Shown here: positions 1 through 64,000 of the stretch, in pieces
Layout of the letters: each line of letters opens with the position of its first letter
Numbering within the stretch: the first letter of the stretch is position 1
Assembly: GCA_032128875.1 (NCBI GenBank)
Contig: JAVLKG010000005.1
Location: 256,001-320,000, forward strand
DNA from: Candidatus Melainabacteria bacterium 17Bon1m
GTDB taxonomy: Bacteria > Cyanobacteriota > Vampirovibrionia > Obscuribacterales > Obscuribacteraceae
Length of the DNA stretch: 64,000 nucleotides
Direction of reading: 5' to 3'
Program-made: the position numbers and the translations under genes
The notes under the pieces: generated by a model
The model's input: the letters and a program-made list of their open reading frames with translations, nothing else
What the model was told of the DNA's origin: nothing
Database searches by the model: none

Positions 1-691
1 TCGGTTTTTCTTTCGGCCAGAATTCACGCAAAACTTTTGCAACCGAAAGCGGGAATCTCATGCGATTTTCCAACGAACCACCATATTGATCTTTGCGCTG
101 ATTTGCAATCGGTGAGAGATATGATTGCAAAAGATATCCATGGGCGTTATGCATTTCGAGGACGTCAAAACCGCAGTCGTTAGCGCGTTTTGCTGCAGCA
201 AGAAAGTCGTTGCGCACTTTCTCCATGTCCTTTTCATCCATCTCTTTGGGTGTGTGCCAGTTTTCGCCCCAAGGAATGGCGCTCGATGAGAATGTTTGCC
301 ACGGCTCCTCGCCGGGGTTTTTATCTGATTCGAGAATTGGACCATCGCCTTCCCATGGACGGTGGCAGCTTGCTTTTCTTCCTGCATGTGCAAGCTGAAT
401 TCCGGGCGTGGCGCCGAGTGATTTAAGGAGTGCGACGACACGCTTGAGCGGTGCTTTCTGTTCGTCGTTCCACAGTCCGGAGTCTCCGTGTGTAATTCGG
501 CCTTCGGGGGAAACGCCCGTGGCTTCTACGAAAATTAGTCCCGCGCCGCCCATCGCGAAACGCCCCAGGTGAGCAATATGAAAGTCTGTGAGTTTTCCGT
601 CAATTGCCGAATACATGCACATTGGTGAAACGACAGTACGGTTGCGAATTTCGACATCGCGAACTTTGACGTGCTCGAATAACTTGCTCAT
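1..691 (-). CDS. NADH:flavin oxidoreductase / old yellow enzyme (YqjM/NamA-like); 3' end runs off the window
   Basis: Manual translation from ATG 691: MSKLFEHVKVRDVEIRNRTVVSPMCMYSA...GGAGLIFVEATGVSPEGRIT...GIQLAHAGRKAS...EMHNAHGYLL...DQYGGSLENRMRF. Not in the ORF track because the stop lies outside the window. Confidence 0.93.
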   Translation of the reverse strand, partial: MSKLFEHVKVRDVEIRNRTVVSPMCMYSAIDGKLTDFHIAHLGRFAMGGAGLIFVEATGVSPEGRITHGDSGLWNDEQKAPLKRVVALLKSLGATPGIQLAHAGRKASCHRPWEGDGPILESDKNPGEEPWQTFSSSAIPWGENWHTPKEMDEKDMEKVRNDFLAAAKRANDCGFDVLEMHNAHGYLLQSYLSPIANQRKDQYGGSLENRMRFPLSVAKVLREFWPKEKP

Positions 692-829
692 GCTGTGAAT
701 CCTTCTAAATGCTTTCTTTTCGGGCCGACGCGTCGCGTGCCCTTCTCTGGAGCGGAATGGTAGCAGACTTAGAAAGATCATTTGCAAGCGTTGCCGCGGT
801 AACTCAGTATCCGCTTGGCATTTGCAGCG

Positions 830-1324
830 TTAACCCAATTCCCCTTTCGAGCTGACCAGTCCTTTGCGGCTGGCGAAGCGCAACACCGCGCGGCGCAGAT
901 TGAGAAACTCTTTGTGAAAACCGCCGTTGACCATCTCTTCGTAGGCGAGGTCGAACGTGTGCCCGTGAGCTTCCATGCGATATATGCAAACCATAGCTCC
1001 GGTTCTATCTTGACCGTGCAAACAATGTATGAAAATGGGGTGACTTTCCGGTTGTAGCGCAATTTCCAGAAATTGCTTGATTGCCGCCTCGCTGGGCTCC
1101 TGGAAAGGTGTCATTGGTACGCTGAGAAACTGCATTCCAAGCTGCTCGACAAGTTCTTTCTCGCGTGCAATCTGCCCGGGCTCCTCGCGCAGATTGATGA
1201 TGGTTTTAATCCCTTTCTCTTTGAGGATTTTGAAGCCATCATCATTAGGCTGACCGCCGCAGTATATCTCTGCGGCTATCTGGCGGAAATTTGGGGTTGG
1301 TTCTGTCGGGTCGTGGGCGAGCAT
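830..1324 (-). CDS. Protein tyrosine / dual-specificity phosphatase family
   Basis: P-loop HCLHGQDRTG (CX5R); PNFRQ, GGQP and GIKTIINLR motifs. Confidence 0.88.
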   Translation of the reverse strand: MLAHDPTEPTPNFRQIAAEIYCGGQPNDDGFKILKEKGIKTIINLREEPGQIAREKELVEQLGMQFLSVPMTPFQEPSEAAIKQFLEIALQPESHPIFIHCLHGQDRTGAMVCIYRMEAHGHTFDLAYEEMVNGGFHKEFLNLRRAVLRFASRKGLVSSKGELG

Positions 1325-1526
1325 CGGCCTGCTGGGCGGGCTGGGGCGGACTTAAGTTAGTTCATTACCTTTATACCCTGATGAGAACCCCGATTCATAC
1401 GTTGCGGCACTCTCGGGGCGAGGTGACTGATAAATTTCGATACGAGTGCGACAAGAAAGCCCCGTATTAAGGGCTGATTGGCGAAAAGGCGGCATAATAT
1501 AGCCAGCCTTTTAAGGAGACTTCAAA

Positions 1527-3137
1527 GTGACCGGAACTCAGACTTCGCACGGTGCCCTCAGTCATCTTGCCGACAACGCACTCACAGACGGCATTGCCAT
1601 TCTTGATTTCGGATCGCAATTTTCGCAATTAATCGCCAGGCGGGTTAGAGAGGTTAATACCTATTCTGAGCTTCTGCCCTACAGCACGTCGGCTGAAGAA
1701 CTCAAGCGGCTTAATCCGAAGGGCATTATTCTGAGCGGCGGACCGAGCAGTTGCTATGAAGCGCATGCGCCGCAGCTCGACGCTGGAGTCTGGAAGTTGG
1801 GTATCCCTGTCCTGGGCGTTTGCTACGGCATGCAGCTTATGGCGCGCGACCTGGGCGGCGTAGTCGAGCCATCCGATGTTAAAGAATACGGACGTGCGAT
1901 GCTGACCATCGCGCATCACGGCAACCTTTTCGATGGCTTGGATCCGGAGATGGAAAGCTGGATGAGCCATGGCGACAGTGTGACCGTGCTGCCTGCCGGC
2001 TTTGCGGTGTCTGCAAGAACGATGGCCACTCCAGTGGCAGCAATTGCTGATGAAGAACGCAATTACTACGGCGTGCAATTCCACCCGGAAGTCGTGCACA
2101 CACGCGGTGGACAGCAAGTCATAGAAAACTTCGTGGTGCGCGTCTGTCGCTGCACGCAAAGCTGGACGATGAAACAATTTATCGAACATGCGATTGCCGA
2201 AGTTCGCGAGAAAGTCGGTGACAAGCGCGTTTTGCTTGCGCTCTCTGGAGGCGTTGACAGTTCTACACTCGCATTTCTTTTGCACAAAGCTATCGGCGAT
2301 CAGTTGGTGTGCATGTTCATCGATCAAGGTTTCATGCGGAAAAACGAACCCGAATGGTTGGTTGATGCGTTTGAAAACGAGTTCAAGATTCATGTTCACT
2401 TCATCAAAGCTCGCGACAGATTTATTGACAAACTCGCAGGAGTGACGGATCCCGAGGAAAAACGCAAAAAAATCGGTGCGGAATTTATCAGAGTATTTGA
2501 AGAGGAATCGAAAAAACTCGGCAAGTTCGATTTCCTTGCACAAGGCACTCTCTATCCGGATGTCATCGAGTCTTCGGGAACGCAAGTGGATCCAAAAACA
2601 GGTGAGCGCGTCGCTGTGAAAATCAAGTCGCACCACAATGTGGGCGGCTTGCCGAAAGACCTCCAATTCAAACTTGTAGAGCCATTCTCGAAGCTCTTCA
2701 AGGACGAAGTCAGACGAGTCGCCGCAGAGCTTGATGTACCGGAAGGAATTCGTGTTCGCCACCCATTCCCAGGACCAGGGTTGGCTATCCGCGTGCTCGG
2801 CGAAGTTACAAAAGAACGTTTGAAAACACTGCGCGAAGCCGATTGGATTATCCGCGAGGAGATCAAAGCACACGGCTTGTACCGTCAGATTTGGCAAGTC
2901 TTCGGCGTCTTACTGCCGACTTTGTCGGTTGGCGTAATGGGCGATCAGCGCACCTATCAAAACCAAATTGTCATTCGTGCCGTTACCAGTGAAGACGGTA
3001 TGACTGCAGACTGGGCGCGCTTGCCTTACGATTTGTTGGCGACGATTTCTTCGCGAATTGTCAATGAAGTGCCTGGTATCAACCGGGTAGTTTATGACGT
3101 TACATCCAAACCGCCTGCGACAATTGAGTGGGAATAG
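1527..3137 (+). CDS. guaA: GMP synthase (glutamine-hydrolysing)
   Basis: [36 protein letters not shown]-terminal [18 protein letters not shown] before the GTG start. Confidence 0.99.
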
Positions 3138-3211
3138 CAGCGCAGGTAGATCATCAGGGGAAGACCTGATCGCGTTAGGCAGGCTGATCTAGTAAGGCAG
3201 AAACTGATCGG

Positions 3212-4837
3212 GTGGGAATGAAACAGAGCTTCGTAGCTGACTCTACTGCGCGTGCTCTTTTAGTACTGCTTTTCCTTGTCGCCGTTGTCGCATCGATTTT
3301 CATTGCCGGTGCGAGTCTCCATGATCCTGATACATGCTGGCTATTGTCGCTTGGAATGAAAATTGTGGAAGGCTGCGCGCTTCCGCAGGCAGACCCCTAT
3401 TCCTACACAATGCAGCTCTTCCCGGAAAGACGTTTTATTCTCTATCAGTGGCTCAGTGAAGTTTTATTCGCGCTGTCCTACAAAGCTCTCGATCTTGCAG
3501 GGCTCCTGCTGCTAGCTGCAGTTGTTCTCACTGCTTCGTTTATCTCAGTCCCGCTGGCACTTGCTCGGAAAATAGGCATGCCTGGCTGCTTTGCAATAGC
3601 CGGAACGATTCTCACACTGCTGACCGCTTTCTTCCATTTTCTTTGTCGACCGGAAATTTTCAGCTATCTGCTTCTCGGCACCTACATTTCGATGACCCAT
3701 TTTTTCTTGCGCAATAGAAACGTCGAGAAAGTCGATTGGAAGGCTGTCACCGTATTTGGTGCGATAATGGCAATCTGGTGCAACTTGCACAGTGGCTTTG
3801 TACTTGGCTTGCTCTATCTTTTCGTCTTTGCGTTGGTTACTACGATTTCAGATTTTGCTGCAGAGAAGAAGCTCAAAGCAATCGATAGGACGATCATATT
3901 TTCATTCGTCGCGGCTCTCGTAGGAACTTTCGTCAACCCTTATGGCATCGGTCTTTGGCAATATCTTCCGACTCTCTTTTTTACTCCTCTTAACAGGCAC
4001 ATCATCGAGTTGAGGCCGGTTTCCGGCAAAGACTTTCTTGAGTGGACCTTTTATCCGTTCGTCATACTGTTGGTTGTAACCGGCATTACCTGTGCACGAG
4101 CACTGATGAAGAAAATTGATTCCACGATTGTCAGCACACCTCGAGGGCAGGTGCTTTTTGCCGCCATTGCTGTGTTCAGTTGGATTATCGCGGGCTTTTG
4201 CTGCAGACGTCTGATTCCTTTTGCAGCCATTCATTTGTTCGCAGAAGGAGGCTACATGCTTGCTCTTCTACGAAAGCAAAAGGTTGCGGGGCAACCCGAT
4301 GCTGTGCAGAACAATGCTGCGCCGACGTTCTGGGAAATGGTCGATCAAAAACTGCAAAATTCCTATCATCCTCACGGCCTTATGTGGTTTGTCACCATAG
4401 CTGTCTTTGCTGGTGTGGGCGTATTTTTCGTTTCTTCTCGCATTCCAGATGCTATTGTCCTTCCGCAATCCAGCAAAGTGATGCAGGCACCGTTTGATGC
4501 AGTAAAAGTGATTGGTGAAAAACCTCCTGCAGGGCGAGTTTTCAATGATCCGCAATTTGGCGATGTGATGATTTGGAAGCTTCAACAGCCGCCAAAGCTC
4601 TTCATCGACACTCGCTTCGACATGTATGGCGCACGAATTGTCGAAGACTATCAGACTATCTATTCAACAAAAGATGGCTGGGAAGAATTACTCAAGAAGT
4701 ATCAGATCTCGTGGGTGTTTGTTCGTCCAGAAGCGCCTATCGCTAAGAGACTCGCTGAAAGAGGTTGGAAAACCTTGTATGTGGATAAGGCAGCCATCGT
4801 CATTCATATTCCTGATGCCGGAAGTTCTACAGACTGA
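3212..4837 (+). CDS. Polytopic membrane protein, probable GT-C-fold (lipid-linked sugar) transferase; paralogue of 41250..42833
   Basis: About 11-13 hydrophobic segments; acidic first loop DPDTCW; YQWL, RPE, WCNLHSGF, NPYG; soluble C-domain FND..FG..FIDTRFDMY. Confidence 0.6.
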   Translation: MGMKQSFVADSTARALLVLLFLVAVVASIFIAGASLHDPDTCWLLSLGMKIVEGCALPQADPYSYTMQLFPERRFILYQWLSEVLFALSYKALDLAGLLLLAAVVLTASFISVPLALARKIGMPGCFAIAGTILTLLTAFFHFLCRPEIFSYLLLGTYISMTHFFLRNRNVEKVDWKAVTVFGAIMAIWCNLHSGFVLGLLYLFVFALVTTISDFAAEKKLKAIDRTIIFSFVAALVGTFVNPYGIGLWQYLPTLFFTPLNRHIIELRPVSGKDFLEWTFYPFVILLVVTGITCARALMKKIDSTIVSTPRGQVLFAAIAVFSWIIAGFCCRRLIPFAAIHLFAEGGYMLALLRKQKVAGQPDAVQNNAAPTFWEMVDQKLQNSYHPHGLMWFVTIAVFAGVGVFFVSSRIPDAIVLPQSSKVMQAPFDAVKVIGEKPPAGRVFNDPQFGDVMIWKLQQPPKLFIDTRFDMYGARIVEDYQTIYSTKDGWEELLKKYQISWVFVRPEAPIAKRLAERGWKTLYVDKAAIVIHIPDAGSSTD

Positions 4838-4992
4838 CTGATGCGCTCCACGCGCACCATGTTTTCCTCATGTCAGATTGGCGAACTATGCTGACTGCAC
4901 GGTTAACCGCCCCGCTGATCACACTTTGAATCGCGCCTGTGTAACGGATTTGCTTTCGCAGAGCCTGATATCCGGCGCCTTCGTTCTTAAAA

Positions 4993-5904
4993 ATGGAGCT
5001 TACTATGACAGACAACACGAATGTTGCCGACAGACCCCGTCGTTCTGAAGCCGCAGAGACGGAAGCATCTTCGAGAATGGCGCAGGAAGTTTATGGAAAT
5101 AGACCAGTAACTGATCTGTCTGGAAGACCGTGCACAACACAACCCGAGTCGAATCAGTTCAATACTCTTACCAGGGGGGTGCCTTCGGCGGGTTGCGATT
5201 TCCGCAGTGGCGAGCAGCTTTCACAAGCAACTGGAACACTCGATTTCGGCAATATTTGGCGCGAGGTCGGCCGCTCTACTGTTCAGATACAAGTTGGCTC
5301 CGAACGCGAGCGTGGTGGTGGAACTGGCGTGGTGATTGGTTCTCACAATGATATGTGCATCGTTGCTACAGCCGCCCATGTCACTCATCCGCACCGTTTT
5401 GAGCCGGGTGCAGAGCGCCCCACCAGTCGTTCTGTCGTAATGCCCGATGGGCGTGCCTACCCAGCGGAAACTCGCATTCTAAATATGAGGAACGATCAGG
5501 CTGTTTTGGCTGTGCGAACCAGCTCCAACACGGACAATGTCTGCCACCCGGCGCAAGCAGGCGAAGGATACGCTAGCGGACAGCGTGGATTTGTCGCTGG
5601 TTTTCCGATGGCGACGAACACTCCTTACATATCGCCTGCACAAATAGGTGCAATTCGCAGAGATTTGGGTCGCCCGGATCGCCGTCACGAAGACTCTCCT
5701 CAGCATGTTGTCCGCACTAACATTACCGGCGGCAACTCGGGAGGTCCGTTCTTCGACACCGAGGGACGTGTGAGAGGATTGATGAGTTCCGGTGATGAGC
5801 AAAACTTTGGAAGGAGTGTCAGCGGTAACAGAATCGGCATTGCCAGCCCTTTTACCGAGCGTATGCAGCGTAACTATATGGCGACAATTCGCAACCAGCG
5901 CTAG
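4993..5904 (+). CDS. Trypsin-like (S1) serine protease with N-terminal extension; lysine-free
   Basis: TAAHV (His), NDQAVL (Asp), GGNSGGP (Ser). Confidence 0.88.
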   Translation: MELTMTDNTNVADRPRRSEAAETEASSRMAQEVYGNRPVTDLSGRPCTTQPESNQFNTLTRGVPSAGCDFRSGEQLSQATGTLDFGNIWREVGRSTVQIQVGSERERGGGTGVVIGSHNDMCIVATAAHVTHPHRFEPGAERPTSRSVVMPDGRAYPAETRILNMRNDQAVLAVRTSSNTDNVCHPAQAGEGYASGQRGFVAGFPMATNTPYISPAQIGAIRRDLGRPDRRHEDSPQHVVRTNITGGNSGGPFFDTEGRVRGLMSSGDEQNFGRSVSGNRIGIASPFTERMQRNYMATIRNQR

Positions 5905-5980
5905 CTGGCGTTGCAATCGTAGTAGGGAAGGCACATATGCCTTCCTGCTCAGGGAGCCACATGTGGCCCGTACGTTTGAA

Positions 5981-6529
5981 TCAATCTGCTGGATAAAACT
6001 GGCGAAACCGCATTGCTGATTTGAGGCGCCCGATGCCTTCTTCGTACGATATCTCGCGAAGCCGAAGTTGCTTTTGCACTGTTAGTGCAGCGACAACAAG
6101 GTCGGGTCTGATAATTTGCATTTTGACAAGTGCATGTCCCAGTGGACTAGACAATTCTGCGCTTGCGATGAGCGCTTCTGCAAGATTGTCTTCAGAAAGC
6201 AACTCAGATGCAACGAGCAATTCGCCCAGGCGGTCCTGGTTTTGCGTGACTTCTGGCCCTACACCGGCGGTTTCCAGGGCGGCTTGCAAAGACGCACCTT
6301 CGTCCACAATGTCCCTGATGATTTTGATGGCGGCATCTTGCGTAATCTTGCCGCTGAGCAACAATGACTGTGCCTGAATGGCTGCCAGCATCTCTGTCTT
6401 TGTTAGAAATCCTGAAGCGACGAGGACCTGTCCTACTGGCATTCCCAGGGACTGCGCGTAACCAAGCTGTTCGGCCAAATCGTTTTGACTTACTACCTCG
6501 GCTGTTGCGAGTAGTTCTCCGATTTTGAT
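5981..6529 (-). CDS. MshEN-like repeat protein (possible c-di-GMP binding)
   Basis: KIGELLATAEVV..., PVGQVLVASGFL, RLGELLVASELLSEDNLAEAL, PLGHALV. Homology extends 17 codons upstream of the called TTG (6478) to an ATC at 6529. Confidence 0.7.
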   Translation of the reverse strand: MKIGELLATAEVVSQNDLAEQLGYAQSLGMPVGQVLVASGFLTKTEMLAAIQAQSLLLSGKITQDAAIKIIRDIVDEGASLQAALETAGVGPEVTQNQDRLGELLVASELLSEDNLAEALIASAELSSPLGHALVKMQIIRPDLVVAALTVQKQLRLREISYEEGIGRLKSAMRFRQFYPAD

Positions 6530-6767
6530 GGCTCAATCTCCCGACGTGATTTAGAGAATGATTTTGGTTCCCATTTGAGATTAGCACAACCTAGTGTCGC
6601 ATAAGCTATCTTTTTTGCTGATTAGGTATTATGGTGTGGGGCGGAAAGTGACAGTAGGACTATGAAAACGGTTGTCACTCCAAAAATAGCAAAGCCTTTT
6701 GGTCCTCAAATAAATACAGCGAAAGCGACCAAAACGGCATCGACAGTACCACAGGAAACGGAATCAC

Positions 6768-8291
6768 TTGGATAACCACGTAAAACTCTCATCACGACCG
6801 AACAATTCGAAGCGCTTGCAAATCATTCACTTGCTTTTTGTTCCAATTTCGGTTGTCGTTCTGGCGCTTATGTCGCCATTTTGCGTGGTGGCACACGAAG
6901 GTGAAAACGAAGCGTTCGCCGGTAGCGATCATGCAGGTCCGGAGACTGTGACTGCTAGTCAGCAAGGTCAGCGGGCTCTTGGATTGGAGGTTGGTCCGCC
7001 TCGATTTGCTTTTCTCAAAGACACACTTTCGTCCACTGGTGAAGTTCAAGCCGCCGAAACTCAGTCTTTTGATGTAAATCCTCCGGTGTCAGGGGTGGTG
7101 CAGAATGTTTACGCAAAACAGGGGGACACTGTCAAAAAGGGGCAAGTTCTTGCGCTTGTTCACAGTATCGAGGTTGCAACCACTCTCACACAATTATTGA
7201 ACAATCGTCAGCGCCTTCAAGGTGATATTACGCGCGTCAAAACTGAAATTGGAAGTGACATCACTCTGCAAACCAATCAGGTGCAATTGGCGAAGACTAG
7301 CTATGAAAGAGAAGCTGCGCTTTTCAAAGAAGGTATAAGCGCACAGAAAGCGCTCTTGGAGGCGAAGAATAATCTTGATTCTGCTCAAGTAAAATTGGCG
7401 ACTCTGCAGCAGCGACTGAAGCAGGAGGTGGCTTTGCTTCAGAATCAGCTCAAGATGACTATCGAGTCTGCTGAAGATCAGCTTGAAATTATGGGAATCG
7501 GGAAAGCCGAAGTCGACAGGAGCTTGCAGTCGAATCATGTAACGGCAGACCTTCCTATCGTAGCTCCTGTGAGCGGCGTCGTAACGCAACGCGATATTAC
7601 TCTAGGAGAGCGAGTCGACCCGACCAAGAAGGTTTTCAGCATCGTCAACCTAAGTCCTATCTGGGTAATGGTTGACATTTACCAAGAGCAAATTCCAAAT
7701 GTAAAACAAGGGCAAGAAGTTGCGATAACAACGCCCTCGCATCAAACACTCAGTGGAAAGATTTCATCTGTCGGCACGGTTGTCGATGATGCAACAAAGA
7801 CATTGCACGTGCGTATCATCACCGACAATCCAGCCGGCGTGCTGCGACCAGGCATGTTCGTACAGGCGCAAATTATTATTGGCTCAAAGGACAAACAAAC
7901 TCTGATAGTACCGGATACTGCGGTTTTGCGTGACGGCGATAAGCGTTTTGTCTACACGAAGGTCGATAATTCATTCAAGCCGACTCCCGTGCGCACGGGG
8001 CTCGAAGTTGCGGGAGACGTAGAGATTTTGAGCGGTATTGCGCTTAGCGATCAGATTGTTTTGAGAGGCGCGCAACAGTTGAAAGCGGAGGCTGTCTTGC
8101 GACCGGGCGAAAGTCATGGCGATGTTGCAGATGACACAGATCATGCCTCACACGGCGCGGATGCCGCACCGAAAGTGAACAGCCGAGCGCAGCTGGCGAT
8201 GTTCTTTGCGTTCGGTGTCGCGGCTTCGTTTATGGTCATCGCAATTTGGAGCTTCGTGAGCAAACGCATGAGCGTTCCTGATTCTAAATGA
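6768..8291 (+). CDS. RND efflux membrane-fusion (adaptor) protein, CzcB/CusB-like
   Basis: PPVSGVVQNVYAKQGDTVKKGQ lipoyl halves, long coiled coil, APVSGVV, LRPGMFV; overlaps next gene (ATGA). Confidence 0.92.
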   Translation: MDNHVKLSSRPNNSKRLQIIHLLFVPISVVVLALMSPFCVVAHEGENEAFAGSDHAGPETVTASQQGQRALGLEVGPPRFAFLKDTLSSTGEVQAAETQSFDVNPPVSGVVQNVYAKQGDTVKKGQVLALVHSIEVATTLTQLLNNRQRLQGDITRVKTEIGSDITLQTNQVQLAKTSYEREAALFKEGISAQKALLEAKNNLDSAQVKLATLQQRLKQEVALLQNQLKMTIESAEDQLEIMGIGKAEVDRSLQSNHVTADLPIVAPVSGVVTQRDITLGERVDPTKKVFSIVNLSPIWVMVDIYQEQIPNVKQGQEVAITTPSHQTLSGKISSVGTVVDDATKTLHVRIITDNPAGVLRPGMFVQAQIIIGSKDKQTLIVPDTAVLRDGDKRFVYTKVDNSFKPTPVRTGLEVAGDVEILSGIALSDQIVLRGAQQLKAEAVLRPGESHGDVADDTDHASHGADAAPKVNSRAQLAMFFAFGVAASFMVIAIWSFVSKRMSVPDSK

Positions 8292-11200
8292 TCAATCGTT
8301 TTATCCAATGGTCAATCAACAATCGCTGGATCGTAGCGATCCTTGCGTTTGTGTGGTTGCTCGCCGGAGTCTATGCGACCGACACGATGCCTGTCGACGT
8401 GTTTCCGGACTTCGCGCCTGTGCGTGTCGTTGTGCTCACTGAAGCGCCAGGCTTCGCTCCAGAAGAAGTCGAAAGTCTTGTTACTCGCCCGCTGGAATCG
8501 AATCTCAACGGCACTGCCAACGTGAAAGTGGTGCGTTCCGTTTCGACCATCGGACTATCTGTCATTACGATCATTTTTCAGGACTCGACAAATGTGCTGG
8601 TGGCACGGCAGCTCGTCTCCGAGAAGATTCAGTCGGTGCGTGGGCAATTGCCCGACAATGTGAAAGAGCCCGTCCTGGCTCCAATGACGACTGCCGCAGG
8701 CGACATCCTCAAAATCGGCTTGTATTCGACTGGTGAAACATCATCGATGGACTTGCGCACGCTTGCCGATTGGACTCTGCGCATGAGGCTTATGGCTGTG
8801 CCTGGTGTTTCTAATGTCGTTGTAACCGGCGGCGATGTAAAACAGTATCAAGTTCTCGTAGACCCTGAAAAGCTGAAGCAATACGACGTTACTCTTGCGC
8901 AGGTCGTAGCCGCAGCCAGAGGCAGCAACCTCAACACCGCGGGCGGTATCGTCAGGACAAATGAAAGAGAGGAACTGGTGCGCGGGCTTGGGCGCATTAG
9001 TTCGCCGGCCGAGATTGCTGAAACCGTTGTGGTTGAGCGCGGCAGCCAGCCTATACTGCTGGGCAATGTTGCTGATGTAAAACTCGGCGCTCAGTTTAAA
9101 ATCGGTGATGCGATAGTCGACGGGCACCCCGGTGTCGTGCTTACTGTTTTCAAACAACCTGAAGCTAATACGCTAGAAACAACGCGTACCCTGGAAAAAG
9201 CTCTTAACGATTTGCGTCAGACTTTTCCAAAAGATGTGCAGGTCATAACCACTTTCCGCCAGGCTGACTTTATCGAGATTGCGGTCAAGAATGTTTCGGA
9301 AGCCGTGATTCTTGGCGGTGTGCTGGTCATAATCATTCTCTTTGCGTTTTTGCAGAATTGGCGCACTGCGATTATCTCGCTGACTGCTATTCCTCTTTCG
9401 TTGCTGTCAGCAATAATCGCGCTGAAATTTCACGGATATACGATAAATACAATGACCCTGGGTGGTTTGGCAATCGCAATCGGTGAAGTCGTTGACGATG
9501 CGATTATTGATGTGGAAAACATCTATCGTCGGCTGCGTGAAAACGCCTCCTCTGCGCAACCTAAGTCTGCACTGGCTGTTATGTACGAAGCGTCTGCTGA
9601 GGTGCGCGGCGCTGTCGTCTACGCGACCATGATCGTTGCTTTGATGTTTTTGCCCGTTCTTTCTCTCAAAGGGCTCGAGGGCAAGATTTTTACACCACTG
9701 GCTTATGCTTATCTTGTTTCACTTCTGGCATCACTGGGCGTCGCATTGACCGTAACTCCGGCGATGTGCGCCATTTTGCTCAAGAAAACAAAAGGCGGCG
9801 AAGAGGCCGATGGTCGTGTAATCAAGTTTTTGAAACGCGTTTACTCGCCGATATTGGACTTCTCTCTGCGTCGCCCGCGCTCGATTGTCGCGGGCGCATT
9901 GCTGCTTTTCTTGTTTTCCATGGGAAATTTATTCGTTCTAGGAACAGAATTTCTCCCTCCTTTTGACGAAAACAATTTGATTGTCGTCACGACCTTTATG
10001 CCCGGAACCAGCCTCGATACGACGACTCAGATGGGGACAGAACTGACCTCGCACTTTATTGATAAGCACGAGATCATGGCGGCAAGCCAGCGGGCGGGGC
10101 GTGCAGAGGGGGGTGAAGATTATGGTGCCAGCAACGTCAGTGAATTCGACATTCGCTTGAAGCCGGACACACCCGACAAGCAGCGGTTGCTCAACCATAT
10201 TCGCCATGAATTTTCGCACGTGCCAGGACTGATCGCTGACAGCGGTTCATATTTGCAGCATCGCATGGATCATGCGCTGTCCGGAGTCAATGCCGCGATT
10301 GCTGTGAAATTGTTCGGCCCCGACCTTGATGTTTTGCATGAGAATGCACTGAAAATCGAAAAGGTCATGAAAGAGATCCGAGGCGCAGTAGACGTACACG
10401 TGGAGCAAATTGTCGATGTGCCGCAAATTTCGATTAAGGTCAATCGAGAAGCAGCCGCGCGATACGGCGTACGCGTGAAAGATTTGTCCGACTCCATTGA
10501 GGCGGCATTCCGCGGCGTCACTGTCTCTCAAGTGCTTGAAGGGCAGAAGGCTTTCGACATGTATGTCTGGCTGAAGCCGGAATATCGAAATAACCTGAAC
10601 GTCATTAAGTCGACTCTCGTCGACACGCCTGCCAATATGAAAGTGCCGCTCGGTGCTCTCGCTTCTGTCACTGAAGGCGAGAGTCCAAACACGATAAGCC
10701 ACGAGAATATATCGCGACGTGTCGTCGTGCAGGCCAATGTCTCGGGTCGCGATTTGGGTAGCCTCATTAGCGAAGCGAAGAGTCGAATCGCCAAGGAAGT
10801 TCAGTTGCCGACGGGCTATTACGTTGTTTATGGCGGACAATTTGAGGCGCAGGAAGAAGCATCGCGTCAGTTGGGTATTTTGCTCGCTGCGGCGCTCGTT
10901 GGGATGTTTTTGCTTCTTTCTCTTGCTTTCAAGTCACCCAAGGCGGCGATTATTATCATGGCGAATTTGCCGCTGGCGCTCGTTGGCGGCATCTGGGCGG
11001 TGCTCTTTTCCGGCGCGGTGCTCAGCGTCGGCTCAATGGTCGGATTTATGACACTGTTTGGCATATCTACTCGCAATGGCATCATGCTCGTCTCTCACTT
11101 CAATCAATTGTTGGACGATGGAGGAAGTCTTGAGGATATCGTGCGACACAGCGCTCTCGACCGCCTCAGCCCTGTTTTGATGACTGCCCTGGCTGCTTCC

Positions 11201-11389
11201 CTGGGCGTACTTCCAATCGCTGTTCTGGGGGGCGCTGGCCGTGAATTAGAACAGCCTCTGGCGATTGTAATTCTCGGCGGCATGGTCACGTCCACAGCAC
11301 TGACTCTGGTGGTAATCCCTGCGCTTCTGAAGCTGTTTGGTTCAGGTATTCGCCAAGGCGAAACGATTGACGTGCCCAAAAGCGAGTGA
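8288..11389 (+). CDS. Heavy-metal efflux RND permease, CusA/CzcA family
   Basis: 1033 aa; MPVDVFPD, APEEVE, AIGEVVDDAIIDVEN, RLSPVLMTA, ELEQPLAIVILGG. Confidence 0.95.
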   Translation: MINRFIQWSINNRWIVAILAFVWLLAGVYATDTMPVDVFPDFAPVRVVVLTEAPGFAPEEVESLVTRPLESNLNGTANVKVVRSVSTIGLSVITIIFQDSTNVLVARQLVSEKIQSVRGQLPDNVKEPVLAPMTTAAGDILKIGLYSTGETSSMDLRTLADWTLRMRLMAVPGVSNVVVTGGDVKQYQVLVDPEKLKQYDVTLAQVVAAARGSNLNTAGGIVRTNEREELVRGLGRISSPAEIAETVVVERGSQPILLGNVADVKLGAQFKIGDAIVDGHPGVVLTVFKQPEANTLETTRTLEKALNDLRQTFPKDVQVITTFRQADFIEIAVKNVSEAVILGGVLVIIILFAFLQNWRTAIISLTAIPLSLLSAIIALKFHGYTINTMTLGGLAIAIGEVVDDAIIDVENIYRRLRENASSAQPKSALAVMYEASAEVRGAVVYATMIVALMFLPVLSLKGLEGKIFTPLAYAYLVSLLASLGVALTVTPAMCAILLKKTKGGEEADGRVIKFLKRVYSPILDFSLRRPRSIVAGALLLFLFSMGNLFVLGTEFLPPFDENNLIVVTTFMPGTSLDTTTQMGTELTSHFIDKHEIMAASQRAGRAEGGEDYGASNVSEFDIRLKPDTPDKQRLLNHIRHEFSHVPGLIADSGSYLQHRMDHALSGVNAAIAVKLFGPDLDVLHENALKIEKVMKEIRGAVDVHVEQIVDVPQISIKVNREAAARYGVRVKDLSDSIEAAFRGVTVSQVLEGQKAFDMYVWLKPEYRNNLNVIKSTLVDTPANMKVPLGALASVTEGESPNTISHENISRRVVVQANVSGRDLGSLISEAKSRIAKEVQLPTGYYVVYGGQFEAQEEASRQLGILLAAALVGMFLLLSLAFKSPKAAIIIMANLPLALVGGIWAVLFSGAVLSVGSMVGFMTLFGISTRNGIMLVSHFNQLLDDGGSLEDIVRHSALDRLSPVLMTALAASLGVLPIAVLGGAGRELEQPLAIVILGGMVTSTALTLVVIPALLKLFGSGIRQGETIDVPKSE

Positions 11390-11473
11390 CAATCAGGCAT
11401 ACGATAAAAGTTCGCGGCGATTTTGAACTCTTTGCTAAAGGTTTTCGTCTTATTAATTGGTAGCTAGTGGCAG

Positions 11474-11503
11474 CAAAAATAAAAGCCGCCGAGGGGCGGC
11501 TTC
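11474..11503 (-). terminator. Intrinsic terminator-like hairpin (may act bidirectionally)
   Basis: AAGCCGCC-GAGG-GGCGGCTT stem; on the minus strand followed by TTTATTTTT. Confidence 0.55.
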
Positions 11504-11508
11504 AAAGT

Positions 11509-11580
11509 GGGGCTCGTTATGGTCGGCACCAGCGCTGCCTGTCAAGCTTCCGCGAAGCGGTTCGACTCCGCCGGGCTCCA
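11509..11580 (+). tRNA. Non-canonical or degenerate tRNA-like element with a GUC anticodon loop
   Basis: GGGGCTCG/CGGGCTCC acceptor stem plus A; T-arm GCGG-TTCGACT-CCGC; D hairpin TGGT-CGGC-ACCA; loop CTGTCAA; imperfect anticodon stem; no encoded CCA. Confidence 0.6.
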
Positions 11581-11655
11581 CTCCCCTCAGTATATCACGG
11601 TGTCTTGGTGGCCAATTCGTTTCAATTCACGCGCACTTCACAGGTAGGAGTCTTA

Positions 11656-12174
11656 ATGGTCAAAGGTTGTATCGATCGGAGACCTGGTTGTGGCTCGGCA
11701 GAAATTTTTGGCGCAAAGTCGTCTTGCAATGATCGCTGTCATATCCGCTAGCACCGCTGTTTGGTAACGCGCGTTACTTCACCGGTTGCCGGACGCGTAA
11801 CGCAGGTGATGGCGGTCGTTGGGCAACATGTTGCTGAAGGTCAGCCACTGCTGCTTTTGAGCAGCCAAGATATCGGGCAAGCTGAATCTGATTTGCTGCA
11901 AAATGAAGGAACAGTCGCCGCTGATTTGAAGAAAGACTTGTTGCAAGTTGATTCTGACACTTCACTTGCAGAGGCTCATTTGAAACTCTCAGAGAGCACC
12001 TTCAAGCGCGTCAGTAGTTTGCTAGACGAGAAGATCGCTTCGCGTGCTGATTACGAAGCAGCGCGTACTCATTGGGAGGAGGACAAGATTAGTCTTGAAA
12101 CCTTAAAACGCAAGCGCACTGCCACGGTTTCGCTCTCAAGCGAGCGCTTGAAGAATTTCTGGTTTGGAACTTAA
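11656..12174 (+). pseudogene. Truncated RND membrane-fusion protein remnant
   Basis: VTSPVAGRVTQVMAVVGQHVAEGQPLL plus a coiled coil resembling 6768..8291, ending abruptly. The upstream AGGAG-ATG frame stops at 11751. Confidence 0.72.
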
Positions 12175-12265
12175 CGAGCCTGTAGTAACAAAGGGTAGCT
12201 TTGAGCTGGAGTCAGAGTCTTTGAAAGCCTCGGACTGAGACAGGGAAACATGCTAGAGTTTTGCA

Positions 12266-13729
12266 ATGAAAATTGCTCTGGCATGCTCGACTTTTCCGCC
12301 AGATGGGGCTAATGGCGGCACAGCGACCTTCTATTCAGAACTGGCGCGCGCATTAGCGTCACTTGGACACGACATACTTGTTGTCACTCTCACAAATGAG
12401 ATGGCGTGCAGTATGACAGTTGACGGCGTGCGCGTAGAACGAATCTATTTCGATGAGTCGCAGTACCAAAATTTGCAGTTGCTCGGGTTTGTTCCATTTA
12501 CTGCCTGGTATATGAGCCGCGCAGTGCATTTGTACAAGCATTCGATAGCGCTTTTGGATGAGTTCAAGCCAGATATTCTCGAATGTCACGAACATGGTTT
12601 TCTTGGACTCCTACTGCAGTCGAAAGACTATCCGATGGTTGTTCGCTGCCTCTGTCCAGCGTTTCAATCCATGGCGTTAAACGGCGATGATAAGCGCTAT
12701 CCCGTCGATACTCATCTGATCTCGGCAATGGAAATTGCTTTTCTTCAAAGTGCTGACTCTCTCACCTGTCCTAGTACAAGCCTCGCTGGAATCATCAGCA
12801 AACAAACGGGTATTCCCTCGGAGCGTTTTGAAATAATTCGAAATCCGCTTGCTCAGGAGGTTGCCTCCCACAGCAAATCTGATGAACGAAATTTCCCCCG
12901 CCTTGCTTTTGTGGGACGGATAGAACATCTGAAGGGTTGCGATTTGCTTGTTGAGATGTTGCCGGATGTTTTGAAGCTCTTCCCAAATGCGACGCTCACT
13001 TTCATCGGAGAAGAAGGAAAGTCTCCCGGAATGGAGAATAGTTTTAGTCAACAGCTTCGACTTCGCGCACAAGAATTAGGGTGTGCTGATCGCGTGATCT
13101 TCGCCGGATTAATAACGCGCAGTCAGCTTGCCACTCGCGTCAGGGACGCTGACATCGCGATTTTTCCCTCGCGCTACGATAGCTCTCCATATGCTTGTCT
13201 CGAAGCTATGTCTTTCGGAGTGCCGGTTGTCGCCAGCAATGTGGGCGGCATTCCTGAGTATGTGGAGAATGGCATTTCGGGAATGCTATTCGAGTCTGAA
13301 AATGTGGCAAAGCTCTCAAATGCTGTGATCGAGCTTTGTAAGGACGCCGTACTGCGAGACAAGATCGCAAAGTCCGGACAAGAGAGCGTGCTGAATATGT
13401 GCAATCCGCGAGCTGTTGGACTGAAGACTCAGGAGTTGTACGAGAGTACTCTGCGAGAGTTTAAAAACGGTAACCAGAGAGCGAACAAGGCGAATTTATT
13501 GGATGACCGCGTGATCGCCGCTTTGCTGTCCGCATTTGATGATTTGGTTCAAACGCCCTATTACCGAGAGCGTCTTGACAGCGAGTTGCAGTCGCATATG
13601 GAAGAGGTTTATCAAAGTGGTGTCAGGGCGGGATTTCGTGCCGGGCGACGCTCGATTGCATCAAATCCTGCTGGTGCGATGATCGATGGGATTAAGTTTC
13701 TTGCCCGTTCGTATAAGAAGAAGTTGTAG
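12266..13729 (+). CDS. Glycosyltransferase family 4
   Basis: [50 protein letters not shown]. Confidence 0.93.
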
Positions 13730-13789
13730 TTGCAGCGCTTAGTTTTTGAGCACCAGACCCTCTCGAGCAGAGCCTCTGCGGAAAAGCAC

Positions 13790-13958
13790 TGACCGTGGTG
13801 GCGAATGAGGAATGAATCGTCAGTTCTCCTCCTGAGATCAAATCGGGAATGCGCGCCGATGGTCTGCGCAACATAGCCCGCACCCTTGCTAAGAGTTCGC
13901 GAAGTTCAAAAGGCTTGGACAAGTAGTCGTCGGCTCCGGCATTGAGACCGGCTTCTCG
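13790..13958 (-). pseudogene. OmpR-type response regulator fragment
   Basis: [33 protein letters not shown]; lacks the receiver N-terminus and the winged helix. Confidence 0.8.
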
Positions 13959-14091
13959 TCGATATTAAGAGTTCAATTTCTTCCTCATGACTAGGGTCGG
14001 GGTGCGGAGGAAGGCGTAAAATAAGCCGCACGAGATATTGAGGAACGCCGCAGTCGCGTTCGTGCAAACGCTAGCTTGTCACAGGTGAAGT

Positions 14092-16752
14092 ATGGATATT
14101 AACTCTGCTGTTGCTTCGAGCGATACGACGATTCACTATTTCATGAAAGGTAGCCCGCCCGCTAAGGTTGCTTTGACGAGCGTGGGTGGCAAGGCGCATT
14201 CCCTAATCCGCATGGTCGAGTTACAACTTCCGGTTCCGCCCGGTTTTGTGCTGCCGGTGGAGTTTTTCTGCGATTGGTTCGACACTATCAAAAAGACGAG
14301 CGCATGGACTGCGTTTATCGAGGCAGACGTGAATTCGAAATTGCGGTCATCGTGCGACGCTCTCAAGAGAGAAGCGATGAAGTTGAGTTTTTCGAAACAG
14401 CAGCAAGAGGCAGTTGATGCGGCTCTGGCGAAGTTGGATCACAAAGGTGGTTTGTTCGCGGTGCGCTCATCATCTCCTGAAGAGGATCTTGAAGGTGCCT
14501 CTTTCGCAGGTGGATACGAGACGATTTTGGGCGTCACACAAGAAAGCATTGAAGACGCTGTAAAGCGCGCTTTTGCCTCTTGCCTCGACCAGCGCGTGGC
14601 TGTTTATAAGAAGCAAAACAATTTCGATTTCCGCACTCCCAAGATTGCAGTTGCTGTGCAAACACAGATTGCGTCCGATATTGCCGGTGTTTGTTTTTCA
14701 TTGAATCCGGTCAGCAACTCCTATGACGAGGCTGTCATCAATGCCAATTGGGGGTTGGGGGAAACAGTCGTAGCCGGAATTGCGACGCCCGACACTTTCA
14801 TTGTTGATAAATACAAAAAACAGATTGTGCAAAAGCAGCTAGGCGGAAAGGAAACATCTATCTGGCTCTTGCCGGGTGGCGGCACTGAAGAGCGCGCAGA
14901 TAACCGCAATGACGACTTCTCTCTAACTGACGGGCAAATCATTGATTTGACGAATCTGATCGTTAAGGTCGAGGAGAGCTACGGGCGTCCTATGGACATC
15001 GAATGGGCTTATGCGGCGGGAGAAATGTTCCTCTTGCAGGCTCGCCCGATTACAACTTTCATACCGCTTCCAGCAGAACTAATTACTCAGCCGGGCGCGC
15101 AAAAACGTCTCTATCTTGACGTCACTATCTGCGTTCAGGGACTTTTCAAGCCAATTTCTGTACTTGGAACATCATTCTTGCGCGGAGCTGCTTCGCTGAT
15201 TACGTCGAAATTGTTCGGTAAAGACTTGACCAAGAATGTGGACGACGCGTTCAGCTACATGTCTGACGGGCGCATCTATTGCAATATCTCGAACGTCTTG
15301 GCGTATGCAAAACAAGAGAAAGCCTCGAAGTTTTTCAACAATATGGATCCGACTGCTGCGAAAATCATCGCATCGGTGAACGAAGACGAGTATCGGTCGC
15401 ACAACAAGGCTATCAAGCACATTCCGTTGCATTTGTTCTTTCAATTGCCTGCCATTGGTCTGCATGTTCTAGAGGCACGTTTGTTGCCGGAGCACGCTCA
15501 GCGACATGTGGTGCAAGAAGTGAAGGAATTTAAGCGTGATGTGCGTCACCTCGCAGAGGAGGATATGCCTTTTGACCAACTCGCGGACGCGCTCTTTGAA
15601 CGGTTGAGAAAGTCTGTTTTCAGTGCTGTCATGCCAGCTTTCGCGACGTCTCGAATTGCTTTGGAGCGAATGAAGGCGGTTGCGGGTGAAGGAAAGTACG
15701 AAGGCGAGTTCAAAGATTTGGAACGCGCTGTGCCGCATAATCCCACGGTTGAGATGGGTCTGTCGCTCTATCACATGTCGCAGCTTTTGCCGGAGAATCT
15801 AGATACTTCGAATTTGGAAGAAAAGCTGGATGCGCGCCAACTTCCAAGGACCTTTCTGGCTGCGTGGGACGAATTTATGGATCTCTACGGTCACCGTGGT
15901 CCCACTGAGCTGGACATTGCAGCGCCAAGATTTCGCGAGCAGCCCGCGACTTTACTTGCGCAGGTAGCGACACTTCGTAAATCGACTTCGGCGGAAGATA
16001 ATCCACAGGAACGCTTCGACCGTGGGCAAGTCACACGTCATCAGGCTTTTGAAAAACTCTGCGAGCAATTGCACGACAAAGGCTGGCTGACGATGAAGGA
16101 TTTTTCCTCGCTTTATCGAGTGTACGAAACACTCGCAGGTTATCGCGAGATGCCGAAGTATATGATGATCTATTGCATTGATACGCTCAGGCAGCGCGCT
16201 TTAAAGTACGGAAAGGAGCTGTTTGAGGCGGGGCGCCTCGACAGCATTGAGCAAATTTTTGATTTGAAGATTGAGCAAATTGCGCTCGCTCAGACAGACA
16301 ATAATCTCGACTTGCGAAAATTGGCTGCTGAAAACACTGTAGTCATCAAACAATTGAATGCTGTGGCGAACCTGCCGTTGGTAATTGACTCGCGCGGTAA
16401 GATCATCAATCCACCTCCAGTTGAAGCCAAAGAAGGTGAGATTGTCGGAACCGCTGTTTCTTCCGGCATCATCACCGGGCCTATAAAAGTGCTTCATTCT
16501 CCTGATGAAAAGCCGTTAGAACGCGGCGATATTCTTGTCGCTCGCGCTACCGATCCAGGCTGGACTCCATTGTTTGTGAATGCTGCTGCCGTGATCCTCG
16601 AAGTTGGTGGCATGCTCCAGCATGGTGCACTGGTCGCTCGCGAGTACGGACTGCCTTGCGTGACTGGTGTTAAAGATGCCACCAAACTATGGGAGGATGG
16701 CACCATGGTAGAAGTCGACGGTACCAACGGGATTGTTCGGATCATTCACTAA
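14092..16752 (+). CDS. PEP-synthase-family ATP-grasp / His-swivel kinase with rifampin-phosphotransferase-like architecture
   Basis: VGGKA, AVRSSSPEEDLEGASFAG, GLGETVVAG, DIEWA, LQARPIT; central helical domain; C-terminal TDPGWTPLF...HGALVAREYGLP. Confidence 0.85.
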   Translation: MDINSAVASSDTTIHYFMKGSPPAKVALTSVGGKAHSLIRMVELQLPVPPGFVLPVEFFCDWFDTIKKTSAWTAFIEADVNSKLRSSCDALKREAMKLSFSKQQQEAVDAALAKLDHKGGLFAVRSSSPEEDLEGASFAGGYETILGVTQESIEDAVKRAFASCLDQRVAVYKKQNNFDFRTPKIAVAVQTQIASDIAGVCFSLNPVSNSYDEAVINANWGLGETVVAGIATPDTFIVDKYKKQIVQKQLGGKETSIWLLPGGGTEERADNRNDDFSLTDGQIIDLTNLIVKVEESYGRPMDIEWAYAAGEMFLLQARPITTFIPLPAELITQPGAQKRLYLDVTICVQGLFKPISVLGTSFLRGAASLITSKLFGKDLTKNVDDAFSYMSDGRIYCNISNVLAYAKQEKASKFFNNMDPTAAKIIASVNEDEYRSHNKAIKHIPLHLFFQLPAIGLHVLEARLLPEHAQRHVVQEVKEFKRDVRHLAEEDMPFDQLADALFERLRKSVFSAVMPAFATSRIALERMKAVAGEGKYEGEFKDLERAVPHNPTVEMGLSLYHMSQLLPENLDTSNLEEKLDARQLPRTFLAAWDEFMDLYGHRGPTELDIAAPRFREQPATLLAQVATLRKSTSAEDNPQERFDRGQVTRHQAFEKLCEQLHDKGWLTMKDFSSLYRVYETLAGYREMPKYMMIYCIDTLRQRALKYGKELFEAGRLDSIEQIFDLKIEQIALAQTDNNLDLRKLAAENTVVIKQLNAVANLPLVIDSRGKIINPPPVEAKEGEIVGTAVSSGIITGPIKVLHSPDEKPLERGDILVARATDPGWTPLFVNAAAVILEVGGMLQHGALVAREYGLPCVTGVKDATKLWEDGTMVEVDGTNGIVRIIH

Positions 16753-16809
16753 ACAGTGATGCACTTCTTCGCTCGAAGGTGTATTCGGCTCGATTGACGT
16801 ATTAAAAGG

Positions 16810-18078
16810 TTAATTGCTGTGGGAATCTGTAAGTCTCGCTGCTTCGGAATTTGCCACCGGCGCCTTCTTCCAGACATAGACAAACAGCGCTGTTGAGAGC
16901 GAAAGAAGCAGAAAGAACCAGGGATTGAACTGCCCACCGTTGAGCAAGTAATTGTGCTGAATTTCGATTGATACCGGAAGCACAAAAACAATCGTGCCTA
17001 GCATGACTGCAAGTTTCCATACCTGTCCAAAAGGTAAAAGGGAATCATTGAAAATCATAATGATTGTTGGGACCAGCAGCAAAAGATCATAGGTGTGGCA
17101 ATGCATGGAAGCAACGAGTGCCAGCGGCATGAAACCAAGAGCCCCTAGACGTAGAGCGTTTTCATGGTGACGGTATTTCCAGCCAACGAAAACACCGAGC
17201 GCGATGGTCGCAAGATAAAGAGCCGAAGTCACAGTGAAAATTGTTGGTGCTGCGTCCGGAAATAGCCTCAGCAATTGTCCACGCACCGTTGGATTTAGCT
17301 CCGGCTGCATGTAAGGAACGCTGCTCGGCGCACTAACCAATGCCATGTAATTTGATAAGCCAGTCGTCCCCATTTGAAAGAATGCGATAGCACTCAAAAC
17401 AGCGAAAACTATCAAGCAAACTATCAAGGCCTTAAAGCGTTTTGCGCCTGCTAAGTATGCGAGAAAGGGCAGCAGCTGTTGCGGTTTGAGAACGAAGAAG
17501 GCGAGGAACAAACCGGCGCCGATATCTTGTTTTTTCTCGAGACAGTAAATTGCACCCATGTACGAAAGTAGAAGCATTGGAGCAAGCTGATCAATGCGCA
17601 GAGAATTGTAAGCAGCATCAGAAAGCCCGACTGCCGCCAACAAGTAGCATGTTTGCTTGTAGCCAAGATTGAATGTTTTCTTCATTACGAAAATAGCGGC
17701 CGCTAGACAACCGGCAAGCAAGAATTTCCACACGTAACGCATAACCTCGGGTGGCACAAAAGCAATGGGCGTCAGCAATGCCAAACCCTGTGGTGGGACG
17801 AACAGCGGGACAATGCGCTGTCCCATAGATGGATAGAGCCGGTGTTGTGCTTCTTCCAAACCCTTGAGCGTGTATCCGTCTGCGCCACGACCTTCGAGGA
17901 TCAATTTTGCCGGTGCGTAGTATTCAGGCAAATCGCTAATGCCGCCAAAAGCCGGCAGAGACAAATAGATAAGTGTGCATAGGGCACCAACGCCAATCAC
18001 CGCAAAAATCGTCGCGATGATGTTTTCTATCAGCGCGATTTTCCTAGCCTTTTCAGGATTGTCTTCGTTGGTTGTCAA
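16810..18078 (-). CDS. GT87 / DUF2029 GT-C glycosyltransferase
   Basis: DLPEYY, FVPP, DQL, LKPQ, HTYDLLLL; multiple TM segments. Confidence 0.8.
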   Translation of the reverse strand: MTTNEDNPEKARKIALIENIIATIFAVIGVGALCTLIYLSLPAFGGISDLPEYYAPAKLILEGRGADGYTLKGLEEAQHRLYPSMGQRIVPLFVPPQGLALLTPIAFVPPEVMRYVWKFLLAGCLAAAIFVMKKTFNLGYKQTCYLLAAVGLSDAAYNSLRIDQLAPMLLLSYMGAIYCLEKKQDIGAGLFLAFFVLKPQQLLPFLAYLAGAKRFKALIVCLIVFAVLSAIAFFQMGTTGLSNYMALVSAPSSVPYMQPELNPTVRGQLLRLFPDAAPTIFTVTSALYLATIALGVFVGWKYRHHENALRLGALGFMPLALVASMHCHTYDLLLLVPTIIMIFNDSLLPFGQVWKLAVMLGTIVFVLPVSIEIQHNYLLNGGQFNPWFFLLLSLSTALFVYVWKKAPVANSEAARLTDSHSN

Positions 18079-18173
18079 TTTGATGCCTGCCTGCCTCGCC
18101 TTCAGAGCTTAGCGCAGAAACCCCACCAGCGCGGTGCTGAGGGGCAGAATAGTCCGAAAATGGATCTAGTGAA

Positions 18174-18206
18174 TTAGTCCGAAAAATTTCAAATTTTTCG
18201 GACTAA
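18174..18206. promoter_or_regulatory. Perfect 16-bp inverted repeat, candidate operator between divergent GT87 and GT2 genes
   Basis: TTAGTCCGAAAAATTT-C-AAATTTTTCGGACTAA; extra half-site TAGTCCGAAAA at 18150-18160. Confidence 0.55.
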
Positions 18207-18444
18207 AACTATTGAGGTGGCAGCCAGACCCACACGGGGCGGCTGTCAAGTGGGCGCGGTGAATGTTAGGAAAATAAAGAGTTTGTTTTGCGTACGTGAA
18301 CTCGATTGCTTCAAGAACAGCTGGCAAGAGGAAGAAAAAACAGCCGGGATGCTAGGATGAAACCTTTTAGATTCGGGTCTTGGCGGCGCAAGCGCAAACC
18401 ACTTTGCGACCACAAACCTCGGCACTCAGGAAAAGTTTTTAGCT

Positions 18445-19146
18445 GTGAAAAAGCTCTCGATTCTCATACCTGTCTATAACGAGCTTGGCACTTTGGTTCA
18501 GGTGCTCGATCGAGTCATTAAGGCAGAGACTCAGGGATTGGAGAAAGAGCTAGTAATAGTTGACGATGGCTCTACCGATGGAACCCGCGACATTCTCTCG
18601 ACGCTAGACGCTCGCGAATACAACGCCAAGATTTACTTCCATGATAAGAATCAAGGAAAGGGCGCCGCTCTAAGGACAGCGCTGCAGAATGCCACTGGTG
18701 ACGTCATCCTTATTCAAGACGCTGATTTAGAATATGACCCGCGCGAATACAATGAGCTGCTCAAGCCGATTTTGGAAGATCACGCGGATGTCGTCTACGG
18801 ATCACGATTATCCGGCGGAAAGCCCACGCGCGCTTTCAAAATCACACATTTGCTCGGCAACAAATTTCTGAGTTTTTTGACTAACGTCTTGTACGACTGC
18901 ACTTTGACCGACATGGAGACATGCTACAAGGTCTTCAAAGCCGAGTACATCAAGAAAGTGCAGATTCGCTCCAACCGTTTCGATTTCGAGCCTGAAATCA
19001 CCGCCAAAGTGCTGAAACAGAAAGTCAGACTAATTGAATTGCCAATCTCTTACTTTGGCAGAGACTACGCTGAAGGTAAGAAAATCACCTGGAAAGACGG
19101 CTTTGCCGCCATCTTTGCTCTGGTCAAATTCCGATTTACTGATTAA
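18445..19146 (+). CDS. GT2, DPM/DPG-synthase-like polyprenyl-phosphate glycosyltransferase
   Basis: [48 protein letters not shown]. Confidence 0.92.
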
Positions 19147-19244
19147 TGCTTGGTTGATCTTGCTATTCGTGGTGTCGGGTTTTCCCTGGCACGTTAACCG
19201 TTCCGGCCTGCAATGATTGTCGAAGATACAATCGAAGGCTAGGC

Positions 19245-19874
19245 ATGGCGTTTTCCATTGGACCAGAAACCATTCGTTTTTACTCGTTCCAGTGGCTGTT
19301 TGTCGCTTGGGCATTTGCTGCCATATATAGGGGAAGCGCTGGAGGCGATTTAGTTTCTCCAATGCACATTCGTTTCCAAAGTGCATTCGCTGACGGATTG
19401 GTTTGGTTGGCATCCTATGCTGGAATTTCAGTTGCACTCATTTCCGCTTTAGTTTCAACACTCACAAGGTGTCGTGAAGAGCTGCCCCCATTGATGTTTT
19501 TGTCCGCGTGTATTGAGCTAAACATGCTCATTTTGTTCTGGATATTTTTCTTTATAGTTGGATGTGGGGACGGACAAGTTGCCGCGTTGTTGGAAGGGGG
19601 TAATTCCAAGAAGTCAATCATGTGTTCGCTTGAGCTGAAGGATGGTTCTGCGATTGCATATGAGGTCATTGAAACGCCACCAATGACTTCCAATGAGTTT
19701 TTGCTTGTGCGTAGAAAGAGCCTTTTATTCGGGCTAGAACGAGAACAGCAAATTTTTCGCAATAGCGGCTACTCGGAAGCCAGGCTAGAGTTGTCTAAGA
19801 ACAAGCTAGTTTTGTATCGGGACCTAGAGCGAAATGAGTTTGACCTTGAGCAAATCCTAAAGCAGGGACTATAG
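19245..19874 (+). CDS. Hypothetical membrane protein
   Basis: 209-aa ORF with three hydrophobic segments and a soluble C-domain. Confidence 0.55.
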   Translation: MAFSIGPETIRFYSFQWLFVAWAFAAIYRGSAGGDLVSPMHIRFQSAFADGLVWLASYAGISVALISALVSTLTRCREELPPLMFLSACIELNMLILFWIFFFIVGCGDGQVAALLEGGNSKKSIMCSLELKDGSAIAYEVIETPPMTSNEFLLVRRKSLLFGLEREQQIFRNSGYSEARLELSKNKLVLYRDLERNEFDLEQILKQGL

Positions 19875-19887
19875 TGCTCTTGCACAG

Positions 19888-20178
19888 CTAAGCTGATTCG
19901 TCCTTCTTTTCTAATTTGCTTACTCTGCGCTCAATTCTGGCTATGCGATTTTCCAAGACAGCGTTTGCCTCTTCGCTACGCAGAAGAAACGATGTAATGC
20001 CGTTGAGCTTTAGCGAAACTTCCTTTGCTGACTTGTTTATGCTGACAGTTAGAGCGTCTACCTTGGCGTTGTTTTCATCAAGCCTAGAGTTTGTGCCATC
20101 GAGCTTTTCTCCAAGCTTGGAGAAACCGCTGCGCATCTCGCTTCTCAGCATTTCAATCAATTCTGAATCGTTAGCCAT
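19888..20178 (-). CDS. Small coiled-coil hypothetical protein
   Basis: GGAGGGG RBS; heptad pattern LENRIARIERRVSKLE. Confidence 0.7.
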   Translation of the reverse strand: MANDSELIEMLRSEMRSGFSKLGEKLDGTNSRLDENNAKVDALTVSINKSAKEVSLKLNGITSFLLRSEEANAVLENRIARIERRVSKLEKKDESA

Positions 20179-20357
20179 GACTGCCCCTCCAATACCTACA
20201 TTATTTGAGACGGAAGTTTTGTGTCAAGAGTTCAAAAATCTGAGAACGTGGATGTCGGATTTAATCTTGCGCTTGCAAGTAGGTGTTCAGGACTTTTTCA
20301 GCAGACGGGGGCGAAACTGAATTCATTACGACCCGCCCCATTCGTAGAAAAATTACT

Positions 20358-21035
20358 ATGCCAAAGATTCTTCTCGTCGACGACGATGTGCGTTTAGCTG
20401 AGCAAATTTGCGAGTATTTACAGTTAGAAAATTACGTCGTGGAGCTCGCTCATGATGGTGCAGATGCATTGCAGCTACTTGATGGGTTTCAGTTTGACCT
20501 GGTTATTCTTGATTGGGATTTGCCTGACACAAGCGGTTTAGCGATTTGCAAAAAGTTTCGTGCAGCAGGTGGAAAGACTCCGATCATATTTCTGACCGGT
20601 AAAGATTCCGTCGAGAATAAAGCAGATGGTCTGAACGAAGGCGCTGATGATTACATGACCAAACCGTTCCATCCGCGTGAGCTGAGTGCCAGACTCAAAG
20701 CCTGTTTGCGACGCCCCCCGGTGTATCATTTTGACACTTTCGTCGCGGGAGATTTGCTGCTGGAGCAGAAGCAGCGTCGCCTGACGAAGTCCGGAAAGGA
20801 CGTTCATTTGCGCCCGAAAGAGTATGCGATTCTGGAATACCTGATGCGCCACCCGAATCAGTATTTCACTTCCAGGCAACTCATCGAGAATATCTGGGAT
20901 TCGGATAGCGAAACTTCGGAAGACACCGTCAGGACTTCAATCAAGACTCTTCGCAAAAAGATCGCTGACGACGCAGAAGACTGCGCCCTCAAGACTTCCA
21001 TCGGCTATGGCTACATTTTTGAAGTTCGAAACTAA
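20358..21035 (+). CDS. OmpR/PhoB-family response regulator (no adjacent kinase)
   Basis: MPKILLVDDD, LDWDLP, FLTG, GADDYMTKPF, winged helix; ATG 20358 preferred over the called 20283. Confidence 0.95.
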   Translation: MPKILLVDDDVRLAEQICEYLQLENYVVELAHDGADALQLLDGFQFDLVILDWDLPDTSGLAICKKFRAAGGKTPIIFLTGKDSVENKADGLNEGADDYMTKPFHPRELSARLKACLRRPPVYHFDTFVAGDLLLEQKQRRLTKSGKDVHLRPKEYAILEYLMRHPNQYFTSRQLIENIWDSDSETSEDTVRTSIKTLRKKIADDAEDCALKTSIGYGYIFEVRN

Positions 21036-21066
21036 TTTTGGTGCGTTCTCACTTCTATTCAACTAT

Positions 21067-21663
21067 TTACCGATAGCAGATCCCAATGGCGAACCCAGCG
21101 AACGCCCAGATTCCGAGAAGCATAGCGGCTAAAAGTGCAATTCTCCCCCGCTTCAGAAAAAGTCCGGAAGCAAGAATCAGGCACGAGGCGAAAGTTGCAA
21201 TTTCGAGTATGTGATAATTCGGAATCGGATTCTTCGGCGGAGACGGAAAAGAGGCCGGCACTCCAAATCTAACGTCCACCGGTGCTCCAACAAGACCTTG
21301 CGCCTGGGCGCTCGAAATTAAACCGACCCAGGCCAGCATAGCAATGATGCTGCACGCCACTTTTTTCATTCGGTCGCGAACTTTTCGCAAGCCGACAGGG
21401 CAATCGTCTGTTATGACAGTTCCATCAAATCGCCTGTAGAGCTTCATGCAGGCTTGCCCATCGCTTTCTCGTATCAGGTTTGCAATTTGCTTCTTTGACA
21501 TGACTGAGGTGTTGTACACGCTTAAACTGCATTGTCCGCAGAAGCGTTTGCATTCGTCGCCTTCCATCGAATCCCACGGAACATCGCAGGAGGATGCGAT
21601 ATAGATGCGCTTCACAAGCTCATCGTCGGGAATGTTCAAATCAATTTTGATTTTGCTTTTCAT
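21067..21663 (-). CDS. Cys-rich N-domain membrane protein (paralogue 1)
   Basis: IASSCDVPWDSMEGDECKRFCGQC...CMKLYRRFDGTVITDDCPVG followed by hydrophobic segments. Confidence 0.8.
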   Translation of the reverse strand: MKSKIKIDLNIPDDELVKRIYIASSCDVPWDSMEGDECKRFCGQCSLSVYNTSVMSKKQIANLIRESDGQACMKLYRRFDGTVITDDCPVGLRKVRDRMKKVACSIIAMLAWVGLISSAQAQGLVGAPVDVRFGVPASFPSPPKNPIPNYHILEIATFASCLILASGLFLKRGRIALLAAMLLGIWAFAGFAIGICYR

Positions 21664-21678
21664 TGCAAAACACCACTC

Positions 21679-22311
21679 TTAGAACGGCGGGATGAAACCC
21701 CAGTTTCTTGCGCCGTACATGAGACCAATTACGAAACCAGCGAAGCCCCAGATTGCGAGCAGCATCAGACCAATCGTAGATGGTCGCGTTTTTTTGAGTA
21801 ACGTCAGCACTAGAAGTCCGACCGAAGATAGAACACCTGCTGAATTGATAAGAAAGCCGTACTGGTCCATGAATGACGATTTCACATTGACAGTCGAGAT
21901 CGCCCCGACCATCATTGTCACGGTTTCCTTGCCCTGAGGCTCCACCGCAGTGTCGCATGCTTGCGCTTGCGCACTGAAAAATGCCGTCAACGCCACTTGT
22001 GCCGCAACCGCAGCTGCTACTTTGCGCATGCGGTCCCTGATTTTTCGCAATCCCACGGGGCAATTGTTCGTAATGATGGTTCCATCCGCTCGTCGGAAAA
22101 GCTTCACACAAGCGCGCCCTCCATTCCTTCGAATGAGCGATGCGGCCTCAGCCGTGGACATCTCGGAGATGTTATAGACATTGAGTTTGCACTGTCCGCA
22201 AAAGCGCGTGCGTTCGTCGCCAGTCATCGCATCCCAATCGGCAGGGCAGGGCGAGGCAATCTTGATTTTGCTCAAGAGTTGCGCATCAGATTTGGGATTC
22301 GATAGAAACAT
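21679..22311 (-). CDS. Cys-rich N-domain membrane protein (paralogue 2)
   Basis: IASPCPADWDAMTGDERTRFCGQC...CVKLFRRADGTIITNNCPVG; GGAGGGG RBS before ATG 22311. Confidence 0.8.
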   Translation of the reverse strand: MFLSNPKSDAQLLSKIKIASPCPADWDAMTGDERTRFCGQCKLNVYNISEMSTAEAASLIRRNGGRACVKLFRRADGTIITNNCPVGLRKIRDRMRKVAAAVAAQVALTAFFSAQAQACDTAVEPQGKETVTMMVGAISTVNVKSSFMDQYGFLINSAGVLSSVGLLVLTLLKKTRPSTIGLMLLAIWGFAGFVIGLMYGARNWGFIPPF

Positions 22312-22426
22312 AAATCCCCTCCGGTTTGGCAGTATGCAAGAAAGGCAGGTCAAAACGCGAAACTAACGCGTCAGTGAACTGTAAGTGAAACGTCTAACTG
22401 GACTCTGTAACTAAGCTAGCTCAATC

Positions 22427-22545
22427 CACCAGTCGTGTCACTGGTGAAAACCCTGTTAAGGACGTAGGGCGCAACGGACCCCGTCAGTGCTCCGTACCCG
22501 ATAGCGCCACGTGCGGGCTACCTGACCCGCGCGCCACGTGCCGCT
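22427..22545. repeat. GC-rich palindromic intergenic element (REP/REPIN-like)
   Basis: Facing GTAG (22464) and CTAC (22518-22521) ends; GCGCCACGTGC twice; several hairpins. Confidence 0.35.
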
Positions 22546-22555
22546 TTCCGTAAAT

Positions 22556-22864
22556 CTACTTGCCGATGCGGACAATCATCTCATCGGGACCAGCGAGGTT
22601 CAGACGCTCACGTGCCAGTCGTTCGATACCGTCCGAAGAGCGGTAGCTGGACAGACCCTCTCTAAGCTCTTTGTTGACCTCTTGAGCCTGCGTTTCGCCT
22701 TGCTTCAGGGCAATCTCTTGCTGGTGCAGAAACATCTGGCGCTCGACGCTGCCGTATATCGATCTGCCCGCCTGGTAGATAGCCAATAGCGTCACGAGTC
22801 CGATGAGGACCTCGCGGATCATCTTCTGGCGCTTCTTATGTTCTGGCAAAACTTTCTCAGTCAC
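22556..22864 (-). CDS. FtsB/DivIC-like septum formation initiator
   Basis: Single TM, coiled coil, IERLARERLNLAGPDE. Confidence 0.75.
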   Translation of the reverse strand: MTEKVLPEHKKRQKMIREVLIGLVTLLAIYQAGRSIYGSVERQMFLHQQEIALKQGETQAQEVNKELREGLSSYRSSDGIERLARERLNLAGPDEMIVRIGK

Positions 22865-22992
22865 GGTTTATAGCTCCTGGTTGAAAAGTTTAGCAGCTCA
22901 GTCAAGTGCTTGAAAGGGTATGTAATTTAGGGCAGGTTCTTAAATCGAATTCATGGTTTAGAATTTCCCTGGCACACCACGGGGACCATCTC

Positions 22993-23514
22993 ATGTTTGA
23001 ATTGCAGCCTACTTTGACCGGCGAGCTTATAACACTGAGACCGTTGCGACTCGAAGATTACCCCGGCTTATATATGGCGGCGTCCGACCCACTCATCTGG
23101 GAACAGCACCCAAATTCCGACCGTTACAAGGAAGAGGTCTTCAAAGATTATTTTGACGGTGCACTTAAGTGCGGCGGTGCGTTAGTTATATTAGATGCTC
23201 AAACAGACGAGATCATAGGTTCTTCTCGATATTTCGGACTGGACGAGAATGCAAGCGAAATCGAGATTGGCTGGACGTTTCTAACTACCAATTATTGGGG
23301 TGGAACAGTTAACCGGGAGCTGAAAAAGCTGATGTTGGAGCACGCCTATCAGTTTGTCGATCATGTTCTATTTTTCGTAGGACCAAACAATAAACGCTCC
23401 CGCAAAGCCGTCGAAAAGCTCGGCGCAACCTACGTTGATACCAGATCTCGATTCGGCGGAGAAAGCGTTGTCTACCGACTTTCAAAAGACGAATATGCAG
23501 CTTTGGCGACGTAG
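22993..23514 (+). CDS. GNAT N-acetyltransferase (RimJ/RimL-like)
   Basis: QPTLTGELITLRPL, EIGWTFL...YWGG, NKRSRKAVEKLGA; ATG 22993 preferred. Confidence 0.9.
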   Translation: MFELQPTLTGELITLRPLRLEDYPGLYMAASDPLIWEQHPNSDRYKEEVFKDYFDGALKCGGALVILDAQTDEIIGSSRYFGLDENASEIEIGWTFLTTNYWGGTVNRELKKLMLEHAYQFVDHVLFFVGPNNKRSRKAVEKLGATYVDTRSRFGGESVVYRLSKDEYAALAT

Positions 23515-23579
23515 TTTGTGGCGACTTCGATGTATGCTGAATCGTAAGTGACTTCGGCGCTAGATGTGCGCACCGGCTC

Positions 23580-25049
23580 TTAATGGCTCGCTGCACCTGT
23601 TGTCGCAGGAGCGTTGAGTTCCTTCAAAATGGTCTCTGCCTGTTTTTTGAAATCTGCCATTATTTTCTCAATCCGCTCAATGTCAGGCGCTTCGTAGCTT
23701 ACTCGAAGTATCGGTTCTGTTCCTGATGGACGGATCAATACGAATGTGAAATCGTCAAGATACAGCTTCAAACCATCTGACCGCCCCACATTGACCACTT
23801 TCTCGCCGGCAATCATGTCCGGCGGTATCTTCTTCAAATGTTCCATCAACGCTTTCTGAGTGGAGGCAGTGAGGTGCATGTCTGCTCTTTTGGCGACGAA
23901 GTCAGACCCAACCTCTGCGACCAGTTCTTCCCAAATTTTGGAGAGCGGTTTTTTCTCAAACTCCATCATCTCCAGCACTAGCAGGTTGGCGAGAATACCG
24001 TCTTTCTCGGGGATGTGACCTTTGACGGAAACACCACCAGACTCTTCACCGCCAATGAGAATGTCTTTTAGCCGCATCTGTTCGCCGATGTACTTGAATC
24101 CTACAGGCGTTTCAATCACTTCAAGTCCGTACAGCTTCGCCATTTTGTCGAGCAAATGAGTAGTCCCGACCGTGCGGACAATGGCACCTTTGATGCCGCG
24201 GTTCTTGACTAAGTGTCGCGTAAGAAGGCACAGCAACTGGTTTGGCGAAAGGTATGTGCCGTTTTCATCGATGATTGCAAAACGATCTGCATCACCATCG
24301 GTGGCAAGTCCGACGTCTAGTTTTTCCTGTTTCACAAGCGCGATAAGTTCTTTGAGAAACTCTGGCTTGGGTTCCGGCATCCCGCCGCCGAATAGCGGAT
24401 CGCGAAAATCATGCAGCACGGAAAGAGGCAATTGCGCTTCTCTGATCAACGTATCCAAGTAACCGCGGCTCGTGCTGAAGAGTGCATCATAACCAACTCG
24501 AATTTTTGCCGTGCCCAGTTTTTTGATATCTACCAAACGTCTGAGAGCGTCGAGATAAACCGGCATAGGATCGAAGCGTTCGATAGTGACATGTGAGAAC
24601 TCATAATCTTTTGGCAGATCGTTCAGGTGTTTTGCAATTTCATTCGTCGTGTCGTTCGTGGCAGGACCACCAAAATGAGGAATGTACTTAATCCCGCAGT
24701 ACTCCGGCGGGTTGTGGCTTGCGGTAAGTTGGAGCGCACCACAAGTGGTTTCGTTTTGCGCGGCAAAGGCGATACAGGGTGTCGGAACATCGCGCTCCGT
24801 CATTTTTGCTGAAAGACCCATGCTCACAAGGATTTGTCCTGCGCGCTCGGCGAATTTGTCAGCGAGAAAACGCGTATCGTATCCGATCAATATGGGCTTG
24901 GTTTTGGCGGACGCTTCGTCTGTAAGCCCGTACTCTTTTTTGATGTAAGTGCCGACTGCGTAAGCGACGCGCTCAACATTTTCAAAGGTGAACTGATCCG
25001 CGATGATTGCTCTCCAACCATCCGTGCCGAACTTGATTTTTTCGGTCAT
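23580..25049 (-). CDS. Phosphoglucomutase/phosphomannomutase family
   Basis: FGTDGWR, TASHNP, DGDADR, GGEESGG, RPSGTEP. Confidence 0.96.
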   Translation of the reverse strand: MTEKIKFGTDGWRAIIADQFTFENVERVAYAVGTYIKKEYGLTDEASAKTKPILIGYDTRFLADKFAERAGQILVSMGLSAKMTERDVPTPCIAFAAQNETTCGALQLTASHNPPEYCGIKYIPHFGGPATNDTTNEIAKHLNDLPKDYEFSHVTIERFDPMPVYLDALRRLVDIKKLGTAKIRVGYDALFSTSRGYLDTLIREAQLPLSVLHDFRDPLFGGGMPEPKPEFLKELIALVKQEKLDVGLATDGDADRFAIIDENGTYLSPNQLLCLLTRHLVKNRGIKGAIVRTVGTTHLLDKMAKLYGLEVIETPVGFKYIGEQMRLKDILIGGEESGGVSVKGHIPEKDGILANLLVLEMMEFEKKPLSKIWEELVAEVGSDFVAKRADMHLTASTQKALMEHLKKIPPDMIAGEKVVNVGRSDGLKLYLDDFTFVLIRPSGTEPILRVSYEAPDIERIEKIMADFKKQAETILKELNAPATTGAASH

Positions 25050-25067
25050 CTACTCAACCACATCTAA

Positions 25068-26717
25068 CTAACCACTTCCGGACTTAAGCAATTCGAGGTA
25101 CTCGCGAACTGCTTGCCAGGCTGTTCCTGCTTGCCAGCGGTTGCGGTACTTCTTATCGACGGCGCGGCTGGCAGGTGGCCAGACTCGAGATGGTCTTAGT
25201 TCTTCAATTGCATCTTCCGAGTCGAATTGCACGCAAGAGCCGTCTCTACCGTAAAGTCTAATTTCTTCTTTGACTGCTGCATCGATTGTGGGTTTGTAGC
25301 AGCCAGTCTCTTCATCGAATTCACGACCATCCATGCTTTGGAATCTGGTCACCATGCGAAATCCGTCGTATGCGAATACGGCAGTAATTGCTTTCCACTG
25401 CCCGTCTTCATCCACCATCTGTCTGCGCTCGACATGCAGTCCGCGCGCCAAGTCGATGCTCCAAAACTGTCCGTCTTTTCTAACGATCGACAATCTGCCG
25501 ACGCGATCAATCGCCATCGACTCACCAGCCGCACGCACGCGACCTTCAGGATCGTGTACGACGACTCCTTGTTTGTCAGATTCGCCATAAGCTTGAATGT
25601 TTCCGGCCTTATCCGTGCGCACAAAGAAGCGAAGGTGACCTTGTTCGTCGTACCGCGTACGCAGCACTGGACCCAGCGGCGAACGGACTTCGATGACTCT
25701 ACCTAGCGAGTCTTTGATGATTGTTGCGCCGTTTTCCATCGACTCCATTCGTCTGCCTGCGGGCAGCATCTGGAGTGTTGGTCTTTCGTCGGTCGTATTG
25801 CGCGACAGTGCGGGGCGAGTATCCGCAAGGTAATTGCTTTCTGAAAGGGACTGGGGCTTTGGCTGCAGTCCGAGTTCTTCGTGTCTTTCAGTAAGAGTTC
25901 TAGAATTGGGATTTGTTTGCGCTGAAGCGAGCAGTTGTTCTGCTGTTTCTGCGTGCTGCACAGCCGATGTCAAATTGCCCAGCAAGCGCTGCGTGGCCAA
26001 TGCCAGAGGCGACTCTTTTGCCGTATTTTCTTCGCTTTCGTTTGCGTAGAGCGAGACAGTCTGAATCTCGTCGAGCGAGCAGGCTATCATGTCGTCTTCG
26101 TCATCATCTGTGGTGGCATACTCGGAGCGACCCGTATTGAGCCACGAATTCAACATCTCATAACTGGTCGATGCAGGCACGAGTTCGACCGGAGGGCGTG
26201 CGCAAGGAACATACTCGGGCAGAGCGCACTTCGGCATTGCCTTCTCCGGAATAGAACCAGCCTCTAGCGTCAACAGATCGGCAAGACCTTGCAGCGCGCT
26301 TTCAGCCAAGCCAAAGTTGCGATTTTTCGCGAGGGGCTGGGTTTTTGGCTGTGGGGAAAAGCTGGTCGACCACTCGTCGGCGACAGTTTTAGGACGCTGC
26401 GGGACAATAACGGAAGGAATCGTATTGGTGGCGAAAGTCGGAAGGCGCTCAGGCTCGATGACCTCGCGTTCGAAGTCGCTTGCAGCAGCTGAGAGGTACT
26501 CCAGCAGCATTTTTGGCTCGGTACATTCAGGTGCCTGTGCCAGGCGCACGCGCTTGCCGGTTGTAGGCGCGCTAGGCGGCTTCATGACAGAAGCTCCGGC
26601 GCCAGAATGCAGGTTTGAATTGCCAGGATTTTTCAGCTGATGAGAAGCGAAGCGTCCTTTTGAACGCCCCATCGCTCTGAGTTGGTGGCGAGGAAAGCCT
26701 GTTAACTCCATACTCAA
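25068..26717 (-). CDS. Hypothetical protein; disordered N-half, beta-hairpin (YD-like) repeat C-half
   Basis: 549-aa ORF; DSLGRV, YDEQGHL, DKAGNI, DPEGRV, DRVGRL units. Confidence 0.65.
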   Translation of the reverse strand: MSMELTGFPRHQLRAMGRSKGRFASHQLKNPGNSNLHSGAGASVMKPPSAPTTGKRVRLAQAPECTEPKMLLEYLSAAASDFEREVIEPERLPTFATNTIPSVIVPQRPKTVADEWSTSFSPQPKTQPLAKNRNFGLAESALQGLADLLTLEAGSIPEKAMPKCALPEYVPCARPPVELVPASTSYEMLNSWLNTGRSEYATTDDDEDDMIACSLDEIQTVSLYANESEENTAKESPLALATQRLLGNLTSAVQHAETAEQLLASAQTNPNSRTLTERHEELGLQPKPQSLSESNYLADTRPALSRNTTDERPTLQMLPAGRRMESMENGATIIKDSLGRVIEVRSPLGPVLRTRYDEQGHLRFFVRTDKAGNIQAYGESDKQGVVVHDPEGRVRAAGESMAIDRVGRLSIVRKDGQFWSIDLARGLHVERRQMVDEDGQWKAITAVFAYDGFRMVTRFQSMDGREFDEETGCYKPTIDAAVKEEIRLYGRDGSCVQFDSEDAIEELRPSRVWPPASRAVDKKYRNRWQAGTAWQAVREYLELLKSGSG

Positions 26718-26773
26718 CGCCCTTGCTGAGGCCTACATGGTACTTTATAAACTGGAAAAATATATATTAACGC

Positions 26774-28081
26774 TTGTTAAGGAGCTGGGTGGAGTTGGCT
26801 GTTAATAAGAAAGACACCCTGATCAGGGCTCTGGCAGCGCTTTATCTGGCAGTACTGTTCGTCATCACTTGTTTTATGGTCGAGTGGATGTTCAAGTTGC
26901 CGACCATCAAGTATCACGATTACGCCAAATATTACGCAGCGGCGAAAATTGTCACTTCTAATCAAAGCCACAGAATTTACGACCTGGATTACCAAAACCA
27001 AGTCTGGCAAGACCTGAGCCATGAAAGCAAGACCGGCAGGAAAGTCACACTGGAAATCTCGCCAATTTGGCCGCCCTTTCTTGTCCCGTTTGGTCACCTT
27101 CCGATTCTCGATGCCTACTGGCTGTGGCAGGCCTGTTGGATTTCTTGCGGCGTGATAGGCATCTTCAGCATTTTGCGATCGGTTCATGCCTCGACGCCAA
27201 TTTGGACTAATGTCTATCGAAGTCTTGTTCTGGTAATTGCAACTTTGGCATGTTTGCCTGAAGCGAGAGGAATGGTTTTAGGGCAGCCCTGCTGGCTTAT
27301 CCTCGGTTTTGTCGCGGGCTTTTGTGCTGCCTTTATTGCCAAGCGTGATATCGCTGCTGGTATCATGCTGGCGATTTCGACGCTCAAGTTTCAATATTCT
27401 CCTTTTCTAGGAGTTGCAGCTCTTGCTTCCCGGCGCTGGAAGTTGATTATTGTCGCTGCAATAGTGTTTTTCGCTTTGTCCGTAAGTTCTGCTTCTGTCA
27501 TCGGCGCTGATGCTTTCATTCACGGACCTCTAACTCTCTTGCAGTGGGATTCGAATAAAGAGCTGGAAATCGATATAAATCCTCAATCGATGGTCAATTT
27601 TCGCGGGATTTTGAGCACTTTGTTGAGTCCGGAAATCGCAATGAAGTCCAGTATCTTTCTGATGATCACGGGTCTTTTATTGACACTGAAAATATGGATA
27701 GATGCAATTCGAATTGGTCCAAAGACAATTCCCTGGGCGCTTTCTTTCACTGTTGCTGCCTTTCTTCTCTTCAGCGCGCATGTGCACATGTACGAGTGCG
27801 TGGTGCTCGTTGTTTGTGCTGCCCTTACATTCCCTAGCTTCGATCCTGTGAAGTTGTGCGCGATCAAAGACTGGAGAATGCGTTCGTGGATATTACTCCT
27901 GGTGAGTTATCCTATTCTTCTCTGGTTCATTTTTCTACTTGATGTGAAATTGTTCCATGTGGTTGTGAATGGTTCGAATTTGTCAGTCTTGACTGTTTTT
28001 GCGTTGAACATAATCAACGTAATTTTGCTTTTGCTGGCTTCTGCAAATTTGTATGCATTGAAGGATGACGCTAGAGGATAG
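26774..28081 (+). CDS. GT87 / DUF2029 GT-C glycosyltransferase
   Basis: DYAKYY..IYD, LGQP, LKFQ, HVHMYE; overlaps gmhB. Confidence 0.8.
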   Translation: MLRSWVELAVNKKDTLIRALAALYLAVLFVITCFMVEWMFKLPTIKYHDYAKYYAAAKIVTSNQSHRIYDLDYQNQVWQDLSHESKTGRKVTLEISPIWPPFLVPFGHLPILDAYWLWQACWISCGVIGIFSILRSVHASTPIWTNVYRSLVLVIATLACLPEARGMVLGQPCWLILGFVAGFCAAFIAKRDIAAGIMLAISTLKFQYSPFLGVAALASRRWKLIIVAAIVFFALSVSSASVIGADAFIHGPLTLLQWDSNKELEIDINPQSMVNFRGILSTLLSPEIAMKSSIFLMITGLLLTLKIWIDAIRIGPKTIPWALSFTVAAFLLFSAHVHMYECVVLVVCAALTFPSFDPVKLCAIKDWRMRSWILLLVSYPILLWFIFLLDVKLFHVVVNGSNLSVLTVFALNIINVILLLLASANLYALKDDARG

Positions 28082-28634
28082 TTTGGTTACGTTGGCGAAC
28101 TCGCGTTTGAAGCATCTATTTTTGGACCGCGACGGTATTATCAATTCCGTGGTCATGCGTGAAGCTGTAGTTGGAAGTCCGCGCAACTTGCAGGAGTTCG
28201 AAATAAGAGACGATTTCATCGAGTTCTACAATCAAGCTCGCGAAAGGAATGTGACCCTATATGTGGTATCTAACCAGCCTGATATCCGCCGCGGCTTGAT
28301 GCAAGAAGATGCTCTTGTCGAGATGAGCAATGTTCTTCATTCGCGCTTCGAATTCGCAGAAATCCTATATTGCCGCCACGATAATTCCGATTGTTGCGCC
28401 TGCCGAAAACCTAAGCCAGGCATGTTGATGGAGCTTTTGCAGAAGTTTTGCATAGATCCTGAAGAGACGCTTATGGTGGGCGATAGTCCTAAAGACATTG
28501 AAGCTGCCCATGCAGCAAACGTTAAGTCTGCACTTCTGAAGACGCAATACAATATGCCTTACGAGGAAGCCAAGCCGCCTACTTTGATGATCAACTCTTT
28601 GCTCGAATTGTTCAGCTCTTTAGAGCAAATCTAG
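28065..28634 (+). CDS. gmhB: D-glycero-D-manno-heptose 1,7-bisphosphate phosphatase (HAD IIIA)
   Basis: FLDRDGIIN, SNQ, CRH...CACRKPKPGML, GDS..D. Confidence 0.88.
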   Translation: MTLEDSLVTLANSRLKHLFLDRDGIINSVVMREAVVGSPRNLQEFEIRDDFIEFYNQARERNVTLYVVSNQPDIRRGLMQEDALVEMSNVLHSRFEFAEILYCRHDNSDCCACRKPKPGMLMELLQKFCIDPEETLMVGDSPKDIEAAHAANVKSALLKTQYNMPYEEAKPPTLMINSLLELFSSLEQI

Positions 28635-28668
28635 GTCCGCGATTTTTTGGCTAAACGACTGCCTTTGG

Positions 28669-29400
28669 CTATTTCGCTTGTAGCACTGCTGAACGCTTTT
28701 GCGTCAGCGCTGCTCTGTGTGGGTTGAAAAAACTTCTCCAGCGCCATATGCGTTTGAAAGTCCAGATCGTTCCTGGAATAGGCACTATCTTACTGTCGCC
28801 AATGCGCGGCTTGTAGTTGATGAACATCTCTTCGCAGCGATAACCAAGGCAGTAGGGTCCAATCTGCAATTCCACCGGCAACGCCATTCCCTCAGGTTCG
28901 TACGGAAAGTCTTCAAGCATGGTCTTGCGATAGGCGCGCATACCCGTGTGCACGTCCGTGCTATGAGCATTGCAAAGTATGCGCGAACAAAATGCGAAGA
29001 CCCAATTAGCAACATAGTGCGAGAAATGCATTGCTTCCGGTCGCTTGCCCAATCGTGACGCGCTCACCAGATCTGCCCCCTTATCCATGCGGCTGATTAA
29101 TTCATCGATTGCTTCAACCGGATAGGTATCGTCGCAATCGAGGGTGATTACATATTCTCCTGATGCTTTTCTCAGGCCTGCGTCCATCGCCCATCCATAG
29201 CCTTTGGGAGGAAACTGGCGAACGACCGTGCAATCCAACTCCTCTGCAATTTTTGCCGTGTTGTCTGTGCTGCTGTCCACTACTACGATTTCCGCTGTCG
29301 GTAAGACGCCGCGGATGTCATTGACGACCTTCGCTATTGCTCGCTCCTCGTTGAGAGTGAGAAGAACGCAAGATACGCTAGTTCGGGTTTCCTTGCTCAT
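28669..29400 (-). CDS. GT2, polyprenyl-phosphate glycosyltransferase-like
   Basis: LNEE, VDSSTD, GYG, DCDDTYP, DVHTGMRAY, RIGDSK. Confidence 0.9.
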   Translation of the reverse strand: MSKETRTSVSCVLLTLNEERAIAKVVNDIRGVLPTAEIVVVDSSTDNTAKIAEELDCTVVRQFPPKGYGWAMDAGLRKASGEYVITLDCDDTYPVEAIDELISRMDKGADLVSASRLGKRPEAMHFSHYVANWVFAFCSRILCNAHSTDVHTGMRAYRKTMLEDFPYEPEGMALPVELQIGPYCLGYRCEEMFINYKPRIGDSKIVPIPGTIWTFKRIWRWRSFFNPHRAALTQKRSAVLQAK

Positions 29401-30626
29401 TTGCTGCTCTCATTTGCGTAAAGTGCCAGTATGTCTGCGCCTCTCAAGTCCATTCCTATTTTATAAAGGTATTCAGGACCAAAGATACCTTTGAAGAGGT
29501 GTGAGGCTGTTTCAACATAGACCGGTTTCAAGCCTTGCTTGCTCATCAGGTCGGCGAGCGACTTTGGCGAGAAATAACGCACGTGATCGAACTTGAACGA
29601 ATAATAGTAATCTCCCAGGATGTCTGCTTCGATTGCGGAAAGATTTGGCGTTCTAACAACGATTACGCCATCATCGGCAAGATATTGCTTAAGGATTCCG
29701 ACCACTTCATCTGCGAATTCCAAATGCTCGATGACGTCCCACATTGTTATGAGTTGAAACTTCATGCCTTTGGCTACAGACTCGAGGTTTTCTACGCGGC
29801 AATTCCACGTGTCGAACCCGAAGACTTCTTTGCACTGCGCGATGATGTCTGTCGAAAGGTCTATTCCAAAATGTTGAAAACCGAGATCGTGCACTGCTTT
29901 TCTGAAGTATCCGATACCTGAGCCGACGTCCAGCATTTTGACATCAGAAGGATTGGCTAACCATTTGTCACGTCGCCAGCCGGCGTTTTCCACTGTTGTG
30001 TTGATCAGACGGCGTGACTTCTCTAAGCGCCAATCCATCTGCACACTGTAGTGTTTCATTCCATAGTGCGCTGTTCCTTCTGAGCCAAAGTAAGCGTTGT
30101 CATAAACGATACTATCGGCGGTGACTAGCTGATTGTCTTTTGTGTTTACCAACCAGGCGAATTCCAGGTCTTTGTTGCCGATGACACTGCGTGATTTGTC
30201 GCCACTTACGGATTGCGCATAGACAATATTCGGCTTTTGACCCTGTGGACCAACTACCAATGCTTGGGAGCCTGCATCCGGTCGTGTGCCGCCATAAAGA
30301 ATTTCATCTGTCGCTTGCTTCAAGCAATCGAACTGCTTGTTGGGAGGCAAATCTCTAAGCTGCTCGCCGAACTTGGATTTCGCGAGCGCTACGGTCCGCT
30401 CGACATAGGCGCGCGCTTTTTCCTCGTCGATTTCCAAAAGACGGCAGAATGCCTGTTTCCAGTGGTCATGGTCGTCGTAAAACTGCACCGAACCGTCGTT
30501 TACGTACAACAACCCCATGGTGGTTTCTACCCAGCCACCGGGGCTGGTCGGTTTGTCCTTCACGTTCTTTCCCAAAGCATTAGATTGCATTTTTGCGTGG
30601 TCCATAGTAATTGTCGCCTGGCACAA
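29397..30626 (-). CDS. Class I SAM-dependent methyltransferase with extra N-domain
   Basis: LDVGSGIG, WDVIEH, TPN, HVRYFS; overlaps the GT2 gene. Confidence 0.85.
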   Translation of the reverse strand: MCQATITMDHAKMQSNALGKNVKDKPTSPGGWVETTMGLLYVNDGSVQFYDDHDHWKQAFCRLLEIDEEKARAYVERTVALAKSKFGEQLRDLPPNKQFDCLKQATDEILYGGTRPDAGSQALVVGPQGQKPNIVYAQSVSGDKSRSVIGNKDLEFAWLVNTKDNQLVTADSIVYDNAYFGSEGTAHYGMKHYSVQMDWRLEKSRRLINTTVENAGWRRDKWLANPSDVKMLDVGSGIGYFRKAVHDLGFQHFGIDLSTDIIAQCKEVFGFDTWNCRVENLESVAKGMKFQLITMWDVIEHLEFADEVVGILKQYLADDGVIVVRTPNLSAIEADILGDYYYSFKFDHVRYFSPKSLADLMSKQGLKPVYVETASHLFKGIFGPEYLYKIGMDLRGADILALYANESSK

Positions 30627-30714
30627 ACTAGTTATACCCTGCAGCTATTTTCCCGAAAGTGACCGGGCCGCCTTAGCTGGGTATATTTTTCTCAAGTGGC
30701 AGCAGGATGAATCT

Positions 30715-31464
30715 ATGGACGTTGAAAAATGTAAGGTGAAGATTTTTGGCGATGGTGCCGATAAAAAGTCGATTTTAGAATTGAATGCCAATCCGTTAAT
30801 ATCCGGATTTACTACAAACCCCACCCACATGCGGAAATCCGGCGTTGAATGTTATGAAACGTTCGCGCGGGATATTCTCAGTCTCGTCACCGAGAAGCCT
30901 ATTTCGTTTGAAGTTTTTTCGGACGATCTCGATGAAATGGAAGAGCAGGCTCGAGAAATAGCCAGTTGGGGCAGAAATGTCAACGTTAAAGTTCCAATAA
31001 CCAATACCCGTGGTACCTCCACGCTTCCGATCATCAGGCGGTTGTCCGCTGACGGCATCAAGCTGAATGTCACCGCAATGACGGTTTATGAGCAAGTAGC
31101 CGGTGTGGCGCCTATTCTCAGCGACGGTTGCGGTGGTATGGTCAGCGTTTTTGCCGGACGCATCGCCGACTCAGGCAAAGATCCAATACCGGTAATGAAG
31201 TCCTGTGTGGAGCTTTTGGAGTCCTGCCCAGGTGTAGAGCTGATTTGGGCAAGTCCACGCGAGATTTTGAACCTGGTACAAGCTGAAAGCATCGGCTGCC
31301 ATATCATCACGATTACGAGCGACATATTGAAGAAACTGCCGCTCTTGGGCGGCGATCTGGTTGCAGTATCGCTGGATACCGTGAAAATGTTCTACAACGA
31401 CGCCTCGGCTGCGGGCTTCAAAATCCGTATACGTGCGGCGGAACTGCAGGACCAACAAGTCTAG
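30715..31464 (+). CDS. tal: Transaldolase (short TalC/FSA-like type)
   Basis: GFTTNPT, SFEV, VKVP Schiff-base Lys, FAGRIAD, WASPRE; ATG 30715 preferred. Confidence 0.9.
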   Translation: MDVEKCKVKIFGDGADKKSILELNANPLISGFTTNPTHMRKSGVECYETFARDILSLVTEKPISFEVFSDDLDEMEEQAREIASWGRNVNVKVPITNTRGTSTLPIIRRLSADGIKLNVTAMTVYEQVAGVAPILSDGCGGMVSVFAGRIADSGKDPIPVMKSCVELLESCPGVELIWASPREILNLVQAESIGCHIITITSDILKKLPLLGGDLVAVSLDTVKMFYNDASAAGFKIRIRAAELQDQQV

Positions 31465-32732
31465 GCTTCTGCAACAGGTCCGGACTTAAGGTTCAATACG
31501 CAAAGTACCAAGAGAACAACGTTGACTGCCATCAAGAGCAGTCCGGTGGTTTCTGGTGTCGTAATTCCGCAAAACCAAGTCAGCGCCGGATATGCAATGA
31601 GTGTTAGCGTTAAAAATGCCCTGGCGGGGCGCTTCTGAAGGTCGATCAGAATCGGGCTTAGACTGATCTGCTGGAGGTAAATTGCTGCAGGTAGGGCGAG
31701 AATCAGCATGTCGTAAGAAGGCATGTAAGGCGTGAATAGAATCATCAGCAACATCGTTGTTGTAAATGCGTCGTCGAATCTGGTTTGTCCATATTTGCGC
31801 CAAATAAGGATAGTGGCCAATGCTCCAATGGGAAACAGCGCCGCGCCCACTTTCAGCGCCAGAGCGATAGGCATGGTTACGTTGAAGATCATTTTCAAGC
31901 AAACGATCGATCTCATTTCAGGCGTCGAACTTATGGCATATGCGACTTTCGGATAGCTGGAAACAGTTTCCCAGCCCAGGTTGGCGATAGATATGGCGAA
32001 CAATCCTAAGATCAAGAATATTGCGGTAAAGGCTGTTTTCCACCGCCGCTGGACTAACTCTGCGATTATGAAAAGTGCGGCGATGTGCGGCTTTAGACCA
32101 ATTAGTCCGAGTGCAAAACCTGAAAGAAGTGGACGATTTGTCTTGCGTGCATAGTAATAGAAGAAAAAGAAACCCAGCAAGAAGAAGCTGAACTGACCGA
32201 TACGCAAACCATGTGCCGCCGGGACGCTGCCTAGCAAATAAAGTACGAATAAAGCAAGGCTAGATAATCTCCACCCTTTCAGTTTGCAAAGGACTGAGTA
32301 TATCCCTGAAAGCGACAGTAGAACTCCCACGAGTGTGAAGACAGCGAATGCTAGTCCCAGCGGCAGCAATGCGAAAAGCTGAAACAATGGAATTATGTAG
32401 GGCGTCGAAATAACATTGAAATTTCCCACTTCCATTTTGGGATGAACGAGGTCCGTAATTACGCGCATCTGGGTGGGCAGGTCATACACCAGATGTTTCA
32501 AATCCGCCTGATTAGCCATTAAGCCACAGATGTAGAAGCGAGGAAAATCGGTTATCTGCGACTTCCCTGTAAAACCGGCATAAGTAAATAGGTTGTCGCC
32601 AAGCGCAGAAAGAACAACGAGCCCGTACACGCAAATGTCCCACATGATGATGAGACACCATGCTCCGAAAACCGCTAATCGTTTGACTTTTTCAGTTTCT
32701 GCCCAGCTGATCAGTGATTCAGAAACCTTCAT
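31461..32732 (-). CDS. GT87 / DUF2029 GT-C glycosyltransferase
   Basis: DFPRFY..VYD, IGQFS, LKPH, PYMPSYD; start overlaps the epimerase stop. Confidence 0.8.
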   Translation of the reverse strand: MKVSESLISWAETEKVKRLAVFGAWCLIIMWDICVYGLVVLSALGDNLFTYAGFTGKSQITDFPRFYICGLMANQADLKHLVYDLPTQMRVITDLVHPKMEVGNFNVISTPYIIPLFQLFALLPLGLAFAVFTLVGVLLSLSGIYSVLCKLKGWRLSSLALFVLYLLGSVPAAHGLRIGQFSFFLLGFFFFYYYARKTNRPLLSGFALGLIGLKPHIAALFIIAELVQRRWKTAFTAIFLILGLFAISIANLGWETVSSYPKVAYAISSTPEMRSIVCLKMIFNVTMPIALALKVGAALFPIGALATILIWRKYGQTRFDDAFTTTMLLMILFTPYMPSYDMLILALPAAIYLQQISLSPILIDLQKRPARAFLTLTLIAYPALTWFCGITTPETTGLLLMAVNVVLLVLCVLNLKSGPVAEA

Positions 32733-33709
32733 TTCTGAGCTACCATCGCGCGGATCGAATGTCGGATAGCGTCTCCCGAAAGATATTTCGGTTGCCAGCC
32801 AGTGGCGCGAATCTTGTCGGTATTGAGGCGAATGATTGGCACATCACCTTTCCAGCCTCTGTCGCCGCCGGCATAATTGAGCTTCACTACCGCGTCCTTG
32901 CCGAGTACTTCTTCGATTGCGATAGCAGCAATTTCGCTGACGGTTATGTAGTCACCTGTGGCAACATTGAATGTGTCAAACCGAACCTGTGACTTTTCGT
33001 GCGCTGTCCAAACGGCTTTGACAATATCATCAATGTACACGTAAGACTTGCTTTGTGAGCCGTCTCCGAGGATGTCCAACTCTTTGGGATTTTCTCTCAA
33101 TTTGCGCACGAAATCGTAGCCGATGCCGTGAGTTTGCCTTGGCCCGACGACGTTTCCAAAGCGAAATGCAATTCCTGAGAAGTTGAACATATAGCTGTAT
33201 GCCGCAATCAGCCCTTCTCCAGCCAGTTTGCTCGCGCCATAGGTCGAGATAGGAATCATCGGCGCGTAGTTTTCTGCGGCTTCTGTCATACCGATATCGC
33301 CGTAAACACCACTGCCTGATGCGTACAGTATGCGTTTTGCCCCGCTCAATCGCATTGCTTCGACTACACATTGTGTGAGCGCGGTGCCTTGATCGAAATC
33401 GATTGTAGGTTCGCGAACAGCGCGCGCTATATCAGGGTTGGACGCTAAATGAATAACAGTTTGGTGACCCTTCATTTGCTCGGCCAGCGCATCGAGATTT
33501 TCTATTTTGCCTTCGTAGACATTGATCTTGCCGCTATCTAAATGCGGCTTCAGATGCTCGATATGCCAGCGCTGTCCTGATGAAAAATTATCGTATATCG
33601 TCACCCTTTCTATAGAGGGTGTTTCAACCAGCATGCTGGTGAAATGACTGCCGATAAAACCGGCACCGCCTGCTATGAAAACGCTCTCCTTGTCAGGCAT
33701 TGTTTCCAA
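32729..33709 (-). CDS. NAD-dependent NDP-sugar epimerase/dehydratase
   Basis: GGAGFIG, YGASK, RFGNVVGP. Confidence 0.93.
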   Translation of the reverse strand: METMPDKESVFIAGGAGFIGSHFTSMLVETPSIERVTIYDNFSSGQRWHIEHLKPHLDSGKINVYEGKIENLDALAEQMKGHQTVIHLASNPDIARAVREPTIDFDQGTALTQCVVEAMRLSGAKRILYASGSGVYGDIGMTEAAENYAPMIPISTYGASKLAGEGLIAAYSYMFNFSGIAFRFGNVVGPRQTHGIGYDFVRKLRENPKELDILGDGSQSKSYVYIDDIVKAVWTAHEKSQVRFDTFNVATGDYITVSEIAAIAIEEVLGKDAVVKLNYAGGDRGWKGDVPIIRLNTDKIRATGWQPKYLSGDAIRHSIRAMVAQK

Positions 33710-34991
33710 CCCCTTCGCGGACTCTCGCCGCCACTGTTTTGGCAGAGCGGATTACCGCATCTGAATTCAAATAGTTGAATTCTGCAAAGCGACCGCACAA
33801 TTCGATCTTTTGTTCGGCGCAGAATGCATTTACGATCTCCAAGTTTTTTTCTCTGTGCAAATCGTAAATCGGATAGGCGTATTTCACCCGCTTCACCGCA
33901 GTGGTGACCACTTCGTTTTTCTGGATCAAGCCTTCTCTTGTCAGATCATCAATCACTCGCTGAGCCACCTGCTCGTCCGTCATGGAGAACGTCTGGTCAT
34001 TTTCTTTTCCTGTGATTTCTACTACCATCGAAGAGCATCCTTCAGGTGCATAGTTGCTTCCGAAATAGTCAAAGAATACGAGCCTGTGAAAAATAATTTC
34101 CTTTTCTGGAAAGAAGCAAGTGACCATATCCTCTCTGCGAGGGCGATTCAGTCCTACCATCACAACAATCAATGAATTGTATTGCAGCGCGGAGACTGCC
34201 TTGGCGACCTCTGTTGGAACATCTTCCAGCGAAGCTACGAGATCGTAAATCGGCATTGCGCAAATCAGTTTTTCATACTCGCGTTCGTCTTTATCGCTTA
34301 TGACACGCCATGTTTGCTTGTCTTTCAAAACTTTTTTGACGGGAAACTCAGTGGTAATTTGACCAGGGAGATGCTCGGCCAGAGTCTTGGGAAGCGTTTC
34401 AAAACCGCCTGTCTTAGGATAGTGAAAATAGAGCTGATGAACATAGCCTTCAGTCTCGATTCCTAAGGCAGATTTGACAAGGTCCTCTACGGGCGGCTTG
34501 GGCACTCGCTCTACCCACTGAACCCCCATCTCCGTAAGAGGCGTTTTCCAGATTTTCTGGTTGTAGGGAATCAAATATTTTTCTGCCAGGCCTTTACCGA
34601 AAGTGTTATAGATCCAGTCTTCGAAGTTGTTTTGGGGTCTGGGCGGATTGTTGACAAAGCCGACAAGAATTTCGTAAATGTCCTCTTTGTCCAGCACGGA
34701 GAGCCCGTTTTCAAATGGATATTTAACGAACCGATTTTTGTAATAGCAATTTGCTTTTCGAAAAAGCTTATTGGTTTTTCCCTCGAGCAATTCCAGTTCG
34801 AAGTCCAAAATCTCAGTGTCTCGCGAAAAAATAATATGTCCACCTAAGTCGAAGGTGAATCCATCTTTTTCATAGCTCTTGCAGAGCCCGCCAACGGATG
34901 CGCTTCTCTCGAGGATCTCGCAATCTTTTCCGATAAAATATCCGAGGCTAAGCCCCGCTACACCACCGCCCAAGATGCCGATTTCTTTCAA
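33693..34991 (-). CDS. FAD-dependent oxidoreductase, NDP-sugar pyranose mutase (Glf)-like
   Basis: GGGVAG, FDLGGH, PYNQKIW, WVERVP, YP..GG, YAYPIY, GRFAEFNYLNSD. Confidence 0.75.
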   Translation of the reverse strand: MKEIGILGGGVAGLSLGYFIGKDCEILERSASVGGLCKSYEKDGFTFDLGGHIIFSRDTEILDFELELLEGKTNKLFRKANCYYKNRFVKYPFENGLSVLDKEDIYEILVGFVNNPPRPQNNFEDWIYNTFGKGLAEKYLIPYNQKIWKTPLTEMGVQWVERVPKPPVEDLVKSALGIETEGYVHQLYFHYPKTGGFETLPKTLAEHLPGQITTEFPVKKVLKDKQTWRVISDKDEREYEKLICAMPIYDLVASLEDVPTEVAKAVSALQYNSLIVVMVGLNRPRREDMVTCFFPEKEIIFHRLVFFDYFGSNYAPEGCSSMVVEITGKENDQTFSMTDEQVAQRVIDDLTREGLIQKNEVVTTAVKRVKYAYPIYDLHREKNLEIVNAFCAEQKIELCGRFAEFNYLNSDAVIRSAKTVAARVREGVGNNA

Positions 34992-35002
34992 GACTTTCTC
35001 CG

Positions 35003-35983
35003 CTAAGAAACCATGAGTTTTGTGCCTGAAAAGTCGAGTTTAAACCGCAGTTCTTCGACATTTACATTGTGCATCGCTTGACGCAGACGAAGTTTGTCTT
35101 CGCTGTAAAACATCAAAAATCCGCCACCGCCTGCGCCAATGAGTTTGCCTCCAACGGCGCCATTGTCCATAGCAAGTTTGTATAGCTCATTGATTCTTTC
35201 GTTCGAAATTCCTTTCGAGCGCTTTTGCTTGTGTTGCCAGTGCTCGTGCATCAACTCGCCAAACCCGCGTAAATCGCCGCCTTCGAGCGCGTTTTTTATC
35301 CTGAAGCCTAATTCTTTGGTGAAATGCAAATTGTCCAAAATATCTGATTCTGATTTGTTGGTTCTGTCATCTTGATCTTTCAAAACTTCAGATGCAGAGC
35401 GGGAATAGCCAGTGAAGAAAATGGCGAGATTATCTTCCAGGGAATACAAAGTCTCTTTGGAAATTTTTGCCGGTTTTGCTTCTACCGTTCCATTCGTGGT
35501 GACGTCAAAGCAAGTGACACCGCCGTATGCGGCGATGAATGGATCTTGCTTGCCTACCGGCTCTTTCAAATGCTCAATTTCAATTTTGCAAGCCTTTTCT
35601 GCCAGGTCATGCGGACTAAGCCAGTAGTTTCGTTTGTGCGCATACAGTGCTTTCAGCAGTGCTGTTGTGAAACTGCCTGAGGAGCCTAGCCCTGTACCGG
35701 CGGGGATGTCCGCCATGCTGCATATTTCAATGTTTGGTCCAATCTCCAATTGTTCAAGAGCCGTTCGCACAATTGGATGTCGAATTTCCGTGACTTTCTT
35801 TGCGCGCTCCAGCTGAGAATACTTGATGACATATTCGTCGTTCCATGATTGATGGACCATGACGTACATGTACTTGTCAATCGCAGCTGAAAGGAAGAAT
35901 CCGGAGAATCGGCTGTAGTATGAGGGCAGGTCCGTGCCACCTCCGCCCAAAGATATTCGCATTGGACTTCTTGCGATGATCAT
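35003..35983 (-). CDS. hddA: D-glycero-alpha-D-manno-heptose-7-phosphate kinase (GHMP family)
   Basis: PMRISLGGGGTD, PAGTGLGSS, GKQD, GAGGGGF. Confidence 0.9.
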   Translation of the reverse strand: MIIARSPMRISLGGGGTDLPSYYSRFSGFFLSAAIDKYMYVMVHQSWNDEYVIKYSQLERAKKVTEIRHPIVRTALEQLEIGPNIEICSMADIPAGTGLGSSGSFTTALLKALYAHKRNYWLSPHDLAEKACKIEIEHLKEPVGKQDPFIAAYGGVTCFDVTTNGTVEAKPAKISKETLYSLEDNLAIFFTGYSRSASEVLKDQDDRTNKSESDILDNLHFTKELGFRIKNALEGGDLRGFGELMHEHWQHKQKRSKGISNERINELYKLAMDNGAVGGKLIGAGGGGFLMFYSEDKLRLRQAMHNVNVEELRFKLDFSGTKLMVS

Positions 35984-36001
35984 TTGCTGTTCAACTCGCT
36001 C

Positions 36002-36607
36002 CTAAGCTTTCAGTGTTTCCGATTCCCATTTCGCTGCATTTACCTGCAGGAGCGGATGCGACACGAGAAGGTGCCACATTACAGCCTGAAAACCTTCGGT
36101 AAGAGGTGTCACCAGGTTTGATTCGACAGGCGGAATAATAATTGCGGCATCAGCCTCTTTTGCGGTGTAACCGCCGTCCTTGCCTACAATTCCGACTATC
36201 GTTGCACCTTTTTCTTTTGCATAAGCGACGGCATTGACAAGATTGGCGCTGATATTTCGCTCTGTGCTGCCACCACCGACGGAGAATACCAAAAGACCAT
36301 CTCGACTGCTTAAGCGACTTACTTTGAGCCAGTTGCTGAGAGTGGTGTCCCACCCTTCATCGTTGACGCGTGCAGTCAGTTCTGAAACGTTATCGTACGG
36401 TGCATACGTTTCGATATTGCAAATCTTTCGAAAATCGCAAGTGGCATGAGAAGCATGGCCAGCGCCGCCGCCGGATCCGATAATGAAAAGTCGCCCTTCT
36501 CGGTCTCGTACTTTGGCTAGATGCTCTGCAGCGCTTTCCAGCGCATCTGCGTCTATCGTCTCTATCACTTTGGCGCAATGCGCCAGGAAGTCACGAGAAA
36601 AGCTCAT
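36002..36607 (-). CDS. gmhA: Phosphoheptose (sedoheptulose-7-P) isomerase, SIS domain
   Basis: IGSGGGAGHASHATCDF, LTARVND, SVGGG, E..Q..WH; ATG 36607 preferred. Confidence 0.85.
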   Translation of the reverse strand: MSFSRDFLAHCAKVIETIDADALESAAEHLAKVRDREGRLFIIGSGGGAGHASHATCDFRKICNIETYAPYDNVSELTARVNDEGWDTTLSNWLKVSRLSSRDGLLVFSVGGGSTERNISANLVNAVAYAKEKGATIVGIVGKDGGYTAKEADAAIIIPPVESNLVTPLTEGFQAVMWHLLVSHPLLQVNAAKWESETLKA

Positions 36608-36772
36608 TTGACGTCTCCTGCCTACCAATACTGCTATTCCCCCTAGAGTACTAACAAAACGATATCAGCAGAGCCTCGAAAGAGGCTCTTTTCAAATAAG
36701 GTACCTTGCTTCGAGCTGATATTATTGCTTGAGACGATATTCCGCGCAGAATTGCGTTCCCACGGTTTAGGG

Positions 36773-37987
36773 ATGACAGAAGGCTCTTCAGGTTCAAATT
36801 TAAAGGCAATGGACGGGCATTCACCTGTTTTGTCCGTGGTCATGCCTTGCTTGAATGAAGAAGGCGCCCTGGCGATTTGTATCGAGAAAATCAACAAGGC
36901 TTTTACTGAAAACAACATCGACGGCGAAATTGTACTTGCCGATAATGGTTCGACAGATAGATCTGTAGAAATTGCTGAAAGCATGGGTGTGCGAGTCGTT
37001 CACCAGCCTAAAAGGGGCTATGGCAACGCTTATCAAAAGGGCTTCGCAGCCGCCAGGGGAAGCTATTTCATCATGGCTGATGCAGATGATACCTACGATT
37101 TTGCACTAATTCCGAAGTTCTTGGAAAAGTTACTGGAAGGATACGATTTCGTCACTGGCAGTCGATATCTCGAAAATGGCGGCACAAACATAACCTGGCT
37201 GCACCGCTATGTCGGTAACCCGCTCCTCACTCTCGGTCTGAATACGCTTTTCGGAACGCCATACACTGATGTGTATTGTGGCTATAGAGCCTTTTCTAGG
37301 GAAGCTTACGAGAAGGTTCGCCCCGTCAGCCCGGGTATGGAATTCAACTTAGAACTCGCTATCAATGCTCACCTTGTAGGTCTTAAATACTGCGAGATAC
37401 CGATTGCTCTGGCCCCGCGCATCGGCGAGTCGAAGTTGAACACTTTCAGAGACGGCTGGCGCAGTCTCAGAATGATGATTCTCTACTGCCCGAACAAAGT
37501 ATTCATCATTCCAGGTGTCACGCTTTTCATTGCGGGCATGATCGTCTACACAATTGTTTTGTTCAGTCTGGTGCGCTTCGAGGGACGCTCCCTGGGACAA
37601 GTAACCAGTATTGTAGGCACCGTGCTTAGTGTCGTTGGAGTGCAAACGCTGCTGCTCGGGTTGCACGCAAAGACGTATTCCTGGAGCCGAAGATTCGACC
37701 CAAACCAAAAGTTTCTCTCTAAGTTTTACAGCATCTTCAATTTAGAATCTGGCTTGTTGCTTGGCTCAACGATGGCTCTAACAGGTTTGATCGTCTTTGC
37801 CGTGATTACATACAACTGGTTCAAATCCGGCTTTCTTCCTGTTCCACGTCCCGAATTTGCTTCATTGGCAGGAACAATGATAATCATCGGGCTGAGTGTT
37901 ATTTTCTCGTCGATTTTTATCAGTGCAATGTCAGTCACTAAGGGCAATGATTCCGCAGCTCCAGTGCGGGACGACAACGCTGATTAG
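36773..37987 (+). CDS. GT2 with C-terminal TM helices (dolichol-P-glucose-synthase-like)
   Basis: MPCLNEE, DNGSTD, GYG, DADDTY, SKLNTFRDGWR plus four TM segments; start uncertain (36725-36809). Confidence 0.9.
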   Translation: MTEGSSGSNLKAMDGHSPVLSVVMPCLNEEGALAICIEKINKAFTENNIDGEIVLADNGSTDRSVEIAESMGVRVVHQPKRGYGNAYQKGFAAARGSYFIMADADDTYDFALIPKFLEKLLEGYDFVTGSRYLENGGTNITWLHRYVGNPLLTLGLNTLFGTPYTDVYCGYRAFSREAYEKVRPVSPGMEFNLELAINAHLVGLKYCEIPIALAPRIGESKLNTFRDGWRSLRMMILYCPNKVFIIPGVTLFIAGMIVYTIVLFSLVRFEGRSLGQVTSIVGTVLSVVGVQTLLLGLHAKTYSWSRRFDPNQKFLSKFYSIFNLESGLLLGSTMALTGLIVFAVITYNWFKSGFLPVPRPEFASLAGTMIIIGLSVIFSSIFISAMSVTKGNDSAAPVRDDNAD

Positions 37988-38031
37988 TTGAGTCATTAAG
38001 CGCAAATTGAAACCCGGGATCGCAAGGTTGG

Positions 38032-38454
38032 CTAGATGGCTGAGCGATGGAGGCTGGAAAAATTCGGATGTTTGGGATTGTAGAGAACTCGTAAGTGCAT
38101 GCCCTTTGCATAGAGATTGCACGCATAATTCATAGCGTCGGTGCGGTAATCGAACGACCTCAGATTTGCCTGCCCCTCATGCGATACGTGGTCTACCAGA
38201 TAGACATAATGTACAACCGGCGTGTATTCGTACCGGCGGCTATATCTGCTGCTGCGATATGACGACTCTTGGATGTCCACACTGGTGACTTTTCCTGTCA
38301 CTTCCGGCCAATTCTTGCTGCTAAATTGGGCAAAAATCGCGTAACCGCCAAAGCCAATGACGCCGAGAAGAAATAGACCTTTGAAGCTAGGTACTCCCGT
38401 GTATGGTCTGCTCATTTTTTTCACCGTTAAAAACTTGAGGGCTGGCTTTCGCAA
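38032..38454 (-). CDS. DUF3592-like membrane protein
   Basis: TM then WPEVTGKV...YTPVVHY.Y...VLYNP..P. Confidence 0.75.
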   Translation of the reverse strand: MRKPALKFLTVKKMSRPYTGVPSFKGLFLLGVIGFGGYAIFAQFSSKNWPEVTGKVTSVDIQESSYRSSRYSRRYEYTPVVHYVYLVDHVSHEGQANLRSFDYRTDAMNYACNLYAKGMHLRVLYNPKHPNFSSLHRSAI

Positions 38455-38719
38455 CGCTGTAGGGCTTTTGAAAGACTTTCGGTTTCGAAAGTGTTCCCAT
38501 TCTAGAGGTTTCTTCTTGGCAACCCAAAGAACTTAAACATGTCCTCAACATCCGCTTTTCCGGAAGATTAATTGCAATATTGCGCAGCCTGCTAGATTTT
38601 GCCGTTTATTCAGTCGCTGTGAGGTTTCCCGGCTGTTTTCGGCGGGAACGAACATAAAGCAGCCTTACTAATAGTCTTACTAAATTCAGATTCCGATTCC
38701 AAAACTAAATCAGGCGTAA

Positions 38720-40141
38720 ATGCTTTTCAATTCCGTCGAGTTTTTACTGTTTTTTCCGATAGTAACTGCTCTGTATTTCATTCTCCCGAACCGCTGGCGT
38801 TGGCTGCTGCTCTTTCTTGCCAGTTGTTTGTTCTACATGGCGTGGATACCAATCTATGTCACTATTCTCTTTCTGATAATAATCGTCGACTATGTAGCCG
38901 CGCGCAAGATTGAAGGAGCGACCGGCAGCAAGCGGAAGCTATTCCTGCTTGTGAGCGTTATCGCCAACGTTTCGCTTCTTGCGATTTTCAAATACTACGA
39001 TTTCCTCTGCCAAAACTTCACTGAGATTTTGCAACTCTTGCACATCTCTTGGAAGTTTCCAGCGTTGAATTTGATTTTGCCGATCGGACTTTCTTTCCAT
39101 ACCTTTCAGGCGCTCGCGTACACCATCGAGGTCTATCGCGGCAATCAGCCGGCTGAGCGTCACCTGGGCATCTACGCGCTGTACGTGATGTTCTATCCTC
39201 AGCTCGTCGCCGGACCAATCGAGCGCCCGCAAAATCTAATTCACCAGTTCAAAGAAGACCATCGATTCGTGCCTGAAAACGTCGTCAGTGGCTTACGGCT
39301 GATGCTCTGGGGCTTCTTCAAAAAAGTTGTAATCGCCGACAGGTTGGCAATGCTCGTCAATCAGGTCTACAACCAGCCCCACGAGTACAGTGGTTTACCG
39401 CTCTTGATAGCGACTTATTGTTTTGCTTATCAAATTTACTGTGATTTTTCCGGCTACAGTGATATCGCAATTGGTGCCGCAAGAGTGATGGGCATCAATC
39501 TCATGAAGAACTTCAATTCGCCCTATGCAGCCTCGAATATTCAGGATTTCTGGCATCGCTGGCACATCTCACTGTCTACGTGGTTTCGCGATTATCTCTA
39601 CATTCCTTTGGGCGGCAGTAAGTGCGGTGAATTCTTTCGGCTGAGAAATATCATCATCGTGTTTTTTGTAAGCGGACTGTGGCACGGCGCTAACTGGACA
39701 TTTGCAGAGTGGGGATTGTTGCACGGTCTTTTTATCGTTGCCTATATCTACTGGAAGCGATTATCCATCCCCAAACTCTTGCCTGCCGCTTTGCATCAAT
39801 TCATCAGCTTGTTTATCACATTCAATGCAGTTTGCTTTGCGTGGATATTCTTCCGAGCCAACTCAATCGCCGATGCCCACTGGATTGTGCAGCATCTCTT
39901 CCCGCTGAATAACGCGGACAAGCTCGGCAATCTTGGTCTGACGGGAGGCGAAATACTCGTCTCGATCGTGGCGATTTTTATTCTTGAACTGGTTCAATTC
40001 CTTGAGCGAAATAAAGGTGGAGTGGCGTTCTTTGAAAAACAAAAACTCACGACTCGCTGGATTTGTTACTACACTCTTTTCTTCATTATCATTGTTCTTG
40101 GTGAGTTTGGTGGCGCAAGGTTTATCTATTTCCAATTCTAG
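38720..40141 (+). CDS. MBOAT O-acyltransferase (AlgI/DltB/PatA-like)
   Basis: MLFNS, LPIGLSFHTFQ, DFSGYSD, FWHRWHISLS, GLWHGA, FIYFQF end. Confidence 0.95.
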   Translation: MLFNSVEFLLFFPIVTALYFILPNRWRWLLLFLASCLFYMAWIPIYVTILFLIIIVDYVAARKIEGATGSKRKLFLLVSVIANVSLLAIFKYYDFLCQNFTEILQLLHISWKFPALNLILPIGLSFHTFQALAYTIEVYRGNQPAERHLGIYALYVMFYPQLVAGPIERPQNLIHQFKEDHRFVPENVVSGLRLMLWGFFKKVVIADRLAMLVNQVYNQPHEYSGLPLLIATYCFAYQIYCDFSGYSDIAIGAARVMGINLMKNFNSPYAASNIQDFWHRWHISLSTWFRDYLYIPLGGSKCGEFFRLRNIIIVFFVSGLWHGANWTFAEWGLLHGLFIVAYIYWKRLSIPKLLPAALHQFISLFITFNAVCFAWIFFRANSIADAHWIVQHLFPLNNADKLGNLGLTGGEILVSIVAIFILELVQFLERNKGGVAFFEKQKLTTRWICYYTLFFIIIVLGEFGGARFIYFQF

Positions 40142-40150
40142 ATTTCGAGC

Positions 40151-41179
40151 ATGAAACAGTTTTTCAAACAAGCATTGATATTTATTTCGATCATCCTTAT
40201 TCCGATGTTGGGTGTGGAAATTTCCTTGCAAAGTTTGAGGCAGTATCAGTGGTTTAACGGATATTCAAGGCTATACAAAGACGCCAGAGTGGACACGATT
40301 TTTCTTGGTAATTCGATCATCAATGCGGCAGTTCGTGAGAAGGAATTTGCAAAGCAAGTCAGCCAGCCAGGAAAACCAGAGAGGTCTGCGCTCAATCTCG
40401 GGCAGGGCTATACAACGCCCGTGGAATACTTGTTTGGGCTTCAGCGCATGGTTGAAGTCAACCCGCACGTTTTCGAGGGCGCTACTATTTTTCTGCCTGC
40501 CACAGGCGGCTTGCCGGATATCCGCACATGGCAAGACAACTGGATGAATTGGCACCAGCCCGCACTACTGGCTGATTACATTAGTTATCCATATCTATGG
40601 CAATATTGTCTGAAGCCTAATGTTTCCCTCTCTGAAAAGGTTCTGCTCGTTTGCAGCAAGCACAGCGAGCTGATTGCGCAAGGCGGACTACTGCGCGTCG
40701 GCACGATGTACAGCCTGGATGAAGCTGCCGAATGGCTGACGCACGGTGGCAAAATCGCCAAGAAAGGCGTGTTGATTGTCCAGGAAGGCGGAATCAGAAC
40801 CGACGAAGCGGCTGTCGCTAACTTCCAGGCTATGGCTCGCCGTCAGGCGGCAGCCGACCTGGTTAACCAAAAACCAGTCGACTGGGACAAGATAGTTCTC
40901 AAAGAAATAGTCGAGTATATTCAGCGACATGGCGGAAAAGTCTGCTTCTGCTACATTCCAGTGGGATCTGTAATGAGTAAGCCACTTTCCACAGATATTC
41001 GAAAGCAGGACATCAAAGATTTCGAGGACGTGGCTAAGAAGTGGGGTTGCAAGTATTACCATCCAGATTTCCAACCAGAAGGCGACGAAGATTTTCCAGA
41101 CATGATGCACTTGAGCGAACCGAAATCGCATCTTTATACTAAAGCGCTTTCGGAAGCTTATCTTCGAGATCCGCCCTAG
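40151..41179 (+). CDS. SGNH-like periplasmic acyltransferase partner (AlgJ/DltD-like)
   Basis: N-terminal TM, FLGNS, DMMH near the C-terminus; directly follows the MBOAT gene. Confidence 0.7.
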   Translation: MKQFFKQALIFISIILIPMLGVEISLQSLRQYQWFNGYSRLYKDARVDTIFLGNSIINAAVREKEFAKQVSQPGKPERSALNLGQGYTTPVEYLFGLQRMVEVNPHVFEGATIFLPATGGLPDIRTWQDNWMNWHQPALLADYISYPYLWQYCLKPNVSLSEKVLLVCSKHSELIAQGGLLRVGTMYSLDEAAEWLTHGGKIAKKGVLIVQEGGIRTDEAAVANFQAMARRQAAADLVNQKPVDWDKIVLKEIVEYIQRHGGKVCFCYIPVGSVMSKPLSTDIRKQDIKDFEDVAKKWGCKYYHPDFQPEGDEDFPDMMHLSEPKSHLYTKALSEAYLRDPP

Positions 41180-41190
41180 AAGTAGATTCG

Positions 41191-41230
41191 GCCGGAGCGC
41201 TGGCTTCCAGCCGGCACTTTTGCTTTTTTG
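41191..41230 (+). terminator. Probable intrinsic terminator
   Basis: GCCGG...GCTGG-CTT-CCAGC-CGGC followed by a T-rich tract, between convergent genes. Confidence 0.45.
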
Positions 41231-41249
41231 TTCTGGTATTTCTTTTTCT

Positions 41250-42833
41250 CTAGTTCGAGGTTGGTTTTAACTTCTCATTGACAAAAAGCTTTGAAGCTTT
41301 GTCTTCGGCGACCAGCTTCCAGTCAGGGTTTTTGGAAAGCTCTCCACCGAGCAAACTGTTGCTTGGCATTATCACCCAGTACAAGTGATACTTTTCAAAA
41401 ACCTTTTCAAACCCAGGCAGAGCGCGCGAACAACTGGCATATTCGAGATAAAAAGACTCAGGGAAAAAATCTGCGCGGTCATCGATAAAAACGCGCTTGC
41501 CGGTTTTGTATCTCAAATATCCGCCCCAGTTGTCGTAATTAAAACCACTTGCAGGATCAAGATTGTTTTTCACAACATAATCGAGCGTCTTGGTTGGTTT
41601 GTCTTTTGGATTAAAGCCGGAATTCAAAATTTGATTGCCGGCCACGCTGCCTCCCATGAAGGCTGCTACTGCCAGGAAAAGCGCAAAAACGATGGGCACC
41701 ACGTGCATCTTGCATTGCAGTTCCTGCGCTTCAAAATCGCTGAAGGCTTTGCGCCCGCGTGCGACTACTCTTTGGAATGTGTTTGGAGTCTCCGAATTGA
41801 TGTCGCCTAGCAATTTCATGTGCCCAAGCAACTCTCCAATTGCGGGCAGTGCGACGATAGCGAAAAGCGGCATATTGCGCTTTGCTTGCAGCGCCATGTG
41901 GGCGAAAGTCACCACGGTGAGAAACCTCGGAAGGCTGATGTTTTTTGCAGCGCGGAAAAGACCAGCCAGCAGTGCAAAGAATAAAATTTCCAGGCAGATA
42001 GAGTGAAGATCGCCATGGAAAGCCGGAGATTGAAATTCGTCCGTTTGAGAAACCACGGAGGCTTTTGTTTTCAAATACAAATAAATGTATTGGTGCAGCT
42101 CGATGCCGTAGGGATTGACTAAAGTAACTGCGGACAGGGTGACGATAAGAATGAGCAATGGTTTGAGGCGTTGAAAGTTTTTCTTCGCTTCTTCTGCATC
42201 CGAGTTGAAAAAGCATCCAAACAATGCGGCAACAAAATAAATTCCTGCAATTCCAATTCCCAATGCAAATGCCGGATGCATGTTGGTCCACAAAAGCATT
42301 GTCGGAACCAGCCAGATTAAGAGCCGTTTGAAGTCTATACGCCCGCGATAAAAGTCTTCGAGCTTGGTTGAAAAAATGTACACGCCCCAGAAGTTGAGAA
42401 GGTGTGGACGAGCAAGGAAGTGCATTGCAGATAGCAATGAGCCCACGACAACAAAGAATAAGCTTGGGAAAACGGACACACCATCGCGGCGCATGCGGTC
42501 GTACAGCATTAGGAAAAGACTGCTGATGGTGACGCTGCATGCGACGGCAAGAAGGTTCAAGCCACCGGCTTTGACGAGTAGAGCCATAATCACATCAGTC
42601 AGCCATTGATAGGCAACCCAGGGGCGATCTGCATGCGATGACGTGAGAATATCCGTGTGCGGAATCGAGCCGGTGTCAAGGATGTGCATCCCCGTGACGA
42701 TGTGCCATCCGGTGGAGCCATCTCCGAAAAGAAAGTTCGGCAGCATGAAGAGAGTCAAACTAGCCAAAAAAATAAAGAGCATGTCGCCCGCATCAGGCAG
42801 CGGCGACTTCTGGGGAACCTCAGGGTCAGACAT
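41250..42833 (-). CDS. Polytopic membrane protein, probable GT-C-fold transferase; paralogue of 3212..4837
   Basis: DGSTGWH, YQWL, RPH, WTNMHPAF, NPYG, FNYDNWGGYL, FIDDRADF. Confidence 0.6.
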   Translation of the reverse strand: MSDPEVPQKSPLPDAGDMLFIFLASLTLFMLPNFLFGDGSTGWHIVTGMHILDTGSIPHTDILTSSHADRPWVAYQWLTDVIMALLVKAGGLNLLAVACSVTISSLFLMLYDRMRRDGVSVFPSLFFVVVGSLLSAMHFLARPHLLNFWGVYIFSTKLEDFYRGRIDFKRLLIWLVPTMLLWTNMHPAFALGIGIAGIYFVAALFGCFFNSDAEEAKKNFQRLKPLLILIVTLSAVTLVNPYGIELHQYIYLYLKTKASVVSQTDEFQSPAFHGDLHSICLEILFFALLAGLFRAAKNISLPRFLTVVTFAHMALQAKRNMPLFAIVALPAIGELLGHMKLLGDINSETPNTFQRVVARGRKAFSDFEAQELQCKMHVVPIVFALFLAVAAFMGGSVAGNQILNSGFNPKDKPTKTLDYVVKNNLDPASGFNYDNWGGYLRYKTGKRVFIDDRADFFPESFYLEYASCSRALPGFEKVFEKYHLYWVIMPSNSLLGGELSKNPDWKLVAEDKASKLFVNEKLKPTSN

Positions 42834-42872
42834 TATGATCCAACTTTTCTTGGAAGCTTTTGGTCTATTCGA

Positions 42873-43691
42873 TTAAGAGAAAGATTGTGTATTAAGCCAG
42901 CCGCGAACTTGCAGAGACTCGGCCATTTTGCACATACCGGTAAGTTCGTCGTACATGGCGACCGCCAATTGGTGCATCGAAATCTGTCCGCTCGACAGCA
43001 GATATTCGCCAACCTGCAGCGATTGCATTTGTGTATCTGTGACGTAGCCAGCGCTCAAGACAAGCTCTTTGAGCGGAATTTCGGGGGCAATGGCCATTTG
43101 GTTTTTGAGAGCTTGAACTTCTGCTGGTCCGATGACACGGCAGGCTTTGAGCATGTCGATGAGCAATGGCAGCTTTTCTTCCATCGGCACTGTGATGGCT
43201 TGCTGCGGTTTTGCCGGCACTGCTTCGTGGGTCGCAGTGGCTGGCGTCGGCACGACTTCCGGTTCGAGCGAGCCGTCTTCGCCGATAGCTTTTTGTTCGA
43301 TGAGCCAGGTTCTGACTGCGACAAGGTCGTGGCTTAGACGAAGTCTTGGCTTTCTGAGAATGTAGCCGGCGTCGAGCAGGCGGTAATATTCTTCGCGTCT
43401 GTCGCGGGCGTTGGAAACGCGCTGGAAATTACGGATGGCACGCAAGTATCCGGATAAGACTGCGGTTTGCGAAACATCGCAAGAAAGACCAAGGAGAGGA
43501 TAAAGGCTGGTGGCGTTTTTCTCGCCATCGGTGCGAGGAGGCGGCAGCAAGTCGGGGAAAAGTTGATAAAGCTGGCGCACGACGGTAAGTACGCCTTTCA
43601 CGTCGTTGATAGCCCAACTCTGACGCAGCGAAGCGCAAAGAATTTGGCTTTCTAATTCGATGCGGTTGGCGCCACCAGAGGTCTCTGCCAT
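42873..43691 (-). CDS. Degenerate J-domain (no HPD) plus MshEN-like region
   Basis: LYPLLGL...GY...DAGYILRKPRLRLSHD; C-half aligns by eye with 5981..6529. Confidence 0.55.
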   Translation of the reverse strand: MAETSGGANRIELESQILCASLRQSWAINDVKGVLTVVRQLYQLFPDLLPPPRTDGEKNATSLYPLLGLSCDVSQTAVLSGYLRAIRNFQRVSNARDRREEYYRLLDAGYILRKPRLRLSHDLVAVRTWLIEQKAIGEDGSLEPEVVPTPATATHEAVPAKPQQAITVPMEEKLPLLIDMLKACRVIGPAEVQALKNQMAIAPEIPLKELVLSAGYVTDTQMQSLQVGEYLLSSGQISMHQLAVAMYDELTGMCKMAESLQVRGWLNTQSFS

Positions 43692-43778
43692 CTAATCCTC
43701 AAACCCTAGACTCTATCAATCAGCAATCTAGCCGCTGCTTTTCTCGTACCCGATACCGATTATTTTCAATTCCGACTT

Positions 43779-44222
43779 CTAATTTTCAATCTCAAAAGTC
43801 AGTTCCGTATGCCCCACTCTAATCTTGTCTCCTGCGGAAAGCACTTGTCTTTTCACGACAGGGTGACCATTCAAAAGAGTACCGTTGGTCGAACCTAGGT
43901 CTTCAAGCCAGAAGTCGCTTTCTTCATAAGAAATCCAGGCATGGTGGCGGGAAGTGAATGTGTCATCAGGTATGACGACCTGATTGGACGGGTCTCTTCC
44001 TATCTTCACCTTGCGGTTCTTCAGCGGGACCTTTTGTCCCGTCTTTTGAACCACTACGATGACCTGTTTCGGCAGTTCGGACTCTTCGCCCTCCGACGCC
44101 TTCATGTAATCGAGCTGAAGGCTCTTGAGGTCGAGATCGGTCACAGTTGCGCAGTATACGCATCTGGTTCCGACAGGTGTTGGGCGTCCGCAGCTAGGAC
44201 AAGGTTCTGTATTGTCGGTCAT
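43779..44222 (-). CDS. Zinc-ribbon + FHA domain protein
   Basis: CPSC..CVYC; IGR, SRHHA, DLGSTNGT. Confidence 0.92.
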   Translation of the reverse strand: MTDNTEPCPSCGRPTPVGTRCVYCATVTDLDLKSLQLDYMKASEGEESELPKQVIVVVQKTGQKVPLKNRKVKIGRDPSNQVVIPDDTFTSRHHAWISYEESDFWLEDLGSTNGTLLNGHPVVKRQVLSAGDKIRVGHTELTFEIEN

Positions 44223-44509
44223 CTATCTACTGGGTAATTGAAAACGTTCAGATCTTCAAAGGGTACACTCTGACCATATTATAGAGGACGAAGGAAACGC
44301 GGTCTGGCAATAGATTCACAAATATTTTGCTGAGGGAGAATCTTGTAATCGCTCGTCAACCGGGCGTTCTTGGCATCCCCGCCCTGAAGTTGTAAAAGAA
44401 TCTCCTTTTGAAGCGCTCTGTGTGCTTTTAGCGACTAGGAGGTTAGGCTCTCAAGCAGCAAACTTGTTCGCTTGGCTTTTCAAGTCTGTTGTGTAATGTG
44501 AAGAATGAG

Positions 44510-44549
44510 GACGCCGCAACTCACGTCTGGTAGAGGGCGTTGCGGCGTC
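44510..44549 (-). terminator. Hairpin downstream of the zinc-ribbon gene
   Basis: GACGCCGCAAC / GTTGCGGCGTC 11-bp inverted repeat; weak U tract. Confidence 0.4.
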
Positions 44550-44577
44550 AAATTTAGACTATGTTTCGTCTTGATTC

Positions 44578-44928
44578 TCAGACTGTGGCGATTTCGACGT
44601 CTCTGTCTGTTGATGCGTCTGCGTCTGTGTCTGTGGCAGGTTGTCCTTCGAGTTTTTTTGTGCGAAAGCAATAGCTGCAGTACACCGGCCTATAACCTTT
44701 CGGTTGGAAGGGCACTCTTGTGGGTGAACCGCATTCGGCGCAATTTACTTCAGCAGTGCGGCCGGGGTCTTCCCCATTGCGTTGCACCCTCATCAAAATG
44801 CGGCAATTTGGGCACCTTTTGGGCTCATTCACGAGTCCCTTGGCGCTGAAAAATTCTTGCTCGCCGGCTGAGAATACAAATGTTTTGCCGCAATCGCGGC
44901 AAGTGAGATCTTTGTTCGAAAATTCCAT
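44578..44928 (-). CDS. Double zinc-ribbon (CxxC-x17-CxxC) protein
   Basis: CRDCG..FVFSAGEQEFF..KG...PKRCPNC; CAECG..VPFQP...PVYCSYC. Confidence 0.92.
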   Translation of the reverse strand: MEFSNKDLTCRDCGKTFVFSAGEQEFFSAKGLVNEPKRCPNCRILMRVQRNGEDPGRTAEVNCAECGSPTRVPFQPKGYRPVYCSYCFRTKKLEGQPATDTDADASTDRDVEIATV

Positions 44929-45169
44929 ATACGAGAAACCTTAACTGCCCCGGGGATTTCCATATACAGCCCGCTACCAAGGAGCTTGTTCTGCGGGCGG
45001 TTCTGCTTGCTGACAACGGCAGACTAGCCCATGCTATCACGCGGGACATACGTGCGGAAGGCTAAATGCGGGTTCTCTGGGGAAATTGCCATACAAATAT
45101 GGTAATCACCATAGCCAAAGCTGCAACTGGTCGGCTCATGGCGCATATATCGACAAGCCGGTTCAATCC

Positions 45170-46162
45170 TTACTCTTCGGAACCCCTGACTGGCTGCCGA
45201 GAGTACGCGCCCACATTGAGTTTTGAGTTTTCTCCATGGAAGAAGGCTGCGGCGGCCACCATCGCTGCGTTGTCCGTGCAGAGATGGTTTGAAGGGAAGT
45301 AAACGCGATAACCGCTTGCCTTCTCGAATTTAGAGCGTAGCTCTCGATTTGCGGCTACTCCGCCCGCCAGTACGATCGTCTTCAAACCCAATTCGTCAGC
45401 GGCTTTCAAGGTCTTCTTAACGAGCACCCTCGTGACAGCCTCCTGAAAAGAGGCGCATAAGTCCTCTATAGGTAACGCGTCGGTAACCTTCTGTAACTTC
45501 TCGACTTGGCGCAGCACTGCGGTTTTCAATCCACTAAAACTGAAGTCGTATCCTTTGACTACGCCCTCGGGAAATTTAAACGCACTAGGGTTTCCCTTAG
45601 ATGCAATCTTGTCGATTACGGGGCCGCCCGGATAGCCAAGACCTAAAAGTCTTCCAACCTTGTCGTAAGCTTCGCCGGCGGCGTCGTCAAGCGTCTCTCC
45701 AATTATTTGAATGTCATCGAAGTTTTTAAAATGCAGTATTTGAGTATGTCCGCCTGAAACAAGCAGGGCCACAAAAGGCGGCTCCAGGTCTGTATCAATG
45801 AAATTGGCGCAGACGTGGGCGAACAAGTGATCGACGGTTTTCAATGGCAGATTCCAGGACCATGAAAGTGCTTTGGCAGCCGAGAGCCCAATGAGCAAAG
45901 TGCCGATGAGACCTGGTCCTCTGGTACAGGCTATGCCGTCCAGCTGGTCATGAGTAAGACCGGCTTTTGATAGAGCTTCATCAATCATCAAGTTGATCGT
46001 TTGAACGTGGCTGCGTGCAGCAACTTCCGGCACGACGCCGCCGTACTTTTGATGGATAGGCGTTTGAGAGACCAGACAACTAGACAAAAGTGTGCGGCCG
46101 TCTTTGACGATGGCTGCTGCTGTTTCATCACAACTGGTTTCCAAACCGAGTAAGACAGTCAT
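45170..46162 (-). CDS. tsaD: tRNA N6-adenosine threonylcarbamoyltransferase
   Basis: ETSCDET, GGVVPEVAARSH, HLFAH, SGGHT, DDAAGEAYDK, TDNAAM. Confidence 0.98.
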   Translation of the reverse strand: MTVLLGLETSCDETAAAIVKDGRTLLSSCLVSQTPIHQKYGGVVPEVAARSHVQTINLMIDEALSKAGLTHDQLDGIACTRGPGLIGTLLIGLSAAKALSWSWNLPLKTVDHLFAHVCANFIDTDLEPPFVALLVSGGHTQILHFKNFDDIQIIGETLDDAAGEAYDKVGRLLGLGYPGGPVIDKIASKGNPSAFKFPEGVVKGYDFSFSGLKTAVLRQVEKLQKVTDALPIEDLCASFQEAVTRVLVKKTLKAADELGLKTIVLAGGVAANRELRSKFEKASGYRVYFPSNHLCTDNAAMVAAAAFFHGENSKLNVGAYSRQPVRGSEE

Positions 46163-46345
46163 TTTTCAGCTCTAAATAAGAGATCTAATCTTACACCTTT
46201 AGATGAAAAGCTGTGAAATGCTCGCTTCGCTGTAGCTTTCAGCTCTCCGAAGGTGCCCGGGCTGCCATAGAATAAAAGAATTATCGGCGCCTCTCTGTAC
46301 CCCAAAAATGCCTGTCGCCAGGGCGTGTAATAGCCTAAAAACCTA

Positions 46346-46374
46346 TTGACAAGCGCTGTTGAGAAGAGTAGTAT
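46346..46374 (+). promoter_or_regulatory. Sigma70-type promoter
   Basis: TTGACA - 17 bp - TAGTAT. Confidence 0.6.
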
Positions 46375-46417
46375 TCTGCCATCTATGCTCTTTTCGCCCA
46401 TGCTTTTTGTGGGCACA

Positions 46418-46522
46418 TAGTAAAGGGGCTAGAACCGAAGGGTTTGCCTTAGCGAATCGTGAGGTTCTTAGATGAATCGGTGGAGTTTTCTACCGATTGT
46501 GAGCAATCACAAAACCTTACTA
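46418..46522 (+). ncRNA. Candidate structured 5' leader RNA (multi-stem junction)
   Basis: Closing stem TAGTAAAGG/CCTTACTA encloses three hairpins, one capped by a GCAA tetraloop. Confidence 0.4.
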
Positions 46523-46562
46523 AGTAATTTGTCGGACTCCCTATTTTGACGGGTCTAAATAC

Positions 46563-47249
46563 ATGAAGAAGCTGCAGCATTTCGCATTTGCATTCGGAGT
46601 TGTACTCTTTGCCACTAATTTCTCCGCCCCTGTTTTGGCACAGAGCTCCAACCTCGATTTCGGCGGAGGTAATTCCATACGAGTTACTCCTAATGGCACC
46701 ACATTTGGTATGAACGGAAATACCGTCAATATCGGTAATTCCGGCGGCCGGATCAGTGGCTCAGGCGGCAGCTTCAGTTGGGGTAATGGAACCCAAAACT
46801 CCAGCATGGGTCGCACATACGATCTCGATCCGGCTTATCCTTCGCACGGCATGCGATATGTCCAGCCACCGCCCGGTGCATTTGGCGAAGGAGCCGGCGG
46901 CAATCAATTCAACTCATCCGGAACCAACGGTGTAATGGGCAGAAGCTCCCGCCGCGAATCGGGAAACTTGGCTCAACAAGACAACTCGTTTCAAGACTAC
47001 ATGGGCGACACCGACGGCAAACAAACTCCGATGTCTCGCGGCGGACTTCCTGAAACCACAACAGCTATCCAATCCTTCGACAACATTTATGGAATGACTC
47101 GCATCCCTTCCGGTCAGTTCAGATATGGATTCAGCAATCAGGGAGGCGCTTTGCTCCGCTCACCTACTGGATTCGGCAATCAAGGTTTTGGTGGTTTCTT
47201 GCCACAGACTTCGACTGGCTCGCTGGACATCAATACGGTCGATCGTTAG
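46563..47249 (+). CDS. Secreted Gly/Ser/Asn-rich protein
   Basis: Sec signal MKK...PVLA; low-complexity mature region. Confidence 0.8.
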   Translation: MKKLQHFAFAFGVVLFATNFSAPVLAQSSNLDFGGGNSIRVTPNGTTFGMNGNTVNIGNSGGRISGSGGSFSWGNGTQNSSMGRTYDLDPAYPSHGMRYVQPPPGAFGEGAGGNQFNSSGTNGVMGRSSRRESGNLAQQDNSFQDYMGDTDGKQTPMSRGGLPETTTAIQSFDNIYGMTRIPSGQFRYGFSNQGGALLRSPTGFGNQGFGGFLPQTSTGSLDINTVDR

Positions 47250-47318
47250 TTTAAATTCCGCTTTTTCCGCAGCCGGTAAGGCTAAGAGCGTAACTCAAAT
47301 CTTCAAGGGTTAAATCAA

Positions 47319-48101
47319 ATGATTAGAAAAGCCGCTTTCGCAGCAATCGTCACAACCTTACTAAGTCTGCCGGTATACGCCCAAGACTGGAGCACCTCAT
47401 CAGGCACCACCGGTTCGGGTGGAAGAGAGTCATCTTCTACCGGTTCGCAGGGCATGGCGCCGGACGATTCGGATTTTACGTCACCTCAAAATCAAACTCG
47501 TCGCAATATGGGACGCGTTTCGGGACCAGGGTTTGCTCTCAATGACACATCTCTTCCAATCGGTGCCGGTCAAGGATTGGCTCGAGTGAGCGGACCGCGC
47601 GGTCGCAATGGACTACCGCCGACAAGACTTGATAGTTTCGTAAAAGAAGCTGGCGGACATGCCTGGCACATTTATGGAGACGAAGGCACATACAGCATTC
47701 CTCCGTTTTTTGAATTCAGTCCGGTTCACCGTATTGAGCGCGGCATCAATGGACCACGTGCTGCTGGTCTCACCACACAACACGGCAGCCCGCTGCCACC
47801 TGCATGGGGCGGCGATGAATTCGTGAAGACAGAAGGCTTCACGCAGTCCGGCGCACCGTACCAGCAAGTCAATCCGCTGCTTAATCTTCCGACGCCTGAT
47901 TTTGGCGGGGGCAATGGCGGTCGTTCAAACTTTGGATTCAATGTCGGCGGACAGCCGGTCAATGGAAGTTTCAATCCAAATAGTGGTGGCTTCCGCGGCA
48001 GCGTCAACACCGGTCTTGGCACCTTCGGCGGAACATACAATCCGACTACCGGCGGTGGCACCGTCAGAATTCCTGGTGGACAAAGTTTCGATTTCCCATA
48101 A
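47319..48101 (+). CDS. Secreted Gly-rich protein
   Basis: Sec signal MIRK...PVYA; core LPPTRLDSFV...IYGDEG...LPPAWG. Confidence 0.8.
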   Translation: MIRKAAFAAIVTTLLSLPVYAQDWSTSSGTTGSGGRESSSTGSQGMAPDDSDFTSPQNQTRRNMGRVSGPGFALNDTSLPIGAGQGLARVSGPRGRNGLPPTRLDSFVKEAGGHAWHIYGDEGTYSIPPFFEFSPVHRIERGINGPRAAGLTTQHGSPLPPAWGGDEFVKTEGFTQSGAPYQQVNPLLNLPTPDFGGGNGGRSNFGFNVGGQPVNGSFNPNSGGFRGSVNTGLGTFGGTYNPTTGGGTVRIPGGQSFDFP

Positions 48102-48168
48102 ACCGAAATCGAGCGAAATCTGTAGAGCTTCAACCTAAGTCAAACTAGGTCAACCACGGCATCCTAAA

Positions 48169-48747
48169 TTAGTTGAATCCCAAGAAGGTCAGTGTCTGCT
48201 TCTGGAAGAACATGGCGATCACTGTGCCCAGTGCAATTGCCAGTCCGATCGGGATGCGCTTCTTTCTGACTTCGGTAAGTTTTTCCGAATCGACTTGCGG
48301 CGCAACCAGTTTTCCGCCCAGGGCCACTGCCGCAAAGGCGTTGAAAACTTGCTTCCAGGGAATCAAGCGACCTAACTGAAACATCGAAATTGCGCCGTAG
48401 CAAAGTGCGAAATAAAAGAAAGTAACGAGCACAGTTGTTGTGCCGAGAAATGCGCCCATGCATGCCATCAATTTTGCATCGCCCATGCCCATCGGCCCGT
48501 CTTCACCATATTTAGGACCGATTGGCAGGTAGATGAAGAACAAAGTGATGGCGGCGCCGACAAACCACCCGGTCACCGACTGTAGTGCGCCGTCCATGCC
48601 CTTGTCCAAATAGTTGAGAAGAATTGCTGCAGCGGATGCAGGGAATGTCAGCAAGTTCGGAATCTTTTCAGTGCGCCAGTCTATTACGAGCGCAATCATT
48701 ACGACTACTATTGCTATTACTTGTGTGATCGTCGTCAGCTGTGTCAC
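48169..48747 (-). CDS. cpaA: Flp prepilin peptidase (A24; TadV/CpaA)
   Basis: IDWRTEKIPN, GMGDAKL, IPIGLAIALG. Confidence 0.9.
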   Translation of the reverse strand: MTQLTTITQVIAIVVVMIALVIDWRTEKIPNLLTFPASAAAILLNYLDKGMDGALQSVTGWFVGAAITLFFIYLPIGPKYGEDGPMGMGDAKLMACMGAFLGTTTVLVTFFYFALCYGAISMFQLGRLIPWKQVFNAFAAVALGGKLVAPQVDSEKLTEVRKKRIPIGLAIALGTVIAMFFQKQTLTFLGFN

Positions 48748-48820
48748 GGTGTTCTTTCTTTCCTTCGGATTCCGTCTAAGCCAGATGCTTTCGGTTTTCT
48801 TTTTTTACAAGATAACCTAA

Positions 48821-49195
48821 TTACAAAACAGCGATGCAGTCGATTTCGACTGCAACGTCGCGCGGCAATTTTGCCACCTGGACTGTGGCTCTTGCCGGTT
48901 TGTGATCTGGAAAATGACTGCCGTAGACTTCATTCATATCAGTGAAATCTCCCATGTCTTTCAAGTAGACAGTGGTTTTCACCACCTTTGAAAAGTCTGC
49001 GCCGGCGGCGTCGAGTATTGCTGCCAAGTTGGACATGACTTGTTTTGTCTGATCGGTAATGGATCCTTCGACCAGATTACCGCTTGCCGGATCGATTGGA
49101 ATTTGTCCGGAGACGAAGACCATTCCATTGGCAACGATTGCTTGAGAGTATGGGCCGATGGCTTTCGGCGCTGTGTCCGTAGCAACAACTTTCAT
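48821..49195 (-). CDS. ridA: RidA/YjgF reactive imine deaminase
   Basis: APKAIGPYSQA, SGQIP, PARATVQVAKLP, VEIDCIA. Confidence 0.95.
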   Translation of the reverse strand: MKVVATDTAPKAIGPYSQAIVANGMVFVSGQIPIDPASGNLVEGSITDQTKQVMSNLAAILDAAGADFSKVVKTTVYLKDMGDFTDMNEVYGSHFPDHKPARATVQVAKLPRDVAVEIDCIAVL

Positions 49196-49352
49196 GTTCT
49201 AGATTTCCTTATTGCTGTGCTGCGCGCACATTAGATGCGCCAGCAAAATCTTTTTGATTTCTCTGTCTTAGTAAATGGCTTCGCTTCAAACAGCATCCGC
49301 CTAGTCTTTGATTCCACTTGCGATTGGCTTCTAAGCGAATATTAGCCGACTT

Positions 49353-49718
49353 TTAGCCGCTGTTCTTTTCTTTGGAAACGATGTCACCGAGAGTGGTGCC
49401 GGTTTTTTTTACGGTTCCGGCCGGAAGTTCGAGACAAGATTTTGCTTTGCCAAAAATTCGTGACAGTTTTCCCGGAGCAAAGTCTTCAAGAACGCCCACA
49501 ACGACGCCGTTCTTATCAAGGAAAACGGCGTCGATCGAGAATTTCATTCCGAACATATGTATCGACTGGCAGCTTGTCAAAAACAGCCCCTCGCCATCGC
49601 TCAAGGATGTCCGATTGAGCAGGCCAATCAAACGGCTAAAGAATGAATCAGCCAGTTTTGCTTTCTCTGCAAGAACCGTTTCTTTTGTGTCGTTGAGAAA
49701 TCGGAACGTGGCTTTTAT
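49353..49718 (-). CDS. DUF192 family protein
   Basis: ADSFFSRLIGLL, IHMFGMKFSID, LELPAG; homology extends past the called TTG (49631) to an ATA at 49718. Confidence 0.85.
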   Translation of the reverse strand: MKATFRFLNDTKETVLAEKAKLADSFFSRLIGLLNRTSLSDGEGLFLTSCQSIHMFGMKFSIDAVFLDKNGVVVGVLEDFAPGKLSRIFGKAKSCLELPAGTVKKTGTTLGDIVSKEKNSG

Positions 49719-50641
49719 TTGCCCAGTCCACCGACGATCGGACCCAAAGCGTTGACGATGGTTACGACTGCTGGTCCAAGCATCGGCGCCAGGATCAAAG
49801 GCATAACGAAGAGCATGATGACAGGCACCATCTTAACCGGCACTTTCGCCGCTTCTTCTTCTTTCTTTCTCTTCAACCTGTCGCGCAGCGCTTCAGCTTG
49901 TTGCTTGAGCGGATAGGCGATGTCCGAACCTTTTTGTTCGGCTGCGATCAGAGCGGATGCCATGTTGATCAATTCGTCGACCATGCATCTCTCGCCCATT
50001 TCGCGCAATGCGATAGGAACAGATTTTGCGAAGATTTTGACGTCGCTGATGAGCTGGCGCATTTCTTCTGCCAAAATCGGGCAAGAGTCGCCGATTTCTT
50101 TGGATACTTTGTCGACGCCCATCATCAAACCGAGACCGGCTTGGGCGCAAACGATGAGCAAGTCGATGATGGTCGGAAGTTCGCGCAAAATCAAATTCTG
50201 GCGCTTCTTAACGCGACCTGCCAGGAAGAAGTTTGGAAGCATCCAACCGAGCAAAGCAGTCGGAATCGACAAGATCAAGTTGAATGCGTTGCCTGTCGAT
50301 GCGATCAAACCTAGAAATACCGCACCCATCGCAATGACTGAACGGATGCCGATATAGATAGCTAAGTGTTGGGGAGTTCTGTAGTTGCCGGCATTGAGAA
50401 GTTCTACGGTTCTTCTGTCTGCGCAAGCAGGCACGACGCTCAATACAAGTTCGCCTACCGTGCGGCATACCTGAGTGATGGTCGAATCCTTCGGTGCGCC
50501 TTCGCCTTCCGGCTCTTTTTCTTTCGGGCGTACTCGGACTGCGTATTGGTCTACATACTGTGTGAAGAGCGGCTGCATGACGAGGAGTCCGAAGATTATG
50601 CAACCTCCGAATGTCAGCATACCGATAAACATTGGGGACAT
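49715..50641 (-). CDS. tadC: Tad pilus inner-membrane protein TadC
   Basis: ELPTIIDLLIVCAQAGLG, EEEAAKVPVKM; follows tadB. Confidence 0.9.
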   Translation of the reverse strand: MSPMFIGMLTFGGCIIFGLLVMQPLFTQYVDQYAVRVRPKEKEPEGEGAPKDSTITQVCRTVGELVLSVVPACADRRTVELLNAGNYRTPQHLAIYIGIRSVIAMGAVFLGLIASTGNAFNLILSIPTALLGWMLPNFFLAGRVKKRQNLILRELPTIIDLLIVCAQAGLGLMMGVDKVSKEIGDSCPILAEEMRQLISDVKIFAKSVPIALREMGERCMVDELINMASALIAAEQKGSDIAYPLKQQAEALRDRLKRKKEEEAAKVPVKMVPVIMLFVMPLILAPMLGPAVVTIVNALGPIVGGLGK

Positions 50642-50643
50642 CG

Positions 50644-51576
50644 CTACACCTCGAAAGTCGTCATCTTAATTAGGATCCAGAAGCCGACGCCTTCCCAGAG
50701 GATAAGAACGATCAAAACGATTCTGGCGATTGGGTGGTTCAAGAACGGAACGATATAACCAGGGGATGCCAGGTATGTCATCAGTGTGATGCCGTAAGGC
50801 AAGCAGCCGATGAATGTCGCAGTCGCTTTACCTTGTGCGGTAAGCGCGTTCATGAAGTCGCGAAGTTTGAATCTTTCCCGGATTGCTTCGGCGATACAAG
50901 CAACAACGTCAGCGAGGTTGCCCCCTACGTCCTGACTGATGAAGATTGCTTTGGTCAAGAGCATGAAGTCGGGTGTACGGATACGAGTAGCCATTTCACC
51001 CATGCAGTCTCTGAATGGTTTACCGAGCTGCAATGAAACCAGACCGCGCTTGAACTCAGCGCGAATAGGATCGGGTGCAACTTCGGACAAGACCTTGAAC
51101 ACTTCCATAACCGGCGAACCGGCGCGGAGTGCGGACACCATTGTTTCTAGAACTTGCGGCAATTGAGCGGTCATTTTGTCCTGGCGTTGTTTTGCAACGA
51201 AGCCTAGATATTGAATGTATCCGCCGATGCCCAGAGGAACACCGAGAATAAATGCAGGTATCGACATTTCAGGCAGACCGCTGACTACAGCGATAACTGC
51301 CAGCACCAGTCCGGATGCAACGGATGTGACGATCCACTGCATTTTGATCTGGTCGTACTTGGACTCCAAGCCGGCTTGCGCCAAAATGCGTGACAAGTAG
51401 TCAGTGCGTTGCTTGAGGAAGATATCGATTTCGACAGCTTCCTGGTTTTTTTCCAGCATCTTGCGCTGGTGCTTGCCGAGCCTCGAAAGCTCGTCAGCCC
51501 ATTGGCTTCTAGTGGCGGCCATGATGATGAGACCGGCCAGTAGAACGAAGACAAAGACTATTCCGCCTACGCTCAT
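50644..51576 (-). CDS. tadB: Tad pilus inner-membrane protein TadB
   Basis: QLPQVLETMVSALRAG, GGNLADV, ALTAQGK. Confidence 0.92.
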   Translation of the reverse strand: MSVGGIVFVFVLLAGLIIMAATRSQWADELSRLGKHQRKMLEKNQEAVEIDIFLKQRTDYLSRILAQAGLESKYDQIKMQWIVTSVASGLVLAVIAVVSGLPEMSIPAFILGVPLGIGGYIQYLGFVAKQRQDKMTAQLPQVLETMVSALRAGSPVMEVFKVLSEVAPDPIRAEFKRGLVSLQLGKPFRDCMGEMATRIRTPDFMLLTKAIFISQDVGGNLADVVACIAEAIRERFKLRDFMNALTAQGKATATFIGCLPYGITLMTYLASPGYIVPFLNHPIARIVLIVLILWEGVGFWILIKMTTFEV

Positions 51577-51646
51577 TCTTTTTACCTATTCATTTATGTT
51601 GTGAACTCGGTGAACAACGATTGAATCAATATATATAAATCCAATT

Positions 51647-53296
51647 CTATCTGAGCCATTCGAGTTTGAACGGCACAGCTTCTTGCTCGAGCTGCTCCAG
51701 GAATTTCGGTGGCAGACCGGAGCCGACGTGGCGGCATTTGAAGAATCCTCTAGGGTCTCTTCCTTCCCGCTCTAAGTGGAACATCGTCGAAATTGCAATG
51801 GTGTCACCTTCCATACCGGTTATCTCGGATACTTCGGTGACTCGACGTGTACCGTCTTCAAGACGTCGAATCTGAATGATCAATTGAACGGCTGATGCGA
51901 TTAGTTCGCGTGCCGCTTTCAAAGGCATTTCAGCTGCGCCCATGAGAATCATGTTCTCGAGACGCTTTGTGCAGTCTCTTGGTGAGTTGGCGTGGATTGT
52001 GGTCATTGATCCACCGTGACCGGTGTTCATGGCCTGAAGCATGTCGAACGCTTCTTCCCCACGGCATTCCCCAAGAATGATTCGGTCAGGGCGCATCCGG
52101 AGGCAGTTGATTACGAGCATACGCTGTGTAATCTGACCTTTTCCTTCCGTGTTCATCGGACGGGTTTCCATCCGCACCCAGTGCTCGTGCTGCAATCTCA
52201 ATTCCGCCGCGTCCTCAATCGTGATGATTCGTTCGCGAGGGTTGATGTGTGCAGACAATGCGTTGAGCAAAGTCGTTTTACCAGAACCTGTACCACCAGA
52301 GATGATGGCGTTGATTCTGCCTTTGACGCAAGCTTTCAAAACTTCCGCCATCTGTACGGACATGGCGCCTTTTTCTACCAATTGTCCCAGTGACATGATC
52401 GACGTACCGAAGCATCGGATTGTGATCGTCGGTCCGTCGATGGTTACTGGCGGAATGGTTGCGTTTACCCGGGATCCGTTCGGAAGACGGGCATCAACCA
52501 TCGGTGAGTTATCGTCAAGTCTTCTGCCGAGAGGCTGAATGATCTTGTCGATTGTTTGGCGCAAGTGCCGTTCGTTTTCAAAAACTACGTTCGTTTTTTC
52601 AAGGCGACCGTGGCGTTCTACATAGACCATAGTTACGTTGTTGACGCAAATATCGCCGACGCTCGGGTCACGAAGAAGGGGACCAAGTGGACCAAAACCG
52701 AACACTTCGTCGAGCACGTTTTGCAGAAGGATACCCTTCTCCATCATCGTGAGCGGCGCTGGGTCGGAGTTGACGATTTCTCTGATACGAGCACGGACTT
52801 GTGCTTGCGTATCTTCGGAAATATTGGTCAAACGCGAAGTATCCAGCTCTCTTCTGAGCTGGTCGATAATTACCTTTTCGCGCTCACGGATAAGTTGTTG
52901 GTTTGCCGAGAATTTCGCACCCAAGTCACCTTGAGGTGATTGAACTTCAACCGGTCTGTGACCGTAATCGGTTTCGTCACGAGCATCAATTCTCTCGATG
53001 TCTGCGCGAGAAGGTTGTACACCTTCAGCTGCAGGCAATCCGCCGCCTGGTTTTGCGGCGCCTTGACCTTGAACTCCGGTGGCCGGTCCTGCCTGACGGT
53101 TCATACCAGAACCACCTGGCGGAGGAGCTGCGCCTTTAGCGCCGCCGACTCCAGTTTGTTGATTCGGAGAAGCTACGTTCGTTTGTTGATTTTGAGCAGG
53201 CGCCACTTCTGATGCCTGTCTTTGACGAACCAGCTGTCCCATCAAAGATGACGCGGGACGTGCGGGTAAATTCTGATCCTTTCTTTCGTCGCCCAT
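51647..53296 (-). CDS. cpaF: Tad pilus assembly ATPase CpaF/TadA
   Basis: GFGPL, SGGTGSGKTT, IEDAAEL, RMRPDRIILGECR, MNTGH. Confidence 0.96.
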   Translation of the reverse strand: MGDERKDQNLPARPASSLMGQLVRQRQASEVAPAQNQQTNVASPNQQTGVGGAKGAAPPPGGSGMNRQAGPATGVQGQGAAKPGGGLPAAEGVQPSRADIERIDARDETDYGHRPVEVQSPQGDLGAKFSANQQLIREREKVIIDQLRRELDTSRLTNISEDTQAQVRARIREIVNSDPAPLTMMEKGILLQNVLDEVFGFGPLGPLLRDPSVGDICVNNVTMVYVERHGRLEKTNVVFENERHLRQTIDKIIQPLGRRLDDNSPMVDARLPNGSRVNATIPPVTIDGPTITIRCFGTSIMSLGQLVEKGAMSVQMAEVLKACVKGRINAIISGGTGSGKTTLLNALSAHINPRERIITIEDAAELRLQHEHWVRMETRPMNTEGKGQITQRMLVINCLRMRPDRIILGECRGEEAFDMLQAMNTGHGGSMTTIHANSPRDCTKRLENMILMGAAEMPLKAARELIASAVQLIIQIRRLEDGTRRVTEVSEITGMEGDTIAISTMFHLEREGRDPRGFFKCRHVGSGLPPKFLEQLEQEAVPFKLEWLR

Positions 53297-53334
53297 TTAA
53301 CAGCTCACCACCTTTTGTAATTTCGGTTTTTCGA

Positions 53335-54516
53335 TTAGCGCTTCGAGAAGATCGCGGGCAGTTTGAATCCGCCTTTCTTCTCTCCGTCCTTCGTCGTAAG
53401 TAATAGCTGCTCTCCTCCAGCGAGTCTGCGAGCTAATGAATCAAGTGCTTTTCCGAGCGCAGTGTGTCCAGGAGCGATCTGACCCTGGTTGTTGACCCAC
53501 TTGGCGGTCTTGGTGTCGTTCGGAATTTCATGGAACACAGGATAGTTAAGGTTCGCTCGGCATTCACTCAAAACGTCTTGCGGCAGCCATTCGGAGCGGT
53601 TGATAACGAGAAGCAGTTTTTCCTGGTTGTAGTGAGCTTTGAAAGTATCGAGACACTTTCTAGCGTTCAAGATGGACGCCCAGTTGTATTCAGTGAGTAC
53701 GAGTACATGGTCGGCCAAGTCGAGAGTCGCGATTGCGCGCTCGTCGAGAAGGTTTTTCGGAAGGTCCACGCAGGTGAATCTGAATTCCTGCTTGGCTGTA
53801 TATAGAATTTCTTGCACCTGCGCAGCGTAAATATCGCCGATGTCTTCCAATTCAGGTGGTGCAGCAAGGATGCTCAACTTGTCGTCGTATCTGGTCATCA
53901 AGTTACGCAGATATGTGGCGTCGAAGTTGGTGTGCGAGAAGTCGATGGTGCTCAAACTGAACGATGGTTCGAGGTTGAGATAGTGGGACACCATGCCGAA
54001 TTGCAAGTCGAGGTCGACGATGCAAGCTTCACCATATTTGCCGAGATATCCAGCAAGGTTGGTGCAGATGGTGGTGGCACCGATACCGCCTGTCGGGCTG
54101 AAGATAGCGACGACTTTACCGGCGGCAGTCGAGACGGACTCTGACTGGTGCTTGAGTTGAATAGATTGAACGGCAGCAGGCAAATCTGTCCGCCAGCGTT
54201 CGGCGTCGAGGAAGTCTGATGCGCCCAGTCGATAGGCTGTACGAATCAATTCCGGATCGGGTACTTCGTAACTGACAAAGAAGTAGAGCTGCGGGAAAGT
54301 TTCCCGCAGCTCTGCTAACAATGACAGTCCACGCACGGGAGCAGGGCTTAGCTCGATCCAGACCAACTTCGGATGCAAACTTCCGATTTGCTCGCGCGCC
54401 ATGCTCCCGGAGACTGTGCTCACGAGCGCCAATGACGGCTGGCTGTGAATCAGATCCTCGATCGTTTGACGCTTGTCCAAACCAGCGTCGCATACAAGAA
54501 GTGTGGTCAGTTTCAT
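53335..54516 (-). CDS. cpaE: CpaE/TadZ: atypical receiver + MinD/ParA-like domain
   Basis: Receiver-like N-domain; FSPTGGIGATT, DLDLQFG; lies between cpaB and cpaF. Confidence 0.88.
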   Translation of the reverse strand: MKLTTLLVCDAGLDKRQTIEDLIHSQPSLALVSTVSGSMAREQIGSLHPKLVWIELSPAPVRGLSLLAELRETFPQLYFFVSYEVPDPELIRTAYRLGASDFLDAERWRTDLPAAVQSIQLKHQSESVSTAAGKVVAIFSPTGGIGATTICTNLAGYLGKYGEACIVDLDLQFGMVSHYLNLEPSFSLSTIDFSHTNFDATYLRNLMTRYDDKLSILAAPPELEDIGDIYAAQVQEILYTAKQEFRFTCVDLPKNLLDERAIATLDLADHVLVLTEYNWASILNARKCLDTFKAHYNQEKLLLVINRSEWLPQDVLSECRANLNYPVFHEIPNDTKTAKWVNNQGQIAPGHTALGKALDSLARRLAGGEQLLLTTKDGEKKGGFKLPAIFSKR

Positions 54517-54601
54517 AGTTTAAGCGTTCTCCTCCTACCAACAGCCCCATCTAATAGTTGTACCCATCAGATAGGTGATGTTCACTCGACCTAAGGGCTT
54601 A

Positions 54602-55555
54602 CTAGCTCTTCGGTACAGAAAGGACATCTTTCTTGCTGCCGGACCAAATTTCAATTTCGTGCAATGGTGGTGGTGGCGGTGGTGCCGCAGGCAGTCCTGC
54701 TCCTGGTCCGCCGGGTCCAAGATCTGGAGCACCGGGAAGCGGAGGCGGAGGAAGAGCTGACGGCGGGGGAAGCGCAGCTAGGTCAGCAGCTGGCTTCGCC
54801 GGTTTAGGGAAAAGGCTGGTCACATCCACCGTAGCGATCGGAGAGTGATCCTTTTCGTTTCTCAAGGTCAAATAGAGCTTGCTAGCAACAATAGCCTTGA
54901 TCAGCTTCTGCGAATCTTCCGGGCTGACTGCAACAGTCACGGAACTTGCAGGTACTGCATTTGTTGTACCTGGTTGCTTCTGGTAAACCTGACCGCAAGC
55001 AATAACTTCTACATCCGAGAGGATGCAGGATGCTTTCGTGTCAACACCAGCACCAACCGAGGCGTAGATGTCTACATGGCTTTCCGGTTGAACAAAGCCG
55101 GCAACACCGGTGTTGTTATCAACTGCGAAAGTCAAGGCGCGCATACCTTCTTTCAGTCTGGATTCAAAGCCAAGCGTCATCCCTTGCGGAGCCAAGTCGT
55201 GTTGCGACACGATCTGTCCCGAAGCGATACCGTATTTGGCGATGCGTCCTGCAGCCAAACTGGCCGAAGTGATAGCGTCTTGCGGAATCTTCGCTTGTTC
55301 GAGTTCCCGCTCTTCGAGACCTTCGGTAGGAATTGTTTGGCCTTCAGGAATATCCTTGATGGCGTAAACAACCTTGCCTTTGGCTTCGGCTTTGCGCTTC
55401 ATTTCTTCGACTTGTTGCGCATATTTAGTCTCTGACTCGCTTACCTTTCCGGTGACCATCATCGTTACGACAACAGCCAAACCGATGATGATTAGGAGCA
55501 TCACGGCTGGAGGCATTCGAGAGAGGCTTAAGAACAACGCACGTAATGGGTTCAT
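54602..55555 (-). CDS. cpaB: Flp pilus assembly protein CpaB/RcpC
   Basis: SAF domain, GMRALTFAVD..GVAGFVQP..HVD, L.LRN, Pro-rich tail. Confidence 0.92.
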   Translation of the reverse strand: MNPLRALFLSLSRMPPAVMLLIIIGLAVVVTMMVTGKVSESETKYAQQVEEMKRKAEAKGKVVYAIKDIPEGQTIPTEGLEERELEQAKIPQDAITSASLAAGRIAKYGIASGQIVSQHDLAPQGMTLGFESRLKEGMRALTFAVDNNTGVAGFVQPESHVDIYASVGAGVDTKASCILSDVEVIACGQVYQKQPGTTNAVPASSVTVAVSPEDSQKLIKAIVASKLYLTLRNEKDHSPIATVDVTSLFPKPAKPAADLAALPPPSALPPPPLPGAPDLGPGGPGAGLPAAPPPPPPLHEIEIWSGSKKDVLSVPKS

Positions 55556-56323
55556 TACGGTTCCCCCTTCTGTCTTCTCTAAAGAGAAAGATTAACCAAT
55601 TACTATTAACGCACATCGGGGGAACAAGAACAACGGCTGCCCTGTCGCACCCATTTAGTCCTTACCCGACGGCGCGATTTCTAAACAGACCTGATCTTAC
55701 CGATACTGGCAACAAATCAGGCAAATCAAGAGGTTGGGTTTCTTGGTCTGTCGCGAAAAACTTACAAAAACTAGGATGCCGAGTGGGTTTCAACCTTACG
55801 CCTTACCGTCTCATAACATTTGCTACCAATGACAACTTATCACACGCGGTGGTTTCGCCGCTTTGCATCTGGGGCTAAAAGGCAAATTTTTTTGAAAAAT
55901 GTAGGTGCTGTGTAGCTTTTTGTTGCGAGACGACAATTTTTATCGGTGTAAGGGCCGTCCCAAAGACTCTTGAATACAGGGTCTTCACTCTCACACAATT
56001 TTCACAGCCGACTGATAAAGAACGCGGAATTAGAACGAACTTTGATAATTGGTGGTGGCGTTTTCGTAAGGCACCACGGATAGTGATTGTCATTTGCCGG
56101 CAAGATCTTGCCAGGCTCTTCTTTTTGTCAAAAACCAAACTTGGAATTCGAGAGTCGCTCGCCTAACTATGCGCCACCACAGTGCCACCACGTAAGGTTC
56201 TTGTTAGAAGCGCCGCGTTTTTTTTATTCGCCACACAGAGGCGGATAATCGGCTTATAGACCCGGTTTCTAAGTGCATGTCTGAGAACTTTAGATGGACA
56301 GGAAATGAAGCTTTTAAAGACAA

Positions 56324-56347
56324 AGAAGGGAGCTTTCGCTCCCTTCT
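56324..56347 (-). terminator. Intrinsic terminator of the flp gene
   Basis: AGAAGGGAGC-GAAA-GCTCCCTTCT then TTGTCTTT on the minus strand. Confidence 0.8.
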
Positions 56348-56410
56348 AAAGCTTTCTGCCTGCCTAAGCGATTGCTCGCTTGAAGCAAACCACTGCGTGA
56401 CGCGACTCGG

Positions 56411-56608
56411 TTACGAGGCGGATCCTGCTGCGGCTGACAGGTTGTTCAATTGGCTGATAACTGCCGAGAAAGCGGCCGAAATAGCGGACGTCAAAGCGCC
56501 TTTGGTGATACTGAACACGAGCGCTACGAGAATCGCGACGAATGCGAGAATCGCGCCATATTCTGTAATACCTTGACCTGATTCGTCCCGAACGAAACGC
56601 TTCAACAT
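56411..56608 (-). CDS. flp: Flp (type IVc) pilin
   Basis: AAGGAGG RBS; MLKRFVRDESG/QGITEY followed by a hydrophobic helix. Confidence 0.95.
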   Translation of the reverse strand: MLKRFVRDESGQGITEYGAILAFVAILVALVFSITKGALTSAISAAFSAVISQLNNLSAAAGSAS

Positions 56609-57076
56609 GCATACCTCCTTATGTTGTCCCTTGCTTAAGAGAGAAAGATACACCAACCGGAACTTTTACTAAGCCCGCCGGCGCAAAGACCTATTCTAAG
56701 GGTGGACAACGTTTTTGTCGAAAATTTAGTAACACATCTGTCTAAAATATTGGCCAAATCCACACCGTTATGTTATCTGACTGCTACTCACCTCCTGAAA
56801 ACCGCCAAATGGATTGGCTTCTCTCTACTTATGCCCAGGTTTTGTCCTGCGCCACATAACCATCTTACCTTGGCATCTCCATAACCGGAAGAGGTTTTGA
56901 GATAAGTTGTCAAATTAAATTCTAGAGCCGCCACTGGTGAGGCGATCGAGACAAGTGCCGCGGGACCCAATAGTGACTTTGGCGGATATAAATAGGAGAA
57001 TGAGAATAATATATAGATCGTCAGATAGTGCGTCTTAACATTTGAAAGTCTCTCGTTACATATCAGGTCGACCTTA

Positions 57077-58066
57077 ATGCCAAAAGCCGAAAAAATCGAA
57101 AGTAAAGGGGCGAATAAATCTTCGAGCCCTCAGACTCTCGAAGCCAAGAGCGTGCAGCAGGCACTTTCAAGAGTCGACAAATACATAGAAAAAGCTTTTC
57201 GAAATGGAGCATGGGGTTATTCGCTGGGCGAGTCGCCGTGCATAGAGCCCACTGTCTATTGCTCGATTGCGCGGCGCAAAGACCATCACATGCGCAAGCA
57301 AGTAATCGAGTTTCTCTGTAGCAATCAAAATCAGGACGGCGGGTGGTCTACCTCTCCTGGTATCGGCAAGTCCGATTGGACAAGCGGATTGGCGCTATTG
57401 GCTCTGCGACTACTTTTCAAAGAGGATGGCGGAGTCGATGCCAAACATGCGGCGGCTATCGATAAAGCTGTTTCTTATTTATTTGATTCACGAACCGAGT
57501 TCTACGGTGCGCTGGCGAAGTTTTTGTTGTTGATATCCAAGGGTGATGCAGGTTTGAACTATCCGCGAGGATGGCCCTGGTCGCCAGGATGCTTTCACTG
57601 GGTCGAACCAACCGCATACACACTGCTGGCTCTCAAACTTCCGGTGCATATCGAAAAACAAGACAGCAAGCGCGTTATCGAACGTGCTGACAACTTCCTT
57701 CTCGAGCATGCGTGCAAAGACGGCGGTTGGAATCATGGAAATGATTTGTGCTTAAAAGTATTCCTGCCTCCTTTTGTCGTTACTTCGGCAGAGGCGTTAG
57801 TTGCGCTTGCAGATCACCAGTCGGCTGATGTGGTGCAGCATGCGCTCAAGAATTTGCCCAACACAATCGGTTACGCGGGATCGGCTATGTCTCTTGCTTG
57901 GGTTGCAATAGCTCAAAAGTCTCACGATCGAGATACGTCTGAATCGATAAAGAAGTTGATAGAAAGGCAGCACGAAGATGGCTCGTTTGGTCCCAACTTA
58001 ATGGTGACCGCTCTTTCGATGCTGGCACTGCAGGCTCATCTCGGCGACAATGTTCTTAAGGTATAG
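57077..58066 (+). CDS. Prenyltransferase/squalene-cyclase-repeat (alpha/alpha barrel) protein
   Basis: QNQDGGW, CKDGGWNHG, QHEDGSF, GWPW, WVEPT. Confidence 0.75.
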   Translation: MPKAEKIESKGANKSSSPQTLEAKSVQQALSRVDKYIEKAFRNGAWGYSLGESPCIEPTVYCSIARRKDHHMRKQVIEFLCSNQNQDGGWSTSPGIGKSDWTSGLALLALRLLFKEDGGVDAKHAAAIDKAVSYLFDSRTEFYGALAKFLLLISKGDAGLNYPRGWPWSPGCFHWVEPTAYTLLALKLPVHIEKQDSKRVIERADNFLLEHACKDGGWNHGNDLCLKVFLPPFVVTSAEALVALADHQSADVVQHALKNLPNTIGYAGSAMSLAWVAIAQKSHDRDTSESIKKLIERQHEDGSFGPNLMVTALSMLALQAHLGDNVLKV

Positions 58067-58075
58067 GAATCTAAA

Positions 58076-59239
58076 GTGGATCACAACGTTAAGCGGTGTC
58101 CCAAGACCGGGCGAATCATAGGGCAGCCTCAGCCGAGAAGTGAAGCGCGTGACGATACGTCCGGCTCAGGGCGTTCCGGCAGCGACACTACGAAGAGCGG
58201 CATTCCCAGAAGAACCTTCATCGCCGGATCGGCTGCAGCAGTAGGTAGTTTTTCCTTGACTGCCTGCGGCGGAAAAACCTTGACCGGCAAGCCGCTGCCC
58301 ACGCCGACGGAGTCTCAGCGCGCTCGCAAGAAGCAGACGCCGTCGACTGTCGCATTGGTACCGTGCGCTTCGTACGAAGACGATCCGATGCCGGAGTTGA
58401 AGAAGTATGCAAAATTACTCAAGCTGCCTGACTTGTCTGGCAAGACCGTATTGCTAAAACCAAACATGGTCGAATTCCATCCAGGCAGCCCGGTCACGAC
58501 GAATCCTGCAGCGCTGAAAGCGGCATTCCATTTATTTGATTATTTAGGCGCCAAGGACATCATCATTGGCGAGGGTCCTGGGCACATGCGCGACACAGAG
58601 TTTCTTCTCGAGGCAACCGGTCTGGGAAAGGCTTGCAAGGAACTCGGTGTGAAGTTTGTGGATCTCAACCTGGACGAGCTGGAAGTCTTGGATTTGAAAG
58701 AAGGCTTTTCTGGTTTGAAACATATGTTTTTGCCGCGAACATTGATGAATGCGGATGTTGTGGTGAGCGTGCCGAAAATGAAAACGCACCATTGGGTCGG
58801 AATGACCGCATCCATGAAGAATTTTTTCGGTGCTGTGCCGGGTCGCAAATATGGATGGCCCAAAAACCTTCTGCATATGCGTGGCATTCCGCAATGCATT
58901 CTAGATCTGCAAGAGCTGATCAAGCCTCGCTTTGCTTTAGTTGATGCAGTCGTCGCCATGGAGGGTGACGGCCCTATTAACGGTAAGGCTAAAGAGATGG
59001 GATTTTTTGTACTAGGCGATGACCTTGCTGCAATCGACGCAACATGCGCTCGGACAATAGGATTTGATCCTTACGAACTTGATTACATCAAGATTGCCGG
59101 TGAGGTTGTCGGCAATATCAGCACAGACGCGGTGAGCGTGATCGGCTTGGAAGTGGATAAAGTGAAGAAAACTTTTGAGCGGCCAGTAACTTTCAAGAAC
59201 AAAAAACTGCTTGCCGAATCCGAGAATCAAGCGAGCTAG
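58076..59239 (+). CDS. DUF362-family protein with a Tat lipoprotein-like signal
   Basis: LKPN, TTNP, GEG, PKMKTH, KN.FG, MEGDGP, D.AAID; RRTFI...LTAC. Confidence 0.82.
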   Translation: MDHNVKRCPKTGRIIGQPQPRSEARDDTSGSGRSGSDTTKSGIPRRTFIAGSAAAVGSFSLTACGGKTLTGKPLPTPTESQRARKKQTPSTVALVPCASYEDDPMPELKKYAKLLKLPDLSGKTVLLKPNMVEFHPGSPVTTNPAALKAAFHLFDYLGAKDIIIGEGPGHMRDTEFLLEATGLGKACKELGVKFVDLNLDELEVLDLKEGFSGLKHMFLPRTLMNADVVVSVPKMKTHHWVGMTASMKNFFGAVPGRKYGWPKNLLHMRGIPQCILDLQELIKPRFALVDAVVAMEGDGPINGKAKEMGFFVLGDDLAAIDATCARTIGFDPYELDYIKIAGEVVGNISTDAVSVIGLEVDKVKKTFERPVTFKNKKLLAESENQAS

Positions 59240-60240
59240 CTTGGCTGCAACTCTTCCTTATACATAGAATGCAAATGCGCGGACTGACGATACCATTCCA
59301 CCATTTTTTTTAGACCGTCCTCAAAACTGTGCTGTGGGCGCCAGCCGACTTCGGCTGCGATTTTTGTATGATCGCAGACCCAGACATCTGCATCCCATGC
59401 TCTGTTTGGCATGCTGCCGAAAATCGGCTTTGATTCGATATTGAAAAGTGGTGCAGCAATTCGTACCACGTCCTTGAGTTTAGTTTGAATGCCGGTCCCT
59501 ACATTGTATATGGCGCCAGGATCGCTAGTTGACGTTAGTTCGCGCTTGGCGGCGAGCATGAAGGCTTCGACAGCGTCCTCTACGTAGATGAAGTCGTGAG
59601 CGCAATTTTCGTCGACAAGTTTTGGCCAGCGGCCTTCAACACCACAAGCGACAAGGTTTGTCATCAAACGATTTGGTTGCTCGTAAGGTCCAAAGCAGGA
59701 ATACAAGCGTAGTGTCGGCATATTGATTTTGTGTTCGCGCGCCATGTAGCTGCATAGTGTTGTGGCACCTGCCTTGGTGGCGGCGTAGTAAGTAGAGGGA
59801 TTGAGTGCCTCGTCCTCTTTTGGCGCGTGTTTTTTTTGTCCATACTCAGACGACGTCCCTGTATTAACAAAAGACTCACAGCCGTGTTCGACCGCGGCGT
59901 CCAGCAGGCGGCTCGTTAGTATGTAATTTGATTCGAGTATTTGATGCTTGTCCTGTTGCCACGAATAGGCTCCATGAGCTGCAAGGTGAAACACCCAGTG
60001 CGGTTTCACTTCCGCGAAAACGCGGTCAATGTCGGTGGGATCAGTCGGCGCATAGAAATCAAATTTGACATGCTCGTTGATGTCTGTGATACGCCATGGA
60101 AATTGATTGGTCTGTTTGCGCAATAAAAGGTGCACATAGTGACCTTCCGACACCAGGCGGCGCGCGACATTTGCACCTACAAAACCGGTGGCGCCTGTAA
60201 TCAAGACGACTTTTCTTTCGTTCGAATCAGGCATAAACAA
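59236..60240 (-). CDS. NAD-dependent NDP-sugar epimerase/reductase
   Basis: GATGFVG, GTSSEYG, YAATK. Confidence 0.92.
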   Translation of the reverse strand: MFMPDSNERKVVLITGATGFVGANVARRLVSEGHYVHLLLRKQTNQFPWRITDINEHVKFDFYAPTDPTDIDRVFAEVKPHWVFHLAAHGAYSWQQDKHQILESNYILTSRLLDAAVEHGCESFVNTGTSSEYGQKKHAPKEDEALNPSTYYAATKAGATTLCSYMAREHKINMPTLRLYSCFGPYEQPNRLMTNLVACGVEGRWPKLVDENCAHDFIYVEDAVEAFMLAAKRELTSTSDPGAIYNVGTGIQTKLKDVVRIAAPLFNIESKPIFGSMPNRAWDADVWVCDHTKIAAEVGWRPQHSFEDGLKKMVEWYRQSAHLHSMYKEELQPS

Positions 60241-60243
60241 CCA

Positions 60244-61173
60244 TTATCGCGCTGCCAGGTTGAGGCATGAAACTACCTTGTCGGTTATATCTTGCGCAGA
60301 AATACCGAGGCGTTCGTAAAGATACTGCTCCGAACCGACCATTCCCTTTGGGACTTGTCTGACCGCGAGTCTCGTTAATCGCGCATTTAATCCGTTTTCC
60401 GCTATTACTTCCGACACCATGGAGCCGAGACCGCCGCTTATGTAATGCGCTTCCACCGTGAAAACATACCGGTGGCGTGAGATGGTTTCAATCAAATGAT
60501 CTTCGGGTCTTGGGCTTATTGAGGAAACAAGCGCAACCGTTGCGCTAATGCCTTTCTGCGTAAGCGAAAGTTCTGCTTTTTGAGCCTCCGGGGCTGCGTT
60601 GCCCATTGCGATGATCAACGCGTCTTGCCCATTTGCGATGAAATCGATATTGCCGATTTCAAATCTTCCATTCAAGCCGGGAACGGTAATGCCTTCGTTT
60701 TTGCTGAGCCGATAGTATGCTGGGCCCGGCGCATCCCATGTTTTCTCAATCGCCGTATTGAGCTGATCCGAATCGCATGGCGTGATGATCGACAGCCCCG
60801 GCTGTACTCGCAAAGCGCCGACGTCATCCAAACCAAAATGGGTCGGTCCGTGATGTGAGTATTCGACCCCGCCACCGATGCCGACAATTTTTACAGGCAG
60901 GTTGTGTAAAACAGGACCATTGCGGATGAATTCGTATGGACGCAGAGTGGCGAATGTGGCGATTGAATAAACAAAAGGAATCAATCCTGACTCTGCCATC
61001 CCTGTTGCCATGCCGATCATGTTCTGTTCGGCAACGCCGGCATTGATAAAACGATCTGGAAAACGCTCTGCAAATGGTTCTACCACATAAAATCCAAGAT
61101 CGCCTGTAAGCAAGTGAATTCGCGGATCTCTCTGAGCCACCTCGACAAGTTTTTTGATGAAGGCTTTACGCAT
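60244..61173 (-). CDS. Transketolase C-terminal (pyrimidine-binding) subunit
   Basis: TGDLG, NAGVAEQNM, GPTH, EAH...GGLGS. Confidence 0.93.
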   Translation of the reverse strand: MRKAFIKKLVEVAQRDPRIHLLTGDLGFYVVEPFAERFPDRFINAGVAEQNMIGMATGMAESGLIPFVYSIATFATLRPYEFIRNGPVLHNLPVKIVGIGGGVEYSHHGPTHFGLDDVGALRVQPGLSIITPCDSDQLNTAIEKTWDAPGPAYYRLSKNEGITVPGLNGRFEIGNIDFIANGQDALIIAMGNAAPEAQKAELSLTQKGISATVALVSSISPRPEDHLIETISRHRYVFTVEAHYISGGLGSMVSEVIAENGLNARLTRLAVRQVPKGMVGSEQYLYERLGISAQDITDKVVSCLNLAAR

Positions 61174-62004
61174 TTACGTGTCGATCTCCTTCATCGCTTG
61201 ATCGAATTGATCTTTTGTCATTGGCAGATAGTGCCATTCGATTTTGTTTTGCATGAAGGAAACGCCTTTGCCAAACGTGGTTTTGCACACTAGAACATGA
61301 GGCGCGCCCGATTCGCAATCGAGCTTCTCCAGAGTATCTTGCATCTGTTTGCAGTTATGTCCGTCTACAGAATGGACATCCCAATTGAATGCTTTAAATT
61401 TGCTTTCTACCGAACCTGTGTCCAGCACGTCTTTTGTATAGCCTAGCGCTTGCTGTCCGTTTTGATCGACAAATACAATCAAGTTGGACAATCGGTGATG
61501 TCCTGCGAAAAGAACCGACTCCCAGAGCGCGCCTTCATTGAGTTCGGCGTCGCTTATGAGAACGTATGTTTTGCGTGAAGAGTTTGTTTGCCTTGCTGCA
61601 ACTGCACTGCCGATACCAAACGAAAGCCCCATGCCCAACGAGCCGGTTGCAAAATCAATTCCACTAACTGCGACTTCTGGGTGCCCACAAAGCGCAGTGC
61701 CATCGTTGCAGAACGTGCCAAGTTCTTCCCTTGTGATGAATCCCTTGAGATAAAGTGCTGCGTATTGCGCCAGAACAGCATGCCCTTTTGAAAGAATAAA
61801 ACGATCGCGCTCAGGTGCCTCGGGAGCTGGGATATTCAGAACTCTGCTGTACAGCAAGGCGATAATTTCTGTGATCGACAATGCGGAGCCGATGTGACCT
61901 ACACCTGCGCGTTTCGACTCGAGGAGAACCAGCCGGCGGATCTCGTTTGCGAATTTCTCGGGATTGAGAGCGGACTTAACTTGTTGTGCTGCCGTCACTG
62001 CCAA
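61174..62004 (-). CDS. Transketolase N-terminal subunit
   Basis: GHIGSALS, DRFILSKGH, GSLG, SDAELNEG..WE, GKGVSFM. Confidence 0.93.
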   Translation of the reverse strand: MAVTAAQQVKSALNPEKFANEIRRLVLLESKRAGVGHIGSALSITEIIALLYSRVLNIPAPEAPERDRFILSKGHAVLAQYAALYLKGFITREELGTFCNDGTALCGHPEVAVSGIDFATGSLGMGLSFGIGSAVAARQTNSSRKTYVLISDAELNEGALWESVLFAGHHRLSNLIVFVDQNGQQALGYTKDVLDTGSVESKFKAFNWDVHSVDGHNCKQMQDTLEKLDCESGAPHVLVCKTTFGKGVSFMQNKIEWHYLPMTKDQFDQAMKEIDT

Positions 62005-62122
62005 TGCTTCTCAGGCTTGCTACGTCGAGAGACTCCAAGCAGTTAGTTTACTAAGAGTAGTCTAGTGCTCGATGACAGCCGTGTAATCTGAAGGGCTTTT
62101 GCCTTTCTGCTCAAGGCTTCAA

Positions 62123-62896
62123 TCAATCTGATTTCTTGATAATCCTACCTTTGATACTGGTTTCAGCAGGCTGTAATACCTTCTTCAAGTATTTCTCATT
62201 CGATTCCCAAGGTTTGGGAATGTAGCCCGTCAGGTGTTTTAGGCGTTGCTTGGCGACGACGTAATAATCGTCATCTCCGAAGAAATGGTCCACAACTCCC
62301 ATGCCTCTGAAGTTTGTGCCCTTCTCCATTCCCACTCCGTTGCGCATTACAATGAGCCACTCTCGGACGCATTCACCAAACAGTTTGGGATCTTTCTCGG
62401 CTTGAAATTCCAGTTTGCGATCTAGTGCTTCTGCCAGTGCCTTGTGAACGTCCATATCATCAGGATCTCGCTGCATTGCCCGGCGCGCCAGCTGAATTGC
62501 TCGGTCGACGCGCTCAGCTCTCAAAGCAAATTCGGAGCCGAGCATTGCTGATATCGTGCGCTTCTTTGATGGGTCGATGATCTCATCGTATTCCATTGTT
62601 GGTGGTACGTAATTAGGTTCGTACTCTGCTTTCTTCGTGGTTCGGTGTTCGGTATCAGAGCGCTTAGTGGCTTTGTGCTCTTTTGTGGGTTGCGGCGGTG
62701 TTGGCGGCGGCGACTGCCTTTGCTCGTATTTTATAGGCTGCTGTGGTGGCTCGCTGGGGGCGGCTATTGCCGCACAAGTGCATGCAGGCAGTGCAAAACT
62801 CATTGCAAAAAGAAGCGAATTAAAGCATCCTGCTCTTTGTCTTTTGGCGCGCGTTAAGTCCGCCAGTGGTCGAAACCTGGCTGTTTTTAAAAGCAT
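62123..62896 (-). CDS. Hypothetical exported protein with a TPR-like helix pair
   Basis: Hydrophobic leader, Pro-rich linker, AIQLARRAMQRDPDDMDVHKALAEAL. Confidence 0.6.
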   Translation of the reverse strand: MLLKTARFRPLADLTRAKRQRAGCFNSLLFAMSFALPACTCAAIAAPSEPPQQPIKYEQRQSPPPTPPQPTKEHKATKRSDTEHRTTKKAEYEPNYVPPTMEYDEIIDPSKKRTISAMLGSEFALRAERVDRAIQLARRAMQRDPDDMDVHKALAEALDRKLEFQAEKDPKLFGECVREWLIVMRNGVGMEKGTNFRGMGVVDHFFGDDDYYVVAKQRLKHLTGYIPKPWESNEKYLKKVLQPAETSIKGRIIKKSD

Positions 62897-62918
62897 TGGA
62901 TATTCTCTGATTGGTTAG

Positions 62919-63584
62919 TTATTTGCCTTGAGGCGCGTGCGGGGGTGGCGGCGGAGGAAAAGGATGTCTGCCAAAACCGCCCATAGGACCAAGCTCCATC
63001 TTGTCGTGTGCTAATCGCATCTTCTTTCTTTGTTCGGGTGTGAGAACCTTGGCCATCTCAAGCATGTGAGCTGAAAAGCGTTTGCTCATGTCTGATTTTT
63101 GTTGCGCAATCTCTTCTGCAAGTTTGCGAACGTCTGAGTCGCTAATATTGTCGGCGCTCAGTTTTTCGCGCATTTCGCCTTCGAGTGAGCGCAAGGTCGC
63201 AAACGCGGTTGTGTTGCCGTTTTCGAATGTACGCTTTAGCTTTGCCATCTGCGTAACTTGATTATCAGTCAAGTCAGGAATGGGAGGTGGAGGGAGTGGC
63301 ATTGCAAATTTCGCTCCAAAATGTGTACCGCCGGGCGGCATTGGGGGAAAGGGAGAGCCTCCACCAAATGGCATCTGACATCCCGGCGGCGGTCCGAATT
63401 CGCCTGCACAAGTGATGAAGTCCGGCAGCGGGCCTGGGGGCGCTGCTTCGAATGCGAAAAGAACGTTTTCTGGACCGTCTTTTACCATTTGAATTACTGT
63501 TGACTCCTGACTAAAAGCCGGCGGGGATGTCAAAAGGAGGGCGGCGGCCGCAACAAGGCCGCGCCACGAGAATTTGTGGCTCAT
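62919..63584 (-). CDS. Spy/CpxP-like periplasmic protein
   Basis: GGGAG RBS, signal peptide, LTDNQ and LTPEQR (LTxxQ) motifs. Confidence 0.8.
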   Translation of the reverse strand: MSHKFSWRGLVAAAALLLTSPPAFSQESTVIQMVKDGPENVLFAFEAAPPGPLPDFITCAGEFGPPPGCQMPFGGGSPFPPMPPGGTHFGAKFAMPLPPPPIPDLTDNQVTQMAKLKRTFENGNTTAFATLRSLEGEMREKLSADNISDSDVRKLAEEIAQQKSDMSKRFSAHMLEMAKVLTPEQRKKMRLAHDKMELGPMGGFGRHPFPPPPPPHAPQGK

Positions 63585-63679
63585 GTGAGTCTCCCTTGGA
63601 AACTGTTTGATTAGTTCTTTAAATAACAACCGGCTTTCACCCGGGGCCGAGCAAAAGCCGGTTGTGCGGACAAAGGAAA

Positions 63680-63751
63680 TTGTACTAGAGTATAAAAATG
63701 TACGCAAGTCTAAAATTGTTTGGCAGTACAAATTTGAACTGCCGTATTATT
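63680..63751. promoter_or_regulatory. Four tandem 18-bp palindromic operator-like units
   Basis: TTGTACTAGAGTATAAAA / ATGTACGCAAGTCTAAAA / TTGTTTGGCAGTACAAAT / TTGAACTGCCGTATTATT. Confidence 0.6.
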
Positions 63752-63813
63752 TATAGTCTAAGATCAGGTGCCGTGAGGTTTTGCGACCTCGCAGCCATAA
63801 AGGTTGAAGTCTG

Positions 63814-64000
63814 ATGGAAAACACACTGAATAGCCGGCGGGACAAAAAGCGTATTGAGCGCCAGCACCAAATATTGGATGCTGCGTCTAGTTTGTTCACT
63901 GTGCGAGGTTATGACCAGACTTCTATCGACGACATCGCGCGAGAAGCGGACATCGCGCGAGGCACCGTTTTTTACAACTTCGAGTCGAAGGAAGATATTG
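63814..64000 (+). CDS. TetR/AcrR-family regulator; runs off the window
   Basis: Manual translation: MENTLNSRRDKKRIERQHQILDAASSLFTVRGYDQTSIDDIAREADIARGTVFYNFESKEDI. Confidence 0.95.
   Translation, partial: MENTLNSRRDKKRIERQHQILDAASSLFTVRGYDQTSIDDIAREADIARGTVFYNFESKEDI

What the first reader, a model, noticed from the sequence alone, without database searches (positions are those of the whole stretch)
11509..11580. tRNA-like RNA with an 8/4 acceptor branch, Ala identity (G3.U70, A73) and an Asp (GUC) anticodon loop
Seen: the 72-mer folds better as an 8-bp acceptor (GGGGCTCG/CGGGCTCC) plus 4-bp T-stem (GCGG/CCGC) than as 7/5, which would need G8 and an A.C pair. It has a 4-nt GG-containing D-loop (CGGC), a CTGTCAA loop on an interrupted stem, a 3-nt variable region and no CCA. 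Known: G3.U70 is the AlaRS determinant (also in tmRNA); 8/4 branches occur in allo-tRNAs, which normally have long V-arms. Inference: a non-canonical tRNA or tRNA mimic (Ala donor, mistranslating tRNA, anticodon-nuclease decoy) or a decaying tRNA/integration-site relic; it abuts pseudogene debris.
Basis: partly seen in the sequence, partly recalled or inferred. Interest (0 to 1): 0.7.

Follow-up and report, generated by a model that had tools for sequence, protein, structure and literature searches.

The report
Conserved alanine-type tRNA-like RNA family
This 72-base stretch is an intact member of a small, apparently undescribed family of odd-shaped tRNA look-alikes in Obscuribacteraceae that keep the alanine-charging marks of tRNA-Ala while their anticodon position varies freely, so it may be a tightly controlled alanine carrier or a source of deliberate mistranslation.

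Summary
The 72-mer at 11509-11580 (+) is as described. It is neither chance nor a decaying tRNA. A covariance model finds 28 copies in 14 of 104 genomes of the same family (relatives' records are titled Obscuribacterales/Obscuribacteraceae/Melainabacteria), and none in 120 genomes of 10 sister families. Of 19 modelled pairs, 13 show compensatory changes. G3.U70 is kept in 27 of 28 copies and A73 in all 28. Pair 8:65 switches between G-C and A-U, which supports the 8/4 branch. The "Asp" triplet is not conserved: about 10 triplets occur among 30 copies, inside a constant C-U-NNN-A-A loop. The body looks derived from tRNA-Ala(UGC). Each copy is a self-contained unit. An alternative-sigma-type promoter (TGAAC-N17-CGT, 25 of 28) lies upstream. 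The leader pairs with the trailer. A convergent extended -10 promoter (24 of 28) drives a cis-antisense RNA that, in the main subfamily, ends at an intrinsic terminator. Best reading: a regulated, alanine-accepting RNA resembling allo-tRNAs but lacking the long V-arm. Whether it decodes is open, and no usable expression data were found. It is not in Rfam or in the searched literature.

The parts
11423..11449 (+). Alternative-sigma-type promoter motif: TTGAAC (11423-11428), a 17-nt spacer, then CGTC (11446-11449)
   Evidence: TGAAC-N17-CGT occurs upstream of 25 of 28 family copies, 52-75 nt before G1 (20 nt in one copy). A matrix built from these sites finds 41 sites above 20 bits in the own genome, against 4 in reversed or complement-only controls. 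The sigma assignment rests on recalled consensus, not on a test.
11459..11508 (+). Predicted 5' leader of the sense transcript. The start near 11459 is inferred from the conserved 12-13 nt distance after CGT.
   Evidence: Inferred from motif spacing at genomic sites of the same promoter class, where a T-A/T-G step or a leaderless ATG follows. Not shown by RNA data.
11472..11503 (-). Intrinsic terminator on the minus strand: a 9-bp GC-rich hairpin at 11503..11482 followed by a T-run. The same hairpin lies in the sense leader.
   Evidence: It is the only terminator-like site found in 11300-11800. The hairpin and the A-rich tract 5' of it on the + strand are conserved in the main subfamily.
11506..11508 (+). 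Leader bases -3 to -1, which pair with 11580-11582 and extend the acceptor helix to 11 bp
   Evidence: RNAalifold pairs on 20 copies: -1:73 is U-A in 20; -2:74 is G-C in 18 and A-U in 2; -3:75 is A-U in 14, G-C in 3, G-U in 2 and A.A in 1. The mean contiguous run is 3.18, against 2.52 +/- 0.15 in shuffled pairings (maximum 3.04 of 2000).
11509..11580 (+). The tRNA-like RNA: 8-bp acceptor (11509-11516 / 11572-11579), linker (11517-11519), D-like stem and tetraloop (11520-11531), anticodon-like arm (11532-11553), variable region (11554-11556), T-arm (11557-11571), discriminator A (11580)
   Evidence: Sequence. Model R1 scores it 97.3 bits, fourth of 28 copies.
11539..11545 (+). 7-nt anticodon-like loop C-T-GTC-A-A. 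The triplet at 11541-11543 is the hypervariable position.
   Evidence: The loop frame C/T-T-NNN-A-A/C is kept in the copies. There are about 10 different triplets among 30 copies, and G is first in 23 of 30 (two loops read by eye). ARAGORN uses the same loop in the 5 copies it calls.
11589..11597 (-). Extended -10 promoter (TG-n-TATACT) on the minus strand, firing antisense into the tRNA-like unit
   Evidence: TA-nnn-T lies 7-11 nt (mostly 8) from the complement of A73 in 25 of 28 copies, and 24 of these have the TG. The promoter role is inferred from recalled consensus.

Best explanation
The locus is an intact gene of a lineage-restricted family of tRNA-like RNAs that descend from tRNA-Ala(UGC).

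Shown by comparison:
- A 72-nt + strand RNA with a 12-bp acceptor/T branch, arranged 8/4 in the main subfamily.
- A canonical T-loop and a GG-bearing D tetraloop, which are the elbow contacts.
- The alanine identity marks G3.U70 and A73.
- A 7-layer irregular anticodon-like stem with a 7-nt loop whose flanks are fixed but whose middle triplet is free.
- A 3-nt variable region and no encoded CCA.

Inferred gene anatomy: an alternative-sigma-type promoter gives a sense precursor whose leader pairs with its trailer. A convergent extended -10 promoter gives a fully complementary antisense RNA that stops at an intrinsic terminator just before the sense promoter.

Inferred mechanism:
1. The sense RNA is induced together with a regulon rich in DNA replication, recombination and competence-type genes.
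2. It is trimmed by RNase P and a 3' nuclease, receives CCA, and is charged with alanine by the single AlaRS, which ignores anticodons.
3. The antisense RNA keeps it low outside that state.

The downstream use I rate most likely is delivery by EF-Tu and occasional reading of a sense codon as alanine (GAC here), as shown for G3:U70 allo-tRNAs in E. coli.

My odds: functional + strand structured RNA about 0.9; alanylated about 0.6; decodes on the ribosome about 0.35.
For: Family and structure:
- 28 copies occur in 14 of 104 family genomes, covering 9 of 37 genera. There are 0 hits in 120 genomes of 10 other families of the class. The only phylum-level hits are canonical tRNA-Ala or tRNA-Phe at 33-34 bits, against 40-99 bits for family members.
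- 13 of 19 pairs have compensatory changes, 97.5% of cells are paired, and structures slid by 1-3 columns give only 35-56%.
- RNAalifold on unfitted alignments recovers the same helices.

Strand and alanine identity:
- G3.U70 is kept in 27 of 28 copies while neighbouring pairs 4:69, 6:67, 7:66 and 8:65 change by compensation.
- On the minus strand the conserved G.U pairs would be A.C mismatches.
- A73 is present in 28 of 28 copies and G2-C71 in 25 of 28.
- The T-arm and loop context closely match tRNA-Ala(UGC) (compared by eye).
- There is a single AlaRS gene.

tRNA-likeness:
- ARAGORN of the 28 copies as tRNAs, using the same loop.
- Sub-threshold Rfam hits are to tRNA-Sec, tRNA and tmRNA.
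- One copy lies 65 nt upstream of a canonical tRNA-Arg. A triple array lies upstream of a canonical four-tRNA cluster on the same strand.

Regulation:
- The promoter motif is present in 25 of 28 copies.
- The own genome has 41 such sites against 4 in controls. They lie upstream of DnaE, DnaB, PriA, RecJ, an SNF2 helicase, ComM-like, ComF-like, RadC and three DprA_WH proteins, among others.
- The antisense extended -10 is present in 24 of 28 copies, and the minus-strand terminator is found by the scan tool.

Precedent:
- 8/4 allo-tRNAs have diverse anticodons, with UAU, GCG and GUC predominant. G3:U70 members insert Ala in E. coli (PMC5389517, sections 13-16 read; PMC7609411, passages read).
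- In this family GCG (6 copies) and GTC (5 copies) are the commonest triplets.
Against: - No transcript evidence for either strand was obtained.
- The single sequence is not thermodynamically unusual (z = -0.43).
- ARAGORN and Rfam do not call the window copy, and 23 of 28 copies are not called by ARAGORN.
- The anticodon-like stem is irregular: a 2x3 internal loop in the main subfamily, a mismatch or bulge in the second. It is about 2 layers longer than canonical, which may not fit the ribosome.
- The triplet changes among orthologues within one genus. No particular codon is therefore under selection.
- The conserved antisense promoter plus terminator could mean the minus-strand RNA is the main product.
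- Leader-trailer pairing covaries. This is not expected of a simple pre-tRNA and could mean the mature ends are not at G1 and A73.
- Distribution is patchy (14 of 104 genomes). Some copies are damaged: one lacks the whole anticodon arm, several have acceptor mismatches, and the closest relative's copy has a T-stem mismatch.
- In the second subfamily 7/5 and 8/4 cannot be told apart, and RNAalifold prefers 7/5.
Confidence: 0.5

Rival explanations
1. Same sense RNA, matured and probably alanylated, but it never decodes. It would act as a pseudo-tRNA: an alanine donor for a non-ribosomal transferase, a ligand or decoy for a tRNA-binding protein or nuclease, or a regulatory RNA like tRNA-Other of Bacillus cereus.
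For: - The acceptor/T/elbow half is nearly invariant, while the anticodon arm evolves fast with only pairing preserved.
- The triplet turns over among orthologues.
- The anticodon stem is irregular and over-long.
- Precedents: some irregular 8/4 tRNAs are charged but not used in translation (PMC5389517, section 16 read). A pseudo-tRNA alters cell wall and antibiotic resistance in B. cereus (PMC3399842, abstract in search listing only).
Against: - The 7-nt loop frame (pyrimidine-U ... A-A) and the constant arm length are kept. A pure acceptor-end donor would not need either.
- G at the first triplet position in 23 of 30 copies looks like a decoding bias.
- No conserved protein partner lies next to the copies.
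- The aminoacyl-phosphatidylglycerol-synthase domain shows no association: it is present in 10 of 14 genomes with the RNA and 70 of 90 without.
- No FemAB gene was found in the own genome.
Confidence: 0.3
2. The functional product is the minus-strand small RNA of about 110 nt. It would start at the extended -10 promoter just outside the complement of A73 and end at the intrinsic terminator. The tRNA shape on the + strand would be heritage from a tRNA-Ala gene, or the sense RNA would only be its target.
For: - The extended -10 is in 24 of 28 copies at a fixed 7-11 nt distance.
- The hairpin plus T-run is a terminator only on the minus strand, and the A-rich tract is conserved in the main subfamily.
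- Promoter plus terminator flanking about 110 nt is the standard small-RNA gene layout (established knowledge).
Against: - On the minus strand the invariant G3.U70 and U6.G67 become A.C mismatches. They are never repaired even though adjacent pairs change by compensation.
- The eight copies of the second subfamily show no evident minus-strand terminator (inspection output).
- A sense promoter is conserved in 25 of 28 copies.
- The T-loop consensus, GG tetraloop and A73 have meaning only on the + strand.
Confidence: 0.12
3. A minimal tmRNA-like module: an alanine-charged tRNA-like domain without a message part, which would enter stalled ribosomes with SmpB.
For: - G3.U70, A73 and a reduced D-region are shared with the tmRNA tRNA-like domain.
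- The only Rfam hits at the window copy are weak tmRNA-family hits, and 12-24-bit tmRNA hits occur on other copies.
Against: - A complete tmRNA gene exists elsewhere in the genome (119.5 bits) and is unrelated in sequence.
- The family keeps a stem-closed D tetraloop and an anticodon-like arm, which tmRNA lacks.
- All Rfam scores are far below the gathering thresholds (47-70 bits).
Confidence: 0.04
4. A decaying tRNA pseudogene or a scar of mobile-element integration next to a broken efflux gene.
For: - The copy sits between an intact RND pump gene and a membrane-fusion-protein pseudogene.
- The content downstream of the orthologous copy differs between genomes of the genus.
- Detectors do not call it.
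Against: - The same non-canonical architecture recurs in 28 copies over 9 genera with compensatory changes.
- The window copy has all 19 modelled pairs intact and ranks fourth of 28.
- It has its own conserved promoter.
- No integrase or direct repeat was seen next to any copy.
- Homologues are not canonical tRNA-Asp.
Confidence: 0.02

Closest known systems
(8/4) allo-tRNAs of Acidobacteria, Clostridia and Proteobacteria (Mukai et al. 2017, PMC5389517)
   Same: - A 12-bp acceptor branch split 8/4.
- A D-arm ending in a tetraloop.
- A lengthened anticodon stem.
- Highly diverse anticodons that do not match the charging identity, with GCG and GUC among the commonest.
- Some members carry G3:U70 and insert alanine.
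- Occurrence in arrays.
- Best Rfam resemblance is to tRNA-Sec.
   Different: - No long V-arm (3 nt here).
- A73 instead of mostly G73/U73.
- A D-stem of only 3-4 bp.
- The body is derived from tRNA-Ala rather than being Ser/Sec-like.
- A different phylum.
- An interrupted anticodon stem.
- A dedicated alternative-sigma-type promoter and a cis-antisense unit.
- No toxin-antitoxin neighbours were seen.
- The family's invariant end motifs are absent from that paper's supplement text.
Canonical bacterial tRNA-Ala(UGC)
   Same: G3.U70, A73 and G2-C71. The T-arm sequence is nearly identical. The anticodon-loop flanks are the same (by eye).
   Different: - 8/4 instead of 7/5 in the main subfamily.
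- D-loop cut down to a tetraloop.
- Longer, irregular anticodon stem.
- 3-nt variable region.
- The anticodon is not UGC and is not conserved.
- It scores only 25-34 bits against the family model, where family members score 40-99 bits.
tRNA-like domain of tmRNA
   Same: An alanine-charged tRNA mimic with G3.U70 and a reduced D region. No decoding anticodon is needed for charging.
   Different: No message part or pseudoknots. An anticodon-like arm is present. A genuine tmRNA is encoded elsewhere in the genome.
tRNA-Other, the pseudo-tRNA of Bacillus cereus (PMC3399842)
   Same: A tRNA-like gene that standard logic cannot assign. It is proposed to act outside translation, with regulatory effects.
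   Different: Different charging system (LysRS pair, as cited in PMC5389517 section 16). Single gene. No sequence relation was tested. I saw only the abstract in a search listing.
Deliberately mistranslating tRNAs with proline identity in Streptomyces and relatives (PMC10404621)
   Same: Natural bacterial tRNA genes whose anticodon and charging identity disagree. They are proposed as a regulated source of mistranslation.
   Different: Those rely on a dedicated ProRS paralogue and have canonical shape. Here there is only one AlaRS and the shape is non-canonical. I saw only the search listing and the start of the abstract.

Membership tests
Canonical tRNA (Rfam RF00005 / ARAGORN) | Scores at or above the family gathering score, or is called by a tRNA finder | tested here: not met
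   The window copy has 0 ARAGORN calls and no RF00005 hit even at E<=10. One other copy reaches 25.6 bits against a gathering score of 29. ARAGORN of 28 copies.
Canonical tRNA (Rfam RF00005 / ARAGORN) | 7-bp acceptor stem plus 5-bp T-stem | tested here: not met
   In the main subfamily 49:65 is A.C and 8:65 is G-C. 8:65 forms a standard pair in 28 of 28 copies, and RNAalifold predicts 8/4. The second subfamily is ambiguous.
Canonical tRNA (Rfam RF00005 / ARAGORN) | Anticodon conserved among orthologues | tested here: not met
   Orthologous copies downstream of the RND pump gene carry GTC, GTC, GTC, GCC and GAG, and one has the arm deleted.
Allo-tRNA (Mukai et al. 2017) | 12-bp acceptor branch in 8/4 or 9/3 arrangement | tested here: met
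   8 + 4 bp. 8:65 covaries: G-C in 19, A-U in 8, G-U in 1. Confirmed by RNAalifold for 20 main-subfamily copies.
Allo-tRNA (Mukai et al. 2017) | Long variable arm | tested here: not met
   Only 3 nt lie between the anticodon-like stem and the T-stem in all copies.
Allo-tRNA (Mukai et al. 2017) | Long D-stem with tetraloop; anticodon stem longer than 5 bp | tested here: inconclusive
   The tetraloop is present (5 nt in three copies), but the stem is only 3-4 bp. The anticodon-like stem has 7 layers but is interrupted.
Allo-tRNA (Mukai et al. 2017) | Diverse anticodons unrelated to charging identity | tested here: met
   About 10 triplets occur among 30 copies.
Alanine-accepting RNAs (AlaRS identity set) | G3.U70 wobble pair, A73, G2-C71 | tested here: met
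   G.U in 27 of 28 copies, A73 in 28 of 28, G2-C71 in 25 of 28.
Alanine-accepting RNAs (AlaRS identity set) | Actual charging with alanine after CCA addition | not testable with these tools
   Needs AlaRS assays or acid-gel analysis. A single AlaRS gene is present.
tmRNA | Message-like reading frame and pseudoknots between the halves of the tRNA-like domain | tested here: not met
   There are only 72 nt. Rfam tmRNA-family scores are 12-24 bits against gathering scores of 47-70. The true tmRNA lies elsewhere.
Bacterial Y RNA / YrlA | A Ro (TROVE) protein partner in the genome and an Rfam match | tested here: not met
   There is no TROVE match in the own genome, which is 93% complete. No Y-RNA family appears among the Rfam hits.

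The most novel reading that the evidence does not exclude
A programmed, gated mistranslation device. It would be a family of alanine-charged 'wildcard' tRNAs whose anticodons diversify between copies and species. It would be switched on by an alternative sigma factor together with DNA-uptake, recombination and replication-restart genes. Otherwise it would be held silent by a cis-encoded antisense RNA. In effect this is an RNA-RNA toxin-antitoxin pair in which the toxic partner is a missense tRNA.
Probability: 0.2. Interest if true: 0.9.

Novelty: new variant of a known kind. Interest (0 to 1): 0.72.

Why it matters
- It would extend non-canonical 8/4 tRNAs to the cyanobacterial sister lineage, and to a compact form without a V-arm built on tRNA-Ala.
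- It would give a natural case in which alanine identity is under selection while the anticodon is free. That is the condition for anticodon-independent missense insertion.
- The dual control (stress or competence-type promoter plus cis-antisense RNA) offers a testable model for how a cell could deploy a potentially harmful tRNA.
- A 72-nt, AlaRS-charged, anticodon-agnostic scaffold could also interest genetic-code engineers.
- The promoter motif found on the way defines a candidate alternative-sigma regulon in an uncultured family.

Tried and rejected
- **Expression.** The look-up of sequencing runs listed four runs labelled transcriptomic that hold the region. Read laying showed single contigs of about 22-23 kb covering the whole stretch at flat depth (the longest records in these runs reach 72-156 kb). 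This is DNA-like, so it gives no information on transcription, ends or strand.
- **Single-sequence folding.** Neither strand is informative.
- **Own tmRNA as source.** The true ssrA differs in sequence.
- **Extra copies in the own genome.** None found (1 match).
- **Conserved neighbouring protein.** None seen. Flanks include RND pump, PPDK-like, TPR, TPP enzyme, lyase, NUDIX, VWA, RadC, EF-Tu, RF-1-domain and others. No integrase or toxin-antitoxin genes were seen.
- **Alanine donor for aminoacyl-phosphatidylglycerol synthase.** The domain is in 80 of 104 family genomes: 10 of 14 with the RNA and 70 of 90 without, so there is no association. No FemAB in the own genome.
- **Y-RNA-like role.** No TROVE protein.
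- **Second AlaRS.** Only one found.
- **Minus-strand ORF.** A 42-codon minus-strand ORF (11453-11581) was considered and dropped. The variable stem changes by base-pair compensation, copies differ in length by 1-13 nt, and the frame runs through the terminator. I did not test it formally.
- **Literature.**
  - No paper holds 'tRNA-like' plus 'Melainabacteria'.
  - 15 papers hold 'Obscuribacter' plus 'tRNA'; none of the 10 listed is relevant by title.
  - 19 papers since 2019 mention allo-tRNA; the 18 listed are reviews or engineering by title.
  - The family's 14-nt 5' motif occurs in no paper of the library, and its end motifs do not occur in the supplement text of PMC5389517.
Full report
**The observation**

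- It has an 8-bp terminal helix with G3.U70 and U6.G67.
- It has a 4-bp T-stem closing a canonical T-loop.
- It has a 4-bp stem with the tetraloop CGGC.
- It has a 7-nt loop CTGTCAA on an interrupted stem, three nucleotides of variable region, A at the discriminator position and no encoded CCA.

Standard detectors miss it.
- ARAGORN finds no tRNA or tmRNA in the window.
- Rfam finds nothing at gathering thresholds.
- At E<=10 the only hits over the T-arm and 3' acceptor strand are cyano_tmRNA at 16.4 bits and tmRNA_permuted at 12 bits.

As a single sequence it is not remarkable. MFE is -28.4 kcal/mol, z = -0.43, and 57 of 200 shuffles fold at least as well. The reverse strand gives z = 0.05.

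**Context**

- Upstream lie a membrane-fusion-protein gene (6768-8291) and an RND pump gene (8288-11389).
- Downstream, from about 11656, is a remnant of a second membrane-fusion-protein gene. Its 137-aa ORF (11761-12174) is 96% identical to residues 129-259 of the intact 478-aa gene in the closest relative. The DNA alignment shows two internal deletions in the window. The 'pseudogene debris' is therefore real, but it turns out to be incidental.
- The genome (7.55 Mb, 35 contigs) has a genuine tmRNA elsewhere (119.5 bits) with a different sequence.
- It also has canonical tRNA-Asp and tRNA-Ala genes.
- The element is single-copy in the own genome.

**It is a conserved family**

- A DNA search of 40 relatives found the element, at 72-96% identity, in 7 of them. 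Some carry 2-4 copies, and one has three tandem copies about 270 bp apart.
- Record titles of matching public contigs name Candidatus Obscuribacterales, Obscuribacteraceae and Melainabacteria MAGs.
- I aligned 13 distinct copies and wrote the 8/4 structure. On that alignment 98.4% of cells pair, and 5 pairs have compensatory changes.
- I then built model R1. It finds 28 copies in 14 of 104 genomes of the family, covering 9 of 37 genera.
- It finds none in 120 genomes of 10 other families of the class.
- In a phylum sample it finds only four weak hits at 33-34 bits. ARAGORN identifies these as ordinary tRNA-Ala(tgc) or tRNA-Phe(gaa).
- The own genome's tRNA-Ala(tgc) scores 24.9 bits, against 40-99 bits for family members.
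- A metagenome scan added six loci, three with new sequences.
- Many of these genomes are incomplete MAGs, so 'not found' is not 'absent'.

**Structure**

On the 28-copy alignment (fitted to the model, so it leans towards it):
- 97.5% of 527 cells are standard pairs.
- 13 of 19 pairs have changes on both sides.
- 0 of 500 shuffles reach the covariation score.
- Sliding the 3' partners by 1-3 columns drops pairing to 35-56%.

RNAalifold on a plain MAFFT alignment of 20 main-subfamily copies with flanks independently predicts the same helices, including 8 + 4.

There are two subfamilies.
- The main one has 20 copies, the window's among them. It has G8 and C65, so 49:65 would be A.C and 8:65 is G-C.
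- The second has 8 copies, including a triple tandem array. It has A8 and U65.
- Pair 8:65 is therefore standard in 28 of 28 copies (G-C 19, A-U 8, G-U 1). This is a coordinated double change that supports 8/4.
- In the second subfamily alone 7/5 is equally possible, and RNAalifold prefers it.

Further features:
- The D element is a 3-4-bp stem with a GG-containing tetraloop.
- The T-loop is canonical in 27 of 28 copies.
- The anticodon-like arm always has 7 nt on the 5' side and 7-8 nt on the 3' side of a 7-nt loop.
- Its outer three pairs are the most variable part of the molecule and change by compensation. In 10, 7 and 5 of the 20 sequences both sides have changed.

**What is and is not conserved**

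- G3.U70 is kept in 27 of 28 copies, A73 in all 28 and G2-C71 in 25 of 28. The neighbouring pairs 4:69, 6:67, 7:66 and 8:65 change by compensation. A wobble pair that is never 'repaired' in such a helix is under selection as a wobble pair.
- On the minus strand it would be an A.C mismatch. This is my main argument that the + strand RNA is functional, and that alanine identity (established AlaRS rule: G3.U70) is what is being kept.
- The loop frame (pyrimidine, U, three free bases, A, A/C) is kept, but the triplet is not. Counts are GCG 6, GTC 5, GAT 5, GAG 3, CTC 2-3, GCC 2, GAA 2, CAG 2, ACG 1 and TTC 1 among 30 copies. One further copy has lost the arm. G is first in 23 of 30 (two loops were read by eye because the script's choice was doubtful).
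- Orthologous copies behind the same RND gene carry GTC, GTC, GTC, GCC and GAG, and one is a deleted arm. 'Asp' is therefore an accident of this genome.
- The T-arm and the loop flanks closely match tRNA-Ala(UGC) (compared by eye). The family most likely descends from that tRNA.
- ARAGORN does of the 28 copies as tRNAs, reading the same loop: Arg-gcg, Ile-gat twice and Asp-gtc twice.
- Rfam's sub-threshold hits on other copies are to tRNA-Sec (24-29 bits against 47), tRNA (25.6 against 29) and tmRNA.

**Gene anatomy**

*Sense promoter.*
- Upstream of 25 of 28 copies lies TGAAC-N17-CGT, 52-75 nt before G1. In one copy it is 20 nt before G1 and there is no intervening hairpin.
- From memory, 'AAC' at -35 and 'CGT' at -10 are the hallmarks of ECF-type sigma promoters, and the -10 also resembles the ComX box. 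I did not test this assignment.
- A matrix from these sites finds 41 sites above 20 bits in the own genome (25 above 25 bits). Reversed or complement-only controls give 4 and 0.
- I took mechanically the first ORF of 70 aa or more within 400 nt downstream of the 40 other sites. One site had none.
- Pfam named, among those 39 ORFs: DNA polymerase III alpha, DnaB, PriA, RecJ, an SNF2 helicase, a ComM-type Mg-chelatase-like ATPase, a ComF-like phosphoribosyltransferase, RadC, UPF0102, three DprA_WH proteins, two CpxP-like proteins, three DUF6088 proteins and a few others. Sixteen of the 39 had no family.
- The RNA therefore appears to belong to a regulon with a DNA replication, recombination and competence flavour.

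*Leader-trailer pairing.*
- The last leader bases pair with A73 and the first trailer bases. -1:73 is U-A in 20 of 20, -2:74 is G-C in 18 and A-U in 2, and -3:75 is A-U in 14, G-C in 3, G-U in 2 and A.A in 1.
- The second subfamily behaves likewise.
- The contiguous run exceeds all 2000 shuffled pairings.

*Antisense unit.*
- On the minus strand, 7-11 nt beyond the complement of A73, TA-nnn-T is present in 25 of 28 copies, and 24 of these are preceded by TG-n, an extended -10.
- In the main subfamily the hairpin between the sense start and G1 is followed by a T-run only on the minus strand. The scan tool reports it as the sole terminator in 11300-11800.
- The locus therefore encodes two convergent, fully overlapping units: a sense tRNA-like RNA and a cis-antisense RNA of about 110 nt that stops just short of the sense promoter.
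- I saw no clear minus-strand terminator in the second subfamily (inspection).

**How it most likely works**

Shown: a + strand RNA structure under purifying selection. It keeps everything the acceptor-end machinery reads (elbow, 12-bp branch, G3.U70, A73, U at -1) and leaves the triplet free.

Inferred:
- RNase P and a 3' nuclease trim the precursor.
- The CCA-adding enzyme completes it. Many canonical tRNA genes in this genome also lack CCA.
- The single AlaRS charges it.
- The antisense RNA limits the sense RNA by duplex formation or by interference with transcription.

For the final step I favour, at about 0.35, anticodon-independent alanine insertion at the codon matching the triplet. The reasons are as follows.
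- The loop frame, arm length and G34 bias are what a decoder needs and a mere donor does not.
- 8/4 allo-tRNAs with G3:U70 are processed, charged and used by E. coli ribosomes (PMC5389517, sections 13-16 read).
- 8/4 allo-tRNAs also favour GCG and GUC (PMC5389517 section 14; PMC7609411 passages).
- Tight double control suits a harmful product.

Against this stand the interrupted, over-long stem and the rapid turnover of the triplet. The non-decoding pseudo-tRNA reading (about 0.3) and the reading that the antisense RNA is the effector (about 0.12) remain open.

**Comparison and novelty**

- The closest known kind is the (8/4) allo-tRNA. The family meets the 8/4 and diverse-anticodon criteria.
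- It fails the long V-arm criterion, has A73, and is built on a tRNA-Ala body.
- It comes with a promoter and antisense architecture that the parts of that paper I read do not describe for allo-tRNAs.
- It is not a canonical tRNA, not a tmRNA and not a Y RNA (no TROVE protein).
- I found no description of it. There is no Rfam family and no paper in the searches. Its motifs are absent from the supplement text of PMC5389517.
- That supplement was searched as machine-read text only, and figures were not seen.
- I rate it a new variant of a known kind.

**Limits**

- There are no expression data. The runs labelled RNA proved DNA-like.
- The promoter and sigma assignments rest on recalled consensus.
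- Relatives are MAGs of 58-99% completeness, and related genomes are not independent samples.
- The 28-copy alignment was fitted to my model. Searches are the independent check.

Noticed in passing
window 11656-12174 (and to about 12265): Membrane-fusion-protein pseudogene. The start region and residues matching 129-259 of the intact 478-aa gene of the closest relative remain. Two internal deletions (about 280 nt near 11760 and about 600 nt near 12160) removed the rest.
   Followed up: partly
own genome, 41 sites; in the window also at about 20236 (minus strand), upstream of a 96-aa ORF at 19891-20178 (-): A promoter-like motif class (wTTGAACTTTTT, then CGT 17 nt after AAC, then a T-A step about 12 nt later). 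It has 41 sites above 20 bits, against 4 in controls. It often sits directly before an ATG (possibly leaderless). It precedes DnaE, DnaB, PriA, RecJ, SNF2, ComM-like, ComF-like, RadC, UPF0102, three DprA_WH proteins and two CpxP-like proteins. This is a candidate alternative-sigma regulon for DNA processing or competence in Obscuribacteraceae.
   Followed up: partly
own genome C1:269233-270215, C3:1007950-1010321, C4:286272-286804 (outside the window): Three dense clusters of 5-10 tRNA genes each. Many have atypical sequences, and one gets no assignable anticodon from ARAGORN. They look like mobile-element or phage-type tRNA arrays.
   Followed up: no
L050 (G007:C10:123216-123274): In one genome of the genus, the copy at the orthologous site behind the RND gene has lost the whole anticodon-like arm (59 nt, 62 bits) and has an acceptor mismatch. 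A second, intact copy sits elsewhere behind a TPR gene.
   Followed up: partly
L036 (G015:C589:663-1274) and L055 (G051:C52, three copies): Tandem triple arrays with a period of about 270 bp. Each repeat carries its own sense promoter motif and antisense -10. Triplets differ within an array (GAG, GAG, CAG; GTC, GTC, GAT).
   Followed up: partly
window 11453-11581 (-): A 42-codon ORF starting with GTG at the predicted antisense transcript start and running through the terminator. I judged it non-coding from the compensatory pattern and the length differences between copies, but did not test it formally.
   Followed up: no
runs X1-X4 laid on window 11200-11900: Runs recorded as transcriptomic cover this stretch with single contigs of about 22-23 kb at flat depth, and their longest records reach 72-156 kb. 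They behave like genomic DNA and may be the source of this assembly.
   Followed up: no

Follow-up and report, generated by a model that had tools for sequence, protein, structure and literature searches.

A candidate polyprenyl-phosphate heptose pathway with lineage-variable GT-C partners in Candidatus Melainabacteria bacterium 17Bon1m

Gene content of the locus

The window analyzed here is a 64,000-nucleotide stretch of contig JAVLKG010000005.1 from Candidatus Melainabacteria bacterium 17Bon1m. Eleven genes had been reported at positions 26774-37987, and the ORF list together with Pfam and NCBIfam searches bears out all 11, as well as both of the reported overlaps. On the forward strand, GT87a (26774-28081), a GT-C transferase (PF09594, E 1.8e-10), shares 17 nt with a gene for a gmhB-like HAD-IIIA phosphatase (28065-28634) that matches NF006506 below cut-off (E 3e-33) and TIGR01656 above cut-off. 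Two reverse-strand genes follow: GT2a (28669-29400), a soluble DPM-synthase-type GT2 that we predict to be a polyprenyl-phosphate heptose synthase, and a class I SAM-type methyltransferase (29397-30626; PF13489), with a 4 nt overlap suggestive of translational coupling. The methyltransferase has weak PDB matches, and a substrate assignment based on them was dropped for that reason. The transaldolase, on the forward strand, scores above the TIGR02134 cut-off and is read from an ATG at 30715 to 31464, the longest ORF beginning at 30517.

A reverse-strand operon begins with a gmhA-like SIS gene of a divergent subfamily (sedoheptulose-7-phosphate isomerase; 36002-36628, likely start 36607; PF13580). 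It continues through an hddA-like GHMP kinase gene (heptose-7-phosphate 1-kinase; 35003-35983; NF049969 HddA, E 5.5e-45, below cut-off), a FAD mutase gene (33693-34991) for a pyranose-furanose mutase of the eukaryotic UGM type, and an SDR epimerase gene (32729-33709) whose nearest subgroup is the GDP-sugar 4-epimerases. It ends with GT87b (31461-32732; GT-C transferase; PF09594, E 3.6e-22). The tight packing described in the original prediction is real: 18 nt separate gmhA from hddA, 11 nt separate hddA from the mutase, and the epimerase stop and GT87b start overlap by 4 nt. GT2b (36725-37987, forward strand), an AglJ/DPM-synthase-like GT2 with four predicted TM helices, completes the region. 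Family searches also place the transaldolase, the methyltransferase and the two GT2s between and beside the heptose genes, as had been claimed. By strand, the region comprises five transcription units and is not one single operon. A motif scan gave 9 promoter-like sites (13.1 expected) and 21 terminator-like sites (15.3 expected, sd 3.3), and neither set enters the argument.

Among the 51 ORFs of the window, a Pfam scan identified no Wzx, Wzy, GT9 or polysaccharide ABC exporter, in agreement with the original prediction. The window has one more GT87 and one more GT2, both at 16810-19146, and the genome as a whole encodes seven GT87s and five GT9s and gives 12 PMT_2 matches. With three GT2s and three GT87s inside 22 kb, the pairing of donors with acceptors is ambiguous.

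Conserved core and flavin mutase

The conserved core, or cassette, is made up of GT2a, the UGM-type mutase, the GDP-sugar 4-epimerase, a nucleotidyltransferase and the GmhA/HddA/GmhB/transaldolase set; it is not GT87 plus heptose genes. Vampirovibrionia, Thermoanaerobaculia and myxobacteria all have representatives of this core, as do metagenome contigs of 21-68% GC, and across phyla GT2a is flanked by the mutase on one side and the nucleotidyltransferase/epimerase on the other. Across 80 GT2a loci we found the mutase in 69, the epimerase in 67, the methyltransferase in 62, hddA in 49, the transaldolase in 36, gmhA in 34 and gmhB in 32. A GT2b-like gene was present in 8/80, and GT2b is an accessory gene outside the core. 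The tightest partner of GT2a is the mutase and not the heptose genes: the 29 non-Vampirovibrionia loci of at least 15 kb all have the mutase, while 26 have the epimerase, 26 the nucleotidyltransferase and 18 a heptose gene (Fisher tests on loci are descriptive only).

No heptose gene occurs in 25 of the 63 non-Vampirovibrionia GT2a loci. The 28 non-Vampirovibrionia loci that lack hddA belong to 27 genomes, and all 27 encode hddA elsewhere; in the three split hddA regions that were read, gmhA and the transaldolase accompany it in all three and gmhB in two. Co-occurrence among relatives follows the same line, with hddA in 16/18 GT2a-positive versus 9/43 GT2a-negative genomes, the mutase in 15/18 versus 3/43, and, in Thermoanaerobaculia, hddA in 14/14 versus 15/67, although kin are not independent and these tables therefore overstate significance. 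Both of the GT2a-positive relatives without hddA (2/18) are fragmented assemblies. The proposed link between lipid-carrier GT2s and heptose genes thus holds across phyla for GT2a, by locus survey and by co-occurrence.

The original description of the FAD protein as mutase-like was correct: all 14 of its PDB matches are UGMs (best E 5.5e-32), and it is of the eukaryote type. With eukaryote-type UGMs (PDB 4DSG, 3UTE) it has in common the GGH histidine loop, the diphosphate-binding Arg/Tyr set and the FAD-binding Arg, and equivalents of AfUGM H63, N163, W167, R182, R327, Y419, R447 and Y453 are kept in 69/69 orthologues. It differs from them at three positions, again in 69/69 orthologues: uracil-binding Q107 is Glu (E94 here), galactose-binding N207 is Gln (Q186 here), and W315, which we take to contact the C6 arm of galactose, is Ala, Ser, Gly or Thr (position 291 here). 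The cassette mutase therefore has the His loop and the diphosphate- and FAD-binding residues of a UGM and lacks the UDP-galactose recognition residues Gln107 and Asn207. This signature and the catalytic residues hold at every covered position in 37 additional sequences, and Trp is kept at the W315 site in three non-cassette UGM-like proteins. Invariant changes in the nucleobase and sugar sites alongside retained catalytic residues fit a substrate other than UDP-galactose, and the mutase likely works like UGM on such a substrate. The epimerase ranks 8RDG first among PDB entries (E 3e-68), then 3EHE, 3ICP and 3AW9, with the next family at E 4e-30. It is closest to members of the GDP-sugar 4-epimerase subgroup (PhGal4E_1), which favors GDP-sugars (PMC12171764), and has YxxxK and the conserved motif near the C-terminus, whose Trp may be the residue stacking on GDP.

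Could the mutase and GT2a instead make a lipid-linked hexofuranose, either galactofuranose or a furanose derived from a GDP-hexose? The heptose genes would then co-travel by contributing to a different portion of the same envelope glycan. The higher frequency of the mutase (29/29) than of a heptose gene (18/29) in large loci would suit this reading, as would the promiscuity of GDP-type 4-epimerases, for which the text of PMC12171764 does not mention heptose. We nevertheless consider it unlikely, given that hddA is present in every split genome and in all 14 sampled GT2a genomes, that Q107E, N207Q and the W315-to-small change are invariant while non-cassette UGM-like proteins differ at the Trp site, and that a UDP-galactose substrate sits poorly with the nucleotidyltransferase in the operon and with the GDP-type epimerase.

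GT2a and its GT-C partners

The top PDB matches of GT2a are PfDPMS, ArnC and GtrB, and all of its closest structural matches are GTs of the polyprenyl-phosphate kind. Its best NCBIfam model, a haloarchaeal dolichyl-phosphate hexose transferase, reaches 158 where the cut-off is 375, and its plasmid matches are likewise haloarchaeal dolichyl-phosphate hexose transferases (38-40%; so named in 9/12). The DxD motif and Arg116 are invariant across 83 orthologues; departures from PfDPMS are Tyr/Phe for the basic acceptor-loop residue and DxDxTY for DADxQ. At the sequence level GT2a thus qualifies as a polyprenyl-phosphate sugar synthase of the DPM-synthase type, and it very probably makes a lipid-P-sugar. 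The subfamily comprises 1274 proteins at E <= 1e-40, and an Atlas search with a GT2a homologue returned GT2 clusters only. Continuous fusion ORFs occur only in L044 (GT2a to a GmhA-like domain) and in L079 and L081 (GT2a to a nucleotidyltransferase); each contains a linker plus an internal Met and so carries little weight. An apparent GT2a-GmhA fusion in L031 was rejected, its extension being an unrelated secreted-type protein.

Both GT87s show the acidic loop after TM1 that is expected of GT-C enzymes, with PF09594 over cut-off; Asp62 of GT87b is invariant, and the catalytic-loop Asp of GT87a aligns. A profile of 11 GT87s matches the PimE structure 9DM5 (E 6e-8). GT87s are found in 8/17 Vampirovibrionia GT2a loci and in 0/63 loci of other phyla, and among the loci read only G008 and G011 have close GT87a orthologues at the same position. 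Within the family, 36/36 relatives encode GT87s, 16 of them with neither hddA nor GT2a. The cassette-adjacent GT87 subfamily is also found in genomes without the cassette, and G045 has the cassette with no GT87 match. Because GT87s occur with or without the cassette, the specific GT87-heptose linkage that had been proposed is not conserved; this applies to GT87 and not to the GT-C class. An in-operon membrane protein of Acidobacteria, present in 40/63 non-Vampirovibrionia loci, has a predicted GT-C fold with ArnT as best match (E 4.7e-6). As this is the one membrane family that was folded, others are GT-C-like by TM count and acidic loop alone. Neighboring membrane proteins had no Pfam family in 23/43 and 11/26 cases in two scans, and the 26 scanned proteins included one GT87 and two Wzy_C/O-antigen ligases. 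Where assignable, large membrane proteins near GT2a loci are mostly GT-C-like. The GT-C partner therefore varies, being GT87 here and an ArnT-fold protein in Acidobacteria, and we lean toward GT87a or GT87b as the user of the donor in 17Bon1m. A GtrA flippase (PF04138) was not found in the genome (93% complete), and a Pfam scan identified no GtrA or MATE flippase in the cluster. Two PF03706 proteins are encoded elsewhere in the genome, and this family is seen near GT2a in L133, L147 and L155.

Heptose-phosphate enzymes and the proposed pathway

None of GmhA, HddA and GmhB reaches its NCBIfam cut-off (45 versus 209 bits with TIGR00441, 154 versus 600, and 115 versus 178, respectively). All 12 PDB matches of GmhA are phosphoheptose isomerases (best E 2.8e-8), and His61, Asp65, Glu178 and His186 are invariant where aligned in 37-39 orthologues. 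The position of E. coli GmhA Glu65 is Asp in 39/39 orthologues, and that of Gln172 is presumably Glu here, by manual alignment. GmhA thus lacks the canonical catalytic residues (manno product) and equivalog-level identity, which lowers its standing as a canonical GmhA and not its apparent working as a GmhA-like enzyme. HddA is present in one copy, and a search of the genome found no second close gmhA, the sole other SIS_2 match reading as MurQ-like. The transaldolase is a likely source of sedoheptulose-7-phosphate. No nucleotidyltransferase lies within 26774-37987; an orthologue at G000:C5:434555-435361, ~140 kb from the cluster, matches five cassette copies at 39-44% (family PF00483 only) and adjoins an apparent polysaccharide locus of the ABC type. 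The GDP-type epimerase gives indirect support to GTP specificity for this enzyme. All four enzyme types of the GDP-D,D-heptose pathway are thus found in the genome, three of them in the cluster.

GDP-heptose, or its furanose, might be used by ordinary cytoplasmic GTs to build the LPS core or a polysaccharide exported by an ABC or Wzy system, with the GT2s and GT87s here taking common donors and neighboring the heptose genes because envelope genes cluster. The five GT9s, the absence of another close gmhA, the polysaccharide locus beside the nucleotidyltransferase and the universal, multi-copy GT87s of the family are in keeping with this, and GDP-heptofuranoses have been proposed for the capsules of C. 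jejuni HS:10 and HS:41 (PMC10680097). The placement of GT2a in different phyla, with the mutase on one side and the nucleotidyltransferase/epimerase on the other, and the mostly GT-C-like membrane proteins nearby, with Wzy_C/O-antigen ligase in just 2/26, make it quite improbable. Less probable still is that the SIS protein, the GHMP kinase and the HAD phosphatase have diverged to act on some sugar phosphate that is not a heptose: despite the sub-cut-off scores and the weak similarity of GmhA to solved isomerases, the best curated or solved match of each is a heptose enzyme, a dedicated transaldolase travels with them, and there is a precedent in HygP, an isomerase that takes sedoheptulose-7-phosphate to another heptose (PMC10948575).

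For the lipid-linked heptose pathway that we favor, we infer substrates, step order, ring form, stereochemistry, methyltransferase role and choice of GT-C as follows. Sedoheptulose-7-P from the transaldolase would become heptose-1-P via GmhA, HddA and GmhB, and GDP-heptose via the trans-encoded nucleotidyltransferase. C4 epimerization by the GDP-type 4-epimerase and ring contraction by the mutase would give GDP-heptofuranose, whose sugar GT2a would load onto polyprenyl phosphate. A flippase would move the lipid-P-sugar across the membrane, and a lineage-specific GT-C would add the sugar to an envelope acceptor at the outer face of the inner membrane. The sugar would be talo if GmhA gives manno, and another isomer if GmhA is HygP-like. 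The lipid-linked sugar is probably heptose-derived and, if so, quite probably a furanose; that GT-C enzymes use such a donor outside the cytoplasm is our moderately favored reading. In this form the predicted modified heptose on polyprenyl phosphate is supported by sequence evidence, without a dedicated GT87-heptose linkage. More tentatively, at somewhat under an even chance, the pathway may be a widespread polyprenyl-phospho-heptofuranose one, possibly O-methylated, with a mutase re-tooled for GDP-heptose, a dedicated GT2 subfamily and interchangeable GT-C families. We found no literature description of a polyprenyl-phosphate heptose donor.

The cassette appears to be a previously undescribed variant of three-component extracytoplasmic glycosylation. 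Like GtrA/GtrB/Gtr* and ArnC/ArnEF/ArnT, it pairs a polyprenyl-phosphate sugar synthase with a GT-C partner that varies by lineage; unlike them, its predicted donor is a heptose, probably a furanose that a flavin mutase would form from a GDP-sugar, and its cluster contains no GtrA or MATE flippase. The Citrobacter undP-Ribf/GT136 system is also three-component, and in PMC11127046 the furanose donors described derive from PRPP and the word heptose occurs 0 times. The C. jejuni GDP-heptose route, whose mutases are called uncharacterized (PMC10680097), has the same four upstream enzyme types followed by GDP-sugar epimerization and ring contraction, but there the nucleotide sugar goes to capsule, whereas the cassette adds a lipid-carrier GT2 and GT-Cs and has a mutase of the eukaryotic UGM type. 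Mycobacterial Ppm1/PimE mannosylation and haloarchaeal HVO_1613, named a DolP glycosyltransferase (PMC9943897), and AepG also use GT87 enzymes together with a soluble GT2 of the DPM-synthase type; here the host is diderm and the predicted donor is not mannose.

If the proposal is true, a seven-carbon sugar, likely a furanose, would be added to the few known lipid-linked monosaccharide donors, and with it would come a new class of donor and a mutase of new specificity. The E/Q/small-residue signature would be a marker separating cassette mutases from galactofuranose mutases, and since the enzymes up to the lipid step are all predicted to be soluble, the pathway would be open to rebuilding in vitro. 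The carriers are soil, freshwater and marine bacteria from several unrelated uncultured groups, and the proposal would tell which class of substrate is handled by a large GT2 subfamily so far without annotation, by a UGM-like family and by several GT-C families that lack a Pfam entry.

Gene layout and genomic setting

Open reading frames and family searches placed every gene named in the original prediction at its claimed position. The cassette region (window 26774..37987) falls into five strand-defined units: gmhA-hddA-mutase-epimerase-GT87b on the minus strand (mutase, an FAD-dependent UGM-type protein, 33693-34991; GT87b, 31461-32732), a plus-strand transaldolase, minus-strand methyltransferase-GT2a (GT2a, 28669-29400), plus-strand GT87a-gmhB (GT87a, 26774-28081), and plus-strand GT2b (36725-37987), divergent from gmhA. 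Reading frames overlap by 4 nt at epimerase/GT87b and methyltransferase/GT2a and by 17 nt at GT87a/gmhB, gmhA-hddA and hddA-mutase are 18 and 11 nt apart, and cassette GC (46-50%) is similar to that of the flanks. The noted lack of Wzx, Wzy, GT9 or a polysaccharide exporter in the window was borne out by a family scan of 51 ORFs.

A divergent pair at window 16810-19146, comprising a third GT87 (GT87c) and a third DPM-type GT2 (GT2c), is possibly a separate lipid-sugar module and also lies near the cassette in loci L048 and L052 of other genomes (84-96%). At 38720-41179 lie an MBOAT, DltB/AlgI-like though below cut-off, and a 342-aa partner protein without a Pfam match; acylation of the cassette's glycan is a possible role. 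This MBOAT adjoins the cassette in 7/20 relatives' loci. Farther on are a Tad/Flp pilus locus (48169-55555; prepilin peptidase, two TadB/C-type proteins, ATPase, CpaB), whose pilins are a possible glycosylation acceptor, and a second sugar-related group (57077-62004; split transketolase N/C, SDR epimerase, DUF362, squalene-cyclase-like repeat protein).

The genome assembly (7.55 Mb, 93% complete) holds seven GT87 matches, three of them inside the window, along with five GT9 and 12 PMT_2; a family search of it found no GtrA. Its hddA is single-copy, and the one SIS_2 match besides gmhA reads as MurQ-like. The nucleotidyltransferase is absent from this cassette, and an orthologue on the same contig (C5:434555-435361) is the top match for 8 of 10 cassette-encoded nucleotidyltransferases of other genomes (39-44% for five). 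From their sequences, the adjacent genes read as an ABC-type polysaccharide locus. The orthologue itself falls within C5:405000-490000, some 85-170 kb beyond the window, a large stretch of envelope-glycan genes that encodes several GT2s and large membrane proteins besides rhamnose and ABC-type exporter genes.

Conservation of the cassette

We compared the best 80 of 204 GT2a loci, 17 from Vampirovibrionia and 63 from others, mostly Thermoanaerobaculia/Acidobacteriota with few Polyangia; the nearest records were Melainabacteria or Obscuribacterales (97% to 55%). By BLAST best match, with many short contigs among these 80, GT2a neighbors included the mutase (69), epimerase (67), methyltransferase (62), hddA (49), transaldolase (36), gmhA (34) and gmhB (32). 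The 29 non-Vampirovibrionia loci of at least 15 kb encoded the mutase in 29, the epimerase and nucleotidyltransferase in 26 each, and a heptose gene in 18. The 28 non-Vampirovibrionia loci without hddA came from 27 genomes, all of which carried hddA elsewhere, adjoining gmhA and the transaldolase in 3/3 regions read. Co-occurrence was counted among kin, which are not independent: among 61 relatives including this genome, 18 encoded GT2a, with hddA in 16/18 versus 9/43 lacking GT2a and the mutase in 15/18 versus 3/43, and among 81 Thermoanaerobaculia genomes, 14 encoded GT2a, with hddA in 14/14 versus 15/67. Metagenomes yielded 66 partly redundant loci (GC 21-68%); the 31 of at least 5 kb carried the mutase in 26, an epimerase in 25 and hddA in 16. 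The cassette is a real, conserved feature.

In several relatives, the cassette contains or adjoins genes for membrane proteins (730-800 aa) that carry a spermidine-synthase-like domain (L032:11955-14345, L038:13550-18063).

The putative heptofuranose donor

We favor, with moderate confidence, a polyprenyl-phosphate-linked heptofuranose donor made by the cassette via GDP-heptose. Sedoheptulose-7-phosphate (S7P) would be converted through heptose-1-P to GDP-heptose, which would undergo C4 epimerization and then ring contraction; GT2a would load the sugar onto polyprenyl phosphate, and after flipping, a GT-C enzyme would transfer it to an acceptor such as lipid A, the core, the O-chain or a protein. 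Three-component systems are described for Glc and pentofuranoses, and GDP-heptofuranose mutases are proposed in C. jejuni capsule loci (available text of PMC11127046, and of PMC10680097 and PMC12369002). A lipid-linked heptose donor was not found in the literature searched, which covered main texts and few subscription papers, nor in the available text of two reviews (PMC7729866, PMC13721041), so one may exist in print.

All 14 PDB matches of the mutase are eukaryote-type UGMs. Residue equivalents were taken from an alignment with 3UTE, at an offset of 3, and from the ligand contacts tabulated in the available part of PMC3624792, where Q107 hydrogen-bonds uracil and N207 galactose. Across 69 distinct orthologues, the counterparts of H63, F158 (as Tyr), N163, W167, R182, R327, Y419, R447 and Y453 do not vary; all 69 carry Glu at the Q107 position and Gln at that of N207, while W315 is replaced by Ala (55), Ser (10), Gly (3) or Thr (1). 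At covered positions, 37 further sequences agree (E 36/36, Q 31/31, Ala/Gly 28/28). Of the controls, a Pantoea UGM-like domain retains Q, N and W, and two more non-cassette UGM-like proteins retain W. Glu at the base site would suit guanine, and a C7 arm would fit where the Trp is lost; in AfUGM, Trp315 contacts the galactose C6 arm. On a Pantoea plasmid, a UGM-like domain of canonical Q/N/W type is fused behind about 760 other residues of a 1242-aa protein (L127:5676-9404).

For the epimerase, the five leading PDB matches span E 3e-68 to 2e-54, with a drop to 4e-30 for the next; 8RDG, 3EHE and 3AW9 belong to a promiscuous GDP-sugar 4-epimerase subgroup (PMC12171764), and the available text of that paper does not mention heptose. 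A lipid-linked hexofuranose, with heptose genes that co-travel, is an unlikely alternative.

The top solved relatives of GT2a are PfDPMS, ArnC and GtrB, and its 83 orthologues share D88-x-D90, R116, N132 and an H151-G153-M154-R155 stretch. That GDP-heptose is instead used in the cytoplasm, beside unrelated GT2/GT87 neighbors, we consider improbable. Among plasmid matches, 9/12 are annotated dolichyl-phosphate hexose transferase, a family we take to be based on HVO_1613. HVO_1613 is described as a DolP glycosyltransferase (PMC9943897, available text). The GT2a look-alikes in an Atlas search include two Thermoplasmatota GT2 clusters, a lead and no more; the Thermoplasma N-glycan contains a heptose. 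In three loci, GT2a continues in frame, with no stop, into an unrelated secreted-type protein with many paralogues in the window's genome (L031:2567-4012, L049:4095-5486, L055:1213-2598).

GmhA, HddA and GmhB match heptose enzymes best, yet all below cut-off, and divergent enzymes acting on non-heptose substrates are a very improbable explanation. GmhA forms a distinct subfamily carrying Asp65, so more than one heptose stereochemistry is plausible; HygP, GmhB and HldE together convert S7P to an altro-heptose (PMC10948575, available text).

Exchange of the GT-C transferase

GT87 enzymes such as PimE, which the GT87 profile matches, use polyprenyl-phosphate sugars outside the cytoplasm. The proposed GT87-heptose linkage did not hold: among the best 80 of 204 loci, GT87 occurred in 8/17 from Vampirovibrionia and 0/63 others, and a scan of 26 neighboring membrane proteins found one, in L133. 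GT87 is present in 36/36 family relatives (1-8 each), 16 of them lacking both hddA and GT2a, and one relative (G045) has the cassette and no GT87 match. A profile of eight cassette-adjacent GT87s scores strongly in cassette-negative genomes (1.5e-93 in G028), and the post-epimerase GT87s of other genus members are only 22-28% identical to GT87b. GT2b and the GT2c/GT87c pair may supply other donors, so more than one pairing of GT87 with donor is plausible.

In the Thermoanaerobaculia operon, GT87 is replaced by a 600-670 aa membrane protein without a Pfam match (40/63 loci), which has an invariant Asp-Glu after TM1 and whose predicted model (pLDDT 92, pTM 0.90) matches ArnT, ALG12, EmbC and AglB; further loci encode PMT_2, YfhO, DUF2142 or ALG9-like proteins. 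PF03706 (LPG synthase TM region) proteins, candidate flippases, lie beside or inside the cassette in three loci (L133:8683-9666, L147:708-1724, L155:6239-7138), and the window's genome has two away from it.

The case for the predicted lipid-linked heptose donor is strengthened, and it should rest on GT2a, mutase and epimerase rather than on GT87. Since GT87 is limited to some loci and other GT-C types occur elsewhere, the stable unit of the cassette is donor synthesis, with the transferase exchanged between lineages.
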